From Macrostomum lignano (lineage: Eukaryota), in NCBI GenBank assembly GCA_002269645.1, contig NIVC01001997.1, forward strand, positions 1 to 64,000: a stretch of 64,000 bases of DNA, given 5' to 3'. The notes beneath the pieces are model-generated. The model had not been told where the DNA came from. It made no database searches and was given only the letters and a program-made list of their open reading frames with translations. Of the stretch, positions 1-64,000 are shown in pieces (within the stretch, counting starts at the first letter, position 1; each line of letters starts with the position of its first letter). The position numbers were made by a program, and so were the translations under genes.

Positions 1-1416
1 CTTATTATCAAAGTGCTAGGTTTTTCTATCTGAAAAAAGCACTTGTCAAAGCTATTGCTAGTTTTTCAACCAAAAAGATACCTTAGATGTGGATCTCTGA
101 GTTAAAGAAAGCTAGAGTGAATCATAGTGTATTCAGTGAGATTTGTAGTTTTCTTAGCCAGCTATAACATGCAACTAACAGCAACAATATCAATACTTCT
201 GTTGTGTCTGAGACCACTAAAGTTATTTATGCCCATATCTTGTGCAACATTCTTAATGTTATAAAACACTCAATCTCATGGCAAATTTTCATTCTACTTA
301 ACTACTTGACAAAACTCGACTCAAAAAACTCAGCTTGAGTTTGTCTAGGCTCTACTGTATAGCTAAGCTTATGGAGCCAATTGCTAGACTCAGGGTGTAG
401 CCAAGGGGGTCATGGGGACATGACCTCCCCTCCCAGCCAGCTGATCCAGGCCAAATTTTCAGGCCCCTCCCCCATTGCAAAGGCCTAGCACCCCCTGCCC
501 CTGGTTGCTGCTGTGAGCCTGTGACTAACTGTGACCCCCCCCCCCCCAGAAGGAAATCCAATATGCTAATAAATAGCAAATATGTTAACTTATACAATAC
601 TTCAAATTGTCAATTTTGAAACATTGCTATTAGACTAGTGTTTTCAATTTTAATATTTAATTTTAATTAGATGCAGTTAAAAAATAAAAAGATGTTTATA
701 TATCTAAAGAACAAAAACAAAACTTGTGCATTTTTGTTAAAATTTCAAATTTTTACTTTGTAAAAAACAGGGAAATCAGTTCTGCATTAAATAGTTATCA
801 AATTTTATATTTATATATACATAGAAAAGTATTGTGATTATTACTAATGTAATTGTTTCTTTTTTGGTGCATGGTAAACACCAAAATATTTTATACTCTG
901 GATCATGTTGGATGCATGCTAGAATATACACCAGGGAGTTTTTTGTTTGTACACTTATTGAATGTCATCCTCACCAATTAAATGCTATATACACCATTGA
1001 CAATAATTAAGAGGCCTACAAAAAAGCAAAAAATATATGCAAACATATGTTTAAAAATGCACAAGAAATTTTAGAAAAAATTTATAACTATAGGCATTAG
1101 CATAAAACTATTTTTTAATAATTTTTGGTAACAAAATATTTTTCTCTTTTCTAGTAAAAATAAATAATATAAAGTAAACTTAGTTATTTTCAGAAACTCA
1201 AGACTGTCCTACTATACCCCTATAGGAAAAAGTTGTAAAACTGCGGATGGTGTCCGGCGCAGTTTTGAAATTTTTCTAAAGCGCAGCGCACACACAGGCG
1301 CAGCGTCTGCGCGCGCTGCCCTTTCTTACTGGCTACTGCTCTAGCAAATACATATACATGGAAATGGGTATAATACCTCTGTTGAAGGGGCTTATACACT
1401 TGTAATTTATTAAGCT

Positions 1417-1729
1417 TAGAGATGTTCCGAAAATTCAATTTCAATTTTCCAAAATTTGAATTTTTTTAGAGCAAATTTCAATTTTGAAAAAAAAATTTAG
1501 AAGTGAAAATTTTGGTTGTGTCGAAAAAGTTGCTAAAAATAAACTACTTTCTACTACATATACATGTATTACTTTTTGCTTAAGCAGTAAATTGAAAGTA
1601 AAAAAGTGAGTGTTGATGATACTAAACTTTGTTTTTCTGAATTATGATTTCGGGAAATTTCAATTTTGATTTTGGAAAGTTAGCGAATTTTGATTTCGAC
1701 GAAACTGCAGATCTTTCGGAACATCTCTA
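1417..1729. mobile_element. ~313-bp MITE, hAT-like
   Basis: Perfect 16-bp TIR TAGAGATGTTCCGAAA (1417-1432) / TTTCGGAACATCTCTA (1714-1729). The 8-bp flanks ATTAAGCT vs ATAATCCT match only 5/8, so the TSD is not proven. Confidence 0.75.
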
Positions 1730-2408
1730 ATAATCCTAAAGCGTGGTAAAATAGTTTGACTCTTTTCTAAAGCGCATGTCCGGGTTTTTAACATTTATTC
1801 CAATAGGATACTATACAAGCATACTATACCACATTCTATGCCATCAAGCTATTACATAGCATAGTATATGACTATGTTATATATCCAAATGTAGGCCAAA
1901 CACTTTAGCCAAACTTAATGCATGCCAATATATACATTTTTTGGATAAACCAAATGCATACTAGAATTTTCTAGAATAATACATACTTTCTAAAGTAAAG
2001 AAAACTTTAAATGTATATACTAAAAAGCCTGTAATAATTTTTATATCAATATATACACCAAAATTCTCAAATATACCCTGGAAATTTCTGGCATATATGC
2101 CTCTTGCCTGACTATAGATATATAAATATGATAAAAAATGATGTGTTAATAAAATTATTAAAAAATTAAATGATAATCTTCTATGTCAACAACTAAAGAT
2201 TGCAATGCTAGGATCCTAATCTCAAATCATTTTAATTTAAATAAGTTGCAATCAAATTATAAATTTATTTTTTCATATAGGCCTCCATTATATATAATAA
2301 AACTATTGCTTTTTCTTTTGTTTGTATCTTTTACTTTTATATACATCAATTAAGTTCAATTGTACATTATTTTTGCACTGTGCAAACACTGCAAACTATA
2401 TACTCTAT

Positions 2409-2717
2409 CATACATGCGCAACAGTCAGCCGAGTCGGCCAAACCGGCCGACTGATTTGGCAGCCAACCAAGGAAGTTGCAAAAATGCCCATCCAAAAAGT
2501 AGTACTTACTACTTAGTAGTAGTAGTACTAAGTAGCTGATGAAGCATTTTGGCCTTATAAGACAGTCATAGTTACTCCTGTCATTTACCCAAAATTGCCT
2601 TAATTTTGCTTTAGGGTTTTTTTACATGTAAGTTGCATTTTTGGCCAAAAACTATGTAGCATTTTTGTTAAAACTAAGTTGCATGGCTGACCAAATTTCG
2701 GAGGTTGCGCATGTATG
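2409..2717. mobile_element. 309-bp hAT-superfamily MITE, copy 1
   Basis: Perfect 14-bp TIR CATACATGCGCAAC (2409-2422) / GTTGCGCATGTATG (2704-2717). Perfect 8-bp TSD TACTCTAT (2401-2408, 2718-2725), the size typical of hAT. Internal AAGTTGCA repeats. Confidence 0.9.
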
Positions 2718-3907
2718 TACTCTATTCTATAGCTAAAGACAAGTTAAAGTAAATTACATAAACATAATTAAAAGGAAATTATAATTCTTGCAAAAACAAG
2801 GAAACCATAGTCCCAATTATGCTAGGTATATGCCTGAACAAATATTGAATAATTACAAATGCATGCCAAAAAAACTTTTTGCATGCCCATTCCTAATACT
2901 ACATTGGCAACAATAAATGACATTTTTTGAATTGCATTAAAGAACCTGTATGACAGATAATTTGATTGACTTTCATAGTTTTTCATTGATACTATTTATG
3001 GTAGAAAATTGATACATGCAGATTTGTTTAAATGCTTAATTACAAGCTTAAAAAACCAGGAAAGCTTGAAATTTACATTTGGAAAAGGATTTTTATCTTT
3101 TATTCTATTTAATACTAACTTTTCTATATGATTCTATAAAGTGCACACCAAGTGTTCATACACACTATTTTCTTAGGAGTGATACATGCCAACTATGCAT
3201 ATCTACTTTTGGCATGCAGGGCTAATGCATGCCCAATTTTTTGGGCATATACTATATATAAAATCTACAACTAAATAATCAAATGATAGATAAAACAAAG
3301 TCAATCTAAAGGAAAAGCTTATATGCATTATAGAATAGTATTGTATCAAAAGAATTATCCAAATTATATACTAGTTTTCTACCATAAGGGGAGGTCTATA
3401 TGCTATAGCTAGCTATAAACAAAACTATAGCTTATTCTAATTATTTGTATTCTATAGCCATAGGGACCCCAATATTACTATATTCCCTTCATTTGCATAG
3501 CCATAGTTTTAACAAGTTTAAAAAAACATTAAATTAGAAAGATAGCCTAATAACAACTGCAAATAAAAGTAGAAAATAAAATAAACATATGATTGCCTTT
3601 TAAGATTATATTTTATCCTTTTTATAAAGTAATTTATAGAGTACTCTTTTTTATAGAGTAACAATACTTAATCACTACTGAAAGTACTAATGCTAAACTT
3701 TTTAATATTTATAAAAGCTAGAGTTTGCTAATGTTTTATTGTACATTATTAGGTATAATCTATATATAAGTTTTCAAGTCTATAATATAGTCTACCAAAG
3801 TATCTAGTTGTTTTATTCTACTTGTCTTGAATATTTTTATTGTTTTAAATTAATAATCTATAGCTATGGAAATCTATGGAATTTAAAACAACTACCATAT
3901 TTTTAGT

Positions 3908-4221
3908 CATACATGCCCAACTTCAAAATTTCACCCATCTGGTGCAACTCAGTTTTGTCCAGATTTGCAACTTATTTCCTCTCAATTGCAACTTAGTTCC
4001 CTAATTGCGACTTAATTTTCACTTTGTATATGACTTTTCTTGCTTTTTTCTTTTTTTCTCTTTCTTTCTTCTCTTTTCTTTTTCTCTCTTTCTTACTTTT
4101 TTCCTTTTCTTTTTTCTCTAATTTTTTTGTTTTTTGCTTTTTTGATTTTGCAACTTACCTTGGCTGGCGGCTATTTCACCCATCTGTTTCAGATGGGTTG
4201 GATGGATGTTGGGCATATATG
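3908..4221. mobile_element. 314-bp hAT-superfamily MITE, sister of 2409-2717, opposite orientation
   Basis: TIR CATACATGCCCAAC (3908-3921) / GTTGGGCATATATG (4208-4221), 1 mismatch. Internal TGCAACTT/TGCGACTT repeats. Aligns end-to-end with the reverse complement of copy 1. TSD degenerate (TTTTTAGT vs TCCATAGT). Confidence 0.8.
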
Positions 4222-6439
4222 TCCATAGTCATAGCCATAAAAGCAGCTATCTACTGTAACCATATTTGTAGTTGCTAAAGGCACCTATTTTACCATATTT
4301 GCTATAAGATCTTATAGCCATAGCTATAGCTACGGTAGAATACCATACACAAATATTTTCCCTTATAGTCAAAAAGGTAACATTTGAAAAGGCAACAATC
4401 ATATATTTATTACAATTATAAGTTTATATATATTAGACTTTTAGACTTTAGAACATAAGAATGTGTTCATAATATATTTGATAAAATTTACAAGTAGTTA
4501 AAATTAGACCTAGATTTGTGTAGGCATATTTGGTAACCTTATTAAAATTTACCAGTAGGCCTGGCAATAATATGAATTTGTGATATATTTTATGATTCTT
4601 AGCCAACAATTAAAAAGCTTTATGAATATTGATCAACTAATAAAAAGGCAAAACATATTAAAAGATGAATATTGACTCATTGAGTCTAGACTAAAACAAT
4701 AATAACTTTCTATGTTGATAATGAAAACTCACTGTCTATATTATTATTTTTTTAAAAAAACTGCCTTGTAAAATATTCTAAGAAATAGGGTTTCCCATCC
4801 TTTGATACCTAAGTAGTCTTTGGTATATTACTTACATATAAAATGCCAACACAACTCTAAGTCTAAAATCTACATTTTCAACAAAATTCATTCTAACAAA
4901 TATACATCTTGACATGCAAGTAAAAAAAATGTAGATTTGTAACTGTTGACTGTCACTCTTTGGACTATTGCCCTTTTGACTAATGTCCTTCTAACTATAA
5001 TATTGCCTTTTTGATTTGTTCTCATTGAGGCCTAAAGCCTATAATAGTACAGCTAAGCAAGATTTCATTTATATTAATGGGTGCTTTACTGCTTTGCTAA
5101 GAATGCTGAATGCTGACACACTTACCAGCCTTTGTTTAAGAATAATATTGTTGTGATGAGCTGAGTTTAACAAAACAAGAGTGCATTTTTATCATCTTTT
5201 GGCCCAAGGCATCTTTGACTATAACTTAGAGTCTACAACTCTACGCCTAGACTAGTCATAGAGTTGTAAAAAAACCAAAAATACTAAACAAGTCTAGCCT
5301 CTAGCTAGTTAGGCCTAAATATTAAATAAGTTATTAAACAATGAATACGTTAAAAACCATTAGGGCCTAAAACATTCAAAATCATGATAGATAGGGCTTG
5401 GATGCCTAGTAGACATTTTTACGAAATAGAATAAAGTAGACTAGAGATAACAAATTCAAAACTTACATTTTTTACTGTCTAGGTTACTAGGCCTGCCTAG
5501 GCTCTAGGCTTATCTTTGACAAGCCAGTCAATCAGATTAGGCAAGACAAGAGAGCATGCATTCAATGAACTAAAGAAAGACGAATTTTAGAATTAGAAAA
5601 GTATATTTGGACTACTAAATTGAAAACAAGAAGGAGTGGTAATAATATATTATCGTTTAAAACAAATTTTAATTTTTTACTGACCGAACTGTGCAGGATT
5701 AAATTGGCCCGCGTTGAGCATATTCTCGACCTATGATTTTAAAACGACTTTCAAAGTAATCAAACAATTTTAAAGACTAAAAGATAAACAAATTTTTAAC
5801 TGCATGCTTTCACACGTTAGTAAATAGCAATTAATTTTAATTGAAGTTATCTAAATAAAAAATTTAAATTATTTGATGCTTCATTGTTAAAATTGGTCAA
5901 CTTTTTCATTGCTATTTAAAGTAAACACAAAAATAAATATTTCTAAGAAAGAGAAAGTTCTAAAGAATAAAGATAGTTTAGGCCTAAACTACATGAAACT
6001 GCAACTAACAAGTTTTATTTAGCTGAGTTGTCTATTAATTAATAAAAAAGGATTATGCTCATTTATATATCTTGCAGCTGTTTTGATATATTCCTCGTAA
6101 ATTTGGCCTCAAATCTGAAATCATTCACGGACTTATTATTTTGCATTGTCGTCTCGTAACTCGTCTTTCATAATAATTATATCAGTGTATGTAGGCCTAG
6201 TACATAGATAATTTAGGGTCGGTGAAAATTCCTTTCGAAGAAACACTTTGTCAAATTTTAATCAATATTTTTCTTCTGATTTCAGTATTTAATTTTCATC
6301 TGTAATATTCCACTGATAGTGATGTGATCGGCCTAGGCTTATCTTATTTAGGTCAAATTAAAGAAAAACTTGACATAAATGCCATTCCCCATGTTTAGTG
6401 GTGCAGTCAGAAATTTATTTCGAGGGGACCCATTGGTGC

Positions 6440-7206
6440 GCGGTCATTTTGTCTGCCACTTTTTCATCTGCTGGCAGACAAAACAACTTTTTAAAATAAG
6501 CAGCAAAATAAGTTTTATAAATGGCTGAAATTAATTTATAGAGTATTTTTAATAGTTAGAATTTAATAGTAATTTTCAGATTTAGAATTAAATGTAGTTT
6601 TTGTATTTTTTATTTTGCTTATTGCAATGTTTCCAAGAAATACAATTTTTCATTTATAAGCTTTAATTGAATCTACATAGTGAGCTGTGAATGGATTTAT
6701 AATTTGTGCACGTATAATGGGATTTATAATTCTTACTGCCATTATACACTTTTACCATTTTCCGCCATTGTGCATTTAGTGACAGGTATTCTTTTATACA
6801 GTAATATGTACATTTTTACTGCCACTATACACTTTGTGTATTTGAATACACTGAATTTTCGGTATTGTCCAATACAAAGTAAACAAATCCTAATAAATAA
6901 AATAATTCTAACTTGACTAATTGCTTTTGAGCTTTGAAGCTTTGAGACAGTTAAGAGATAGTATGGCATGCCATATCATGACGAAAATGCATTGAATTTG
7001 TTCAATTGCATAGTTTATTAAATATAAACAAAAATATTTAGAAATTACTTGTATAGGCCGTAAGTCATCGCTACTAAGAAATGATCCCAATATCTTAATC
7101 ACTGTTATCTCAAATATCTCAAATCTCAAATTAATGACAACAACTTATTGAAAACTTATTAACACTTATTAAAACTTTATTATTCATTAGCAGACAAAAT
7201 GACTGT
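6440..7206. mobile_element. Putative non-autonomous TIR element (~770 bp)
   Basis: GCGGTCATTTTGTCTGCCA (6440-6458) is the inverted counterpart of TAGCAGACAAAATGACTGT (7188-7206), with 3 transitions. Extra GCAGACAAAA motifs lie near both ends. Superfamily not assignable. Confidence 0.5.
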
Positions 7207-7914
7207 ATTGTATTCTTGCAGACAAAAGGGTAGCAGACGAAACAACCATCAACTAACCCATTCAGCATCCTAAGCAGGGGGTATAGGGAGGAAGGATTTT
7301 TTCTAGAATTCTAGGGGGAGAGGCAAATTTCTGTTTGAACTTTTGGGGGGCTAGGTTAAATATTTAATATGGTAGATATTTTCATTTAAATTTGCACTTT
7401 TTTCTGCTAGGCCTACAACTACAATGCAGCATAATTCAATGGCCAAGTATCCATTTGCATAAACAACAAAATTTGCAGAATACTCAGTAAGTATCCAATT
7501 CCAATGCAGTAGGCCTACCCAATTATGTTCATTTGATATAGCTTAGAATTTTCAAAGAATGTATTGCTCTGGGGTAAAATCTGCTATTGGTATGCATCTC
7601 ATGGTAAATTGGTCCCCTTCTTGCACTAGAACATATATATATATATCAGATTGTGTTTTGGGCTTTGATAAGGTGCATTGATAAGGCATACATAGGGCAA
7701 AGCATTGTCTTTGAAAGAAGTCTTCCCCTTTGAAAAAAAGCCAATCTACTTGTCTAAATTAATAAAATGCCATGCCATGGAATAGACCAGATCTTTGACA
7801 TGCTCTATTGGCAATAATTCAACAAATATGCCTATACATGTCAATTTTGTACTCCTTAGCAAGCTTCAAGCAGGCCATGGCAATTGTTTGCTTCAAGAGT
7901 GGAAAAAATGATAC

Positions 7915-8145
7915 TGCACTTGATAAACCAAGGATTATTGCACTTGATAAACCAAGGATTATTGCACTTGATAAACCAAGGATTATTGCACTTGATAAAC
8001 CAAGGATTATTGCACTAGATAAACCAAAGAATATTGCACTTGATAAACCAAGGATTATTGCACTAGATAAACCAAAGAATATTGCACTTGATAAACCAAG
8101 GAATATTTCACTTGATAAGCCAAGGATTATTGCACTAGATTAGAA
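7915..8145. repeat. 24-bp tandem array GCACTTGATAAACCAAGGATTATT
   Basis: About 9 near-perfect units, degenerating to ~8330. Source of the ALDKPRII ORF. Confidence 0.9.
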
Positions 8146-8339
8146 AGGGCTATTGCATTAGCTAAGACATCTTGATATTTGGACTTGATGAGGAAAGGAT
8201 TATTGTACTAGATAAGAAAATGATTATTTCACTAGCTGAAAAGTTGATTATTGTGCTAGCTATGACATGGATTGTTGCATAACCTAAAAAAGCAATTTTG
8301 CATTTGTGGAGGTAACATTTGCACTAGCTACTTGCTATT

Positions 8340-8860
8340 GGAAGGATGCTTGCTCTCAAGGGCATGCTTGCTCCCTGGATAGAAAGAATCCCTGGATTCT
8401 TTCTATCCAGGGATACTTGCTATTTAGGGATTCTTGCTATCTGGGGGATGCTTGCTATCTGCTAGATGCTTGCTGTTTGGGTGGATGCTTCTATCTGGGG
8501 ATGCTTGCTATCTGCAGGATGCTTGCTATCTTGGTGGATGCTTCTATCTGGGGGATGCTTGCTATCTGCTAGATGCTTGCTGTTTGGGTGGATGCTTCTA
8601 TCTGGGGGATGCTTGCTATCTGCAGGATGCTTGCTATCTTGGTGGATGCTTCTATCTGGGGGATGCTTGCTATCTGCAGGATGCTTGCTATCTAGGTGGA
8701 TGCTTCTATCTAGGGGATGCTTGCTATCTGCAGGATGCTTGCTATCTGGGTAGATGCTTGCTATCTAGGATGATGCTTACTATCTAGGTGGATGCTTGCT
8801 ATCTGCAGTTGCTTACTTTTGGAGGGGGGTGCTTTCTATCTGGGGGGATGCTTGCTGTCT
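8340..8860. repeat. ~20-21-bp tandem array, core GGATGCTTGCTATCT
   Basis: Repeated core with a ~62-bp higher-order pattern. No CpG. Confidence 0.9.
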
Positions 8861-9526
8861 TGGGAATATTTTCTATTTAGGAAGAATGTCTGTTATCTTT
8901 GTAGAAGCTATATTTTGTTGTGTTTGTTAATTAAAAAAAGAGATTCATAGCAAACATCTTTGTCTTTTTTTCCAACCTTGATACCATTGAATTCAAGTAT
9001 TATGTAGCTTATATTTTTATTTTAAATGTTGTATATACAAGATTTAATTTTATAGATAATGGGACTCTGAAGTGATACATTTTGGCAATAAAAGTTACTA
9101 CCTAGTTTGAATTTATTTCCCAACCAATCAATGTGCTCCAACAAGCAAAAGCTAAGGACATGATGTGAAAGTAGTTGTGTATTATCTAAATCATTTCCAA
9201 TGCTGAAGACTAGAATATAAATAGAAATAGAAACCAATGTTGAATTCAAGCAAGAAGCTTTCCCTCAAGGCAACACCTTGAGATTTTCAACATTCAATAG
9301 TCCATAAGTTACCATCACATGATTTTATCATCAGGAAAATATAGTAAAAATCTGCCTTCTCTGTTATTACAGAGCATAGTAGTGAGAGTCCCATAAGACT
9401 GTAAACGTCCTGTGGCTACTGTTTCTAAATTTAAATTCATACAGAATCAAGACATCTGCCTGAAATAGCATTAAAATACTATTAAAACATTTGCATGAGC
9501 TTATTTAAAGGCCTAGATCTCACACA

Positions 9527-9997
9527 ATGGCCAGCACTCTTGACACCCTGCTCAATAAGCAGCTGACTGGCGATGCCGGCACAACCAATGGTGACGCCAA
9601 TCTGTCACCTCAGGAGCGCAGCATTTTGCAGCTGTACGCAGCTACAGAAGAGAAACGAGCCGTCTGCTTGCGTCAGCACGCCCAGCAGAGCGAGAAAATC
9701 ACCGATAGTGTTGTTGATTGCAAAGTGACGCTACAGTTAATTGCTAGGCGTAGAGGCGAATTGGATCGATTGAGAAGCCTACTGAACAGTAGTAGCGATA
9801 GGGACATTGGCGTGCAGCTTCGTCTATTGGACAATCGCTCTGAATGCTTGGATCGAAACGAAGACTTAACGCTGCGTCAGCTTGAGGAGCTGCGCAAACA
9901 GGCTCGGATGTTGGATGAGCAGAGACTAAACATACTGCACATGGAGGAGGTCAGGGACAGTATAATTGGAAAGTTTGTCAGCCACGGTTCCGACTGA
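9527..9997 (+). CDS. Orphan 156-aa predicted coiled-coil protein (single coding exon)
   Basis: ATG-to-TGA ORF, non-repetitive, with gene-like GC/CpG content against an AT-rich flank. Heptad-like Leu/Arg/Glu pattern. Family not recognised. Confidence 0.65.
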   Translation: MASTLDTLLNKQLTGDAGTTNGDANLSPQERSILQLYAATEEKRAVCLRQHAQQSEKITDSVVDCKVTLQLIARRRGELDRLRSLLNSSSDRDIGVQLRLLDNRSECLDRNEDLTLRQLEELRKQARMLDEQRLNILHMEEVRDSIIGKFVSHGSD

Positions 9998-10202
9998 TTG
10001 ATTCAAGTTCCAGATTGAAATATTTGCAAAAAAAGTATATGTGTATTCCAGCTTCGTCAACTGTTTATAGCCGAACACTTCTGTAAATTAAATTTCTCAA
10101 CGATATTAGCTTGCTTCCATCAAAATATAACTTCCAAATTTTCCTTTGTCTGTTGTCGTCCAAAATGTTGTCTTTGTTTAATGTTTAACCCACCATCCAA
10201 AA

Positions 10203-10605
10203 ACCTCAGTTGCTGGGCCAGCCTCGCAGATCCTCAGTTGCTGGGCCAGCCTCCCAGTCCCAGATCCTCCATTGCTGGGCCAGCCTCCCAGAGTGTCACC
10301 TGCTGGGCCAGCATCCCAGATGCTCAGTTGCTGGGCCAGCCTCCCAGATGCTCAGTTGCTGGGCCAGCATCCCAGATGCTCAGTTGCTGAGCCAGCATCC
10401 CAGATGCTCAGTTGCTGAGCCAGCCTCCCAGTTGCTCAGTTGCTGGGCCAGCATCCCAGATGCTCAGTTGCTGGGCCAGCCTCCCAGATGCTCAGTTGCT
10501 GGGCCAGCCTCCCAGATGCTCAGTTGCTGGGCCAGCCTCCCAGATGCTCAGTTGCTGGGCCAGCCTCCCAGATGCTCAGTTGCTGGGCCAGCATCCCAGA
10601 TGCTC
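10203..10605. repeat. ~28-bp tandem array GCTGGGCCAGCCTCCCAGATGCTCAGTT
   Basis: About 14 units. Same family as 47237-47770 (inverted). Confidence 0.95.
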
Positions 10606-11084
10606 AAGTTTTCCCCGTTTTTTTAAATTTCCGCTTTCACAGCTTTTCGATTTGGTGCAGGGTTCATTTTCATGTTTTAATTTTTTGATTGACAATGTTT
10701 GGCTTGCAACACAGGTAATTATCATTGTACCATAGCTTTATCGCTAGCTGCCTGCTTAAAACTATTTGGCTTGAGTCTTTCAATTTGATTAATAAAAGTG
10801 GTAGTTGTTATTGTCTTAATTGCTGTCTTAATAAATAGCGAAATTCCTTAATTATTGTTGTTTTTACGCTGTCCTTCATTTGCCGGAGATTCGGAATAAA
10901 ACTAATTAAATAAAATATTATTTTGACTTGACTTTTCATTTGGTTAATAGCGTGTGTTTTGTTTCAGCAACTGTTTTATTTGTTAATCTTTTTTGTTTTG
11001 GATGACTTCATATTTTTGGAAAGTGTCCGATTCTGGGTTTAATTTTTCCTCCTTAATGCTCAAGTACCCCTTACTTGAAGCCTC

Positions 11085-11975
11085 TTTAAGGATTAGAGTC
11101 TCCTTAATGCTTAGAGTCTCTCCTTAATCCATAGAGTCTCCCCTTAATGCCTAGAGTCTCTCCTTAATGCTTAGAGTCTCTCCTTAATGCTTAGAGTCTC
11201 TACTTAATCCTTAGAGTCTCCCCTAATCCTTAGAGTCTCCCCTTAATGCTTAGAGTCTCTCCTTAATGCTTAGAGTCTCTCCTTAATCCTTAGAGTCTCC
11301 CCTAATCCTTAGAGTCTCCCCTTAATGCTTAGAGTCTCTACTTAATACTTGGAGTCTCTCCTTAATCCTTAGAGTCTCCCCTTAATGCCTAGAGTCTCTC
11401 CTTAATGCCTAGAGTCTCTCCTTAATGCTTAGAGTCTCTATTTAATACTTAGAGTCTCTACTTGATGCTTAGAGTCTCTCCTTAATGCTTAGAGTCTCTC
11501 CTTAATGCTTAGAGTCTCTCCTTAATGCTTAGAGTCTCTATTTAATACTTAGAGTCTCTACTTGATGCTTAGAGTCTCTCCTTAATGCTTAGAGTCTCTC
11601 CTTAATACTTAGAGTCTCTATTTAATACTTAGAGTCTCTCCTTAATGCTTAGAGTCTCTCCTTAATGCTTAGAGTCTCTCCTTAATACTTAGAGTCTCTC
11701 CTTAATGCTTAGAGTCTCTCCTTAATACTTAGAGTCTCTATTTAATACTTAGAGTCTCTCCTTAATGCTTAGAGTCTCTCCTTAATGCTTAGAGTCTCTC
11801 CTTAATGCTTAGAGTCTCTCCTTACTGCTTAGAGTCTCTCCTTAATGCTTAGAGTCTCTCCTTAATGCTTAGAGTCTCTCCTTAATGCTTAGAGTCTCTC
11901 CTTAATGCTTAGAGTCTCTACTTAATACTTAGAGTCTCTACTTAATGCCTGGAGTCTCTTCTTAATGCCTGGAGA
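11085..11975. repeat. 20-bp tandem array TTAGAGTCTCTCCTTAATGC
   Basis: About 44 units by length. Confidence 0.95.
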
Positions 11976-12018
11976 TTCCTTCCTTCCTCTTGACATTTAA
12001 ATCCGCAAATTTGTTTAA

Positions 12019-13096
12019 ATGCTTGAATCGAACATTTCTCTTTCCGTAAACCTATGCCATCGCTGCAGCAGTGGCCGCTGGCGGCTGCTGCCTTCTGACG
12101 TTTCTAATAATCCGTCGACATCAAAAGAACCGCCGGCGACTTCACGATTTGCCATCAGCACTGCAATCTGCAATACACAGCGACTGCGGCTTCAGTGGCG
12201 CCGGTATTGTGGTCACAGGCGCCGGGGCTGGCTTAGGCGCGGAGCTAATTAAACACCTGTTAGGCACTAATTTGCCAGCTCTGATTGTGGGTACTAATAG
12301 GCCAATGCCCGGCTGTCAAGACTCTATTGAGGACAATCCAGACGAAGTGCTTCGACGTCTGTTTGTCGATTTTGGCGATGTGAAATCCATTCGACAATTT
12401 GCCGATCGCCTGACTGAACTGTTTCGTCAGCGAGGTGTTCGGTTGAGCCATCTGGTTTGCAATGCCGGAGTCTTCTTTCCGGCCGAGCCGCTGTCGCGAG
12501 ACGGTCTGCCAATGCATTTGGCCGTGAATTTTATTGCCAACGTGGAGCTTGTACGCCTGTTGCTAGGCAATGGCTTGTTAGAGCCGGGATACACCCGCGT
12601 ATTGTTGGTGTCCTCTTCTCTTAGCAGTAGAGGCGTTGCTACGGAAGCTAGTACACTTATAGACGTTGCTAAGGATGTTGCTAAGGATGTTCCTAAGGAT
12701 GTTGCTAAGGACGCCCGTGGGCTCAAAACTCAATCGTCTGCCGCACTCTATGCAAATAGTAAACAATGTTTAAATTTGTTGGCTCAACATCTGCATAAAA
12801 ATCTTGGCGTTCACGCTTGCGCCGCATTCACTGGCGGTCCGGTTGCTACCAGGTTGCTACGGCCGCCATGGATACCCAGATTTTTACAAGCGCCGTTCCT
12901 ATGGCTTTTATCGTTGGTATTTCAATCGCCAGAAGTGGTTGCTGCGGATCTGTTTGGGCTGATGTGCCGCCCAGATGTGACTTCCGGTCGGGTCTACTCT
13001 GCCGGTCGGCAGGCCGACTGGCCGCTGGAACTTCCGGCTGATCGTTTGGCGGAGTTCGTCGCTGATTACGAGCGGCTGCTGATGAGAATTGAGTGA
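12019..13096 (+). CDS. Short-chain dehydrogenase/reductase, retinol dehydrogenase-like; start unresolved (probable 1-nt frameshift near 12047-12052)
   Basis: Open frame 12050-13096 has an N-terminal hydrophobic anchor, TGAGAGLG Rossmann motif, VCNAG motif and catalytic YANSK (YxxxK). There is no in-frame ATG before the Rossmann motif. ATG 12019 would join the frame if one base were removed. Confidence 0.8.
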
Positions 13097-13264
13097 AACT
13101 CCAAATTTTCTGTTTGTTTACAATGAATAGCGACAGTAAATAAATTACAGTAAATAAATTGAGGAGTCATTTTCTTGACCTAATTTTGGCACCGTTTTAT
13201 GGTTTCATTTTTTAAATTGTGTATCTAATTTTATATCTTTTTGCGAAATATATTTACAATGTAC

Positions 13265-13552
13265 ACAGATAAACAAACAGACAGATTCTAGGACACTAAG
13301 ACAGGCGGACAGACAGCCAGACAGAGACACAGACAGAAAGACAGACAGACAACCAGACAGACAGACAGACACACAGACAGACACACAGACAACCAGACAC
13401 ACAGACAACCAGACAGTGAGACAGACAGACACACAGACAGACAGACAGACAGACAGACACACAGACAGACAGACAGACAGACACACAGACAACCAGACAG
13501 ACAGACAGACAACCAGACAGACAGACATATAGGCAAATAGACAGCAGCCAGG

Positions 13553-13594
<42 letters not shown>

Positions 13595-13665
13595 CACAGA
13601 CAGACAGACAGACAGACATATAGGCAAACAGACAGCAGCCAGGCAAACAGACAGCAGCACACAGC
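13265..13665. repeat. (CAGA)n microsatellite, compound
   Basis: GACA/CAGA runs with interspersed variants between the SDR and LAP genes. Confidence 0.95.
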
Positions 13666-13716
13666 AGCTATTCACTCCGCAGTCCAACACATGCATGCCT
13701 ATACGCAGCTCCAGCA

Positions 13717-16700
13717 ATGCAGTTCGCATTAACAGCTCGCCAGCTCTTCCAGTCTGGCTGCCGCAGTCAGCTGCAATCGCGCCGAGTTGATGCCGCGGGT
13801 GCATCGGCAGCTGTGGCTTTAGCCATCAGATACAGAAAGTACTGCACAGCCGCTCCAGCTGCTAAGGTGATTGATTTGTAAACATGCAGGCATCCCCAGT
13901 TGGGGGGGGCTGCGACTACTAGTCTAAAGTTACTACATTTGAAACTCATAATTAAAAAGGTTCTGGCAGTTTACTTAGAATTTACTTTGTTCCCATCGCC
14001 TCCGTCTGTTTCGCCAGAAGCCCAGCCGGCGAGGCTACATTGTCACCTGCGCTGTGGGTTCCAACGCCAAGCAGCAGCGGCGGCAACCCGCTGTGCTGAG
14101 CGACGCTTGCGCCGATTTGCAGCGGCGCTTTGGTCGCGACGTTGCCGCTATGGTCGAGTCGGCCGCTCGGCCGGCCAAGCCCGGCCAGCTGCTGCTGCTG
14201 CCCGGCGGTCTCGGCCGCGACGCCGATGGATTCGTTGTCGACCTGTGCGTTGTAGGCATCGCGGCCGATGCTGAACACGGCGGCTTAGCCGAACGGGTGA
14301 CAGCGGGAGCCGAACCGTTGGAGCCTTGGGAGGCTCGCGACGACAGACGATCGGTGGTTCGACAGGCTGTGACGGCGCTGCGGGACCTCGGATGTCGGCA
14401 GGTTAGCGCCAGTGTCTATGGGTTAAAGTAAAATCCGTGGTTTACTGATGCGTGTACATTGGGTAAAGTACAAATCCTATGCTATTTTTGTGGTCTAGGT
14501 TAAAAAGTACAAGCCGTAGGCTAATCCCAATAAAAACGGTATCTAGACCAAACAGCGTCCCAGAAAGCGTCGTTTCAGAGTCGCTGCAGGTAACACAGGT
14601 AAAGTGACTCTAGACTACTCTAAAACGACGAGATTTCGCGATACAAGTCGCCAAAAAGTAGTCAAAATGATGCGCTCGTGACTCAACAGTCGCCTCTCCG
14701 TCGCATTGCAGTTGTTTGAGTCGCAAGTTTGAGTCAAAAGTCACAAGAGTTAAAGCACAATTTTAAGCACGTTGGGATTAGGTTAAAGCTCAAATGGTAG
14801 ATCTTTATGCGTGGGCGTGGGTTAAAGCTCAAATGGTAGATCTTTATGCGTGGGCGTGGGTTAAAGCTCAAATGGTAGATCTTTATGCGTGGGCGTAGGT
14901 TAAAGTTCAAATGATAGATCTTTATGCGTGGGCGTAGGTTAAAGTACAAATAGTAGATTTTTATGCGTGGGCGTGAGTAATGTAGGTAACTGTAATCGAA
15001 CTTTGACCAATAAAATTAATGGCCTGCCAATGTCTCCCAGGTGATGCTGGACTCCGGCATCGCGCCATCTGGCGCCGAAAACGCCGACGCAGCCGCGGAC
15101 GTCGCCGAAGCGGCTCAGTCGTCCGCCCTAGTCTATCGCCGCGCCCCGCCGAAGCGGCCCCTAGTAACGGACGACGCCGATGCGGACGAGACGGCGCCAA
15201 CTTTAATTGGCCGTATCCATGGCAACTCCGGCAACAATTCCGAAGCTTGGGACTACGGCTTGACGCTAGGCTTAGCGGAGGCTCGAGCTCGGGACCTCAT
15301 GGAACGGCCGGCGAATTTGTGCACGCCGAGCTGGTTCTGCCAGCAGGCGGTTGAAGCGGCCGCCGCGCTGGGACCCAGCGTTGAGGTGGCGGTGCACGAT
15401 GAAGACTGGATCCGCGAGCGGGCGATGGGTGGCCTACTAGCCGTTGCTAAGGGCTCGAAAGAGCCACCAAGGTTTCTAGTTGCCAAGTAAGCTAATTGAG
15501 TGTAACTTTTTTCTGTTCAATTTTCAATCACTAGTTGCTCCCATTTTACAGCTTGGTGAACTAAAGCAATGCAGAGTTAAGTGTCTTGCTCAAGGACACG
15601 AATTGCTCTGAGTGGGTCGAGAATCGAACCCCCGACCTTTAAGTCGTGAGTCGGACGCTCTAACCAGCAGGCTAAAACCCCTTAAGAAAATAGGAATTAT
15701 TATGATTCTGTGAAATTTATCATAGCAACGGATACTATGCTTGGTAAATCCCCATTGTGGTAAAGGAACAGTTTGTCATGAAGTAATTGTTTTTTATAAT
15801 AAATAAACGAAAACACTTCTGTATTTTTATGTATACTGTTTTGTTTATTTTTATCATTAAAAATGAAGGACAACTTTAAATTCGATATTTTTACTCAAAA
15901 TCCTAACTACACTACTGACAGCAGAAATATCAAGATTTCACTATATTTTTTTCTAAATTAAGGAAATATGACGCAACCATACTAAAAATACTCGTAAACG
16001 ATTTCAGATACAACGGGCGACCGGAGTCGCTAAATGAGGGCGGCGGTCCAGCCGTTGCAGATGTCTGTCTTATCGGCAAAGGCGTCACCTTTGATTCCGG
16101 CGGTATTAGTATTAAACCGTCGGCTAACATGGCCGATATGCGCGGTGATATGGGCGGAGCGGCGGTCGCTTTTAGCTCATTTTTAGCCGCCTGCCAACTC
16201 GGCCTGCCGCTCAGACTGGCTCTGTGCGTGCCGCTGTGCGAGAACATGCCCGACGGCGCCGCCGTAAAGCCTGGCGACGTTATCGACCTGGCTGGAGGTC
16301 GCGTTACCTGTCGAGTTGATAACACTGATGCCGAGGGTGAGAGCCTTGTCTTTTGGTTTGAGTGGCCAACCTAGGAGATATATTTGATTCACATTGGCAT
16401 AAAGTTCCAATTCACATTGTGAGAAAACTTTCATTCACATTAGGAGAAAACTGCCATTCACATTGGGAGAAAACTCCCATTCACATTGGGTGAAAACTCC
16501 CATTCACATTGGGAGAAAACTCCCATTCACATTGGGAGAAAACTCCCATTCACATTGGGAAAAAACTCCCATTCACATTGGGTGAAAACTCCCATTCACA
16601 TTGGGAGAAAACTCCCATTCACATTGGGTGAAAACTCCCATTCACATTGGGTGAAAACTCCCATTCACATTGGGAGAAAACTCCCATTCACATGCGCTTA

Positions 16701-17812
16701 CACCTGCACTGCAATAACAGGCCGCCTAATCCTCGCCGACGCGCTGCACTTCGCAGCGAACAGCGGCGCCCAGCCGCCTCGCCTAATCGTAGACCTCGCC
16801 ACCCTGACTGGCGCCATCGCCGTCGCCCTTGGCGGCCAACGAGCCGGCCTATTTGCCAATCGGTCCGCACGCCTCACTGGCTTTGAACGGCGACTGCTAG
16901 ATAGCGGATTTAATAGGGGCGACCCGCTGCACCAGATGCCCACTGACAGGCGGTATCGGGCCGCTGTGCAGGATAGATCTGGTGAGCCTCTGGCTTTGAG
17001 TGGGAATCCAGATTTGACATGGATTGCGGACTGAGCGGAGCGGATTAGGGATAGGGTAGAGAGAGAAAAGTGGGAATTAGTAGGGCAGAGAGGGGAAAGC
17101 GGGGATTGGAGGGTAAGAGAGGGGAGAGCAGGGATTGGAGGGTAAGAGAGGGGAGAGCGGGGATTGGAGGGTAAGAGAGGGGAGAGCGGGGATTGGAGGG
17201 TAAGAGAGGGGAGAGCGGGGATTGGAGGGTAAGAGAGGGGAGAGCGGGGATTGGAGGGTAAGAGAGGGGAAAGGACATTAGAGAGGGCAGACAGGGGAAA
17301 CGGGGGATTAGAGAAGGGAATGCGGGGGATTAGAGGAGACATAGAAAGGAAAGCGGGGATTAGAGAGGGTAAGAGAAGGGAAAGCGGGGGATTAGAGAGG
17401 GCAGAGAGGGGAAGCGGGGATTGGAGAGGGCAGAGAGGGGAAAGCGCGGGGATTAGAGAGGACGTAGAGGGAATTTGAGAAACATGCAGCTGAGTCAGTG
17501 GGCGTGGAAAGTGAACCCCAATTTCCAGGTGTCCAGTCCGCGAAATGCCCACCCCCAAAACCCGCAGGCCTGGCCGACCTCTCTAACATCGGCACCCCGG
17601 ATCGCATGGCTGGCGCCTGCACCGCCGCCGCGTTTCTGTCGCATTTTGTACCGCCGTCGATTCCTTGGATGCACATCGACATGGCCGGAGTGATGGACAG
17701 CGACGGCGGCGGCGGCAGCGGCGGCGGTAAGAAAATGAGCGGACGTCCCACCAGAGCCGTGGTTGACTTTCTGCGCTCTCTGACCATTGAAGGATTCCCT
17801 GCTGGGAAGTGA
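13717..17812 (+). CDS. LAP3: M17 leucyl (cytosol) aminopeptidase, LAP3-like, ~604 aa, 6 exons
   Basis: Exons 13717-13866, 14018-14401, 15041-15486, 16008-16336, 16721-16981, 17568-17812. All introns are GT-AG with consistent phases (sum 1815 nt). Motifs GKGVTFDSGG, SIKP, RGDMGG, NTDAEGRL, ADLSNIG, AGACTAAAFL, GRPTR. The symbol is a family-level assignment. Confidence 0.92.
14777..14975. repeat. 39-bp tandem array in LAP intron 2
   Basis: About 5 units of GGTTAAAGCTCAAATGGTAGATCTTTATGCGTGGGCGTG. Confidence 0.9.
15531..15681 (-). mobile_element. tRNA-derived CORE-type SINE in LAP intron 3
   Basis: The minus strand reads an A-box-like TAGCCTGCTGG and a B-box GGTTCGATTC, followed by GTGTCCTTGAGCAAGACACTTAAC...CTGTAAAATGGG, which resembles the MIR/CORE domain. 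Confidence 0.8.
16385..16692. repeat. 23-bp tandem array AAAACTCCCATTCACATTGGGAG in LAP intron 4
   Basis: About 13 units. Confidence 0.95.
17040..17480. repeat. 29-bp purine-rich array GGGGATTGGAGGGTAAGAGAGGGGAGAGC in LAP intron 5
   Basis: About 6 near-perfect units plus degenerate flanks. Confidence 0.9.
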
Positions 17813-17859
17813 CAGACATTGCGGATATAGACTTTGTTTTGATGCCTTTGATCCTGCTG

Positions 17860-18460
17860 TACTTTTGAAGACCCTGTTGTACATCCGAATATCCTGTTGT
17901 ACACCTGAACATACTTTTGTACATCTAAATACCCTGTTGTACACCTGAACATACTTTTGTACATCTGAATACCCTGTTGTACATCTGAAGATCCTGTTGT
18001 ACATCCGAATATCCTGTTGTACATCTGAAGATACTGTTGTACATCTGAAGATCCTGTTGTACATTTGAATATTCTGTTGTGCATCTGAAGATACTGTTGT
18101 ACATCTGAAGATCCTGTTGTACATCTGAAGATCCTGTTGTACATCTGAATATCCTGTTGTACACCTGAATATCCTGTTGTACATCTGAAGATCCTGTTGT
18201 ACATCCGAATATCCTGTTGTACATCTGAAGATACTGTTGTACATCTGAAGATCCTGTTGTACATCTGAATATTCTGTTGTACATCTGAATATTCTGTGTA
18301 CATCTGAATATCCTGTGTACATCTGAATATCCTGTTGTACATCTGAAGATCATGTTGTACACCTGAATATCCTGTTGTACATCTGAATATCCTGTTGTAC
18401 ATCTGAAGATCATGTATAACTTAAGGTTCTGTTGTACTGTACATCTGAAGAATCTGTTGT
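17860..18460. repeat. 20-bp tandem array ACATCTGAAGATCCTGTTGT
   Basis: About 30 units directly after the LAP stop codon. Confidence 0.95.
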
Positions 18461-18889
18461 TCACCTATTCTTCTTTTTTCTCTAAATTAGGCTCTAACTA
18501 GTTGAATAAGCTCGTATTTATAAAATATATAAAGTAGCTGCAAAAAGATAAAAGTTACTTTATCTAATTATAGACTTTTATCTTCAAACGCGTATTTATA
18601 TTTTTCAACTGGATTATTTCTAGCAGTAATGAATGATGCTACTGTCAGTAGGGTAAAAGTAAAACGCTGCCTTTATGCATTATGAAATACACGTTAGACA
18701 GAAAAAGATCAGCATCAGCATTGTCGGGCTTCGGTTTTACTGAAGCATGCATTTCCACTCTCAGCAAGTTTTTTGTGGAAGCAAAAATTTCTGGCCAACT
18801 GTTTGGTCTTAATAATTTTTTTCTTGGCTTGTCTTCTAATGGAGGGAAGCCGCAAAAATCTCAGAATTCCGGTCATAACTGGATCTAAA

Positions 18890-20200
18890 ATTTATAATCT
18901 TGTCTCTTTCCCTGTGTCTAATTTAATCTGTACTCCTTGTTTCTAATCTCTCCCATGTAGATCTATTCCCAGTGTCTAATCTCTCCCCTGTGAATCTATT
19001 CCCAGTTTCTAATCTCTCTCCCTGTAATCTATTTCCGTTTTCAGTGTCTAATCTCTCCCTTGTCGATCTATTCCCAGTGTCTAATCTCTCCCTTGTCGAT
19101 CTATTCCTAGTGTCTAATCTCTCCCTTGTCGATCTATTCCTAGTGTCTAATCTCTCCCTTGTCGATCTATTCCTAGTGTCTAATCTCTCCCTTGTCGATC
19201 TATTCCCAGTGTCTAATCTCTCCCTTGTCGACCTATTCCTAGTGTCTAATCTCTCCCTTGTCGATCTATTCCTAGTGTCTAAATCTCTCCCTTGTAGATC
19301 TATTCTCAGTGTCTAATCTCTCCCTTGTCGATCTATTCCTAGTGTCTAATCTCTCCCTTGTCGATCTATTCCTAGTGTCTAATCTCTCCCTTGTCGATCT
19401 ATTCCCAGTGTCTAATCTCTCCCTTGTTGATCTATTCCTAGTGTCTAATCTCTCCCTTGTCGATCTATTCCCAGTGTCTAATCTCTCCCTTGTCGATCTA
19501 TTCCTAGTGTCTAATCTCTCCCTTGTCGATCTATTCCCAGTGTCTAATCTCTCCCTTGTCGATCTATTCCCAGTGTCTAATCTCTCCCTTGTCGATCTAT
19601 TCCTAGTGTCTAATCTCTCCCTTGTCGATCTATTCCCAGTGTCTAATCTCTCCCTTGTCGACCTATTCCTAGTGTCTAATCTCTCCCTTGTCGATCTATT
19701 CCTAGTGTCTAAATCTCTCCCTTGTAGATCTATTCTCAGTGTCTAATCTCTCCCTTGTCGATCTATTCCTAGTGTCTAATCTCTCCCTTGTCGATCTATT
19801 CCCAGTGTCTAATCTCTCCCTGGGAATCTATTTCCGTTTTCAGTGTCTAATCTCTCCCTTGTCGATCTATTCCTAGTGTCTAATCTCCCCCTTGTCGATC
19901 TATTCACAGTGTCTAATCTCTCCCTTGTGATCTATTCCCAGTGTCTAATCTCTCCCTGGGAATATTCCTAGTGTCTAATCTCTCCCTGGTAATCTATTCC
20001 TAGTGTCTAATCTCTCCCTTGTGATCTAAATCCAGTGTCTAATCTCTCCCTTGTCGATCTATTCCTAGTGTCTAATCTTCTCCTTGTAGATCTATTCCCA
20101 ATGTCTAATCTCTCCCTTGTCGATCCATTCCTAGTGTCTAATCTTCTCCTTGTAGATCTATTCCCAATGTCTAATCTCCCCTGTGAATCTATTCCTAGTG
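18890..20200. repeat. 33-bp tandem array GTGTCTAATCTCTCCCTTGTCGATCTATTCCTA
   Basis: About 39 units. A variant block (TAAATCTCTCCCTTGTAGATCTATTCTCA) recurs at ~19280 and ~19710. Confidence 0.95.
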
Positions 20201-21514
20201 TCCCAATATTTATTATATTTATTTATACTGTAATTTTCTCTATCGGCAACTCATGCAGCAGAGAATTAAGTTAATACCGTCTCACCTGCACCAGTTAATC
20301 CATCAATTTCTCTCTCAATAGAAAGCTCTGTATTGTTACGAAAGATTAAAATGAGAGCTCAGTCTACTGCAGCCTTGTGTCGGAAGTTGGAAGGCTTGCG
20401 GTTATCCGGAAGTCGCAAAAAATCTACCTTTCTGAAGGAATATAAGTCTGTCACGAAAACATATAGTTGATTGAAGAATAAGTTCTTGGATGCGGAAACC
20501 TTTATAATATCATTTCTGAGAAAATTGTATAACAATTCCAAGGGCCTGTAGTTTGAAGCACGCACGCTGACAATAAGTTTCCGTCTTATCTCCTACCGTG
20601 GATCTATCCGTGGATCCCTACGTTCTCGCGGAGATGGACTGGAATCCAAAATTTCAGAAGTGAAAAAATTACAATAAGATTTTGGATCTAGTGGGAGCTA
20701 AGATTCTAATCTAGATATTAAGCGGTCCATGGTGACTCGCAGAATTTAGAGGAAGTAGCAAGTCTGTTTCTAGTCCAGTAATTGAGAGGTCCATGGCGAT
20801 TGGTGACTCGCACCATTTTAAGTACATGTAATTCACTAGCTAGCCTTCCAGTCCAGGTGTTCTTCTGAGGTCCATGGTCACTCGTAAGATTTAAGATTTA
20901 GAGACTGAAGTCTGTTTCCATTTCAGGCAGCGTTCCGAGGTCCATGATGACTCGCTACTTGAAGAAAAGTTTGAATAATCTACTTTCAGTCCAGTACCTA
21001 TACTCCCTGCAGTCCAGTTCTATCCAGAAGTCCTCGGTGTATCCCTATTTTCCGTGGCAGCATATTCCATTCTCAATTTATCAGCAACCCGGCGACTTTG
21101 AGCTAAGGCAGGTATAAATATAAGAGGCCAGAAAGGCCGTGAATGTGGGAACACCAAAAGAGGACGCTATTTTATAAGAATTCCATAGCAGGAAGTGACA
21201 TGGCATGGCTATATTTACAGTCGTGTTTGACTGCACGCGGCTTGAATTTCAAAAGAATTAAAAAATTACACCGAAATAAAGCTGAGTGGGCAGACGGGAG
21301 CGAGGTACAGAAGCAATCGCCTCATTCATTTTCTCAAGGGAGCTGGTAGCTGTCTGGATATGGAGTGTTTTCTGGCTGACGTGACCTTCCTGCGATCCCT
21401 CAACTCGTCTCACCCGACTACTCAAGTGTCAGATTCAGGGGGTCTATACGAGGGCGTTGACGTCACGGAAAGCATTGAAGGTCGGAAAATCCTTTCAAAG
21501 CAGACATGCCGACG

Positions 21515-22520
21515 TGATAGGGAAATTATGGGGAACACAGATGAGGAAATGATTGGGAAACGATGGGAACAGAGATGGGGAAATGATTGGGAAAGGATGG
21601 GAACAGAGATGGGTAAATGATGGTGAACAGAGATGGGGAAATGATGGGGAACAGAGATAGGGAAATGATTGGGAAATGATGGGGGGAAGTGAAGGGAACA
21701 GAGATGGGGGAAATGATGGTGAACAGAGATGGGGGAATGATAGAGAACAGAGATGGGGAAGTGAAGGGAACAGAGATGGGGGAATGATGGGGAAATGATG
21801 GAGAACAGAGATGGGGAAATGATAAAGAACAGAGACGGGGAAATGATGGAGAACAGAGACGGGGAAATGATGGAGAACAGAGATGGGGAAATGATGGAGA
21901 ACAGAGATGGGGAAATGATGAAGAACAGAGATCGGGAAATGATGGGGAACAGAGACGGGGAAATGATGGTGAACAGAGACGGGGAAATGATGGAGAACAG
22001 AGATAGGGAAATGATTGGGAACAAAGATGGGGAAGTGGGGGAACAGAAATGAGGAAATGATAGAGAACAGAGATGGGGAAATGATGGGGAACAGAGACGG
22101 GGAAATGATGGTGAACAGAGACGGGGAAATGATGGAGAACAGAGATAGGGAAATGATTGGGAACAAAGATGGGGAAGTGGGGGAACAGAAATGAGGAAAT
22201 GATAGAGAACAGAGACGGGGAAATGATGGAGAACAGAGATGGGGAAATGATGGGGAACAGAGACGGGGAAATGATGAAGAACAGAGATCGGGAAATGATG
22301 GGGAACAGAGACGGGGAAATGATGGTGAACAGAGACGGGGAAATGATGGAGAACAGAGATAGGGAAATGATTGGGAACAAAGATGGGGAAGTGGGGGAAC
22401 AGAAATGAGGAAATGATAGAGAACAGAGATGGGGAAATGATGGGGAACAGAGATGGGGAAATGATGGGGAACAGTGATGGGGAAATCATGGGGAGTAAAG
22501 ATTGGGAATTGATGGAGAAC
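21515..22520. repeat. 24-bp purine-rich array GATGGGGAAATGATGGAGAACAGA
   Basis: Tandem units with a ~120-bp higher-order block (AACAAAGATGGGGAAGTGGGGGAACAGAAATGAGG recurs 3 times). Confidence 0.95.
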
Positions 22521-23009
22521 AGGAGGGGGAATGTATCGGTAAAGGAGGAGCCAAGAGACAGGGCGATGGGCGATGGGGAAAATTGGAAAAAATTTCCCTA
22601 AGTTTCTTGTTAGTTAATCATTTATGTGGAGTAAATGGAGTGTGAGCCAGGGACCACTTTCGGGGCACATTAATATCGATTAGGCCTCGTTCAGTAGGTA
22701 AATGAAACGGCCTTCAGAAACAGCTTGCGTATAACAGCTTCACAGGTTTTTCAATACTCTCCATTATTCTTGGACTTGGCTTTAAAGCTAAGGTCCGCAA
22801 TCGGGCATGAGGAGGAAAATCCAGCATCTAATTAGGATCCGTGAAGCAGAGCTCATAGACTTTACTCAATAGTAAAGCTTCCTGATTCATATTTGCTTTA
22901 TTAAAATCCGATTGCTTGCTTGCAACTTGCTTCGGCGAAAGTTAATTAAAGGAAGCAATTAATTAGAATCAAAGCTAGCTGACGAATAGAAGCGAAAATA
23001 CATATCTGT

Positions 23010-24130
23010 TGTGCTTTCTTACTCTTGTGTTTTCTCTTGTTTATCTCGCATTTTCTCTTGTGTTTATCTCGCTTTTTTTCTTGTGTTTATCTCGCCTTTT
23101 CTCTTGTGTTTATCTCGCCTTTTCTCTTGTGTTTATCTCGCATTTTCTCTTGTGTTTATCTCGCTTTTTCTCTTGTGTTTATCTCGCATTTTCTCTTGTG
23201 TTTATCTCGCCTTTTCTCTTGTGTTTATCTCGCATTTTCTCTTGTGTTTATCTCGCTTTTTCTCTTGTGTTTATCTCGCATTTTCTCTTGTGTTTATCTC
23301 GTTTTTTCTCTTGTGTTTATCTCGCATTTTCTCTTGTGTTTATCTCGCATTTTCTCTTGTGTTTATCTCGCTTTTTCTCTTGTGTTTATCTCGCTTTTTC
23401 TCTTGTGTTTATCTCGCATTTTCTCTTGTGTTTATCTCGCATTTTCTCTTGTGTTTATCTCGCTTTTTCTCTTGTGTTTATCTCGCTTTTTCTCTTGTGT
23501 TTATCTCGCATTTTCTCTTGTGTTTATCTCGCTTTTTCTCTTGTGTTTATCTCGCATTTTCTCTTGTGTTCATCTCGCATTCTTCTTGTGTTTATCTCGC
23601 ATTCTTCTTGTGTTTATCTCGCCTTTTCTCTTGTGTTTATTCCGCCTTTTCTCTTGTGTTTATCTCCCCTTTTCTCTTGTGTTTATCTCGCTTTTTCTCT
23701 TGCGTTTATCTCGCCTTTCTCTTGTGTTTATCTCGCATTTTTCTTGTGTTTATCTCTCCTTTTACTCATGTGTTTATCTCGCCTTTTCTCATGTGTTTAT
23801 CTCGCCTTTTCTCTTGTGTTTATTTCGCCTTATCTCTTGTGTTTCTCTCGAATTTTCTCGTGTGTTTATCTCGGCTTTTTTCTTGTGTTTATCTCGCCTT
23901 TTCTCTTCTGTTTATCTCACCGTCTTTCTCTTGTGTTTATATCACCCTTCTTTTGTGTTTATCTCGTCTTTTCTCTTGTGTTTATCTTGCCTTTTCTCTT
24001 GTTTATTTTATCTTTTCTCTTGTGTTTATCTCACCCTTGTTCTTGTGGTTATTTCCCCTTTTTGTCTCGTGTTTATAGCACTCTTATTTTCGTGTTGTGT
24101 TTATCTTCTTCTCACCCTCTTGTGTTTATC
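23010..24130. repeat. 23-bp pyrimidine-rich array TTTTCTCTTGTGTTTATCTCGCA
   Basis: Homogeneous 5' part, degenerating towards the 3' end. Confidence 0.95.
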
Positions 24131-24614
24131 CCACCATAAATTAAAAAGCTGTAAAAATCATTCTAAATGCAGATTATGCCTGTGAGCTGCAGCTTTCAAG
24201 TAACAATGTTGACCTACCCAGAGACTTATAAAGTCCAGCGCTGATGAGTCCGCGGTGATTGCGGGGCTGCCTGAGCCACAATTTATTGGCAACAAATTTG
24301 AGATGCTTGCTTCAGGATACTAGAAGCTATTCGCTTCTCCTCTGCTCTCCTCTTCATCAATCCAGCATCACTCATATTTTCCTAATGAGGTGCTGAGCAT
24401 TGGTTGACTCTATATATACATCTAAAAAAACATTTTTGCATTTTTTGCGGCCGCTTTTTTCAGCTCATAATAATGCTTCTGTTTGACTGAGCTTTATGTG
24501 TATTTGGGCCGATAGCTATTAATAATTTAAAAAAATAATATCCCCTATAATAATTATAGCATATTGGCAATGTCTGCATGCTGTTCGATTTCTGAACCAA
24601 GCGGGATAAAGAGA

Positions 24615-25495
24615 GAGAGTCAGGACAAAAATTTGGGAGTAGAGTCAGGCAGAATTTGGGGAGAGTCAGGCAGAATTTGGGAAGAGAGTCAGGCAGAATT
24701 TGGGGAGAGAGTCAGGCAGAATTTGGGAAGAGAGTAAGGCGGAATTTGGGAAGAGAGTCAGGCAGAATTTGGGGAGAGAGTCAGGCAGAATTTGGGGAGA
24801 GAGTAAAGCAGAATTTGGGAAGAGAGTCAGGCAGAATTTGGGGAGAGAGTCAGGCAGACATAGGGAGGGGGAGAGTCAGACAGACACGAGAAGAGAGTCA
24901 GACAGACACGAGGAGAGAGTCAGACAGACACGAGGAGAGAGTCAGACAGACAGGAGGAGAGAGTCAGACAGACAGGAGGAGAGAGTCAGACAGACAGGAG
25001 GAGAGAGTCATACAGACACGAGGGGAGAGTCAGACAGACAGGAGGAGAGAGTCAGACAGACAGGAGGAGAGAGTCAGACAGACAGGAGGAGAGAGTCATA
25101 CAGACACGAGGGGAGAGTCAGACAGACAGGAGGAGAGAGTCAGACAGACAGGAGGAGAGAGTCAGACAGACAGGAGGAGAGAGTCATACAGACACGAGGG
25201 GAGAGTCAGACAGACAGGAGGAGAGAGTCAGACAGACAGGAGGAGAGAGTCAGACAGACAGGAGGAGAGAGTCAGACAGACAGGAGGAGAGAGTCATACA
25301 GACACGAGGGGAGAGTCAGACAGACAGGAGGAGAGAGTCAGACAGACAGGAGGAGAGAGTCATACAGACACGAGGGGAGAGTCAGACAGACAGGAGGAGA
25401 GAGTCATACAGACACGAGGGGAGAGTCAGACAGACACGAGGAGAGTCAGACAGACACGAGGAGAGTCAGACAGACACGAGGGGAGAGTCGGACAG
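24615..25495. repeat. Compound array: 23-bp GAGAGTCAGGCAGAATTTGGGGA switching at ~24865 to 22-bp GAGAGTCAGACAGACAGGAGGA
   Basis: Two unit types share the GAGAGTCAG core. Confidence 0.95.
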
Positions 25496-26039
25496 AAAAA
25501 GGAAACTCAGGCAAAGGGCGGACATTCTCCGCCCAAAGCAATTTCAAGAGAATAAAAAAGAGTTAATTGATTTGTTAATCTTTTAAATTTTCAGTTTCAG
25601 CTAAAATTTCTTTAGTCATTGTATACCTTTGTCTGCTTCATGTGTTCGTCTGTGTGAGAGAAGAGAGAAACAGGAGATGAAGAGGCGACGCAGAGAGGCT
25701 GCTCGGCGCCTTCATCACTGGAAGTGATCAATAAAAATATTGATTGGGTAAAGGCATGCGACAGGCCCTGGGGTGGCGAAGTCAGTCAGTCAGCTTCACC
25801 TCCTGCCTCTCTCTGCCACTTGCTTCTCTTCTCGGGCTGAGCACAGTGCATTGGCTGATGTTATGAATTTGCGCTTTATTGCTAATTTCCACTCAAAGCA
25901 CTGCTCTCGTAGTCTAGTCTGATTTGAACCGCTCAGTTTAATGCATTTACATGAGCATGTAGACGGATTGAACTCTTACATTGACTGTGCACTTTTATCT
26001 GTCTGTCTGTCTGTCTTCCTGCCAATTTATCTATTCGAA

Positions 26040-26057
26040 TATCTGTATATCTGTCTG

Positions 26058-26136
<79 letters not shown>

Positions 26137-26137
26137 G

Positions 26138-26174
<37 letters not shown>

Positions 26175-26175
26175 T
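26040..26175. repeat. (TATC)n microsatellite
   Basis: Near-pure tetranucleotide run. Confidence 0.97.
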
Positions 26176-26834
26176 CAGTCCATCTTTTTATATGAAGTAT
26201 TTATATGAAGTAGGCCCACGCTGGAAAGCCTGATGCAGTGCTCAGTAGAGCAATACTTCTTTCAACCCTGTCCCACAGCCTGCCAAATCCCAACTCCCAT
26301 TTCAATCCTGAGCCGCGGCGGCCGGCCTGTCCTCCCTCATTCCCGCTGCTCGGGAATGTCTGTCTCCGTGTCGATTAGAGTTTTTCCGCTTTCGACCCCG
26401 GAGAGATTGGAGACTGGGTTGGAAGCGGAGTTGAAGGGCGGAGCGGTTTAAATTAAAAGCAACCGCAGTGGAAAGAAAATGCCTTCTTGGGTTGCCTTCT
26501 TTTCTTCCCTTTCCCCCCTTTCCGACTCTTTCGGTTGGCAAGCTTCCATGCAGTTCCAGAACCGAGTGAAAGCCGGCTAGAGAAGTGTCGACCGTTTCTC
26601 TAAGCTGGTCAACTTGAGATGGCGAAGAAGTTTCTTTTCGGTTGCAAGCAAGCAGTAAGAAAGCAAATATGCGCTGCAAACATTTCTGGTCTAGTCGTGT
26701 GTGCAGAGCTGAGGCCTGTACGCTCGTAGCTGTCTCGTTCGCGTTGCGTTTCTTCGTTTAGAAATGAAGCTCAACTAATCTTGCTTTCTATCTGGAGCCT
26801 CTGTCTCTAAATCTCCATCTAGATGTCTCTCTCT

Positions 26835-27525
26835 CACCCGGCATCACCTGCATGCATCTCACTACCCTTAAATCTCTCCCCTTCATCTCTCCCTTTCATC
26901 CCTCCCCTTCATCCCTCCCTTTCATCCATCCCCTTCATCTCTTCCTTCGTCTCTCCCCTTTATCTCTCCCTTTCATCTCTGCCCTTCATCTCTCCTCTTC
27001 ATCTCTGCCCTTCATCTCTCCTCTTCATCTCTGCCCTTCATCTCTTCTCTTCATCTCTGCCCTTCATCTCTCCTCTTCATCTTTGCCCTTCATCTCTCCT
27101 CTTCATCTTTGCCCTTCATCTCTCCTCTTCATCTCTGCCCTTCATCTCTTCTCTTCATGTCTGCATTTTATCTCTGCCCTTCATCTCTCCCCTTCATCTC
27201 TCCTCTTCATCTCCACGTTTAATCTCTTCTCTTCATCTCTCCCTTTCATCTCTGCCCTTCATCTCTCCTCTTCATCTCTGCCCTTCATCTCTCCTCTTCA
27301 TCTCTGCCCTTCATCCCTGCTCTTCATCTCTGCCCTTCATCTCTCCCCTTCATCTCTCCTCTTCATCTCTTCTCTTCATCTCTCCTCTTCATATCTGCCC
27401 TTCATCTCTGCCTTTCATCTCTGCCTTTCATCTCTGCCCTTCATCTCTCCCTTTCATCTCTGCTCTTCATCTCTGCCCTTCATCTCTGCCCTTCATCTCT
27501 GCCCTTTATCTCTCCCCTCTATCTC
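26835..27525. repeat. 13-bp array CTTCATCTCTGCC / CTTCATCTCTCCT
   Basis: Alternating 13-bp variants (26-bp dimer). Confidence 0.95.
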
Positions 27526-28677
27526 TCCACTCAATTCACTCGTACCTTACATCCCTTCGCCCTTAAAAATAATATTTCTGTTGTCCGAGTTTCTATCGAT
27601 ATATTTGCGCAAGCAAATCGTTCATCGTTAGGCCTAGGTCAAAGCTATTCGATTCTAAATGCAGGACTAGCGCGTTTGGCCGTTTCAAGAACAGCCAACT
27701 GCATGTATGCTTCCACTTTGTCGCAATTGGAAATCAATGGAGGCCTTGATGCTTCATACTTGTCTCTTGTCCTTGAGTTGAGCACTAGGTAACTCAACTC
27801 ACGCTTAGGAAGTAAGCACCTGCCGTGAGATATTATTCTTTTTTACATAACAAAAATAACTAACACCGTGTAAAAACGAGCTGAGAGCAAAATTTGAATG
27901 CCAATAATATGATAGCTGCTGCTACTTAGTTGGTGTATTTTCTTTTACTTTATCGTGGATTTTGCCACAATTAACAAATAATTAAAGTCTGGTGATCCAA
28001 TATTATGCCTATAAAATACTATAACAATAATAAGTGTCAACTAACTTCGAAGGTTAAATAGTGGAAGATTGGTAAACGCTACTAGAACTACCATTGTGGG
28101 TGTAATTATTTTTATCAAATAGTCAATCATTGCAGAGATAACGTTTCAGCTTAGACTGAGGTTTAAATCCAGCTGTTTCTGTAGCTTGGTTTAGCATATA
28201 TAATTGATCTCATTGATAAGGCCTGTAATTGATATGCTGGCTTTGAAGTTCCATAAAATAGCCGACTTTTAATATTTGAGTAAATTTTATTTATTTTTGC
28301 CTTAATAAAACAGTTTTTACGACCTACTGGTCCTCTGCCGTTTTCTAAAATTGAATTTAAAAATCGATTAAAAGTGGCTGTCTATCTACCAACTGATTTC
28401 TAATACTGATTGTGCTTCACAGTATTTTCAAATTGGGTTACAATATTAATAACTTGCGTATTTTTCTATTTTTGCTTAATCTGTTGCTGTATAAAGTTTG
28501 CTAATTTAAAATTTAATACGACAGGGGAGAGTTCATACATAGGGTCGAAATCGAGGTCAAATATCTGGTGACTCGTTGCTCGGTTGTTATGCTAGTTTTC
28601 CAGATAGATTCCAGCTAAGTACGAGAGGTTAACACTGGACTCAAGCATTGAGTCTGACTAAATATCGAACATTCGGC

Positions 28678-30270
28678 TTAGGGTCCATCATACTCGGCGC
28701 CATCGTTAGCCTCGCCAGCGGCAGCGGCCGAGCGCTGTCGCACCTTGTGCACGCTGATGCTCGGCTTGCCGCGCTCAGCGCCAGCGATCGGCGTCAACTC
28801 ACCAGTGACATCAGCGCTGCAGCCGTCGTACGCGACGCTGCTGTCGCCGCCTCCAACAGCGTTGATAGCCTGAATTGTCTCGTCGCTATCGTCGCCTGTG
28901 AGATAGATTTTCAAGAAGCAGCAGAGCAACAGGAAGTGCACCCCGGCGTCCAGGCTGAAGACCATTCCAGGAAACATGTCCACGGTGGCGGCGTAGATGG
29001 GCGTAAACAGAGCCGGCCCGATCAGGTTGGCCAGAGCTTCCGCGCAGGATAGCAGCGAGAAAGTCTGACCGATTTCCGCCTCGTCGACCAGCTTGGAGGT
29101 CATGGATTTTGTGACAGACACAATGAACCCAGCGAAGCAGCCGAGAACGGCGCTGGCAAACAGTAGCCACGTTTTCTGAGCAAGGCTGGTGATCACCAGG
29201 CGAATGATCTTCATCAGGAGGCCCACCATGACCAGAACGGAGTCGCGAGGCTTCATAAAACGCGTCAGCAGCGGCAGGATGAGCACAAGGTTGAGTCCCA
29301 TGCAGGCGTAGTACACGGACAGATAATAGCCATAGTACTGACCTGGCCAGTTGAACGGAGCGTGCTCCACCAGCAACAAGATCACGTCCTGCTCCCCTTG
29401 CTTGCAAATCTGGTTGACGCACAGGGAGACGAACAAGAACACGAGCATCAGCTGCTGGGGACGTCGCTGCAGTAGGAAGCCGATGGAGTCTCGCACAGAG
29501 AGGCTCCTGGTGGCGGTGTTCACGCACGGACACGCCAGCTGAAGACAGCCGGCATCGTCAGAGGACTCCACGGACTCGACTACAAGCAGTACGATGATCA
29601 GCTCGAGCACTAGGTTGACAACCAAGATGACGATCAGCATGGAGTGGACGCTGCCGAAGCTCTGGAACACTCCGGTGAACAGGGAGCCCAGAAAGATGCC
29701 GAAGAAATTCATCGCCAGGAGGCGACCAAGAAGCTCCGTTCGATCCTCGCGGCTGCTTGTGTCGGCCACGTAGCTGCTGCAGGCCATGGTCATAACCGTA
29801 GACTTGCCGAAGAAGCCGTACACAGTAGCGCCGACCATCACCCAGACGAGAGTCGCGGCGCCTCCGACCGCGCTACCGACAGCGAAGCAGCCGACAGCGA
29901 GAACAGCGCCAAGAGGAGGCAGCATCATCGGGTACTTGCGACCCACGCGGTCGCTCCACGATCCGGCGAACAAGCAGAAGAACACCGCCGGCAGGTTAAG
30001 CAGAATCCGGTACGCCAGCAAGTAGTTTGAGGCCTTCCGCTGCAAATCGTTCTCTTCTTTGCTAGTCATGCGACGCCGACCGATTGAGTGCCAGTCGCCC
30101 GGCTGCTGTGAGTCGCACACAGGCGGGGGAATGCCCTCTCCCACGCACACCTGCTGGTAGATGAATATCCGAATTGACGGCTGCAGCAGACTCTCCGAGG
30201 CCTTGTAGAGAAAGAACACCAGCATCACCAGGTAGGACGAAATGCGGCGCTTAGCCGCGTCCGTCAGCAT
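28678..30270 (-). CDS. MFS transporter, SLC46 family (PCFT/SLC46A3-like), 530 aa, intronless
   Basis: ATG 30270 to TAA. About 12 hydrophobic segments, MFS motif A GSWSDRVGRK, and a large loop after TM1 as in SLC46 proteins. Confidence 0.9.
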   Translation of the reverse strand: MLTDAAKRRISSYLVMLVFFLYKASESLLQPSIRIFIYQQVCVGEGIPPPVCDSQQPGDWHSIGRRRMTSKEENDLQRKASNYLLAYRILLNLPAVFFCLFAGSWSDRVGRKYPMMLPPLGAVLAVGCFAVGSAVGGAATLVWVMVGATVYGFFGKSTVMTMACSSYVADTSSREDRTELLGRLLAMNFFGIFLGSLFTGVFQSFGSVHSMLIVILVVNLVLELIIVLLVVESVESSDDAGCLQLACPCVNTATRSLSVRDSIGFLLQRRPQQLMLVFLFVSLCVNQICKQGEQDVILLLVEHAPFNWPGQYYGYYLSVYYACMGLNLVLILPLLTRFMKPRDSVLVMVGLLMKIIRLVITSLAQKTWLLFASAVLGCFAGFIVSVTKSMTSKLVDEAEIGQTFSLLSCAEALANLIGPALFTPIYAATVDMFPGMVFSLDAGVHFLLLCCFLKIYLTGDDSDETIQAINAVGGGDSSVAYDGCSADVTGELTPIAGAERGKPSISVHKVRQRSAAAAGEANDGAEYDGP

Positions 30271-30395
30271 CCTTGCTTGCCTCCTCTCGTAGACGGATCG
30301 GGGAGCCCGCGGCGCCCCGACTCGGCTTGAGACTCTACGGGGAAAGATGAAGAAGTTGTAGAAGCAGCGCGAGAGAGAGACAGATGGAGGGGTAT

Positions 30396-30403
30396 GCCTT
30401 TTA
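30396..30403 (-). promoter_or_regulatory. Candidate TATA box (TATAAAAG) of the SLC46-like gene
   Basis: Canonical TATAAAAG ~126 bp upstream of ATG 30270 on the minus strand. Confidence 0.5.
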
Positions 30404-31544
30404 TAGCTTTAGAGCTTGCTACACCAATGACAGATATGGCGGAGCCAGGGAGAGTCGGACGCCCGGAGATTGAACGGCAGAAGGGCCGAAGTATAAAGAG
30501 GATAGCGAGGGAGAGCAGATGGGGGATTTGGTTAAGAAGGCTGCCAGGCTTGGGAGATGAGAGCTCAGCCAATCCCATTGTTGGCTTCTGCCTCTCAGAT
30601 CTGTCAGCCCCCGATGGCAGCAAACGCTTGGGCCCTTCACAGAATCATTTGAGTTGGAGGGGCTTGGTTTGAGTTTTCTTCTCAACAGCAAGCTGGCAGC
30701 ATCCTTGGTCGAGAGTTTCTGGGCACCCCAGTTCTAAAAATATTATTCTTGTTTCTCCTCTCTCTCGCCTGTCCTTGCATGTTTCTCATACATTTGTTCA
30801 CATGCATACTGCCTCAGCTTTTCATCCGTGTGTCTCTTGTTTCATTGGGCCAATGTGTGTGTGTGTTTGGCAAATAATGGTCTTCTTAAAATACCGAGTT
30901 AGACTCAGTTACGCAGATACTAAATTTTTTCAAGTACTAGAAGTAGACTTACAGGAACCGCTGATGCAGTGACGCTCCGACTCCGTTTTGTCAATAGATA
31001 GTCGTCGTCGGGATTCCCTTGTGTACTTTAATTTTTTTACTGGAGCCGCGCCGGCTCAAGAGATCGATTGCAAATCGGCGCAGCGTACCGAAGTTCAGGG
31101 TTTGAATTTGAAGATCTATAGTTGAGCTATATATGTATTACTATAGCTTGTAAGTCTATGAAAGCTATGTGGCTATGGTATTTATAATGTTTGCGCAAGT
31201 TTATTTGCCTTTTACTTTTATTCCCCCTGAATGTCCTTCATTAATCGTTCACACAATTTATATGGACATGAAAATGACACTGACAATTTCCCATATAGCA
31301 TATAGTTAGCTGAAGTTTTGGGTTCTAGTTTATTCAGGCAACAGAATATTCATTTTATCTAAAAGGACCGATACTAATCCGACTGAACAGTAATCAGAGT
31401 GCATTTTTTAAATTTCACTTATGCTTTTGTTCTGGGATTCTCGGTGATTTTTTCCTAACTGGCTTCGAAAAGACATACTCTGTTAATTGATTGATTTGTT
31501 TTCTTTTAATCTTCAGTTTTCTATTTTGTCTATTTTCCTTTTTG

Positions 31545-31930
31545 AGCTCTCTGCAGTTGTGTCTATGGTCCATATGGAGCTCTCAGTTGTCTAATAGTCC
31601 CTATGGAGCTCTCAGTTGTCTATGGTCCCTATGGAGCTCTCAGTTGTCTATGGTCCATAATGGAGAACCCTCAGTTGTCTATGGTCCCTAATGGAGAACC
31701 CTCAGTTGTCTATGGTCCCTAATGGAGAACCCTCAGTTGTCTATGGTCCCTAATGGAGAACCCTCAGTTGTCTATGGTTCCTAATGGAGAACCCTCAGTT
31801 GTCTATGGTCCCTAATGGAGAACCCTCAGTTGTCTATGGTCCCTAATGGAGAATCCTCAGTTGTCTATGGTGCCTCTCGAGTTCTCTTGTCAATGGTCCT
31901 AATGGAACCCTCAGTTGTCTGACTCTATGG
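31545..31930. repeat. 31-bp tandem array CCCTCAGTTGTCTATGGTCCCTAATGGAGAA
   Basis: About 7 near-perfect units plus degenerate ends. Confidence 0.9.
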
Positions 31931-34900
31931 GAACCCAGAGTGACTATGGGAAACGTTAAGTGTCTATTGAAAACCATGAAAGTGGTCTACGGAACCTTCA
32001 GTTGTCTGTGGTAGTTCCAGTTGTCCAAAATAACCCCATTTGTTTAATTAAACTGCTAAATCGCCTATCATGGAACACAATTAAGAATTAAAGGTTTTGT
32101 TTTGGCAAGAAAGCTCTAAAGCTTGCATGTATAAATTACCCGTACTGTACAAGTAACGTCACCATGCAAGTTGCTCTTTTATTTTCTAAAACTGTAGTTA
32201 TGTGAAGTACTCCACTATGGGCCCAACGGGAATGGGGTAAAATCTGATTGGGATAAATTCAGAGGAAAATGGGATAGAGAGGAAGCAATAGGCTGGGGGA
32301 TAGCCAGGCAGACAGAAGGAATTTATGCGAGTCTGCTAAAATCGCTGGTCTCGTTGCCATGAAACCAGAAGCCCGTGCAGAATCTCAAGCTGTTCCTTTC
32401 CAATTTCTAAAACTGCTTGATCCCATGGGATGCATTTTGCCGGCGGGTTTGAGCCAAAAGGCGAGGGGATTTGGCAGAGACTGTTTGAGATAATCGAGAG
32501 CGCAATTGAGATCGGCGTTAAGGCATACATTAGAAATAAATCGAGACAGGTGCTCGAAAGAGAACTCTGAATTTTTAGCAGGATTGATGATTTCTGTTCT
32601 CTCAGCAATTTCAGCTCTCTATCATACAATATTTCGTTCCTTGTTCTGTATACTTTATACAGCAGTGTCGGAACATTTTTCAAAGTGGTTGGGGGGGGGC
32701 TATTGGTGTGGGAGGGCACATTGCATGTACTGTACATTTTTGTAATCTAAGGGCACCCTAACACCTGCTTTTATGGCAGTTTGTGACACTGTGATAACCA
32801 GGCCAATATAAATTCTGTGTTGGAAGTCGGAAAGTGCTCGAATTTTCAACTGACTCAAACATTGCGCAACTGTACTGCACTATAATTTATTTAGTATATC
32901 ACAAATGAATGAAAATTGCAAGGGCCAGACCAATCAGTTAATTTTCTGGATCTCTTGGCTACCTCCTTCAGTTCCTATTGGCGCTGTCTCTTTATTCTGC
33001 TGACGGCATTTTAGTCATTTTGGTTGCAGCGCCAGCAGCGGTTTAATTGTCTTGGGATTGCGACAGACTCGACAACAACAACAACAACAACAGAATACGC
33101 GTTCAGCGTCACAGGGCGCGCCTCAGGGCCAGGTCGCGAACGGACGCCACGCGCCGCCGGCCGAATCCGGGGCGCCGGCGTCAGCCAGCAGGCAGTCGAC
33201 AAAGCGCCGAGTGTTGGGCCTGCTCCCGCCGGTAGGGAGCCTGCAGCATCAGCAGCAGCACCTTCTGCACCGGCTGTGGGCAGTATGACTCGGCGCGGAT
33301 GATGTGGCTTGCCAGCTCGAGTCGCCGACGACGGCGGACCACTTCAAGTATGATATGAATACTTCAAGCGAAAGCAATTATAGGTCTATGAAAGTCTTTT
33401 AGTAGTCATGGAGTCTTATAAGAAGTTACATGTAAAACTATGGACACCGTATTCAACGCGACCTTAGTATTATCTCACCTAAACTGGTCCATGATGTTAC
33501 ATGTAGCCAAAAGACTGTTTAGTTGTAAAGAAGAATTAATTAATTAAATTCTTCCGTTACAATCGCATCACATTTGAAGGACTCACTACAAAATCTGCTG
33601 GGCTTTATAGTAGTTATTATACATTCAAGTGTACAAAGATTAAATTCAAATGTTTCGCTTGTATGGAGGAAATTTGAGCTCAAGTTAAAAAATGCTTAGC
33701 TTCTGGTAAAGTATATATTTGTATTTTATTGTTTAACGATCTATCATAAAATGTCACCATTGTTAGTCAAATTGGTTTTGCTCACTATAATTGTAATACT
33801 ACTCGAGCCTAGCAATTTCCCCCTAAATGAAAACGAGCTTCAAATTTACTTCAACTTACATTGTGCTTAATTTAAACTGTTTTTTAATGAGCATCTTTTC
33901 GTCACGGCGAATATTATTTGAGGATGGGGCATACTACTTACAAATAGGTACGGTAGGCTGCATGGTTTTGCAAATATTGTTGTGATTGTGCAAGATTGGC
34001 CTTCGCGCTATAAAAATACACAAATGAAAAATACGTTCTCAAGCTACAGAAACTTTATTACGTCAGCTTCCACAGACAGTGTCACAGAATGCAAGCTTGT
34101 TTAAATACTAGCCTAATCAGAAGTTCTTCTTTTTAAATTTCGAAAGTGAGATTTGAAAGCTACCTTTCAACCAGTTTGTAATTGTAACCACCCGCTGGGA
34201 AAAAACTGACTTACTGCGCCAGGTCGAAGAGCCAAGTAACCTGGCGCATTTGTCACCAACTTGGGCCATGGGTTGTTCGTATGTAAAAAAACAAAGTTTT
34301 AGTGGTATGCTTTTATGAAAGTAATTTAGTGTTCTGTAACAGTTATAAGTAAATAAAGATGTTTATTACATTTTACCTTCCAATAGGTAAAATCAAATAA
34401 TTATCCAGTTACTGAGATCGGTGAATTTTTTAAAAAACTTAATCGTGCAAGTGATAATTAACGCGCGCGCGCGATTTGCGATCCGAATGATCAATGAATA
34501 TTTTATAGCTAACTTAAATTAAGCTTTGATTACTTGAAGAGTGTAATTCCATACATAATTTTGTTGTGAAATACGTAATTTGACAATTCATGAAAACTGA
34601 AAAGCACCATTTTTGTCTATACTGTCTACTTTTATATATATATAATACATTATTTATTGTTCACATCATTATCTTATTCGCAAAGCTGACTTAAAGACCC
34701 TATGCATATAAAATACATCTTAAGTCTGTTAGCTTTGTCTCAAGATGCAAATATAACATTGCATTTAAGTATAATTGCAAAGCTGATTGTTCCTTATAAC
34801 CTCTAGACAGAGTAATTTAATTTCATTACTGGGATAGATCATTGGAGCTGTTTATTCTATGTCATGTGTGTGAACCTAATGTATTTGATATGCTTTTAAA

Positions 34901-35665
34901 TTTTGAAAATATAAACCAGAGTAGATTTAAAGTGTAGGCCCCAAATGTTTAGATACTCGAATATAATTCAGTGTTGCAAAAAGATAAAAAGTAATTTGAA
35001 CCTAAAAAGTGAAAATGAAATGGAAATGAAAAACTATATCGATGATAATTGTGGTATATATACATATATATGTATTATTAGTACTAATTTACTACTAATA
35101 TTAAATTGGGGCCTATTATCATTAGTATTAGTATTTATATATTTGGATTTACTATTATGTAGTGTTGCTGAGAAGTTGCTATTAGATATGCAATAATTAT
35201 GTATTGCATTGCTTATTGTATTGCAAATACTTTAGACACATTAGGACACTTTAATTAAAGCTATACTAGTTTGCCTAATCTTGTTCTTTGCTATATGTCG
35301 ATATTTACAACGAAGTGTTGGTATTTATTGATGAATTCAAATTAGCTTTATGAAATTTTTAATACTTTTCTTAATGTATTTTAAATGCTAAAAGTAATGG
35401 CTTAACATGTTTAGAAGTTTAACATGTTTCTGTCTGTCTGATTATATGTTCATTGTCAAGTTGTGCTTCCTCTTTATTTTTTGCAAAAAATTTTTTGCTA
35501 AATATATAATTTAATATAATAAACAAATTCATCAGATGCAAACATTGTACAACCAATTATTTCCTTTAGATGTATACTATTCATTTGCTATAATTTTATA
35601 TTGAAACACAAGTTTGATTTATTCACTATATTAATGTATGAATTGTCACATACTACCACCAGATA

Positions 35666-38600
35666 ATGTTTCATGGATGGTCAGTTCCAACTGACAAGAG
35701 AGTCAGCTACTGGACTCAGCGCCGTCGTCGATTGGCTAGTCAAGCTGCCTCTGGTGCTGCTCAGCAAGGTGATTCGGCGGCCCCTGACTCCAATGTATTC
35801 TCTGAAGCAGCAGGTTCTTCCCGAAAACAATTCCGTAGGATGGAGGATAAGCAAAATTGTGGAACACCTATGTGGCCTGAGTTAGAGGATGAGCATGAGT
35901 TAGAGCCAGAGCGTGAGCATGGTTTAGAGCCAGAGCGTGAGCATGAGTTAGAGCCAGAGCGTGAGCATGGTTTAGAGCCAGAGCGTGAGCATGGGTTAGA
36001 GCCAGAGCGTGAGCATGGGTTAGAGCCAGAGCGTGAGCATGGGTTAGAGCCAGAGCGTGAGCATGGTTTAGAGCCAGAGCGTGAGCATGGGTTAGAGCCA
36101 GAGCGTGAGCATGGGTTAGAGCCAGAGCGTGAGCATGGTTTAGAGCCAGAGCGTGAGCATGGGTTAGAGCCAGAGCGTGAGCATAGTTTAGAGCCAGAGC
36201 GTGAGCATGGGTTAGAGCCAGAGCGTGAGCATGGTTTAGAGCCAGAGCGTGAGCATGTGTTAGAGCCAGAGCGTGAGCATGGGTTAGAGCCAGAGCGTGA
36301 GCATGGTTTAGAGCCAGAGCGTGAGCATGGGTTAGAGCCAGAGCGTGAGCATGGGTTAGAGCCAGAGCGTGAGCATGGGTTAGAGCCAGAGCGTGAGCAT
36401 GAGTTAGATGGGTTGGAGCAACCGCAGCAGGAGTCTCATGTGGATGGCGAGCTGGAGCCAGAGGACGTGATGGTTGCAGTTTTTGTCTCGGATGAGTCTT
36501 CGACTGCAGACACAGACAGCTTTGTCGAAGAAATGTCAGAGCCAGAACGGACAAACGAGGAGCCACTTGATGATCCGGCAGATGATCCCGAGCCCGCTGG
36601 GATGGGTGCTGCATTGTATCCCGAGTGCCGATCGACTAAATTACAGTGCGCTATCATCTTGGCCGAGTGTTCAGCGAGGTTGGGACTGTCTCGGGCTGAG
36701 ACCAGCGATTGGCTCCGAGCCAGCGAATGTCTGCTTCCACCGGGCACAACATCGTTTAAGAGCAGCTACGACCTCTGGCGGCACTTCCCTCGGCCTCGCA
36801 TCAGCCAGAAGTTCATTTACTGCAGTGAGTGCAGCAATGAGCTGGAAGAAGGATTAGCCTGTCAATCATGTGACGCGACAACAAAGATTGACTTCATGGT
36901 CTTTGACAACTGCGTGCTGTTTTACAATCTAATGTTCATGAGTGCATCACGTTCCCCATTGACTGCACTGCCGATGGCTCCCATAGTTCGATGGCGAACA
37001 GTACCATGTACCGTTCACTGATTGATCGATTTGGCAGGGAGCGTCTGGAGCGTAAGACTGACCTGACGTATTCTCTGTCTATGGATGCGTTCCCATTGTT
37101 TTCAACTAGTCCCTTCAGCATCACACCTGTGTATCTCACCATAAATGAAATGCCACGTGACTTGCAGCTTACCAATTCAGTACTTGTGGGGCTGTGGTAC
37201 GGCAACGGCAAAAAGGCCAATTGCAATTTGTTCCTGCCAAAGGTAATTGATGCACTGAATTCGATTGCAGAAGTTGGCTTCATTGTGGTACGCGAGGGAA
37301 TTGAGCAACGTATGTATATGCACCCATTGAAGTTTCTGATGGACGCCCCTCAGCGTGCGGATGCTTTAAAGCTGCAGCAGTTCAATGGGATGCATGGGTG
37401 CGACAACTGCTACCATCAGTCTTTCCCTATTCCAGGACGAGAGGCAGCTCGATATTACCCTGTGCACTGCCCTGTCGAAGCAGAGATTTGCTCAACGCTT
37501 CTTGACTATGGATGCCAACCGCAAGAGAATTTGCTACGCTCTGCATCGGACACCTTCCAGTTGGCCGAGTCTGTGAGTGAGCAGCGCATGCGGCAGCCGC
37601 TCCTCGGCGTGAAGGGATTATCTTGCTTGAGCCAATTACGAGGCTTCGATTTTATTGTACAAACCCCGCCCTGTTCGTTGCACGCGCTTTATCTGGGTCT
37701 GCAGCGCTGGCTCATGCGCGTGCTGTTCCTGCCATCAACAGACAAAGAGCGCCCTAAGTTGCAGCGCTTTGACAGCCCAAATTTGCACCACATCCTCACA
37801 GAGGTAGACGTTGCTGTCAAAGCCGTCGTGCTGCCGAGTGCTGCGGTCCAACGCACCCCGGCGCGTTCGCTGTGTGACCTTAAGCATTTCAGGGGTCACG
37901 AGTACCAAGTCTGGCTGTTAGTTCTTGGACCACTGGTTCTTCGTCTCTATGTTGACGACATTCTGTACGACGCCGTCGTGATGCTCTCCAGTGCCTGTTA
38001 TTGGCTCACACTGCCTGGAGCTCCACAGATGGAAGTGGAACGCGCGCAACATTCCCTAAGTGTTGCACAGGATCTGTTCAAGCGTCACTTCGGCGAGTCG
38101 TTTCTCACGTACAACTCTCATCAAGTTTTCCACCATCTAGTTGCCGCTGTGATCAACTTCGGGCCACTGGGGGATCTGAGCGCAGGAATTTACGAAACAT
38201 GCCACCAGAGGCTGCGATCGATGATTCATGGATGCCAAAAAATGGACGTAGAAATTCGAAACAGAATCAGTCGGCGACTAGGCATGCTGCAGCTGAAAGA
38301 GACACTACCTGCAGAGATGAGGCTGCAAATCCGTGAAGCGCAACGGCGCCCGGTACGGAAGACTGCGGCAGGAATTGAATTTTCCGGTGCGAACCCTGCC
38401 AAACTGGTTAAAGCTATCATTCCAACTTCAATGGGGCGCTTGCAAGTCCAATGCTTCCGTAGGGATCGTAGAATCCGGCCATCAAATGCATTCTTGCAAT
38501 TCAAACACCCAGTTAACGGTGGCAATGCCTACGGTCGAGTTGAATGCATCAGCCTACAGAACGACGAAATTATTCTGACGCTCAAGGTCCTTCCGACAGT

Positions 38601-38817
38601 TGCACTTGCTGACTGTGACCCATCGCAGAAGTACGACGCTGAACATCAGGGCTGCACTGTTGGACATATTCGTGACTTCCATGCCGATGTGAACCCATTT
38701 GATGCAGAGGGTGAAGGGGAAGTCGTGCTCATTGCTGCCACTGCCATTACGGCTCATTGCGCTGTCACTCGTCGGCAGCTGGCTATTCTGCCCTGTATTC
38801 AGTCTGCATCATCGTAA
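35666..38817 (+). pseudogene. EnSpm-type DDE transposase interrupted by a -1 frameshift at ~36902-36910
   Basis: Frame 1 (35666-) reaches CSEC..CQSC..IDFMVFD. The -1 frame continues QLRAVLQS... through SMDAF, MDAPQRA, FNGMHGCDNC, LHALYLG, YNSHQVFHH, FGPL and YE motifs typical of animal EnSpm transposases. Confidence 0.85.
35885..36405 (+). repeat. In-frame 24-bp array encoding (LEPEREHG)n inside the transposase N-terminus
   Basis: About 21 units of TTAGAGCCAGAGCGTGAGCATGG(T/G). No stops in the transposase frame. Confidence 0.95.
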
Positions 38818-39628
38818 AAGTATGCCAATCTGTGCCCGCTGGCTTTTCACCTCTATTGTGAAAAGAGATGAAATGGCCTACCACTCTCCATCTTAACCCA
38901 TCCAACAAAACGTAGCTGGCGGATGACGTTAATGGTTGCTTGGCGACGGTGGTTAAGGACAGATCATGGCCTTCGAGACCACGGGTGTGATAGCTTATTG
39001 AAAAACTATTTGAGCGAACTTTCTTGACAACCAATTTGGACAGATGCACAGACCCTACGGCTTTACTTCCAAACCCCTGTCATCGCGGTTCCCCCCGGGC
39101 CCCGCTCCCAAATCCCAGACGCCCCCCCAAGTCACCCGAAGCTCTACTTTTCAACCGAGTCTATTCCCCTGATAGCTCATCGCTACAGTACCTGGTTGCC
39201 GCAGCACACGCCACCCGCACGCGTTTGAGGTCGCCAGCACCATAGACCGTCGCCAGCTATGCAACACATTTCATTTATTTGCTCTATTCAGTTGTTTACT
39301 CATCTGTGTTAACTGCTTTGCTCACCCTTTGCTTATCGATTCGATTATTATTTATTTTCTTTTATTTCCTTGCATGCTAAAATAAAATCGTGCGTGTGCT
39401 AACCATGTGCAACTTTCAACCAAATTCTACGTTTGTTCATCCTTTATAAAGCACAATGTAGCTAGCTATATTAATGCGACAGCTGCAGGCGAAAATATGA
39501 AACTGAGGCTGGGGAAGTGTAGTCAATTATAGGAACTTTCGGGCAAATTAGTCGATATTTGGGCAGAGAAATCAATTACCCAGCTCAATCAATTATTCTC
39601 GGGATTTCCTTATTGCAGAAAGTGTACA

Positions 39629-41106
39629 ATGGAAAGCGCATTTGTTATCCAGCTGACACAAGGGTCGAAAGAAATTATGGCTGCCGCGATATCCTGCATA
39701 ATCGTAGAGTCAACTGCAGCCACGAAAGTCTGCTATGGAACGAAAGCCTCCGTACAGCTTGGAGACAAACTGCACCAGTGCATGGTGCTTACCGAGGCGC
39801 TTCCGACAACTGAGTTGGCAAGCTCCGTGGCCAGCACTATAAGCAAGGTGAGAAGCTTCTGTTAAATGATGTTGACATTACAATGCATGTATTCATATAT
39901 GGATATTATAATTGCATTATATAATTATAATATGCAATGCTCCTACGTTCATATAATCAGGTTTGCAGAACGAGCAGCAATGCCGGCCAGCCTACAAGAC
40001 AGGTGCCTCTGCCACAACAGTGCAGGAGGTGCCAAGTGTTGGACGCGGAGGTGAAGCAGCTACGGACCGAACTCGACGAGTGCCACAGAGAGATGCGCAG
40101 GGAGCTCAGCGTGCTCGAAGAAATAAGCAGGCACAATCTCCTGGGCAAGGTCGATGACATCTGGAACGCTGTCAGATCAGGCTCGTCAGCTCAGGCTACA
40201 ATATCAGGTGCCATTGACCTGCAACGTAGCCCATTGGACGGCAACAGAAACGACGCCGTGAACGAGGCTGTATGCACCACCGAGGCCAACACCATTGCTT
40301 TAAGCGACCATCTCCCGGCGATCAGAATTCAGTGCAGTCTACTGACCGCGGCAACTGCAAAAGTCGTCGGGATGCCGGTTGCTAAGGCGTTAGACGCATT
40401 GACGCGATCGCTTTTAGATGCTCTTGTCCCAGTAGAAGAGCGCCAGACTAAGTCATTGCTTCCTGTTTGTAAAGTTAAGTGTCAAACGATATATTCAACA
40501 AAAAAGTTTACGAGCGTACATGCACATTTTTTATTTCACACTGCAATTCCTACAACCATCCTTGCCAAAATTATCATCCCACCTTTCCCTAGAAACCAAA
40601 CAAAGAAATGCATTTCATAAACTTAAAATCAACCTTCAGGTGGAAACCCCGGCAGGAGTCCGCGCCTCGAGGATGTCATCGCTGACAGGGCATACGACCC
40701 TAGAGCTACGGCGATTGCTGCATTCGTTATCAAGCAGCTGGATGGGGTCACCCTGGCCGACGGATTCAGGGCGGTGAGAAAAGTTCTCCGATACGATCGC
40801 AAGGCGAGAAGTCGAACGATACGGCTGCAGGCAGTTTCTGCTATACCTACATCCTCAGCTTCTGCTGCAGCTGCATCCTCAGCTTCTGCTGCAGCTGCAT
40901 CGTCAGCTTCTGCTGCAGCTGCATCGTCAGCTTCTGCTGCAGCATCCTCGATGGCCCAGGCCAACTACTGCGAGTCGACAAAGCCCAAACATCCTCGACT
41001 GCTGCATACACAAATGGGCAACATTTCCCCAACGCCAACAAACGACAGCTTCACGACGTGCTTCAGCCAAGTCGATGGAGAACTTATCAATATGATAGAA
41101 TTGTGA
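39629..41106 (+). CDS. Transposon accessory protein (~397 aa, 3 exons), coiled coil plus BEN-like domain
   Basis: Exons 39629-39847, 39961-40468, 40640-41106. GT-AG introns with consistent phases (1194 nt). The segment LTRSLLDALVP..SLLPVCG..SPRLED..AIAAFVIKQ..VRKVLRYDRK resembles the BEN fold pattern (recognised from memory, not searched). Confidence 0.7.
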
Positions 41107-42584
41107 GACAATTGATTTTTTACTAACAACTTTTTGCCTCTTATCGTTAAGTTATCACGAATTTAGTGCTGTTTGCAGCCACGCACTAATTGCTTTTTTG
41201 TTTTGTTTTTTTCTGTTTTTTCTTTTGTTCTTCATTTTTGCTTCTTTACATATACATAACTGCTGTTCACATGGTGACCGCGGTCAGTGAAAGTCTGTGA
41301 AAGTAAAAAGCAATAGAAAAAATGGGGAAGCCAGATAAACTGAGAGCACAATCAGGGATTTTTTCTTGCGTTTCACACATTTTGTGAATGTTGCGTTTAC
41401 TGCCATTCTCATACATGTAGAGTTATATTGCAATAGTTACGTCAATGTTTATTGAATTTTAAAAATCCTCTTCACAAGTGGCCACTGTTTCTAGAGTCAC
41501 CCTCCACAAGGTTTTCAGCTGATTAAGCAAAGCGCGTATCCATTGTGAAAGTATACTAGCTGTAGATCCAGAAAATTTTTTCACATTGTCTTGAAATTAC
41601 AAGTTCGCATGTATCTCCTCTTTGCAATCAATGTATGCTCGTGTATACTTTTTGAAAAGGTTTTAAGATGTGCGTAATTTACATGCGCACCACAAAAATA
41701 TAAAACGATTGCTTTTGCCGTTACATAACAAAAAATTACGCAAAATTATGAAAATGCTACTGCTATTTTATTAACAGTGATCTTGCATTGCATTGTTTGT
41801 CTTTTTAGACGGAAGGAGACGTTAATTATCTCTAATTTATAGCGCCTGCCTATGTACATGATGCAAATTATAAACTGAGCACGTAATCAAGTCGTGTTTG
41901 TGTACACATACAAGGGAAAATCATTTAGTTTGGAAAAAAATCTATGCAACTAAATTTATAGTAGTACAAATTTCATACTTGCTACTGACGTTCAGTAGTT
42001 TGAATAGTATGCTGAACTGCTTTCTGTGCGCGTGCAAAATTCTGGGTCACTTTATGCCACGTCGGCGCCGCGTTGCCAAGTTGGTGCCAAGTTCTTAACG
42101 GCTTCCGATTGGTTTGTCGTCGTGGCGCTAACCTGGCGCAGACTGAGCCGCTCAACCCGGCGCATCCACCAACATTTTTCCCAGCGGGCAGTTGAACAAC
42201 TAGGCCTATTAATAACTATCAAGCGGGCAAGCGATTTTTTAGAATCAGTCAGATTTCAGATAAGAAATTTTAAACAATTTAGCTAATAGGTAATGAATTA
42301 GCTAGCTTGGGCTTACCTAGCTTAGATTTATAGGCTTAGCTCAGCTGATCTTGATTCTTGGATCTAAGGAAACTTTGTTGATTTTAAGCAGTTATCGAAA
42401 TTGTCGATATAGGGGCCTATGCCTAACGTTATTACATTAATAAGCCCTACTGAGTACTGAAGCTGTTTTTATGATTGGCCTAGGCTTACTGGGGACATAT
42501 GATTGTTAGGCCTGTCATTTTTAATATTGAGTTTTTAACAATAAGATTGGATAAGAAGTAGGCTTAGGCCCTAGAATTTCAAAA

Positions 42585-45500
42585 ATGAATTTGAAGCTTC
42601 ATTTTGTCCTTGTCTACTTATTCATTTCAACTGCAGCTCTTTATACTTGTCTTGCTATTGCTGGTATGTGACTTAACCGTAATTTTTTTCTACTTATTAA
42701 CTTATATTATTATTTTGGATTTTTGTCTAAAATTAATTTTTTATTTAGTAAAAAGGCCTAGGCCTAATCTTAAACTGTTAAAGTTAAAAAGTTCAGTTAG
42801 TTAGGTAGGCCTAGGCCTAGGCCTAACTAGTATCTACTAGGCCCAGGGCCTAGCTTGATTATTTTAATTTATTTGTTGCATTAGGCCTAGGCCTATAAAA
42901 AACTTTACATTATTCATTGTCATTGAAAAAACCTTAAAAATATTTGAGTTGAGCAATTATTGTATAAAACTAGAGTCTAATGGAATAAATTACCTTTTAG
43001 TAGTTCTAGGTTTCACTTAGAGTAGGGCAATGGGTCTATCTAATAAAAGGCTTATGCATTTTTGAATATAGGCCCATTCTAGCATTTAGACCTAGGCTAA
43101 TTTATAGGCTAATCTTTTTTATTAGCTTTAAATTAGGCTGTTTTTTATATAGGCCCTAATAAAAAGTAATTTCACAATGGGCCTTATATACAACAATATA
43201 CAATAAAGAGAGCCAGAGCAAAAATAGCATAAATTTGTTCAAAGGAAAATAAAAAACTAATAGATATTTTTGCAAACAATATAACAATATCAATGCTAAG
43301 CCTATAGTTATCTAAAACTTATTTAAAAAAACTATGCCTACTTTTAATAGGTTTTGCAAATTTTAAATTATCATACAGTTATTTTAAAAAATAGAAAATT
43401 TTTAAAGCAATATTTGAGAATTTTAAGTGCCTTTTTGGAAGTTATAGTCAATATATTGCCTTGGCATTCATTGGCATTGTTCCAATTATTTTTGCTAAGT
43501 ATTTGTAGGCTGTAGCCATATACTATACAATGATCTTTGTTGTAGACATAGGTTTATAACAATTAATATTTACAATGGCTATAATGATAACTTGTATAAA
43601 ACAAGTAAGGCTAATGTACAATAGAAGTTTCTGTTGTGTACCTTTCTTTTCACAGATTGGATTGTATCTAATTCAAATTTGCAATTGGTTATTATTAACA
43701 ATTTCTAGGGTACCTTTTAAAATACTATTACTTGACATAGACCACCATTGCCATTCCTTCAACATTGCAAAAAGTAGAGTCCTAAGACCTTTGCTATAGA
43801 TTGCTCTATACACAACTTCTTGGGGCCTTCTGAACCTTGTGGCAACCACTACTTAGATTGGAACTTACTTAGACTTAGGGTCATATTAAGGTTAGGGTCA
43901 TATTTTATGACCTTAGTTGACCCTAAAACTTAGGGTCATATTTTATTCCCAATCACTAGGTGCTAGTAAATTTTTTCCAAATTGCATCCAAGCAGTTTAG
44001 CAGGTTGATAACATACTCAGTGTATTGAACCTAGTGTTTAGGCCAAAATACTCATAAGATCTAATAGACACTTGCTTGCTTAGACCAAGATTATCTATTA
44101 TGGAGCATTGCAATGAGAGATGCCTACTTTGTCAACAATCTTGTTTATCATTTTCCAATCCTACTCAATTGCCTATAAAATAGCAGCCATGTTTTCCTTT
44201 ATGAACAATGTTATAGATCTGCTAGACTGCTAGGCATTTTCTATAGACTCTTGGCCCTCCCTGAAGGCCTAAATCTAACACTAATGGGCCAATCCAGTAT
44301 AGCAATGTCCCCATAGACCTTCAAAGCCTCACTAATACAGGCTAACTTCTAGCCAAGTTTTACAAGAAACTTCATGTTAGTACTTCAGTTTTTGGATTTT
44401 TCCATTGCTAAAAGTGTATACTATGATTAGAGTATAACCATGGAGATATCAATTACTTTCAAAGAACCAAAACTCGATCAAATAAAAAAATAAAACTGTT
44501 TTTAATGAAACTAGTTGCAGTTCAATATGTTTTATAGTTTAGGCATTATAACAAAGATTATTACTTTTTGAATGACCTTTGTATATTAGTATATCATAGT
44601 TTCATGGAAAACTATCATATTGGCTAGGTAAAATTCAGGTTACAAATATATATATCAAAGCTATATATAGTCAAGCTATTGTTTATTTCTTATTGATTAA
44701 TATGTTTAAAGTAAGAAAAAAACAATAACTTGCATGTCTAAGATAGTTATATTTCCCTCTAAGCTTTTTATATCTCAACTACTATATCCTTATGAGCTAT
44801 GGTATCTTAACAACTCTCCTATTGACTTAAGATAAACCAATAGCTTTGTACAGACACTTAAGCCTTCTTGCCTTCTGTAATAACCTTCCATAACTTTAAT
44901 AAAGAAGATGGAATGATTTAAAGAAGTTTATATTACATAATTTAATTTTTAGACTCATTACCTACTTAAAAGTAGTAGAATAAAATGTTCCAACTAATAG
45001 TAACTGCAATCAATTAAATTGAGTTATAATGAACAGATGCCTTATCTAGCTACTATACAATGTATTTGTGCTTTAACAAAGGTAACACATCAGTCAAGCT
45101 GGTCTGGAATCGTCTTGTCAAAGTGAGCCTGGATTCTGATGGCCAAGTTTTGACCATAGACAGTCCATTGGGTGTGCCCAGCGACACAGCCTTCCTATTG
45201 CTGCAGGGCCACCAACTACCAACCTTATCCTACAATGCTAATCAACTGTTGCAATTGTCAACTCTGTTGGAGTTTAATCGGTCTGACTCTGTTACTAAGG
45301 GGTATCATATTGGCTTGGTTACTATGGAAACTAGCCTGCCACGTTGGTACGCTAGACTGGTTAATGATGAACAGCTAAATAACAGTGGTAGTACAAAACC
45401 AAGCTATGCTTGGTTACTGATTGTTGCAAAGGCCTGGGACGAACCGTTGCCAGGCGGTTGCTGTACAAATCGATCGCTGCCTTGGTCGGCCTGCAACTCA

Positions 45501-48500
45501 ATTGGGCCAGCTGTTAATCTGTCCCGTCCCGCGGCTTCTTGCCCAATTTGGCAGCTTGACTTTCACCCGGCAGCTGGTCTGAAAACTAACAAGCCAAATT
45601 TAAGACTTTGTCACTCGAAGTCTAAAACTTTGGATAGCAGCGGCCATCGGTTGAAGCGTTTTAAACTGCGCTACCGATTGTACGTAGCCGAAGTGACACA
45701 CGGCGATTGGCCAGCCGCTTTGCGACTAATGTCCACAGCTCAGGATGCTGTAGCCTATGGCCACTTGATTGGAGTTATTAGCAATTCAGCATCTGTTAAT
45801 AGCGACAATTGCTGCCGGTTCACTGTTGGCTCCAGAGATAATATTAACCTAATAGCGACTGTGGTTGCTGAGCGAGTGGACACGTCCCAGTTCAGTGCAT
45901 ATGCACCCGTGCTCATAACGATTAATGAAAATAATGAAGGGTTTGCCGGTTCCGCCTGTCTCTGTTTTGGTAATTGCGATTTATTAAACTCTGTGAAATT
46001 ATCTTGATAGTTCTTTTAACACTCGTAAGCGTACTGATGGAAGTCGAAAGTCACTCCTGTGTGTATCGTTAAAAATTACACTTTAAATTATAGAAATACA
46101 ATCCTCACTGAACCATTAGGAAACACCTCATAAAACAGCTGTGAGAATCGCCCTAAGCCAGCTTTGAGAGTCGTCCCTAAGCCAGCTTGAGATAGGTCCT
46201 TAACTTTGGATACAACGTGCCATCCATAATTAAACCTTTAAACCTTCAACAGATTTCGAGTGTCGAACTGTCTCAATTTTGGCTGCTCTCGTTGGCCTAT
46301 TTCTTTGCACCACTGGCTTTAGATTTTTTGCGGCTAGTAAGTAAAGCTTATTCGTCATTAAATGTAGTCTTTGTAGTGTAGTATTTAAGTAATACTTGGA
46401 TTTTCTTACTATCAGATAGATCAGGATTCGGGATAAGAATCCTCAGATTGGGGATCAGGATTCGGGATAAGAATCCTCAGATTGGGGATCAGGATTCGGG
46501 ATAAGAATCCTCAGATTGGGGATCAGGATTCGAGATAACAGTTTTCAGATTGGGGATCAGGATTCGGGATAACAGTTCTCAGATTAAGGATCAGGATTCG
46601 GGATAAGAATCCTCAGATTGGGGATCAGGATTCGAGATAACAGTTCTCAGATTGGGGATCAGGATTCGGGATAACAGTTCTCAGATTAAGGATCAGGATT
46701 CGGGATAAGAATCCTCAGATTGGGGATCAGGATTCGGGATAAGAATCCTCAGATTGGGGATCAGGATTCGAGATAAAAAATCCTCAGATTGGGGATCAGG
46801 ATTCAGGATAACAGTCCTTAAATTGGGGATCAGGATTCAGTTAGAAGATTCTGAAGCACAATATCCCACCTCCATTGCACCAGGCGTATTCCTATGCGGT
46901 TTCATCAATGGCTCGCTGGTCTTTCTGCCCGTAACACTGAGGCAGACAGCCGCCCAGCTGTCCATGGTTGCCAGCCTGCTGCTAGGATGCCTAGCCCCTG
47001 GTCTAATATTCGGCGGCATAGCCTTGGTTATTTGGCTTCGAAAACGTTGGAATTGGATGGCCTATTTGATTTTGCACCTGCCTTGTTGCTACGCGTTAGC
47101 TAGCCTGCTTTTTGCCACTCCGTTTGGCCAGCTGTGGTGGCTCACTGGCCACGAGGCCGCTTTTCTTGGGGCTCTTGGCGCTGCTGTGCTTCTCTGCCTG
47201 CTGCTTCTGCTGCTGTTTAGTAGCTCGGTGAGTCTTGAGGGATCTGGGAGGCTGGCCCAGCAACTGAGGATCCGAGAGGCTGGCCCGGCAACTGAGGATC
47301 TGGGAGGCTGGGCCAGCAACTGAAGGTCTGGGAGGCTGGCCCAGCAACTGAGGATCTGAGAGGCTGACCCAGCAGCTGACACTCTGGGAGGCTCGCCCAG
47401 CAACAGGGGATCTGGAAGGCTGGCCCAGCAACTGACAATCTGGGAGGCTGGCCCAGCAACTGAGGATCTGGGAGGCTGGCCTAGCAACTGAGAATCTGGG
47501 AGGCTCGCCCAGCAACTGAGGATCTGGGAGGCTGGTAGCCCAGCAACTAAGGATCTGGGATGCTGGCCCAGCAATGGAGGATCTGGGACTGGGAGGCTGG
47601 CCCAGCAACTGAGGATCTGGGAGGCTGGCCCAGCAACTGAGGATATGGGAGGCTGCCCCAGCAGCTGACAATCTGGGAGGCTGGCCCAGCAACTGAGGAT
47701 ATGGGAGGCTGGCCCAGCGACTGAGGATCTGGGAGGATGGCCCAGCAACTGGGGAGCTGAAAGGCTGGCCCAGAAACTAAAGAACTGGCCCTGGCTTTGT
47801 CTATGGCCAAAACTGAGGGATCCGAATTCGCACTCAATTTGCCAACAGAAATTAAGCTAGAACAGGACCTCGCCTTTGCCTGAGTCTCTCTTACATCCTT
47901 GAACCGTTTCAGGGCGCCATTTTCTCCCTGTCATTTGTTGGCGCATTCATGCTGACGGCCGTCCTAACAGCCAATCTTCCCGTGTCGTCGATTTTTCCCT
48001 ACTTGTTCCTGGATTTGTTCCGCCGGACGGCTACGGAAAACTACAACGGGGCGCTGCTGTATTACGAGTTTCGCAGAGTGGCTGGTTAGTTAAAATAGCT
48101 GTTTCTTAAACTGCTTAAGCTTATACGGATGGGAGATTTTTGGGATGCTCCGCCTTTATGATTCTTGATCTATCTCCCCACCTAGGATTCCTACCTTTCG
48201 GGATTCCCACCTTTTGGGACTCCCACCTCTTCGGATTCCCCACCGAAGAGTAATTCCCCGGATTCCCCACCTCTTCGGATTCCCCACCTCTTCGAATTCC
48301 CCACCTTTCCGGATTACCCACCTCTTCGGATTCCCCACCTCTTCGGATTCCCCACCTCTTCGAATTCTCCGCCTTTCCGGATTCCGATCTCTTACAATTC
48401 CCTACCTTTTGTGATTCCTACCTATTTCCTATTTCCTACCTATTCGGATTCTCTACCTATTTGACTTTCCAACCTCTTCGGATCCCCGCCATTTGGATTC

Positions 48501-49023
48501 CCCTTCTTTTAAGATTCCTCACCTCCTCGGGTACCCCAGCCCTAGAATTATTCCTCTGTCAATCATGATAAAAGAGAAATTTAGACATTAGTTAAATGTT
48601 GAATTTCTAGAATCCCATATTTAGTTAACAGAATCTCTGGTGTTAGGATAAGGGAGACAGTAAAGCTTAGTTGTTAATTCGTGCTACTAAAGTAGCTAAA
48701 TAATGAATCGTGAGTAAAAAATATCCGCAGACCTGGCAGCTCTAATTGGTTGGCCAATTGTCACCGCAGTCTGCTGTCTACTACAGTATCGCTGCAATCG
48801 TAAGCTAGGCCTGGACCCCGGTAGTAGAGGCAATATCGAACCAGGATTCGAACCGACTCTGCCGTTGCCGCCTCCACCGCCAACCTCATCATTGGCTGCT
48901 GCTGCTGGTGCTGGTGACGGTGATGAGCGGCGTACCCGACAGAGGCTGTTAAATGTGTCTTTTATCGGCGATGGTGTCTTCAGGGACGGTGCTGGCGACA
49001 GAGCACCCCTAATCAGACAGTAG
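42585..49023 (+). CDS. TM7SF3: Transmembrane 7 superfamily member 3, ~619 aa, 6 exons
   Basis: Exons 42585-42663 (signal peptide MNLKLHFVLVYLFISTAALYTCLAIA), 45082-45969, 46253-46336, 46884-47227, 47913-48084, 48731-49023. Phases are consistent (1860 nt). Motifs EPLPGGC, LRYRLY, SAYAP, GLFLC.GFRF, FATPFG, and C-terminal GDRAPLI matching vertebrate GERTPLL. Confidence 0.88.
46420..46840. repeat. 34-bp array in TM7SF3 intron 3
   Basis: About 12 units of GATTGGGGATCAGGATTCGGGATAAGAATCCTCA. Confidence 0.95.
47237..47770. repeat. ~28-bp array in TM7SF3 intron 4 (reverse complement of the 10.2-10.6 kb family)
   Basis: GGAGGCTGGCCCAGCAACTGAGGATCTG units starting ~10 nt after the donor. Confidence 0.95.
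48170..48540. repeat. 17-18-bp degenerate array CCCCACCTCTTCGGATT in TM7SF3 intron 5
   Basis: Repeated GGATTCCC core. Confidence 0.85.
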
Positions 49024-49371
49024 TACCTGTATATTCAATATGACTGCTTTGTCTATCTAATAGAGTTTTTTAAGATCTCATATTTTTCTTATGCATATTT
49101 TATTTTGTTTATTGGTATTTATTAAAAACGTTTTTATGCAGACTTATTTTGTGTTATTCTTCTGCTTTCTAAAATATTCTCTATTTTTTTCCTCCAAGTT
49201 AAAAGTTTTGTTTTGAAATTTTATTTTATTTTTAAATCGGTCACTTAAGTTTGTATTGTTAAAATGCAACGAAATATAAGATTATATATATTCTATTGCT
49301 AAAAAGAAAATCTTGATTCCTTTTCTTGTGCTCTTTCACTGTACAAACATTTTTGTTGCGTTGGGTCTTTA

Positions 49372-51315
49372 GTCTCAGTCCTTCAGTTGATGTCATTACA
49401 GACACTCCAGTCCTTCAGTTGATGTCATTACAGACACTCCAGTCCTTCAGCTGCTGTCATTACAGACACTCCAGTCCTTCAGTTGATGTCATTACAGACA
49501 CTCCAGTCCTTCAGTTGATGTCATTACAGACACTCCAGTCCTTCAGTTGCTGTCATTACAGACACTCCAGTCCTTCAGTTGATGTCATTACAGACACCAC
49601 AGTCCTTCAGCTGTCACTACAGACACCACAGTCCTTCAGCTGTCATTACAGATACTCTAGTCCTTCAGCTGTCATTACAGATACTCTAGTCCTTCAGCTG
49701 TCACTACAGACACTCTAGTCCTTCAGCTGCTGTCACTACAGACACCACAGTCCTTCAGCTGTCACTACAGACACTACAGTCCTTCAGCTGTCATTACAGA
49801 CACTACAGTCCTTCAGCTGTCATTACAGACACTACAGTCCTTCAGCTGTCATTACAGACACTACAGTCTTTCAGCTGTCACTACAGACACTACAGTCCTT
49901 CAGCTGCTGTCATTACAGACACTCTAGTCCTTCAGCAGCTGTCACTACAGACACTACAGTCCTTCAGCTGCTGTCATTACAGACACTCTAGTCCTTCAGC
50001 TGCTGTCATTACAGACACTCTAGTCCTTCAGCTGCTGTCATTACAGACACTCTAGTCCTTCAGCTGCTGTCATTACAGACACTACAGTCCTTCAGCTGCT
50101 GTCATTACAGACACTACAGTCCTTCAGCTGTCACTACAGACACTCCAGTCCTTCAGTTGCTGTCATTACAGACACTCCAGTCCTTCAGCTGTCATTACAG
50201 ACACTCCAGTCCTTCAGCTGTCATTACAGACACTCCAGTCCTTCAGCTGTCACTACAGACACTCCAGTCCTTCAGCTGTCATTACAGACACTACAGTCCT
50301 TCAGCTGTCACTACAGACACTACAGTCCTTCAGCTGTCACTACAGACACTCCAGTCCTTCAGCTGTCATTACAGACACTCCAGTCCTTCAGCTGTCATTA
50401 CAGACACTCCAGTCCTTCAGCTGTCACTACAGACACTCCAGTCCTTCAGCTGTCATTACAGACACCACAGTCCTTCAGCTGTCACTACAGACACCACAGT
50501 CCTTCAGCTGTCATTACAGATACTCTAGTCCTTCAGCTGTCATTACAGATACTCTAGTCCTTCAGCTGTCACTACAGACACTCTAGTCCTTCAGCTGCTG
50601 TCACTACAGACACCACAGTCCTTCAGCTGTCACTACAGACACTACAGTCCTTCAGCTGTCATTACAGACACTACAGTCCTTCAGCTGCTGTCATTACAGA
50701 CACTCTAGTCCTTCAGCAGCTGTCACTACAGACACTACAGTCCTTCAGCTGCTGTCATTACAGACACTCTAGTCCTTCAGCTGCTGTCATTACAGACACT
50801 ACAATCCTTCAGCTGCTGTCATTACAGACACTACAGTCCTTCAGCTGTCACTACAGACACTCCAGTCCTTCAGTTGCTGTCATTACAGACACTCCAGTCT
50901 TTCAGCTGTCATTACAGACACTCCAGTCCTTCAGCTGTCATTACAGACACTCCAGTCCTTCAGCTGTCACTACAGACACTCCAGTCCTTCAGCTGTCATT
51001 ACAGACACCACAGTCCTTCAGCTGTCATTACAGACACCACAGTCCTTCAGCTGTCATTACAGACACTCCAGCCCTTCAGTTGCTGTCATTACAGACACTC
51101 CAGCCCTTCAGCTGTCACTACAGACACTCCAGTCCTTCAGTTGCTGTCATTACAGACACTCCAGTCCTTCAGCTGTCATTACAGACACTCCAGTCCTTCA
51201 GCTGTCATTACAGACACTCCAGTCCTTCAGCTGTCATTTCAGACACTCCAGCCCTTCAGCTGTCACTACAGACACTACAGTCCTTCAGCTGTCATTTCAG
51301 ACACTCCAGTCCTTC
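49372..51315. repeat. 29/32-bp array CAGACACTCCAGTCCTTCAGCTG(CTG)TCATTA
   Basis: About 1.95 kb. Fills almost the whole gap between TM7SF3 and the glutaredoxin-like gene. Confidence 0.97.
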
Positions 51316-51368
51316 GGCTTATCATCAAGTAGCTTCATGCCCCGAATTGTTTTCTGTCGTTCCACCAG

Positions 51369-51836
51369 CAGCCCAGTAGCGGTCGCTCAGGCGTGGTGCT
51401 ATTCTCAACCAGCCTGTCCACCGTGCGGGCCACCTACTCCGACTGTTTAGCTGTTCGGCGAATTCTTCACTGTTTGGGCGTTTCATTCGTCGAAAGAAAT
51501 TTGTGCAACGACAGCGAGGCAAGATCGGTGTGCTCGGGCAGGCAGGTGCCGCTTGTATGGGTTGAGCAGCTGGGCTGGTTGGGTGGTCGACGGGAGATTG
51601 AGCAGCTCAATGAGACTGGAAGATTAAGTCTGCTTCTGTCTGGGCATATTTGTCTGCAAGATCGGCGGCTAAAATTGATGAGAAGGCATCAACAGAAGCA
51701 GTCACAGAGAGTGAACTGGCAGCATAGAAGCCGCTGGTGCAGAAAATGCAACGGAACCGGTTTTGTGCCCGTGATTGAGAATCTGTGTCGACGGTGTACT
51801 TTTTGCGAGGCCACTGGTATTGTAGACTGTTATTAA
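51369..51836 (+). CDS. Glutaredoxin-domain, cysteine-rich protein (GRXCR-like); start codon not found in this exon
   Basis: VVLFSTSLSTVRATYSDC..VRRIL...ERN, VPLVWV..LGG..I..LNETGRL, CRKCNGTGFVP, CTFCEATGIVDC match the GRXCR pattern. The frame is closed upstream by TAG 51330-51332. A phase-0 acceptor CCACCAG ends at 51368. AATAAA at ~51992. Confidence 0.8.
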   Translation, partial: QPSSGRSGVVLFSTSLSTVRATYSDCLAVRRILHCLGVSFVERNLCNDSEARSVCSGRQVPLVWVEQLGWLGGRREIEQLNETGRLSLLLSGHICLQDRRLKLMRRHQQKQSQRVNWQHRSRWCRKCNGTGFVPVIENLCRRCTFCEATGIVDCY

Positions 51837-52089
51837 TTGTCGACTTTTACAGTCGTACAGCGATAACTGATAAGATGATTTTTCGAATTCTTTGTTGAAG
51901 CTTTTGAATTTTTTCTACTTGATTATTTTGCATTTGAACTGTTTGACTGACATCTCAATTAGATTCTTTTTTTGGCAACAAAATGCCTTCAATAAAGTTT
52001 TTGGCGTACTTAGCTCGTAGAGCGCAGTTTTGCAGGAAAACCTTTATTAAATAGAGGTTTAACTTGTGTTTATCATCGATCGAATAACG

Positions 52090-52265
52090 CTTATTGTGGG
52101 AGGCGGATAGAGAGTGGGTTTAGCGGCGGATAGAGGGTGGGTTTAGCGGCGGATAGAGGGTGGGTTTAGCGGTGGATAGAGGGTGGGTTGAGGGGTGGAT
52201 AGAGGTTGGGTTGAGGGGCGAATAGAGGGTGGATTGAGGGGCGGATTGAGGTTGAAATGAGGGGC
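52090..52265. repeat. 23-bp G-rich array GGCGGATAGAGGGTGGGTTTAGC
   Basis: About 7 progressively diverging units. Confidence 0.85.
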
Positions 52266-52549
52266 ATAATGGTAAAATAATGACTATATTAAGTAGACGT
52301 TACTACAGAACCATTACAATTTTCGGTTTGCAGTTTATAGCTGTAGTGCACAAAGTCGTTAGTTGTTTTTATTAAAAGCAGTGATTAAATATGATGCGTA
52401 ATAATTTAACTGCAGAAAGCATATTATACTTAAAGTAGTAGAGGGATTGTCGTTTTGTAGTTTTTTTCGAATTCTAAAACTCATCGTCCAAAGGAAATCT
52501 TGGCCACTACTTGTACATTGTACATGTTGTTTAAAAAATTGTCGGCTTC

Positions 52550-53707
52550 TCACTGTACTAGCATCTCAAACTCCATCATCGAGTAGTGCGTCCCAAATGG
52601 ATGTTTCCTTATTATGCCGTTTCTAGCTTGTGTGTTCAGAGCCTCAGGTGGGTTGTAGTATAAGCCGTTAGGGCTGTACATGTAGGTAGGTGCGTAGCAA
52701 TATGTAAACCACCAGCCTCCTTTGTAGTCGGAGCTGCAGTGATATGAACTTTCATCATTGTCAGAATCTAAGGTGCTGAACATGGCTCCATTGTGCGAAA
52801 CAAAATTGTCATACATGACAGGATCGCTGCCATGGAAACCGGAGACATTCAAACGGAACTTGTCGGCCTCGCTAGCCACGGAGAAGCTGGAGTAGTCGGC
52901 CCAGAACTCCGTGCCATTCCACAGCCTCATTCGCATGCGAAGTGCTCGACCAGACGGCCAGGTCAGAGAGTGCACAGCTCGCAGACCTGCAGTTGTCAAG
53001 CACAGCTCAATGCTGAGCAGCTCACAGCCACAGGAGGCCAGCGCTATCAAAAAGTGCATCAATACTGTCATGACCGCACTGCACTGCACTCACCGAGCCA
53101 GTGGTTCGTGTGGGCTCCCTCTCCGAAGCCGGCTGCGTACTCGGTCCAGTTGCGATAGAAGTCTGTCGAGTTGTCCACCCGACGCTGGATGCTGATCCAG
53201 CACTCGCTGAGTGACGTCACAAACACCTGCAGTGAGGCATTGAGAGCTGCGGTCAGGCAAGTGCTGTCAGTTACCTGGCTGTCAGGTGAGTCAGTGCACG
53301 CTTGCTACTCACCCTGATGCAGCACGGAGACTGGTGAGTGTGAGGCGTCAGTCTGCGACACACAGCGCCACTTCGGTTTGCTGGAATGCGAATTGAGCTC
53401 AGCTGGGTGAGCAGCTTCATCAGGTTTAAGGCATCGAGCATGCAGCCAGGACTCACTCACCCACGATGCACTGGGGCTGCTGAGCACCGTCTCGAGGGAT
53501 GAAGACCAGCAGCTGGTGAGCGAGCAGGTGCTTGGCAGCCTGTGCAGCGCACTGCAGCACATCGCTGGCTTGGTTGATGGAGGAGACGAAGAAGTGGCGG
53601 ATTTGACCGCCCGACCAGCTGCTGCTGTGCACCTCGAAGAGCTCAGCTCTGTTTTTAGCTACCGCAACTGGGATCATCACGGTTAGAAACAGCTTTGTAA
53701 TGATCAT
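52550..53707 (-). CDS. Secreted fibrinogen C-terminal domain (FReD) protein, ~308 aa, 4 exons
   Basis: Exons 53707-53461 (signal peptide MIITKLFLTVMIPVAVA), 53402-53313, 53246-53094, 52986-52550. Phases are consistent (927 nt). Motifs WISIQRR.DNSTDFYRNWTEYAAGFG, HWLG, HNGAMFSTLDSDND, GGWWF..C. Confidence 0.88.
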
Positions 53708-53788
53708 TTTCACGTTTAGTTGGTAATCAAAATTGTGCGTATAATAATATACGAATTCTGCTAAGCTGCTGCTGGCTGCATGAAACTG

Positions 53789-53794
53789 TTTATA
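53789..53794 (-). promoter_or_regulatory. Candidate TATA box of the FReD gene
   Basis: TATAAA on the minus strand ~82 bp upstream of ATG 53707. Confidence 0.35.
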
Positions 53795-54419
53795 TCTGTT
53801 TCGATCAGCTCCTCGGATGCTTTCATTTTGAAAGGTCTAGTATAGTAGTTAGTATTGAAGAGAAAAAATAGCCATTTGGCTTCAGTTCGTCATCGATCGG
53901 CACGCAATGGGACGTAAAGTGTTGTCTCAGTAACAATTGTCAATAACTCTTGACTTTCTTTGCTTGAGGTCCTATATGTTGGAGAAACGCATTCTGCTTT
54001 CATGCTTGCAGCTCTCGTGGTACCGGAGCGTGGCAAGGAAAATTCTCCCGATAGACCTCACTTTTGTTTTCTCATAAGTCTGACAATTGCAAGGTGACTT
54101 CATCCCAGACGCCGTGGCGTGGCGGGCATTCGCTGCACGACCTGACGCTTGTCGCTCATGGCACTGTGTTGATGAAATACAAAAAATATTCTTGGCAACA
54201 TGGCCGCTACTTGCTTCATGCCTATAGAATTTCTTTTGTTTTACGGTATTGATGCACGGCATTGAGGAAACCCTTGACTTGAATTGATCGACAATTGAAA
54301 TACAGCCCCCAGCTCGGGTTAAGTCCGATGCTGGCCGCAAGCATTTCCCGTTGGGCCCCTAAGCCTTTACAGTTTTGTATTGCAAACGACTACAGCTCAA
54401 GTCGATGCGGTGTGTACCT

Positions 54420-55130
54420 TTTCTCTCCTTCTCTCCTCTCCTCTCCTCTCCTCTCCTCTCCTCTCCTCTCCTCTCCTCTCCTCCTCTACTCTCTTCTTCT
54501 TTCCTCTTCTCCTTTCGTCTCCTCTCCTCTCCTCCTCTCCCCTCCTCTCCTCTCCCTCCTCTCCTCTCATCTCCTCTCCTCTCCTCTCCCCTCCTCTCCT
54601 CTCATCTCCTCTCCCCTCCTCTCCTCTCCTCTCCTCTCCTCTCCTCTCCTCTCCTCCTCTACTCTCTTCTTCTTTCCTCTTCTCCTTTCGTCTCCTCTCC
54701 TCTCCTCCTCTCCCCTCCTCTCCTCTCCCCTCCTCTCCTCTCATCTCCTCTCCTCTCCTCTCCCCTCCTCTCCTCTCATCTCCTCTCCTCTCCTCTCCCC
54801 TCCTCTCCTCTCATCTCCTCTCCCCTCCTCTCCTCTCCCCTCCTCTCCTCTCATCTCCTCTCCCCTCCTCTCCTCTCTCTCCTCTCTCTCCTCTCTCCCT
54901 CCTCTCCTCTCATCTCCTCTCCTCTCCTCTCCCCTCCTCTCCTCTCCCCTCCTCTCCTCTCCTCTCCCCTCCTCTCCTCTCCCCTCCTCTCCTCTCCTCT
55001 CCTCTCCCCTCCTCTCCTCTACCCTCCTCTCCCCTCCTCTCCTCTCCTCTCCTCTCCTCTCCTCTCCCCTCCTCTCCTCTACCCTCCTCTCCCCTTCCCC
55101 TCCTTTCCTCTCCTCTCCTCTCCTCTCCTG
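54420..55130. repeat. (CTCTC/CTCCT)n pentanucleotide pyrimidine tract
   Basis: About 700 bp almost purely C/T, with an internal ~180-bp duplication. Confidence 0.97.
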
Positions 55131-56954
55131 TGCTTTGTTCTAAATGGCCATATACTTCGTACGAGCTCTATATATTGCTGAACGGAAAGTTAACTTTCCC
55201 AGCTCATTTACAAACAGTAATTTTCACGCATCTAAAAACCTAGGCCGACTAAAGTAGGTAAATAAACGGGAAACTGTGTTTCTTGGAAAATCTTTCTTGA
55301 AGGCTCGATGTAGGAAAAAAATCTACGCATTTAATTTTAGTTTAACATACATAAGGGAAGAATTTTTATCGAAATCAGACCGATTTCCTGCTTTCAATAT
55401 GATACTTACTTGGTAATAAAAATAATAAAATATTGTTGTACCTGCTGTGCTTCTCCGGCTGTCTGGCACAGTGATTTGGGCTCTCCGTCTTCTCAACCGG
55501 AAGCCTTCTCGTAGCTCTTCTCGTGCTGCCACCAGGACCTTTCTGATTTCTGATCGAATGGTGCAAGTTCGAAGAAAATCGGTTGAGTCGTTTTTTTCTG
55601 AAATCGATCGCATACCTACCGACCATTTTTATTATATTGGCCGTCGCTTGCGGGGTCCCCGGGCAGAGTGCGCCATGCACTATTTTTAGAAACATGAGTC
55701 ACTCCTTTCCTTAGAGAAAGGAACTGGGCCTCAGGCACGTGATTTCCCTCGTAAACATATACCAACGAGTGCAGTAAACATCGTTGTCAGTACTCGTAAA
55801 CTGCACTTTAGCTTTAGGACTTCGCGAACTTTATGACTTGCTCACCAGCCACCAGAACGACCTCAGGACGATAATAAGACAGGAGCAGACCACAACAGAG
55901 ATGCCACAATGCCAGTGGCTGTTCGCAGGGGCTTCTTGTCGTAACGCCCTGGGCAACATTGTTCCACAGTTAACGGTTACTAAAGAGTCAATTCTGCCCA
56001 TTCCGCTGACTCCTGAGTGGTAGTTAATTAGTTAATGTTGTAGTTAATCTCTAAAACTTACGAGTCAGGCTCTAACAAAGTACCTGCACCTGGAGTAGAT
56101 TTTAAAGGTTAGATATTGTCAAATTAGGTGCCTGTGGCTCGAAAGCTTTAGTAGTCCAGAGAATTATCGAATAGAACTAATGCTATTCTGTATAGTGATT
56201 GCATGAAAGCAAGAGAAAAGTCAAGTTTTTAGGTGTATTCTGAGATTGTAAAAAAGCTTGTCAACTTTGCACAGGTTAAGCAAAATCTATACATTTTTAC
56301 TTAATCTATGCTCAGAGAGGTTGAAGGTACTAGAACAAGACTGGACTCAGCTATTCCGATTGCCTTAGCTTATCGTATTTGTGCGGTTGAAAAAAAGATC
56401 AGTTGAAAAAAAAGAGTTGCGTAAAACGGCTCAGTTAAAACAATTGCAGATGCACTTTAAACTTGACGCTGGTTCATTCCCTTATCTAATATCTAATTCT
56501 AACTTTTTGCTGGCTAAAAGTGGACCATAATATATTGGCTTCCAGGTAAATATTTTCGACAGCCAGAGGTGGCTGGCGCAAGCGTAAAAAGCCGCAATTA
56601 TCTCAATTAGATGCACCACCCTTATCTCTAAGAAGCCGGTTTTCCAGAACCGGTCCCTTGATTGCGCATGCAGTCAGCGAACCAAGTTTTCAACCTTTTT
56701 TAGCTCAATTCTTTCGTTGGGCCGATTTCCTCAGCTAGGGTTTCTTTCTTACTTGGTTTTGCTAAGTTGAAAAATGGTTAAAACAGGCGCGCACTTTAAA
56801 AAGGTTTAAAGCATTTTAAAAGAGCAATGAACTTTTAGCAATTAGTTCAATGTCATATCGCCAAACAATTACAATTACAACTTACCAGCAGGTGTTTTTG
56901 GGAATAGGCCCGGGGTCACTGATTTAAAAAGAGTAGTCACTAACACGGTCACAA

Positions 56955-59685
56955 ATTGGAACAGGGGTCGTTAATTGAAATAGGGGTTATTAAATGAAAC
57001 AGGGGACATTGCATGGAACAGGGGTCATTGCATTGAAAAGGGGTCATTGCATGGAACAGGGGTAATTTCATGGAATCGGGGTCACATTGAAACAGGGGTC
57101 ATTACTTGGATTGAAACAGGGGTCACAAATTGAAACAGGGGTCATTACTTGGATTGAAACAGGGGTCACAAATTGAAACAGGGGTCATTACTTGGATTGA
57201 AACAGGGGTCACAAATTGAAACAGGGGTCATTACTTGGATTGAAACAGGGGTCATTACTTGGATTGAAACAGGGGTCATTACTTGGATTGAAACAGGGGT
57301 CATTACTTGGATTGAAACAGGGGCCATTACTTGGATTGAAACAGGGGTCACAAATTGAAACAGGGGTCATTACTTGGATTGAAACAGGGGTCATTACTTG
57401 GATTGAAACAGGGGTCATTACTTGGATTGAAACAGGGGTCATTACTTGGATTGAAACAGGGGTCATTACTTGGATTGAAACAGGGGTCACTAATTGAAAC
57501 AGGGGTCGTTAATTGAAACAAGAGTCATTACATGAAACAGGAGTCATCGCATGGAACAGGGGTCATTGCATGAAACAGGAGTCATTGCATGAACAGGGTC
57601 ATTGCATGGAACAGGGTCATTGCATGGAACAGGGGTCATTGCATGGAACAGGGGTCATTACATGAAACAGGAGTCATCGCATGGAACAGGGGTCATTGCA
57701 TGAAACAGGAGTCATCGCATAGAACAGGGGTCATTGCATGAAACAGGAGTCATCGCATGGAACAGGGGTCATTGCATGAAACAGGAGTCATTGCATGGAA
57801 CAGGGGTCATTGCATGAAACAGGAGTCATCGCATGGAACAGGGGTCATTGCATGAAACAGGAGTCATTGCATGGAACAGGGGTCATTGCATGAAACAGGA
57901 GTCATCGCATGAAACAGGGGTCATTGCATGAAACAGGAGTCATTGCATGGAACAGGGGTCATTGCATGAAACAGGAGTCATCGCATGGAACAGGGGTCAT
58001 TGCATGAAACAGGAGTCATCGCATGGAACAGGGGTCATTGCATGAAACAGGAGTCATCGCATGGAACAGGGGTCATTGCATGGAACAGGAGTCATCGCAT
58101 GGAACAGGGGTCATTGCATGAAACAGGAGTCATCGCATGGAACAGGGGTCATTGCATGGAACAGGGGTCATTGCATGGAACAGGGGTCATTGCATGGAAC
58201 AGGGGTCATTGCATGGAACAGGGGTCATTACATGAAACAGGAGTCATCGCATGGAACAGGGGTCATTGCATGGAACAGGGGTCATTGCATTGAAAAGGGG
58301 TCATTGCATGGAACAGGGGTAATTTCATGGAATCGGGGTCACAAATTGAAACAGGGGTCATTACTTGGATTGAAACAGGGGTCACAAATTGAAACAGGGG
58401 TCATTACTTGGATTGAAACAGGGGTCACAAATTGAAACAGGGGTCATTACTTGGATTGAAACAGGGGTCAAATTGAAACAGGGGTCATTACTTGGATTGA
58501 AACAGGGGTCATTACTTGGATTGAAACAGGGGTCATTACTTGGATTGAAACAGGGGCCATTACTTGGATTGAAACAGGGGTCATTACTTGGATTGAAACA
58601 GGGGTCATTACTTGGATTGAAACAGGGGTCATTACTTGGATTGAAACAGGGGTCATTACTTGGATTGAAACAGGGGTCATTACTTGGATTGAAACAGGGG
58701 TCACTAATTGAAACAGGGGTCGTTAATTGAAACAAGAGTCATTACATGAAACAGGAGTCATCGCATGGAACAGGGGTCATTGCATGGAACAGGAGTCATT
58801 GCATGAAACAGGAGTCATCGCATGGAACAGGGGTCATTGCATGGAACAGGGGTCATTGCATGGAACAGGGGTCATTACATGAAACAGGAGTCATCGCATG
58901 GAACAGGGGTCATTGCATGAAACAGGAGTCATCGCATAGAACAGGGGTCATTGCATGAAACAGGAGTCATCGCATGGAACAGGGGTCATTGCATGAAACA
59001 GGAGTCATTGCATGGAACAGGGGTCATTGCATGAAACAGGAGTCATCGCATGGAACAGGGGTCATTGCATGAAACAGGAGTCATTGCATGGAACAGGGGT
59101 CATTGCATGAAACAGGAGTCATCGCATGAAACAGGGGTCATTGCATGAAACAGGAGTCATTGCATGGAACAGGGGTCATTGCATGAAACAGGAGTCATCG
59201 CATGGAACAGGGGTCATTGCATGAAACAGGAGTCATCGCATGGAACAGGGGTCATTGCATGAAACAGGAGTCATCGCATGGAACAGGGGTCATTGCATGG
59301 AACAGGAGTCATCGCATGGAACAGGGGTCATTGCATGAAACAGGAGTCATCGCATGGAACAGGGGTCATTGCATGGAACAGGGGTCATTGCATGGAACAG
59401 GGGTCATTGCATGGAACAGGGGTCATTGCATGGAACAGGGGTCATTACATGAAACAGGAGTCATCGCATGGAACAGGGGTCATTGCATGGAACAGGGGTC
59501 ATTGCATGGAACAGGGGTCATTGCATGGAACAGGGGTCATTGCATGGAACAGGGGTCATTGCATGGAACAGGGGTCATTGCATGGAACAGGGGTCATTAC
59601 TTGGAACAGCGGTCATTACTGGGATTGGAACAGGGGTCATTACTGGGATTGGAACAGAGGTCATTACTTGGAACAGGGGTCACTT
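56955..59685. repeat. Compound higher-order satellite: 24-bp ATTGAAACAGGGGTCATTACTTGG blocks alternating with 19-bp GCATGGAACAGGGGTCATT blocks
   Basis: Blocks A (~57085-57490, ~58340-58700) and B (~57520-58320, ~58735-59590). Block junction sequences recur at 1214-1257 bp spacing. Confidence 0.95.
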
Positions 59686-59869
59686 ACCGAATGAACCTGA
59701 ACAATATTCACACCCTGACTTAATATTAATTTTAAACTTCGTTCCGTTCAACTTCGGTGTGGCCAAGTCGCGCAGGAAACTACACGTAGAAAGCACGACT
59801 CAACATAGTGACATTCGATAAGAAACTGAGCAAACTGCGACTGAGCTGCCCTCGAAAGGCCCACTTGTG

Positions 59870-59877
59870 TATATAAG
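59870..59877 (+). promoter_or_regulatory. Candidate TATA box (TATATAAG) of the SLC22-like gene
   Basis: About 100 bp upstream of ATG 59978. Confidence 0.4.
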
Positions 59878-59977
59878 CGGATTTAGCACGGTTAACTTTC
59901 TATTCTACTACCAAAATTCGATCTCCTGAGAGCGTGAGCATTTTAGACCCCCCCCCTGATTATCTTTACCGAGCAGC

Positions 59978-62585
59978 ATGGTGCAGCCAAACGAGGACCC
60001 AGCGGAGTCCACCGTCAACAAAAAATTGCTTTTAGAAGAAGAGGCAAAGAAAACGGAAGAGACTGGATCTAGTCAGGATGCCAATTCGTTGCCCAAGGAT
60101 TCGAAGGAAGAAGGTGAACAGTGATTTGGTAAATACTATTTTTAGTTTCGGTGCCTCAACCTGATTCTTATGAAGGTTTGAACAGAATTTTAATCTTTAT
60201 ACCCATGAATGTATAATAAACTTATTCAATGAATAAGTATTAGACACTGACAGCCCCATGAAGACCCTGTGAAGACACTGACAACCCTATGAAGACACTG
60301 ACAACCCTATGAAGACACTGACAACTCAATAAAGACACTGACAACCCTATGAAGACACTGACAACTCAATAAAGACACTGACAACCCTGTGAAGACACTG
60401 ACAACCCTATGAAGACACTGACAGCCCTATGAAGACACTGACAACCCTATGAAGACACTGACAACCCTATGAAGACACTGACAACTCAATAAAGACACTG
60501 ACAACCCTGTGAAGACACTGACAACCCTATGAAGACACTGACAACCCTATGAAGACACTGACAACCCTGCGAAGATACAGAGAACCCTGTAAAAACACTG
60601 ACAACCCTATGAGGACACTGAAAACTCTATAAAGACACTGACAGTTCTATAGAGACACTGACAACCCTGTGAAGACACTGACAACCCTGTGAAGACACTG
60701 ACAACCCAGTGAAGACACTGACAACCCTGTGAAGACACTGACAACTCAATAAAGACACTGACAACCCTGTGAAGACACTGACTGCCCTATGAAGGCTAAC
60801 AACTCAATAAAAATAATTCACTGACATCATTATAGAGGCACTTACATGTACAACCCTCATAGAAAGAGTTAAAGCCAGAAGCAATTAAACTAACTTTCAT
60901 CACCTGTAATTACCGCAGACTCCGACACCAGCAACCACAAGTTGCAACTCGAAGATCTACTCGACAAAGTCTGCGGTCCTGGCCGGTTCACCTGCCTACT
61001 TCTCGTTATCGGCTTCATTAACAACATCTGCCCGGGCGCGGTGTCCCTCGGCCACGCGCTGTTTCTGTACACGCCCAAGTTTCTGTGCGACGTCAACGCC
61101 ACACTGGCTGGCCTGGCCTCACCTTCGAATCTCCATGGCAACAGTAACGATTGCGACTTAACAGTCAGCGAAGACCAATGCAGCCTGACGCTTAGCAACT
61201 GTACCGCTTCGAATCTGCTGGGTCAGTTCGCCTGCACCGCTTGGAGCTTTGACTCTACTCACCTGGCTGTCACGGTGGTGACTCGGTTCATGCTGGTCTG
61301 CGACCGGGCTCCCCTGTCTCGCCTGCCCGCCACGCTGTACTTTGTCGGCTTCCTGATCGGCAGCACGAGCTACGGCCTGTTCAGCGACAAGATCGGCCGT
61401 CGGCTGGCCCTGCTGATTGCCACCCTGCACCTCAGCCTGTTCGCCTTCGTGTTGGCCGTCGTGCCGACCTTCCCGCTCCTGCTGGCTGCCGAGGTGCTGG
61501 CCGGCGCGGGCACCGCCGGGGTCATCACCGTGTCCTGCGCGCTGCTAGTCGAGCTGACGCCGAGGCGCCTTCGATCTCAGCTGCTGTTCAACGGGTCGCA
61601 CGGCTGGTGCATGGGGATCCTCACGATCGGCCTGGCCGCCTGGTTCATGCCGGACTATCGACACCAGCTCGCCGCCGCCGGCTGCATCGGCCTGCTTGGC
61701 GCTATCCTGTCTCCGTTTCTGGGCGAGTCGCCTCGCTGGCTGCTGGCCACCGACCGGCACCGCCAGGCCGGCCGGGCGCTGATTCGGATTGCCGGTTTGA
61801 ATCGACGCAGCGCGCCGAACGTCGAGCTGCTGCAGGGTCTGACGCCGCCAAAGACGGCAGCTACCGCCGAGTCCACCGGCATTTCTCAGCTATTCCGTAG
61901 GCCAGGACTCAGGCGCCTCACCCTGCTCAACTGGGCGCAGTTCTTCTCCATCGCCATGTGCTACTACGGAGTCGGCCTGAGCATCGGCAGCCTAGGCGGC
62001 AGCGTGGTGCTCAGCTGCATCCTCATGGCGCTGGTCGAGCCGCCCTCCCGGTTCCTGGGCGGCTTCCTGTGCACCCGCTTCGGCCGCAGGCCGGTGCTCG
62101 GCGTCTGCTTTGCCTGCATCGGCGCCGCCATCATCGCGTGCAGCCTCATCATCCAGCAGCCGGGCCTCGCCGCGGTGCGCACCGCCTGCGCCATCTTCGG
62201 CACCTTCTGGAGCTGCCTGGCCTTCACCACCGTGTGGCTGTACGCCAACGAGGCATTCCCGACCCCGGTGAGAGCGCTGGGCGCCGGCAGCGGCTCCACT
62301 CTGGCTCGAGTTGGCGCCTTGCTCAGCACTCTGGTTGCTATGCTGGACTCTTATTGGCCGCCGGCTCCGTTTGCCGTGTTTGGCAGCGTTGCTATGGCTA
62401 CTCTGCTCGTTGTCTACCTGCTGCCGGAGACGGGGGGCATGGTGGATCTGCCGGCCACCATGGACGAGGGCGACAGGCTGGGAAGGCTCATTGGCACCGG
62501 ATCTGGGAGCGGGAAGGCTGCCAAGAGTAGGGAGGTTGTGATGAAGCTGCCCGATGATGCTCAAGGCGTTCGGGAGGCTGTGTGA
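59978..62585 (+). CDS. SLC22-family organic cation/carnitine transporter, ~600 aa, 2 exons
   Basis: Exon 1 59978-60113, exon 2 60919-62585 (phase 1, 1803 nt). Cys-containing large loop 1, VVTRFMLVCDR, SDKIGRR, ESPRWL, RFGRR, EAFPT..R, LPET motifs. Confidence 0.92.
60240..60800. repeat. 20-bp array GAAGACACTGACAACCCTAT in the SLC22 intron
   Basis: About 27 units. Confidence 0.95.
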
Positions 62586-62619
62586 GAAGATTTGAGGGCG
62601 TCTCGGGTTGAAAAGCTTT

Positions 62620-63260
62620 CTCAGACAGATAGATCAGACTGGGGTTGGTGTCTCGGACAGATGGATCAGACTGGGGTTGGTGTCTCGGACAGAAGGAATC
62701 AGTCTGGGGTTGCTGTCTCGGAAAGATGGATCAGACTCGGATTTGTGTCTCTGACAGATAGATCAGACTGGGATTTGTGTCTCTGACAGATAGATCAGAC
62801 TGGGTTTGGTGTCTCGGACAGATGGATCAGACTGGGGTTGGTGTCTCGGACAGATGGATCAGACTGGGGTTGGTGTCTCGGACAGATGGATCAGACTGGA
62901 GTTGGTGTCTCGGACAGATGGATCAGACTGGGGTTGGTGTCTCGGACAGATATATCAGACTGGGGTTGGTGTCTCGGACAGATAGATTAGAGGGGGGTTG
63001 CTGTCTCGGACAGATAGATCAGACTGAGGTTGGTGTCTCGGACAGATAGATCAGACTGGGGTTGGTGTCTCGGACAGATAGATTAGAGGGAGGTTGGTGT
63101 CTCGGACAGATAGATCAGACTGGGGTTGGTGTCTCGGACAGATAGATTAGACTGGGGTTGGTGTCTCGGACAGTTAGATAGCTGATGTCTCGGACAGTTA
63201 GATAGCTGGTGTCTCGGACAGTTAGATAGCTGGTGTCTCGGACAGATAGATCAGAGAGAG
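62620..63260. repeat. 32-bp array CTCGGACAGATGGATCAGACTGGGGTTGGTGT after the SLC22 stop
   Basis: About 18 units, shortening to ~22-bp variants at the 3' end. Confidence 0.95.
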
Positions 63261-64000
63261 GGTTGGCTACAGCAGTAAAGATTGTTTCTTTTCTATTTTA
63301 AATATTTGCACAAACTTTTATTACCATTTTTCGGTTTATTCTTTATTTGCGAGAACCGCGAGAATATTTTTTTTTTGATTTCGAATTCATTATAAAATTT
63401 GTTAAAATTGCTGTAAAAATTAGTCAACAATTTTTATATTTTTAATTGCTTTTCTGCTCTACTGTCACGCTTTGTTATATTAGTAGTATGTTGTGGGCAT
63501 TTTGCTATTTCGTCAAAATGACAAAATGCACGGCAACGGCAAGAAGATAAGAAATAAAAATTAATTGTTTTGCTTGACTCTGTAAAGCATAGAAAAACTA
63601 TTCTGTCCCAGAATGTGCTGTATATGCTGTCTTCAGTTGCAAATCAACAACACAGTATTCTAATAAAAAACTACTAATTGAAATTATATTGAACGTCACG
63701 AAAATACAAAACCGAAAAACAAAATATGCAAGCTTTGTCGGCTGAAAAAATATGCAATCTCTTCAAGGGAAACTCAACCTAAAATTATCGTGGATTTCTG
63801 TGAGAGAGAAAACTCTCGATTCCCCCTCATTTTAGAATTTCCTTAGCCATCGGGGTTCCCACATGTTACGATTCTTCGTACAGTTACAAGAATTTAACCA
63901 GGTTCCCCATTGTTATAACTCGTTTCAGTCATCGGCGTTCCTCCATTTTTTGGGATTCCCCTCAGTCATTAGGATTCACTTGTCATTAGAATTCCCCTTA

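What the first reader, a model, noticed from the sequence alone, without database searches (positions are those of the whole stretch)
42300..45400. A ~3-kb near-total CpG desert covering the 5' end of TM7SF3, with sharp recovery inside exon 2
Seen: between 42430 and 45110 I found only 2 CG dinucleotides by eye (42678, 44475), where several tens are expected from base composition. TAG, CTA and TAGGCCTA are abundant. The stretch includes exon 1 and intron 1. CpG returns gradually within exon 2 (about 5 in 45082-45400 versus about 22 in 45430-45800), and later exons are CpG-rich. Established: germline 5mC deaminates CpG to TpG/CpA, and some invertebrates methylate gene bodies with a 5' bias. Inference: this is the mutational scar of a methylation or deamination domain of fixed length starting at the TSS and ignoring exon/intron boundaries. 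Such an extreme, sharply bounded footprint in an otherwise CpG-rich genome would be unusual.
Basis: partly seen in the sequence, partly recalled or inferred. Interest (0 to 1): 0.7.

Follow-up and report, generated by a model that had tools for sequence, protein, structure and literature searches.

The report
CpG-free first intron in a flatworm gene
In the flatworm Macrostomum lignano, about 2.8 kb at the start of a TM7SF3-like gene has lost nearly all its CpG sites where it sits, most likely because that stretch was methylated in the germline; several neighbouring genes show the same thing between their promoter and first main coding exon.

Summary
There are 2 CpGs in 42430-45110 where about 55 are expected, then 5 in 45082-45400 and 22 in 45430-45800.

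The window is Macrostomum lignano contig NIVC01001997.1, bases 1-64000. The desert (42445-45264 by HMM) covers a putative signal-peptide exon 1, the 2.4-kb intron 1 and the start of exon 2 of a TM7S3/TM198-domain gene.

It is not a tandem repeat or a recognisable transposon, and no other copy turned up.

The loss happened in place. In the first 348 nt of exon 2, 2 of 41 synonymous CpG opportunities are used, against 57 of 197 in the rest of the gene.

The desert is one of a class. Three more non-repetitive deserts lie in the window and two in a related contig. Each lies next to the first acceptor or main coding exon of a gene. For three, CpG-normal DNA that may be the promoter lies on the other side.

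Two deserts are CpG-free in both diverged copies of the locus, while equally old neighbouring DNA keeps its CpGs.

Lengths run from 0.9 to 2.9 kb, so "fixed length" fails. Germline 5mC is the best explanation, because the species keeps DNMT1 and DNMT3, but methylation itself was not tested.

The parts
42029..42232 (.). CpG-dense, GC-rich patch (19 CpGs in about 200 bp; ATTGG/CCAAT box near 42107). Candidate unmethylated promoter of the TM7SF3-like gene.
   Evidence: CpG list and sequence. The promoter role is inferred.
42445..45264 (.). The CpG desert under study: 2820 bp, GC 32%, 4 CpGs against 69.9 expected, no tandem-repeat content.
   Evidence: HMM segmentation; CpG positions; no repeats, ORFs or ncRNAs.
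42586..42665 (+). Putative exon 1. It encodes MNLKLHFVLVYLFISTAALYTCLAIAG, which reads as a signal peptide, and ends G|GTATGT in phase 1. It contains no CpG.
   Evidence: Sequence. The phase fits both candidate acceptors of exon 2. Absent from all three UniProt models, which start at K=45096, and from the NCBI annotation. Inferred, not shown.
42666..45081 (+). Intron 1: 2.4 kb, GC about 30%, 2 CpGs (42678, 44475). The alternative acceptor AG at 45092-45093 is also in frame.
42754..42900 (.). Cluster of TAGGCCTA / (TAGGCC)n palindromic words at the start of intron 1.
45082..45431 (+). First approx. 350 nt of exon 2: 5 CpGs against 17.5 expected, 0/25 NCG codons, 2/16 C|G codon junctions. Three of the 5 remaining CpGs are Arg CGN codons.
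45432..45902 (+). Rest of exon 2, CpG-normal (27 CpGs, o/e 0.89).
46886..49020 (+). Exons 3-5 of the TM7S3/TM198-domain gene (46886-47227, 47913-48083, 48700-49020). CpG o/e is 0.58-1.22. The introns between them are filled with minisatellites.
   Evidence: tblastn of P0001; Pfam PF13886 E=2.7e-10.
2460..5315 (-). Second non-repetitive desert (2856 bp, 6 CpGs against 60 expected). It is intron 1 of a minus-strand 1594-aa DEAD/Helicase_C/TUDOR gene.
   Evidence: HMM; gene call in L001/L002 mapped to the window; CpG-free in the diverged copy too.
5466..5468 (-). Annotated CDS start of the DEAD/Tudor helicase gene. The minus strand reads aaaaAT|GTAAGT, so the start codon is split by intron 1. A TAGGCC-rich stretch lies 14-43 nt upstream.
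5316..7085 (.). CpG-normal AT-rich spacer (rho CG 0.66) between the helicase gene and ORF 9527. Used as the age-matched control; 13 of 19 CpGs are shared with the diverged copy.
7086..9553 (+). Third desert (2468 bp, 2 CpGs against 82 expected; 35% is CpG-free minisatellite). It ends at the acceptor-like tttaaag|G 17 nt before the ATG of ORF 9527-9997.
1..1220 (-). Fourth desert (1 CpG against 31 expected), cut by the contig end. It lies deeper in the same helicase intron, separated from 2460-5315 by CpG-bearing DNA at 1221-2459.

Best explanation
The desert is a long-standing domain in which CpG mutates unusually fast, in the Macrostomum lignano germline. It begins at or just after the promoter of a TM7SF3-like gene. 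It covers the small first exon and the whole AT-rich first intron, and it fades out within the first 180-350 nt of exon 2. The most likely cause is dense cytosine methylation of this interval by the DNMT1/DNMT3 system the species retains, followed by 5mC deamination. Over a long time that has removed about 96% of the CpGs.

The same state marks the interval between a CpG-normal region (possibly the promoter) and the first splice acceptor in several other genes. The unit therefore looks like 'first intron or outron' and not a fixed distance.

Shown:
- The depletion and its boundaries.
- That it arose in place and is specific to CpG.
- That two sister deserts are conserved between diverged copies of the locus while adjacent DNA of equal age keeps its CpGs.
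- That those deserts carry a transition-biased substitution spectrum.

Inferred: methylation as the agent, the TSS positions, exon 1, and that the pattern holds across the genome.
For: 1. Organism and gene. Exon 2 is 99% identical to M. lignano A0A1I8G7X1. The window equals NIVC01001997.1:1-64000. The protein carries the TM7S3_TM198 domain.

2. Decay in place. Synonymous CpG use in the first 348 nt of exon 2 is 2/41 against 57/197 elsewhere in the CDS (p=0.0006). GC3 is 0.46 against 0.48. Three of the 5 surviving CpGs are Arg CGN codons.

3. No inserted repeat detected. No tandem structure, no other copy in about 107 kb of M. lignano DNA (window plus three further loci), no ORF, no Rfam or tRNA match.

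4. Region-specific, not a matter of age. Against the diverged copy L002, the desert-homologous blocks are CpG-free in both copies: 4 and 6 CpGs in about 2.3 kb, 1 shared. The adjacent control block has the same divergence (10.7% against 10.8%) and keeps 13 of 19 CpGs.

5. Different mutation spectrum. Transitions:transversions are 162:88 in deserts and 53:69 in the control (p=1.3e-4). C/T differences run CpA 11.7% > CpT 6.3% > CpC 3.6% in deserts and are flat in the control. To my knowledge, that is the order of DNMT3's non-CpG preference.

6. CpG-bearing minisatellites outside deserts show no excess transitions at CpG, so the fast CpG mutation is local.

7. Architecture. Deserts lie next to the first acceptor or main coding exon in 5 genes.

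8. The literature says M. lignano keeps DNMT1 and DNMT3 and has low overall 5mC (PMC11292947, PMC9246332, PMC10658182). Low overall 5mC is what one would see if the methylated domains had already lost their CpGs.
Against: - No methylation data were available, and the 2015 bisulfite paper could not be read.
- TpG/CpA, the direct product of CpG deamination, is not enriched in the desert's composition (rho CA 1.0-1.27 against 1.0-1.2 in controls).
- An o/e of 0.03 is lower than I know of for other invertebrate methylated gene bodies or for vertebrate bulk DNA.
- Evidence that new CpGs are still being purged is weak: 7 observed against about 13 expected, P=0.054.
- Young transposon insertions inside the L002 desert still carry CpGs at o/e 0.6-0.7. 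This fits slow decay, but it also fits a process that has stopped.
- Downstream exons and introns of the same gene are not depleted, unlike ordinary gene-body methylation.
- No second copy of the TM7SF3 locus itself could be fetched, so the cross-copy tests rest on the sister deserts.
- The TSSs are not mapped. For three of the five genes the desert could be untranscribed upstream DNA.
Confidence: 0.55

Rival explanations
1. Relic footprint. The interval was methylated, or otherwise lost CpG fast, in the past. The process has since stopped, and the deserts persist only because CpG regenerates slowly in AT-rich DNA.
For: Young MITE/foldback insertions inside or next to deserts keep CpG o/e 0.6-1.4. 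The deficit of CpG-creating transitions between copies is only marginal (7 against about 13, P=0.054). Reported 5mC levels in the adult are low (PMC10658182).
Against: Deserts remain at o/e 0.03-0.06 in both copies after about 11% divergence. None of the few residual CpGs inside the aligned desert blocks is shared, apart from one at the edge. The transition-biased spectrum accumulated after the copies split, so something still differs in these intervals.
Confidence: 0.15
2. The desert is old transposon- or repeat-derived DNA that arrived CpG-poor, or was silenced by methylation as a repeat, with silencing spilling about 350 bp into exon 2. The link to gene 5' ends is incidental.
For: [quoted passage not shown] Intron 1 has no function assigned. 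The deserts are AT-rich and share a dinucleotide signature. Methylation is known to spread from silenced repeats in other organisms (my own knowledge).
Against: No terminal repeats, coding remnants or second copies in about 107 kb. The deserts share no sequence with each other. The demonstrable transposons seen here (MITEs, a foldback, a mariner) all carry CpGs at o/e 0.6-1.4. All five non-repetitive deserts that are complete at both ends adjoin a first acceptor or main coding exon. Exon 1 lies inside the target desert.
Confidence: 0.15
3. A non-methylation process depletes CpG. Candidates are transcription- or R-loop-associated cytosine deamination over the 5' transcribed interval, a RIP-like or deaminase-based process, or selection against CpG in first introns and outrons.
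For: The deserts occupy the promoter-proximal interval that is presumably transcribed. Transitions are elevated in all non-CpG contexts, with CpA-to-TpA changes the commonest class. TpA o/e in the target is high at 1.05.
Against: TG and CA counts are equal on the two strands (157/157 in the target). Base skews are near zero. RIP indices do not differ from controls. An almost complete loss confined to CpG is the hallmark of 5mC, not of deamination of single-stranded DNA. To my knowledge, no RIP machinery has been described in animals.
Confidence: 0.1
4. Chance or compositional artefact: AT-rich DNA simply has few CpGs.
For: GC is only 30%, so absolute CpG counts are low everywhere in AT-rich DNA.
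Against: AT-rich controls of the same GC in the same window have rho CG of 0.66-1.2. P(<=2 | 45) = 3e-17. GpC is not depleted (rho 1.6).
Confidence: 0.01

Closest known systems
Mosaic invertebrate DNA methylation with CpG-depleted (low CpG o/e) gene bodies, including the 5'-biased gene-body methylation of insects
   Same: CpG o/e is bimodal within one genome. Depletion starts just downstream of an undepleted promoter and ignores the exon/intron boundary. DNMT1 and DNMT3 are present in the species (from the literature).
   Different: Depletion is near-total (o/e 0.03). From memory, other invertebrates show roughly 0.3-0.6. It covers only exon 1, intron 1 and the first few hundred nt of exon 2, while the rest of the gene body is CpG-normal. 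Most genes in the window lack a non-repetitive desert of this kind. Methylation itself is unverified.
Vertebrate CpG-island / CpG-poor bulk-DNA architecture
   Same: A short CpG-dense patch at the presumed promoter (42029-42232) sits next to strongly CpG-depleted DNA.
   Different: Here the genome's default state is CpG-normal and the depleted state is the exception (0.9-2.9-kb blocks). That is the inverse of the vertebrate pattern.
Repeat-induced point mutation (RIP) and RIP-like hypermutation in fungi
   Same: AT-rich blocks with sharp edges, a transition-biased spectrum, and frequent CpA-to-TpA changes between copies.
   Different: RIP indices in the deserts match the controls. The target is single-copy in the data at hand. 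Coding exons a few hundred bp away are untouched. To my knowledge, no animal RIP machinery is known.
CpG-free minisatellite arrays, abundant in this genome
   Same: They produce equally long CpG-free stretches in the same window (for example 49367-51312 and 11048-11994), often directly upstream of coding exons.
   Different: The target has no tandem structure even at TRF score 30. An array's lack of CpG follows from a CpG-free repeat unit and needs no special mutational explanation, although array 49391-51319 also lacks CpG-creating variants.

Membership tests
Germline 5mC footprint (mosaic methylation) | The genome encodes a maintenance and a de novo cytosine methyltransferase (DNMT1, DNMT3) | not tested
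   Taken from the literature only: PMC11292947 and PMC9246332 state that M. lignano keeps DNMT1 and DNMT3, citing Wasik 2015, which is not held.
Germline 5mC footprint (mosaic methylation) | Bimodal CpG o/e among sequences of equal base composition | tested here: met
   Deserts have rho CG 0.00-0.06. AT-rich controls have 0.66-1.22 at the same GC.
Germline 5mC footprint (mosaic methylation) | Depletion arises in place by mutation at CpG, including at synonymous sites of host exons | tested here: met
   2/41 against 57/197 synonymous CpG opportunities used, p=0.0006, with GC3 unchanged. The state is conserved in both diverged copies for the sister deserts.
Germline 5mC footprint (mosaic methylation) | Excess of the deamination products TpG/CpA | tested here: not met
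   rho CA/TG is 1.0-1.27 in deserts and 1.0-1.2 in controls. All unshared CpGs do pair with TG/CA in the other copy. NCA codons are 40% against 24%, not significant.
Germline 5mC footprint (mosaic methylation) | Residual CpGs in the domain are methylated in germ cells | not testable with these tools
   No methylome data are accessible.
Canonical invertebrate gene-body methylation | Depletion extends over exons and introns through most of the transcription unit | tested here: not met
   Exon 2 beyond about 45430 and exons 3-5 have CpG o/e 0.58-1.22. Introns 2 and 4 carry CpG-bearing minisatellites.
   It starts about 200 bp after a CpG/CCAAT patch and 140 bp before the putative ATG. Sister desert 2460-5315 starts about 150 bp from an annotated CDS start. 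No TSS data are available.
   Non-repetitive deserts are 907, 1592, 2468, 2820 and 2856 bp. The distal end lies within 0-350 bp of the first acceptor or main coding exon in each case.
Transposon or dispersed repeat | Additional copies, terminal repeats, target-site duplication or coding remnants | tested here: not met
   None found in the window or in L001-L003. The whole genome could not be searched.
Tandem repeat with a CpG-free unit | Head-to-tail periodicity | tested here: not met
   TRF at score 30 finds only runs of 16-33 nt.
RIP-like hypermutation | TpA/ApT high and (CpA+TpG)/(ApC+GpT) low relative to unaffected DNA | tested here: not met
   The second index is 1.17-1.76 in deserts and 1.08-1.29 in controls.

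The most novel reading that the evidence does not exclude
In Macrostomum lignano, cytosine methylation (or another cytosine-mutating state) may be confined genome-wide to the interval between the TSS and the first splice or trans-splice acceptor, that is, the first intron or outron. It would have erased CpG there almost completely while leaving promoters, downstream exons and most other noncoding DNA untouched. That would be a methylation landscape not described in any animal. It would explain why bulk 5mC in this species is low despite intact DNMT1 and DNMT3. It would also link DNA methylation to 5' RNA processing.
Probability: 0.2. Interest if true: 0.8.

Novelty: new variant of a known kind. 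Interest (0 to 1): 0.6.

Why it matters
[quoted passage not shown] M. lignano is the flatworm model that still has DNMT1 and DNMT3.

If these deserts are methylation scars, they give a sequence-only map of where the germline methylome sits: first introns or outrons, not whole gene bodies or transposons. They would also account for the low bulk 5mC. The prediction can be tested at once with existing bisulfite, PacBio and RAMPAGE data.

The age-matched comparison between copies adds something further. It shows a different mutation spectrum (more transitions; CpA > CpT > CpC) in blocks a few hundred bp away from DNA that mutates normally. That is useful for anyone modelling local mutation rates.

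On the practical side, the TM7SF3-like gene's first exon is missing from the public gene models. Promoter fragments chosen for transgenes in this species could easily include or exclude such a domain.

Tried and rejected
- Tandem-repeat origin of the target: TRF at default and at score 30 found nothing.
- Dispersed repeat or transposon: window self-BLAST, sensitive desert-against-desert BLAST and inverted-repeat search were all negative.
- Coding remnants: ORFs of 35 aa or more and the six-frame translation show nothing protein-like.
- ncRNA or tRNA-derived SINE: Rfam and ARAGORN were negative.
- RIP signature: the indices match controls.
- Strand asymmetry, which transcription-coupled deamination would give: TG equals CA and skews are near zero.
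- 'TAGGCCTA abundance is a by-product of context-dependent C decay': rejected as the sole explanation. AGGCCT is 6-10 times over Markov-1 expectation in CpG-normal AT-rich controls too.
- 'CAG-specific (CWG) deamination explains the TAG excess': CpA-to-TpA differences are raised in all four CAN contexts, not just CAG.
- Fetching a second copy of the TM7SF3 locus failed. P0001, the exon-2 ORF and two neighbouring ORFs are not on record. The only other contig sharing the upstream block (L003) stops matching the window at 41824. The gene is not annotated on its own contig.
- The primary methylome paper (Wasik 2015) is not held.
- Near-identical copies L001 and L003 gave 0 differences in 4.9 kb of desert. 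That reflects recent coalescence of that block and says nothing about mutation rate.
Full report
**Observation**

The CpGs run 42396, 42405, 42427, then only 42678 and 44475, then 45111, 45182, 45279, 45342, 45350, then a dense run from 45440. Base composition predicts about 55 CpGs for 42430-45110. AT-rich control stretches of the same window have a CpG odds ratio of 0.66-1.2. Against that background, P(X<=2 | 45) = 3e-17. A two-state HMM places the desert at 42445-45264, with 4 CpGs against 69.9 expected and no tandem-repeat content. TAG/CTA is 1.6 times expectation in the desert and 0.9 in controls. Seven of the 13 TAGGCCTA octamers in the window lie in 42201-42895.

**What the sequence is**

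The exon-2 ORF is 99% identical to Macrostomum lignano A0A1I8G7X1, which carries a TM7S3/TM198 domain. The window is bases 1-64000 of contig NIVC01001997.1 of assembly GCA_002269645.1.

tblastn places exons at 45096-45902, 46886-47227, 47913-48083 and 48700-49020. All three UniProt paralogue models start at K=45096 without a methionine. The gene is not in the NCBI annotation of this contig.

It ends in G|GTATGT in phase 1, which is in frame with either acceptor (AG at 45080-81 or 45092-93). I accept it as likely but unproven.

The interval 42445-45081 has no tandem structure even at TRF score 30. It has no internal or window-wide repeat, no ORF or protein-like frame and no Rfam or tRNA match.

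**The depletion was made in place**

The first 348 nt of exon 2 hold 5 CpGs against 17.5 expected. Counting only synonymous opportunities (NCG against NCN codons, and C|G against Y|G codon junctions), 2 of 41 are used there and 57 of 197 in the rest of the CDS (Fisher p=0.0006). GC3 is unchanged at 0.46 against 0.48. Three of the 5 survivors are Arg CGN codons, where loss would change the protein. An inserted CpG-poor element cannot explain loss of synonymous CpGs in host coding sequence. A local mutational process specific to CpG can.

**It is one of a class**

The HMM finds 15 CpG-poor segments. Eleven are minisatellite arrays whose unit simply lacks CpG. Four are non-repetitive: 1-1220, 2460-5315, 7086-9553 and the target. 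These four share a dinucleotide signature (rho CG about 0.03, CC/GG 1.2-1.4). Their TpG/CpA is not raised, their RIP indices match controls, and they show no strand asymmetry. They share no sequence with one another.

**Other copies of the locus**

The small ORF 9527-9997 turned out to be on record. That gave access to two other contigs of the same assembly. L001 is nearly identical to the window. L002 is a diverged copy with about 11% noncoding divergence. The assembly is known to contain such redundancy (PMC5730564).

Both loci carry a minus-strand 1594-aa DEAD/Helicase_C/TUDOR gene. Its annotated CDS start maps to window 5466-5468, where the minus strand reads aaaaAT|GTAAGT. Desert 2460-5315 is therefore intron 1 of that gene and starts about 150 bp from its first exon.

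Desert 7086-9553 ends at an acceptor-like tttaaag|G 17 nt before the ATG of ORF 9527.

In a third contig (L003), two further non-repetitive deserts were found. One (2284-3875) ends at the CDS start of a pyruvate carboxylase gene, with tctcttcag about 70 nt upstream of the ATG. The other (19447-20353) overlaps the CDS start of a 304-aa gene, with ttattttag|G 46-60 nt upstream.

So the target and all four other deserts that are complete at both ends adjoin the first acceptor or main coding exon of a gene. In the three window cases, CpG-normal DNA lies on the other side. That DNA may be promoter: 42029-42232 for the target, and 5316-7085 between the helicase gene and ORF 9527. The lengths are 0.9, 1.6, 2.5, 2.8 and 2.9 kb. 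This speaks against a fixed length and for 'first intron or outron' as the unit. The TSSs are not mapped, so this step is an inference.

**Age-matched test between copies**

In blocks of L002 homologous to deserts 2460-5315 and 7086-9553, both copies are CpG-free: 4 and 6 CpGs in about 2.3 kb, and only one is shared. In the adjacent control block (5256-6434), 13 of 19 CpGs are shared. Total divergence is the same, 10.8% against 10.7%.

The spectrum, however, differs. Transitions:transversions are 162:88 in deserts and 53:69 in the control (p=1.3e-4). C/T differences are 11.7% before A, 6.3% before T, 3.6% before C and 3.0% before G in deserts. In the control they are flat at 4-6%.

The desert state is therefore older than the split between the copies. 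It is tied to position and not simply to age, and it comes with a distinct mutational regime. To my knowledge, the order CpG >> CpA > CpT > CpC matches the substrate preference of DNMT3-type enzymes. I mark this link as inference.

Young insertions inside the L002 desert keep CpGs at o/e 0.6-0.7. One of these is a 643-bp element with 89-nt terminal inverted repeats. The other is a 315-bp segment. A 661-bp foldback insertion in L001 has o/e 1.4. Evidence that new CpGs are still being purged is marginal: 7 observed against about 13 expected, P=0.054. CpG-bearing minisatellites outside deserts show no extra transitions at CpG. One CpG-free array (49391-51319) lacks CpG-creating variants, 1/385 against 31/576, although array copies are not independent.

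**Interpretation**

The best reading (confidence about 0.55) is a long-standing germline methylation domain over the 5' transcribed noncoding interval of a subset of genes. M. lignano retains DNMT1 and DNMT3 and has low bulk 5mC (PMC11292947, PMC9246332, PMC10658182). Low bulk 5mC is expected if the methylated DNA has already lost its CpGs.

Several points count against certainty:
- No methylation data were available.
- TpG/CpA is not enriched in the desert.
- The depletion is more extreme than I know of elsewhere.
- Young insertions inside a desert retain CpGs.
- The rest of the gene body is not depleted.

The rivals are a relic of past methylation (0.15), old silenced repeat DNA with spreading (0.15), and a non-methylation deamination process or selection (0.10). 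Chance is excluded.

**Comparison with what is known**

The phenomenon works like the CpG-depletion footprint of mosaic invertebrate methylation. It fails one defining feature of canonical gene-body methylation, which is coverage of most of the transcription unit. It is the inverse of the vertebrate CpG-island picture. I could find no description of methylation patterns in free-living flatworms. A 2022 review says they are unknown. I therefore rate it a new variant of a known kind, of moderate to high interest, and testable at once with public bisulfite, PacBio and RAMPAGE data.

Noticed in passing
window 42201-43160, 5245-5540, 5979, 6192, 7408, 7510, 9509, 27629: The palindromic word AGGCCT / TAGGCCTA is 6-10 times over first-order Markov expectation in all AT-rich noncoding DNA, in deserts and in CpG-normal controls alike. 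A TAGGCC-rich stretch lies 10-45 nt upstream of the ATG of three genes: the TM7SF3-like gene, the DEAD/Tudor helicase, and ORF 9527 (AGGCCTAG at 9509). It could be a promoter or 5'UTR element, or a microsatellite seed such as (TAGGCC)3 at 42806-42825.
   Followed up: partly
window 9500-64000: About 39% of this gene-dense stretch is minisatellite (units of 13-57 nt, arrays up to 2.7 kb) filling introns and intergenic spacers. Deserts 1-1220, 2460-5315 and 42445-45264 contain almost none. The same 28-nt family occurs in opposite orientation at 10205-10606 and at 47240-47778 (intron 3 of the TM7SF3-like gene).
   Followed up: partly
L001 5732-6392; L002 4680-5322 and 4143-4457; L003 14806-16099: Insertion differences between copies of the locus. 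These are a 661-bp element 94% identical to its own reverse complement (foldback) in L001, a 643-bp element with 89-nt terminal inverted repeats in L002, and a 1294-bp element with about 116-nt terminal inverted repeats in L003. All carry CpGs.
   Followed up: partly
window 9527-9997 vs L002 10001-10471: The 156-aa ORF is 471/471 identical at the nucleotide level between the two copies, while its flanks are 89-94% identical. L002 16284-20471 is 99.8% identical to the window. The 'diverged copy' is therefore a mosaic, which suggests gene conversion or recent exchange between copies.
   Followed up: no
window 41824 / L003 16863: L003 (NIVC01004140.1) matches window 34478-41824 at 98-99% and is then completely unrelated. 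Its tail holds a mariner-type transposase ORF at 18377-19492. A break in synteny or in the assembly therefore lies about 200 bp upstream of the CpG-dense patch in front of the TM7SF3-like gene.
   Followed up: partly
window 42586-49020: The TM7SF3-like gene is absent from the NCBI annotation of this contig. All three UniProt models (A0A1I8G7X1, A0A1I8GMF5, A0A1I8G1G4) begin at K=45096 without a start codon, so the small AT-rich first exon 2.4 kb upstream has probably been missed.
   Followed up: partly
window 1244-1314, 2417-2448: Very short CpG-dense patches directly adjoin the edges of deserts 1-1220 and 2460-5315: 10 CpGs in 70 bp, and 5 CpGs in 32 bp with an inverted repeat AGTCGGCC...GGCCGACT. 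The region 1244-1781 also has a perfect 17-nt inverted repeat (1416-1432 / 1714-1730) and a 22-nt direct repeat 491 bp apart. It may be a small mobile element or a regulatory island.
   Followed up: no
window 49391-51319: A 64-copy 29-nt minisatellite lies between the TM7SF3-like gene and a glutaredoxin-domain exon. It has 1 CpG, and CpG-creating transitions are almost absent (1/385) although other T>C and A>G variants are common (31/576). CpG avoidance may therefore extend to some arrays. The copies are not independent, so the p-value is optimistic.
   Followed up: partly
window 1-5468 (minus strand): The neighbouring gene with a CpG-free first intron encodes a DEAD/Helicase_C/TUDOR protein of 1594 aa. 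To my knowledge, this is the architecture of TDRD9/Spindle-E, a germline piRNA-pathway helicase.
   Followed up: no
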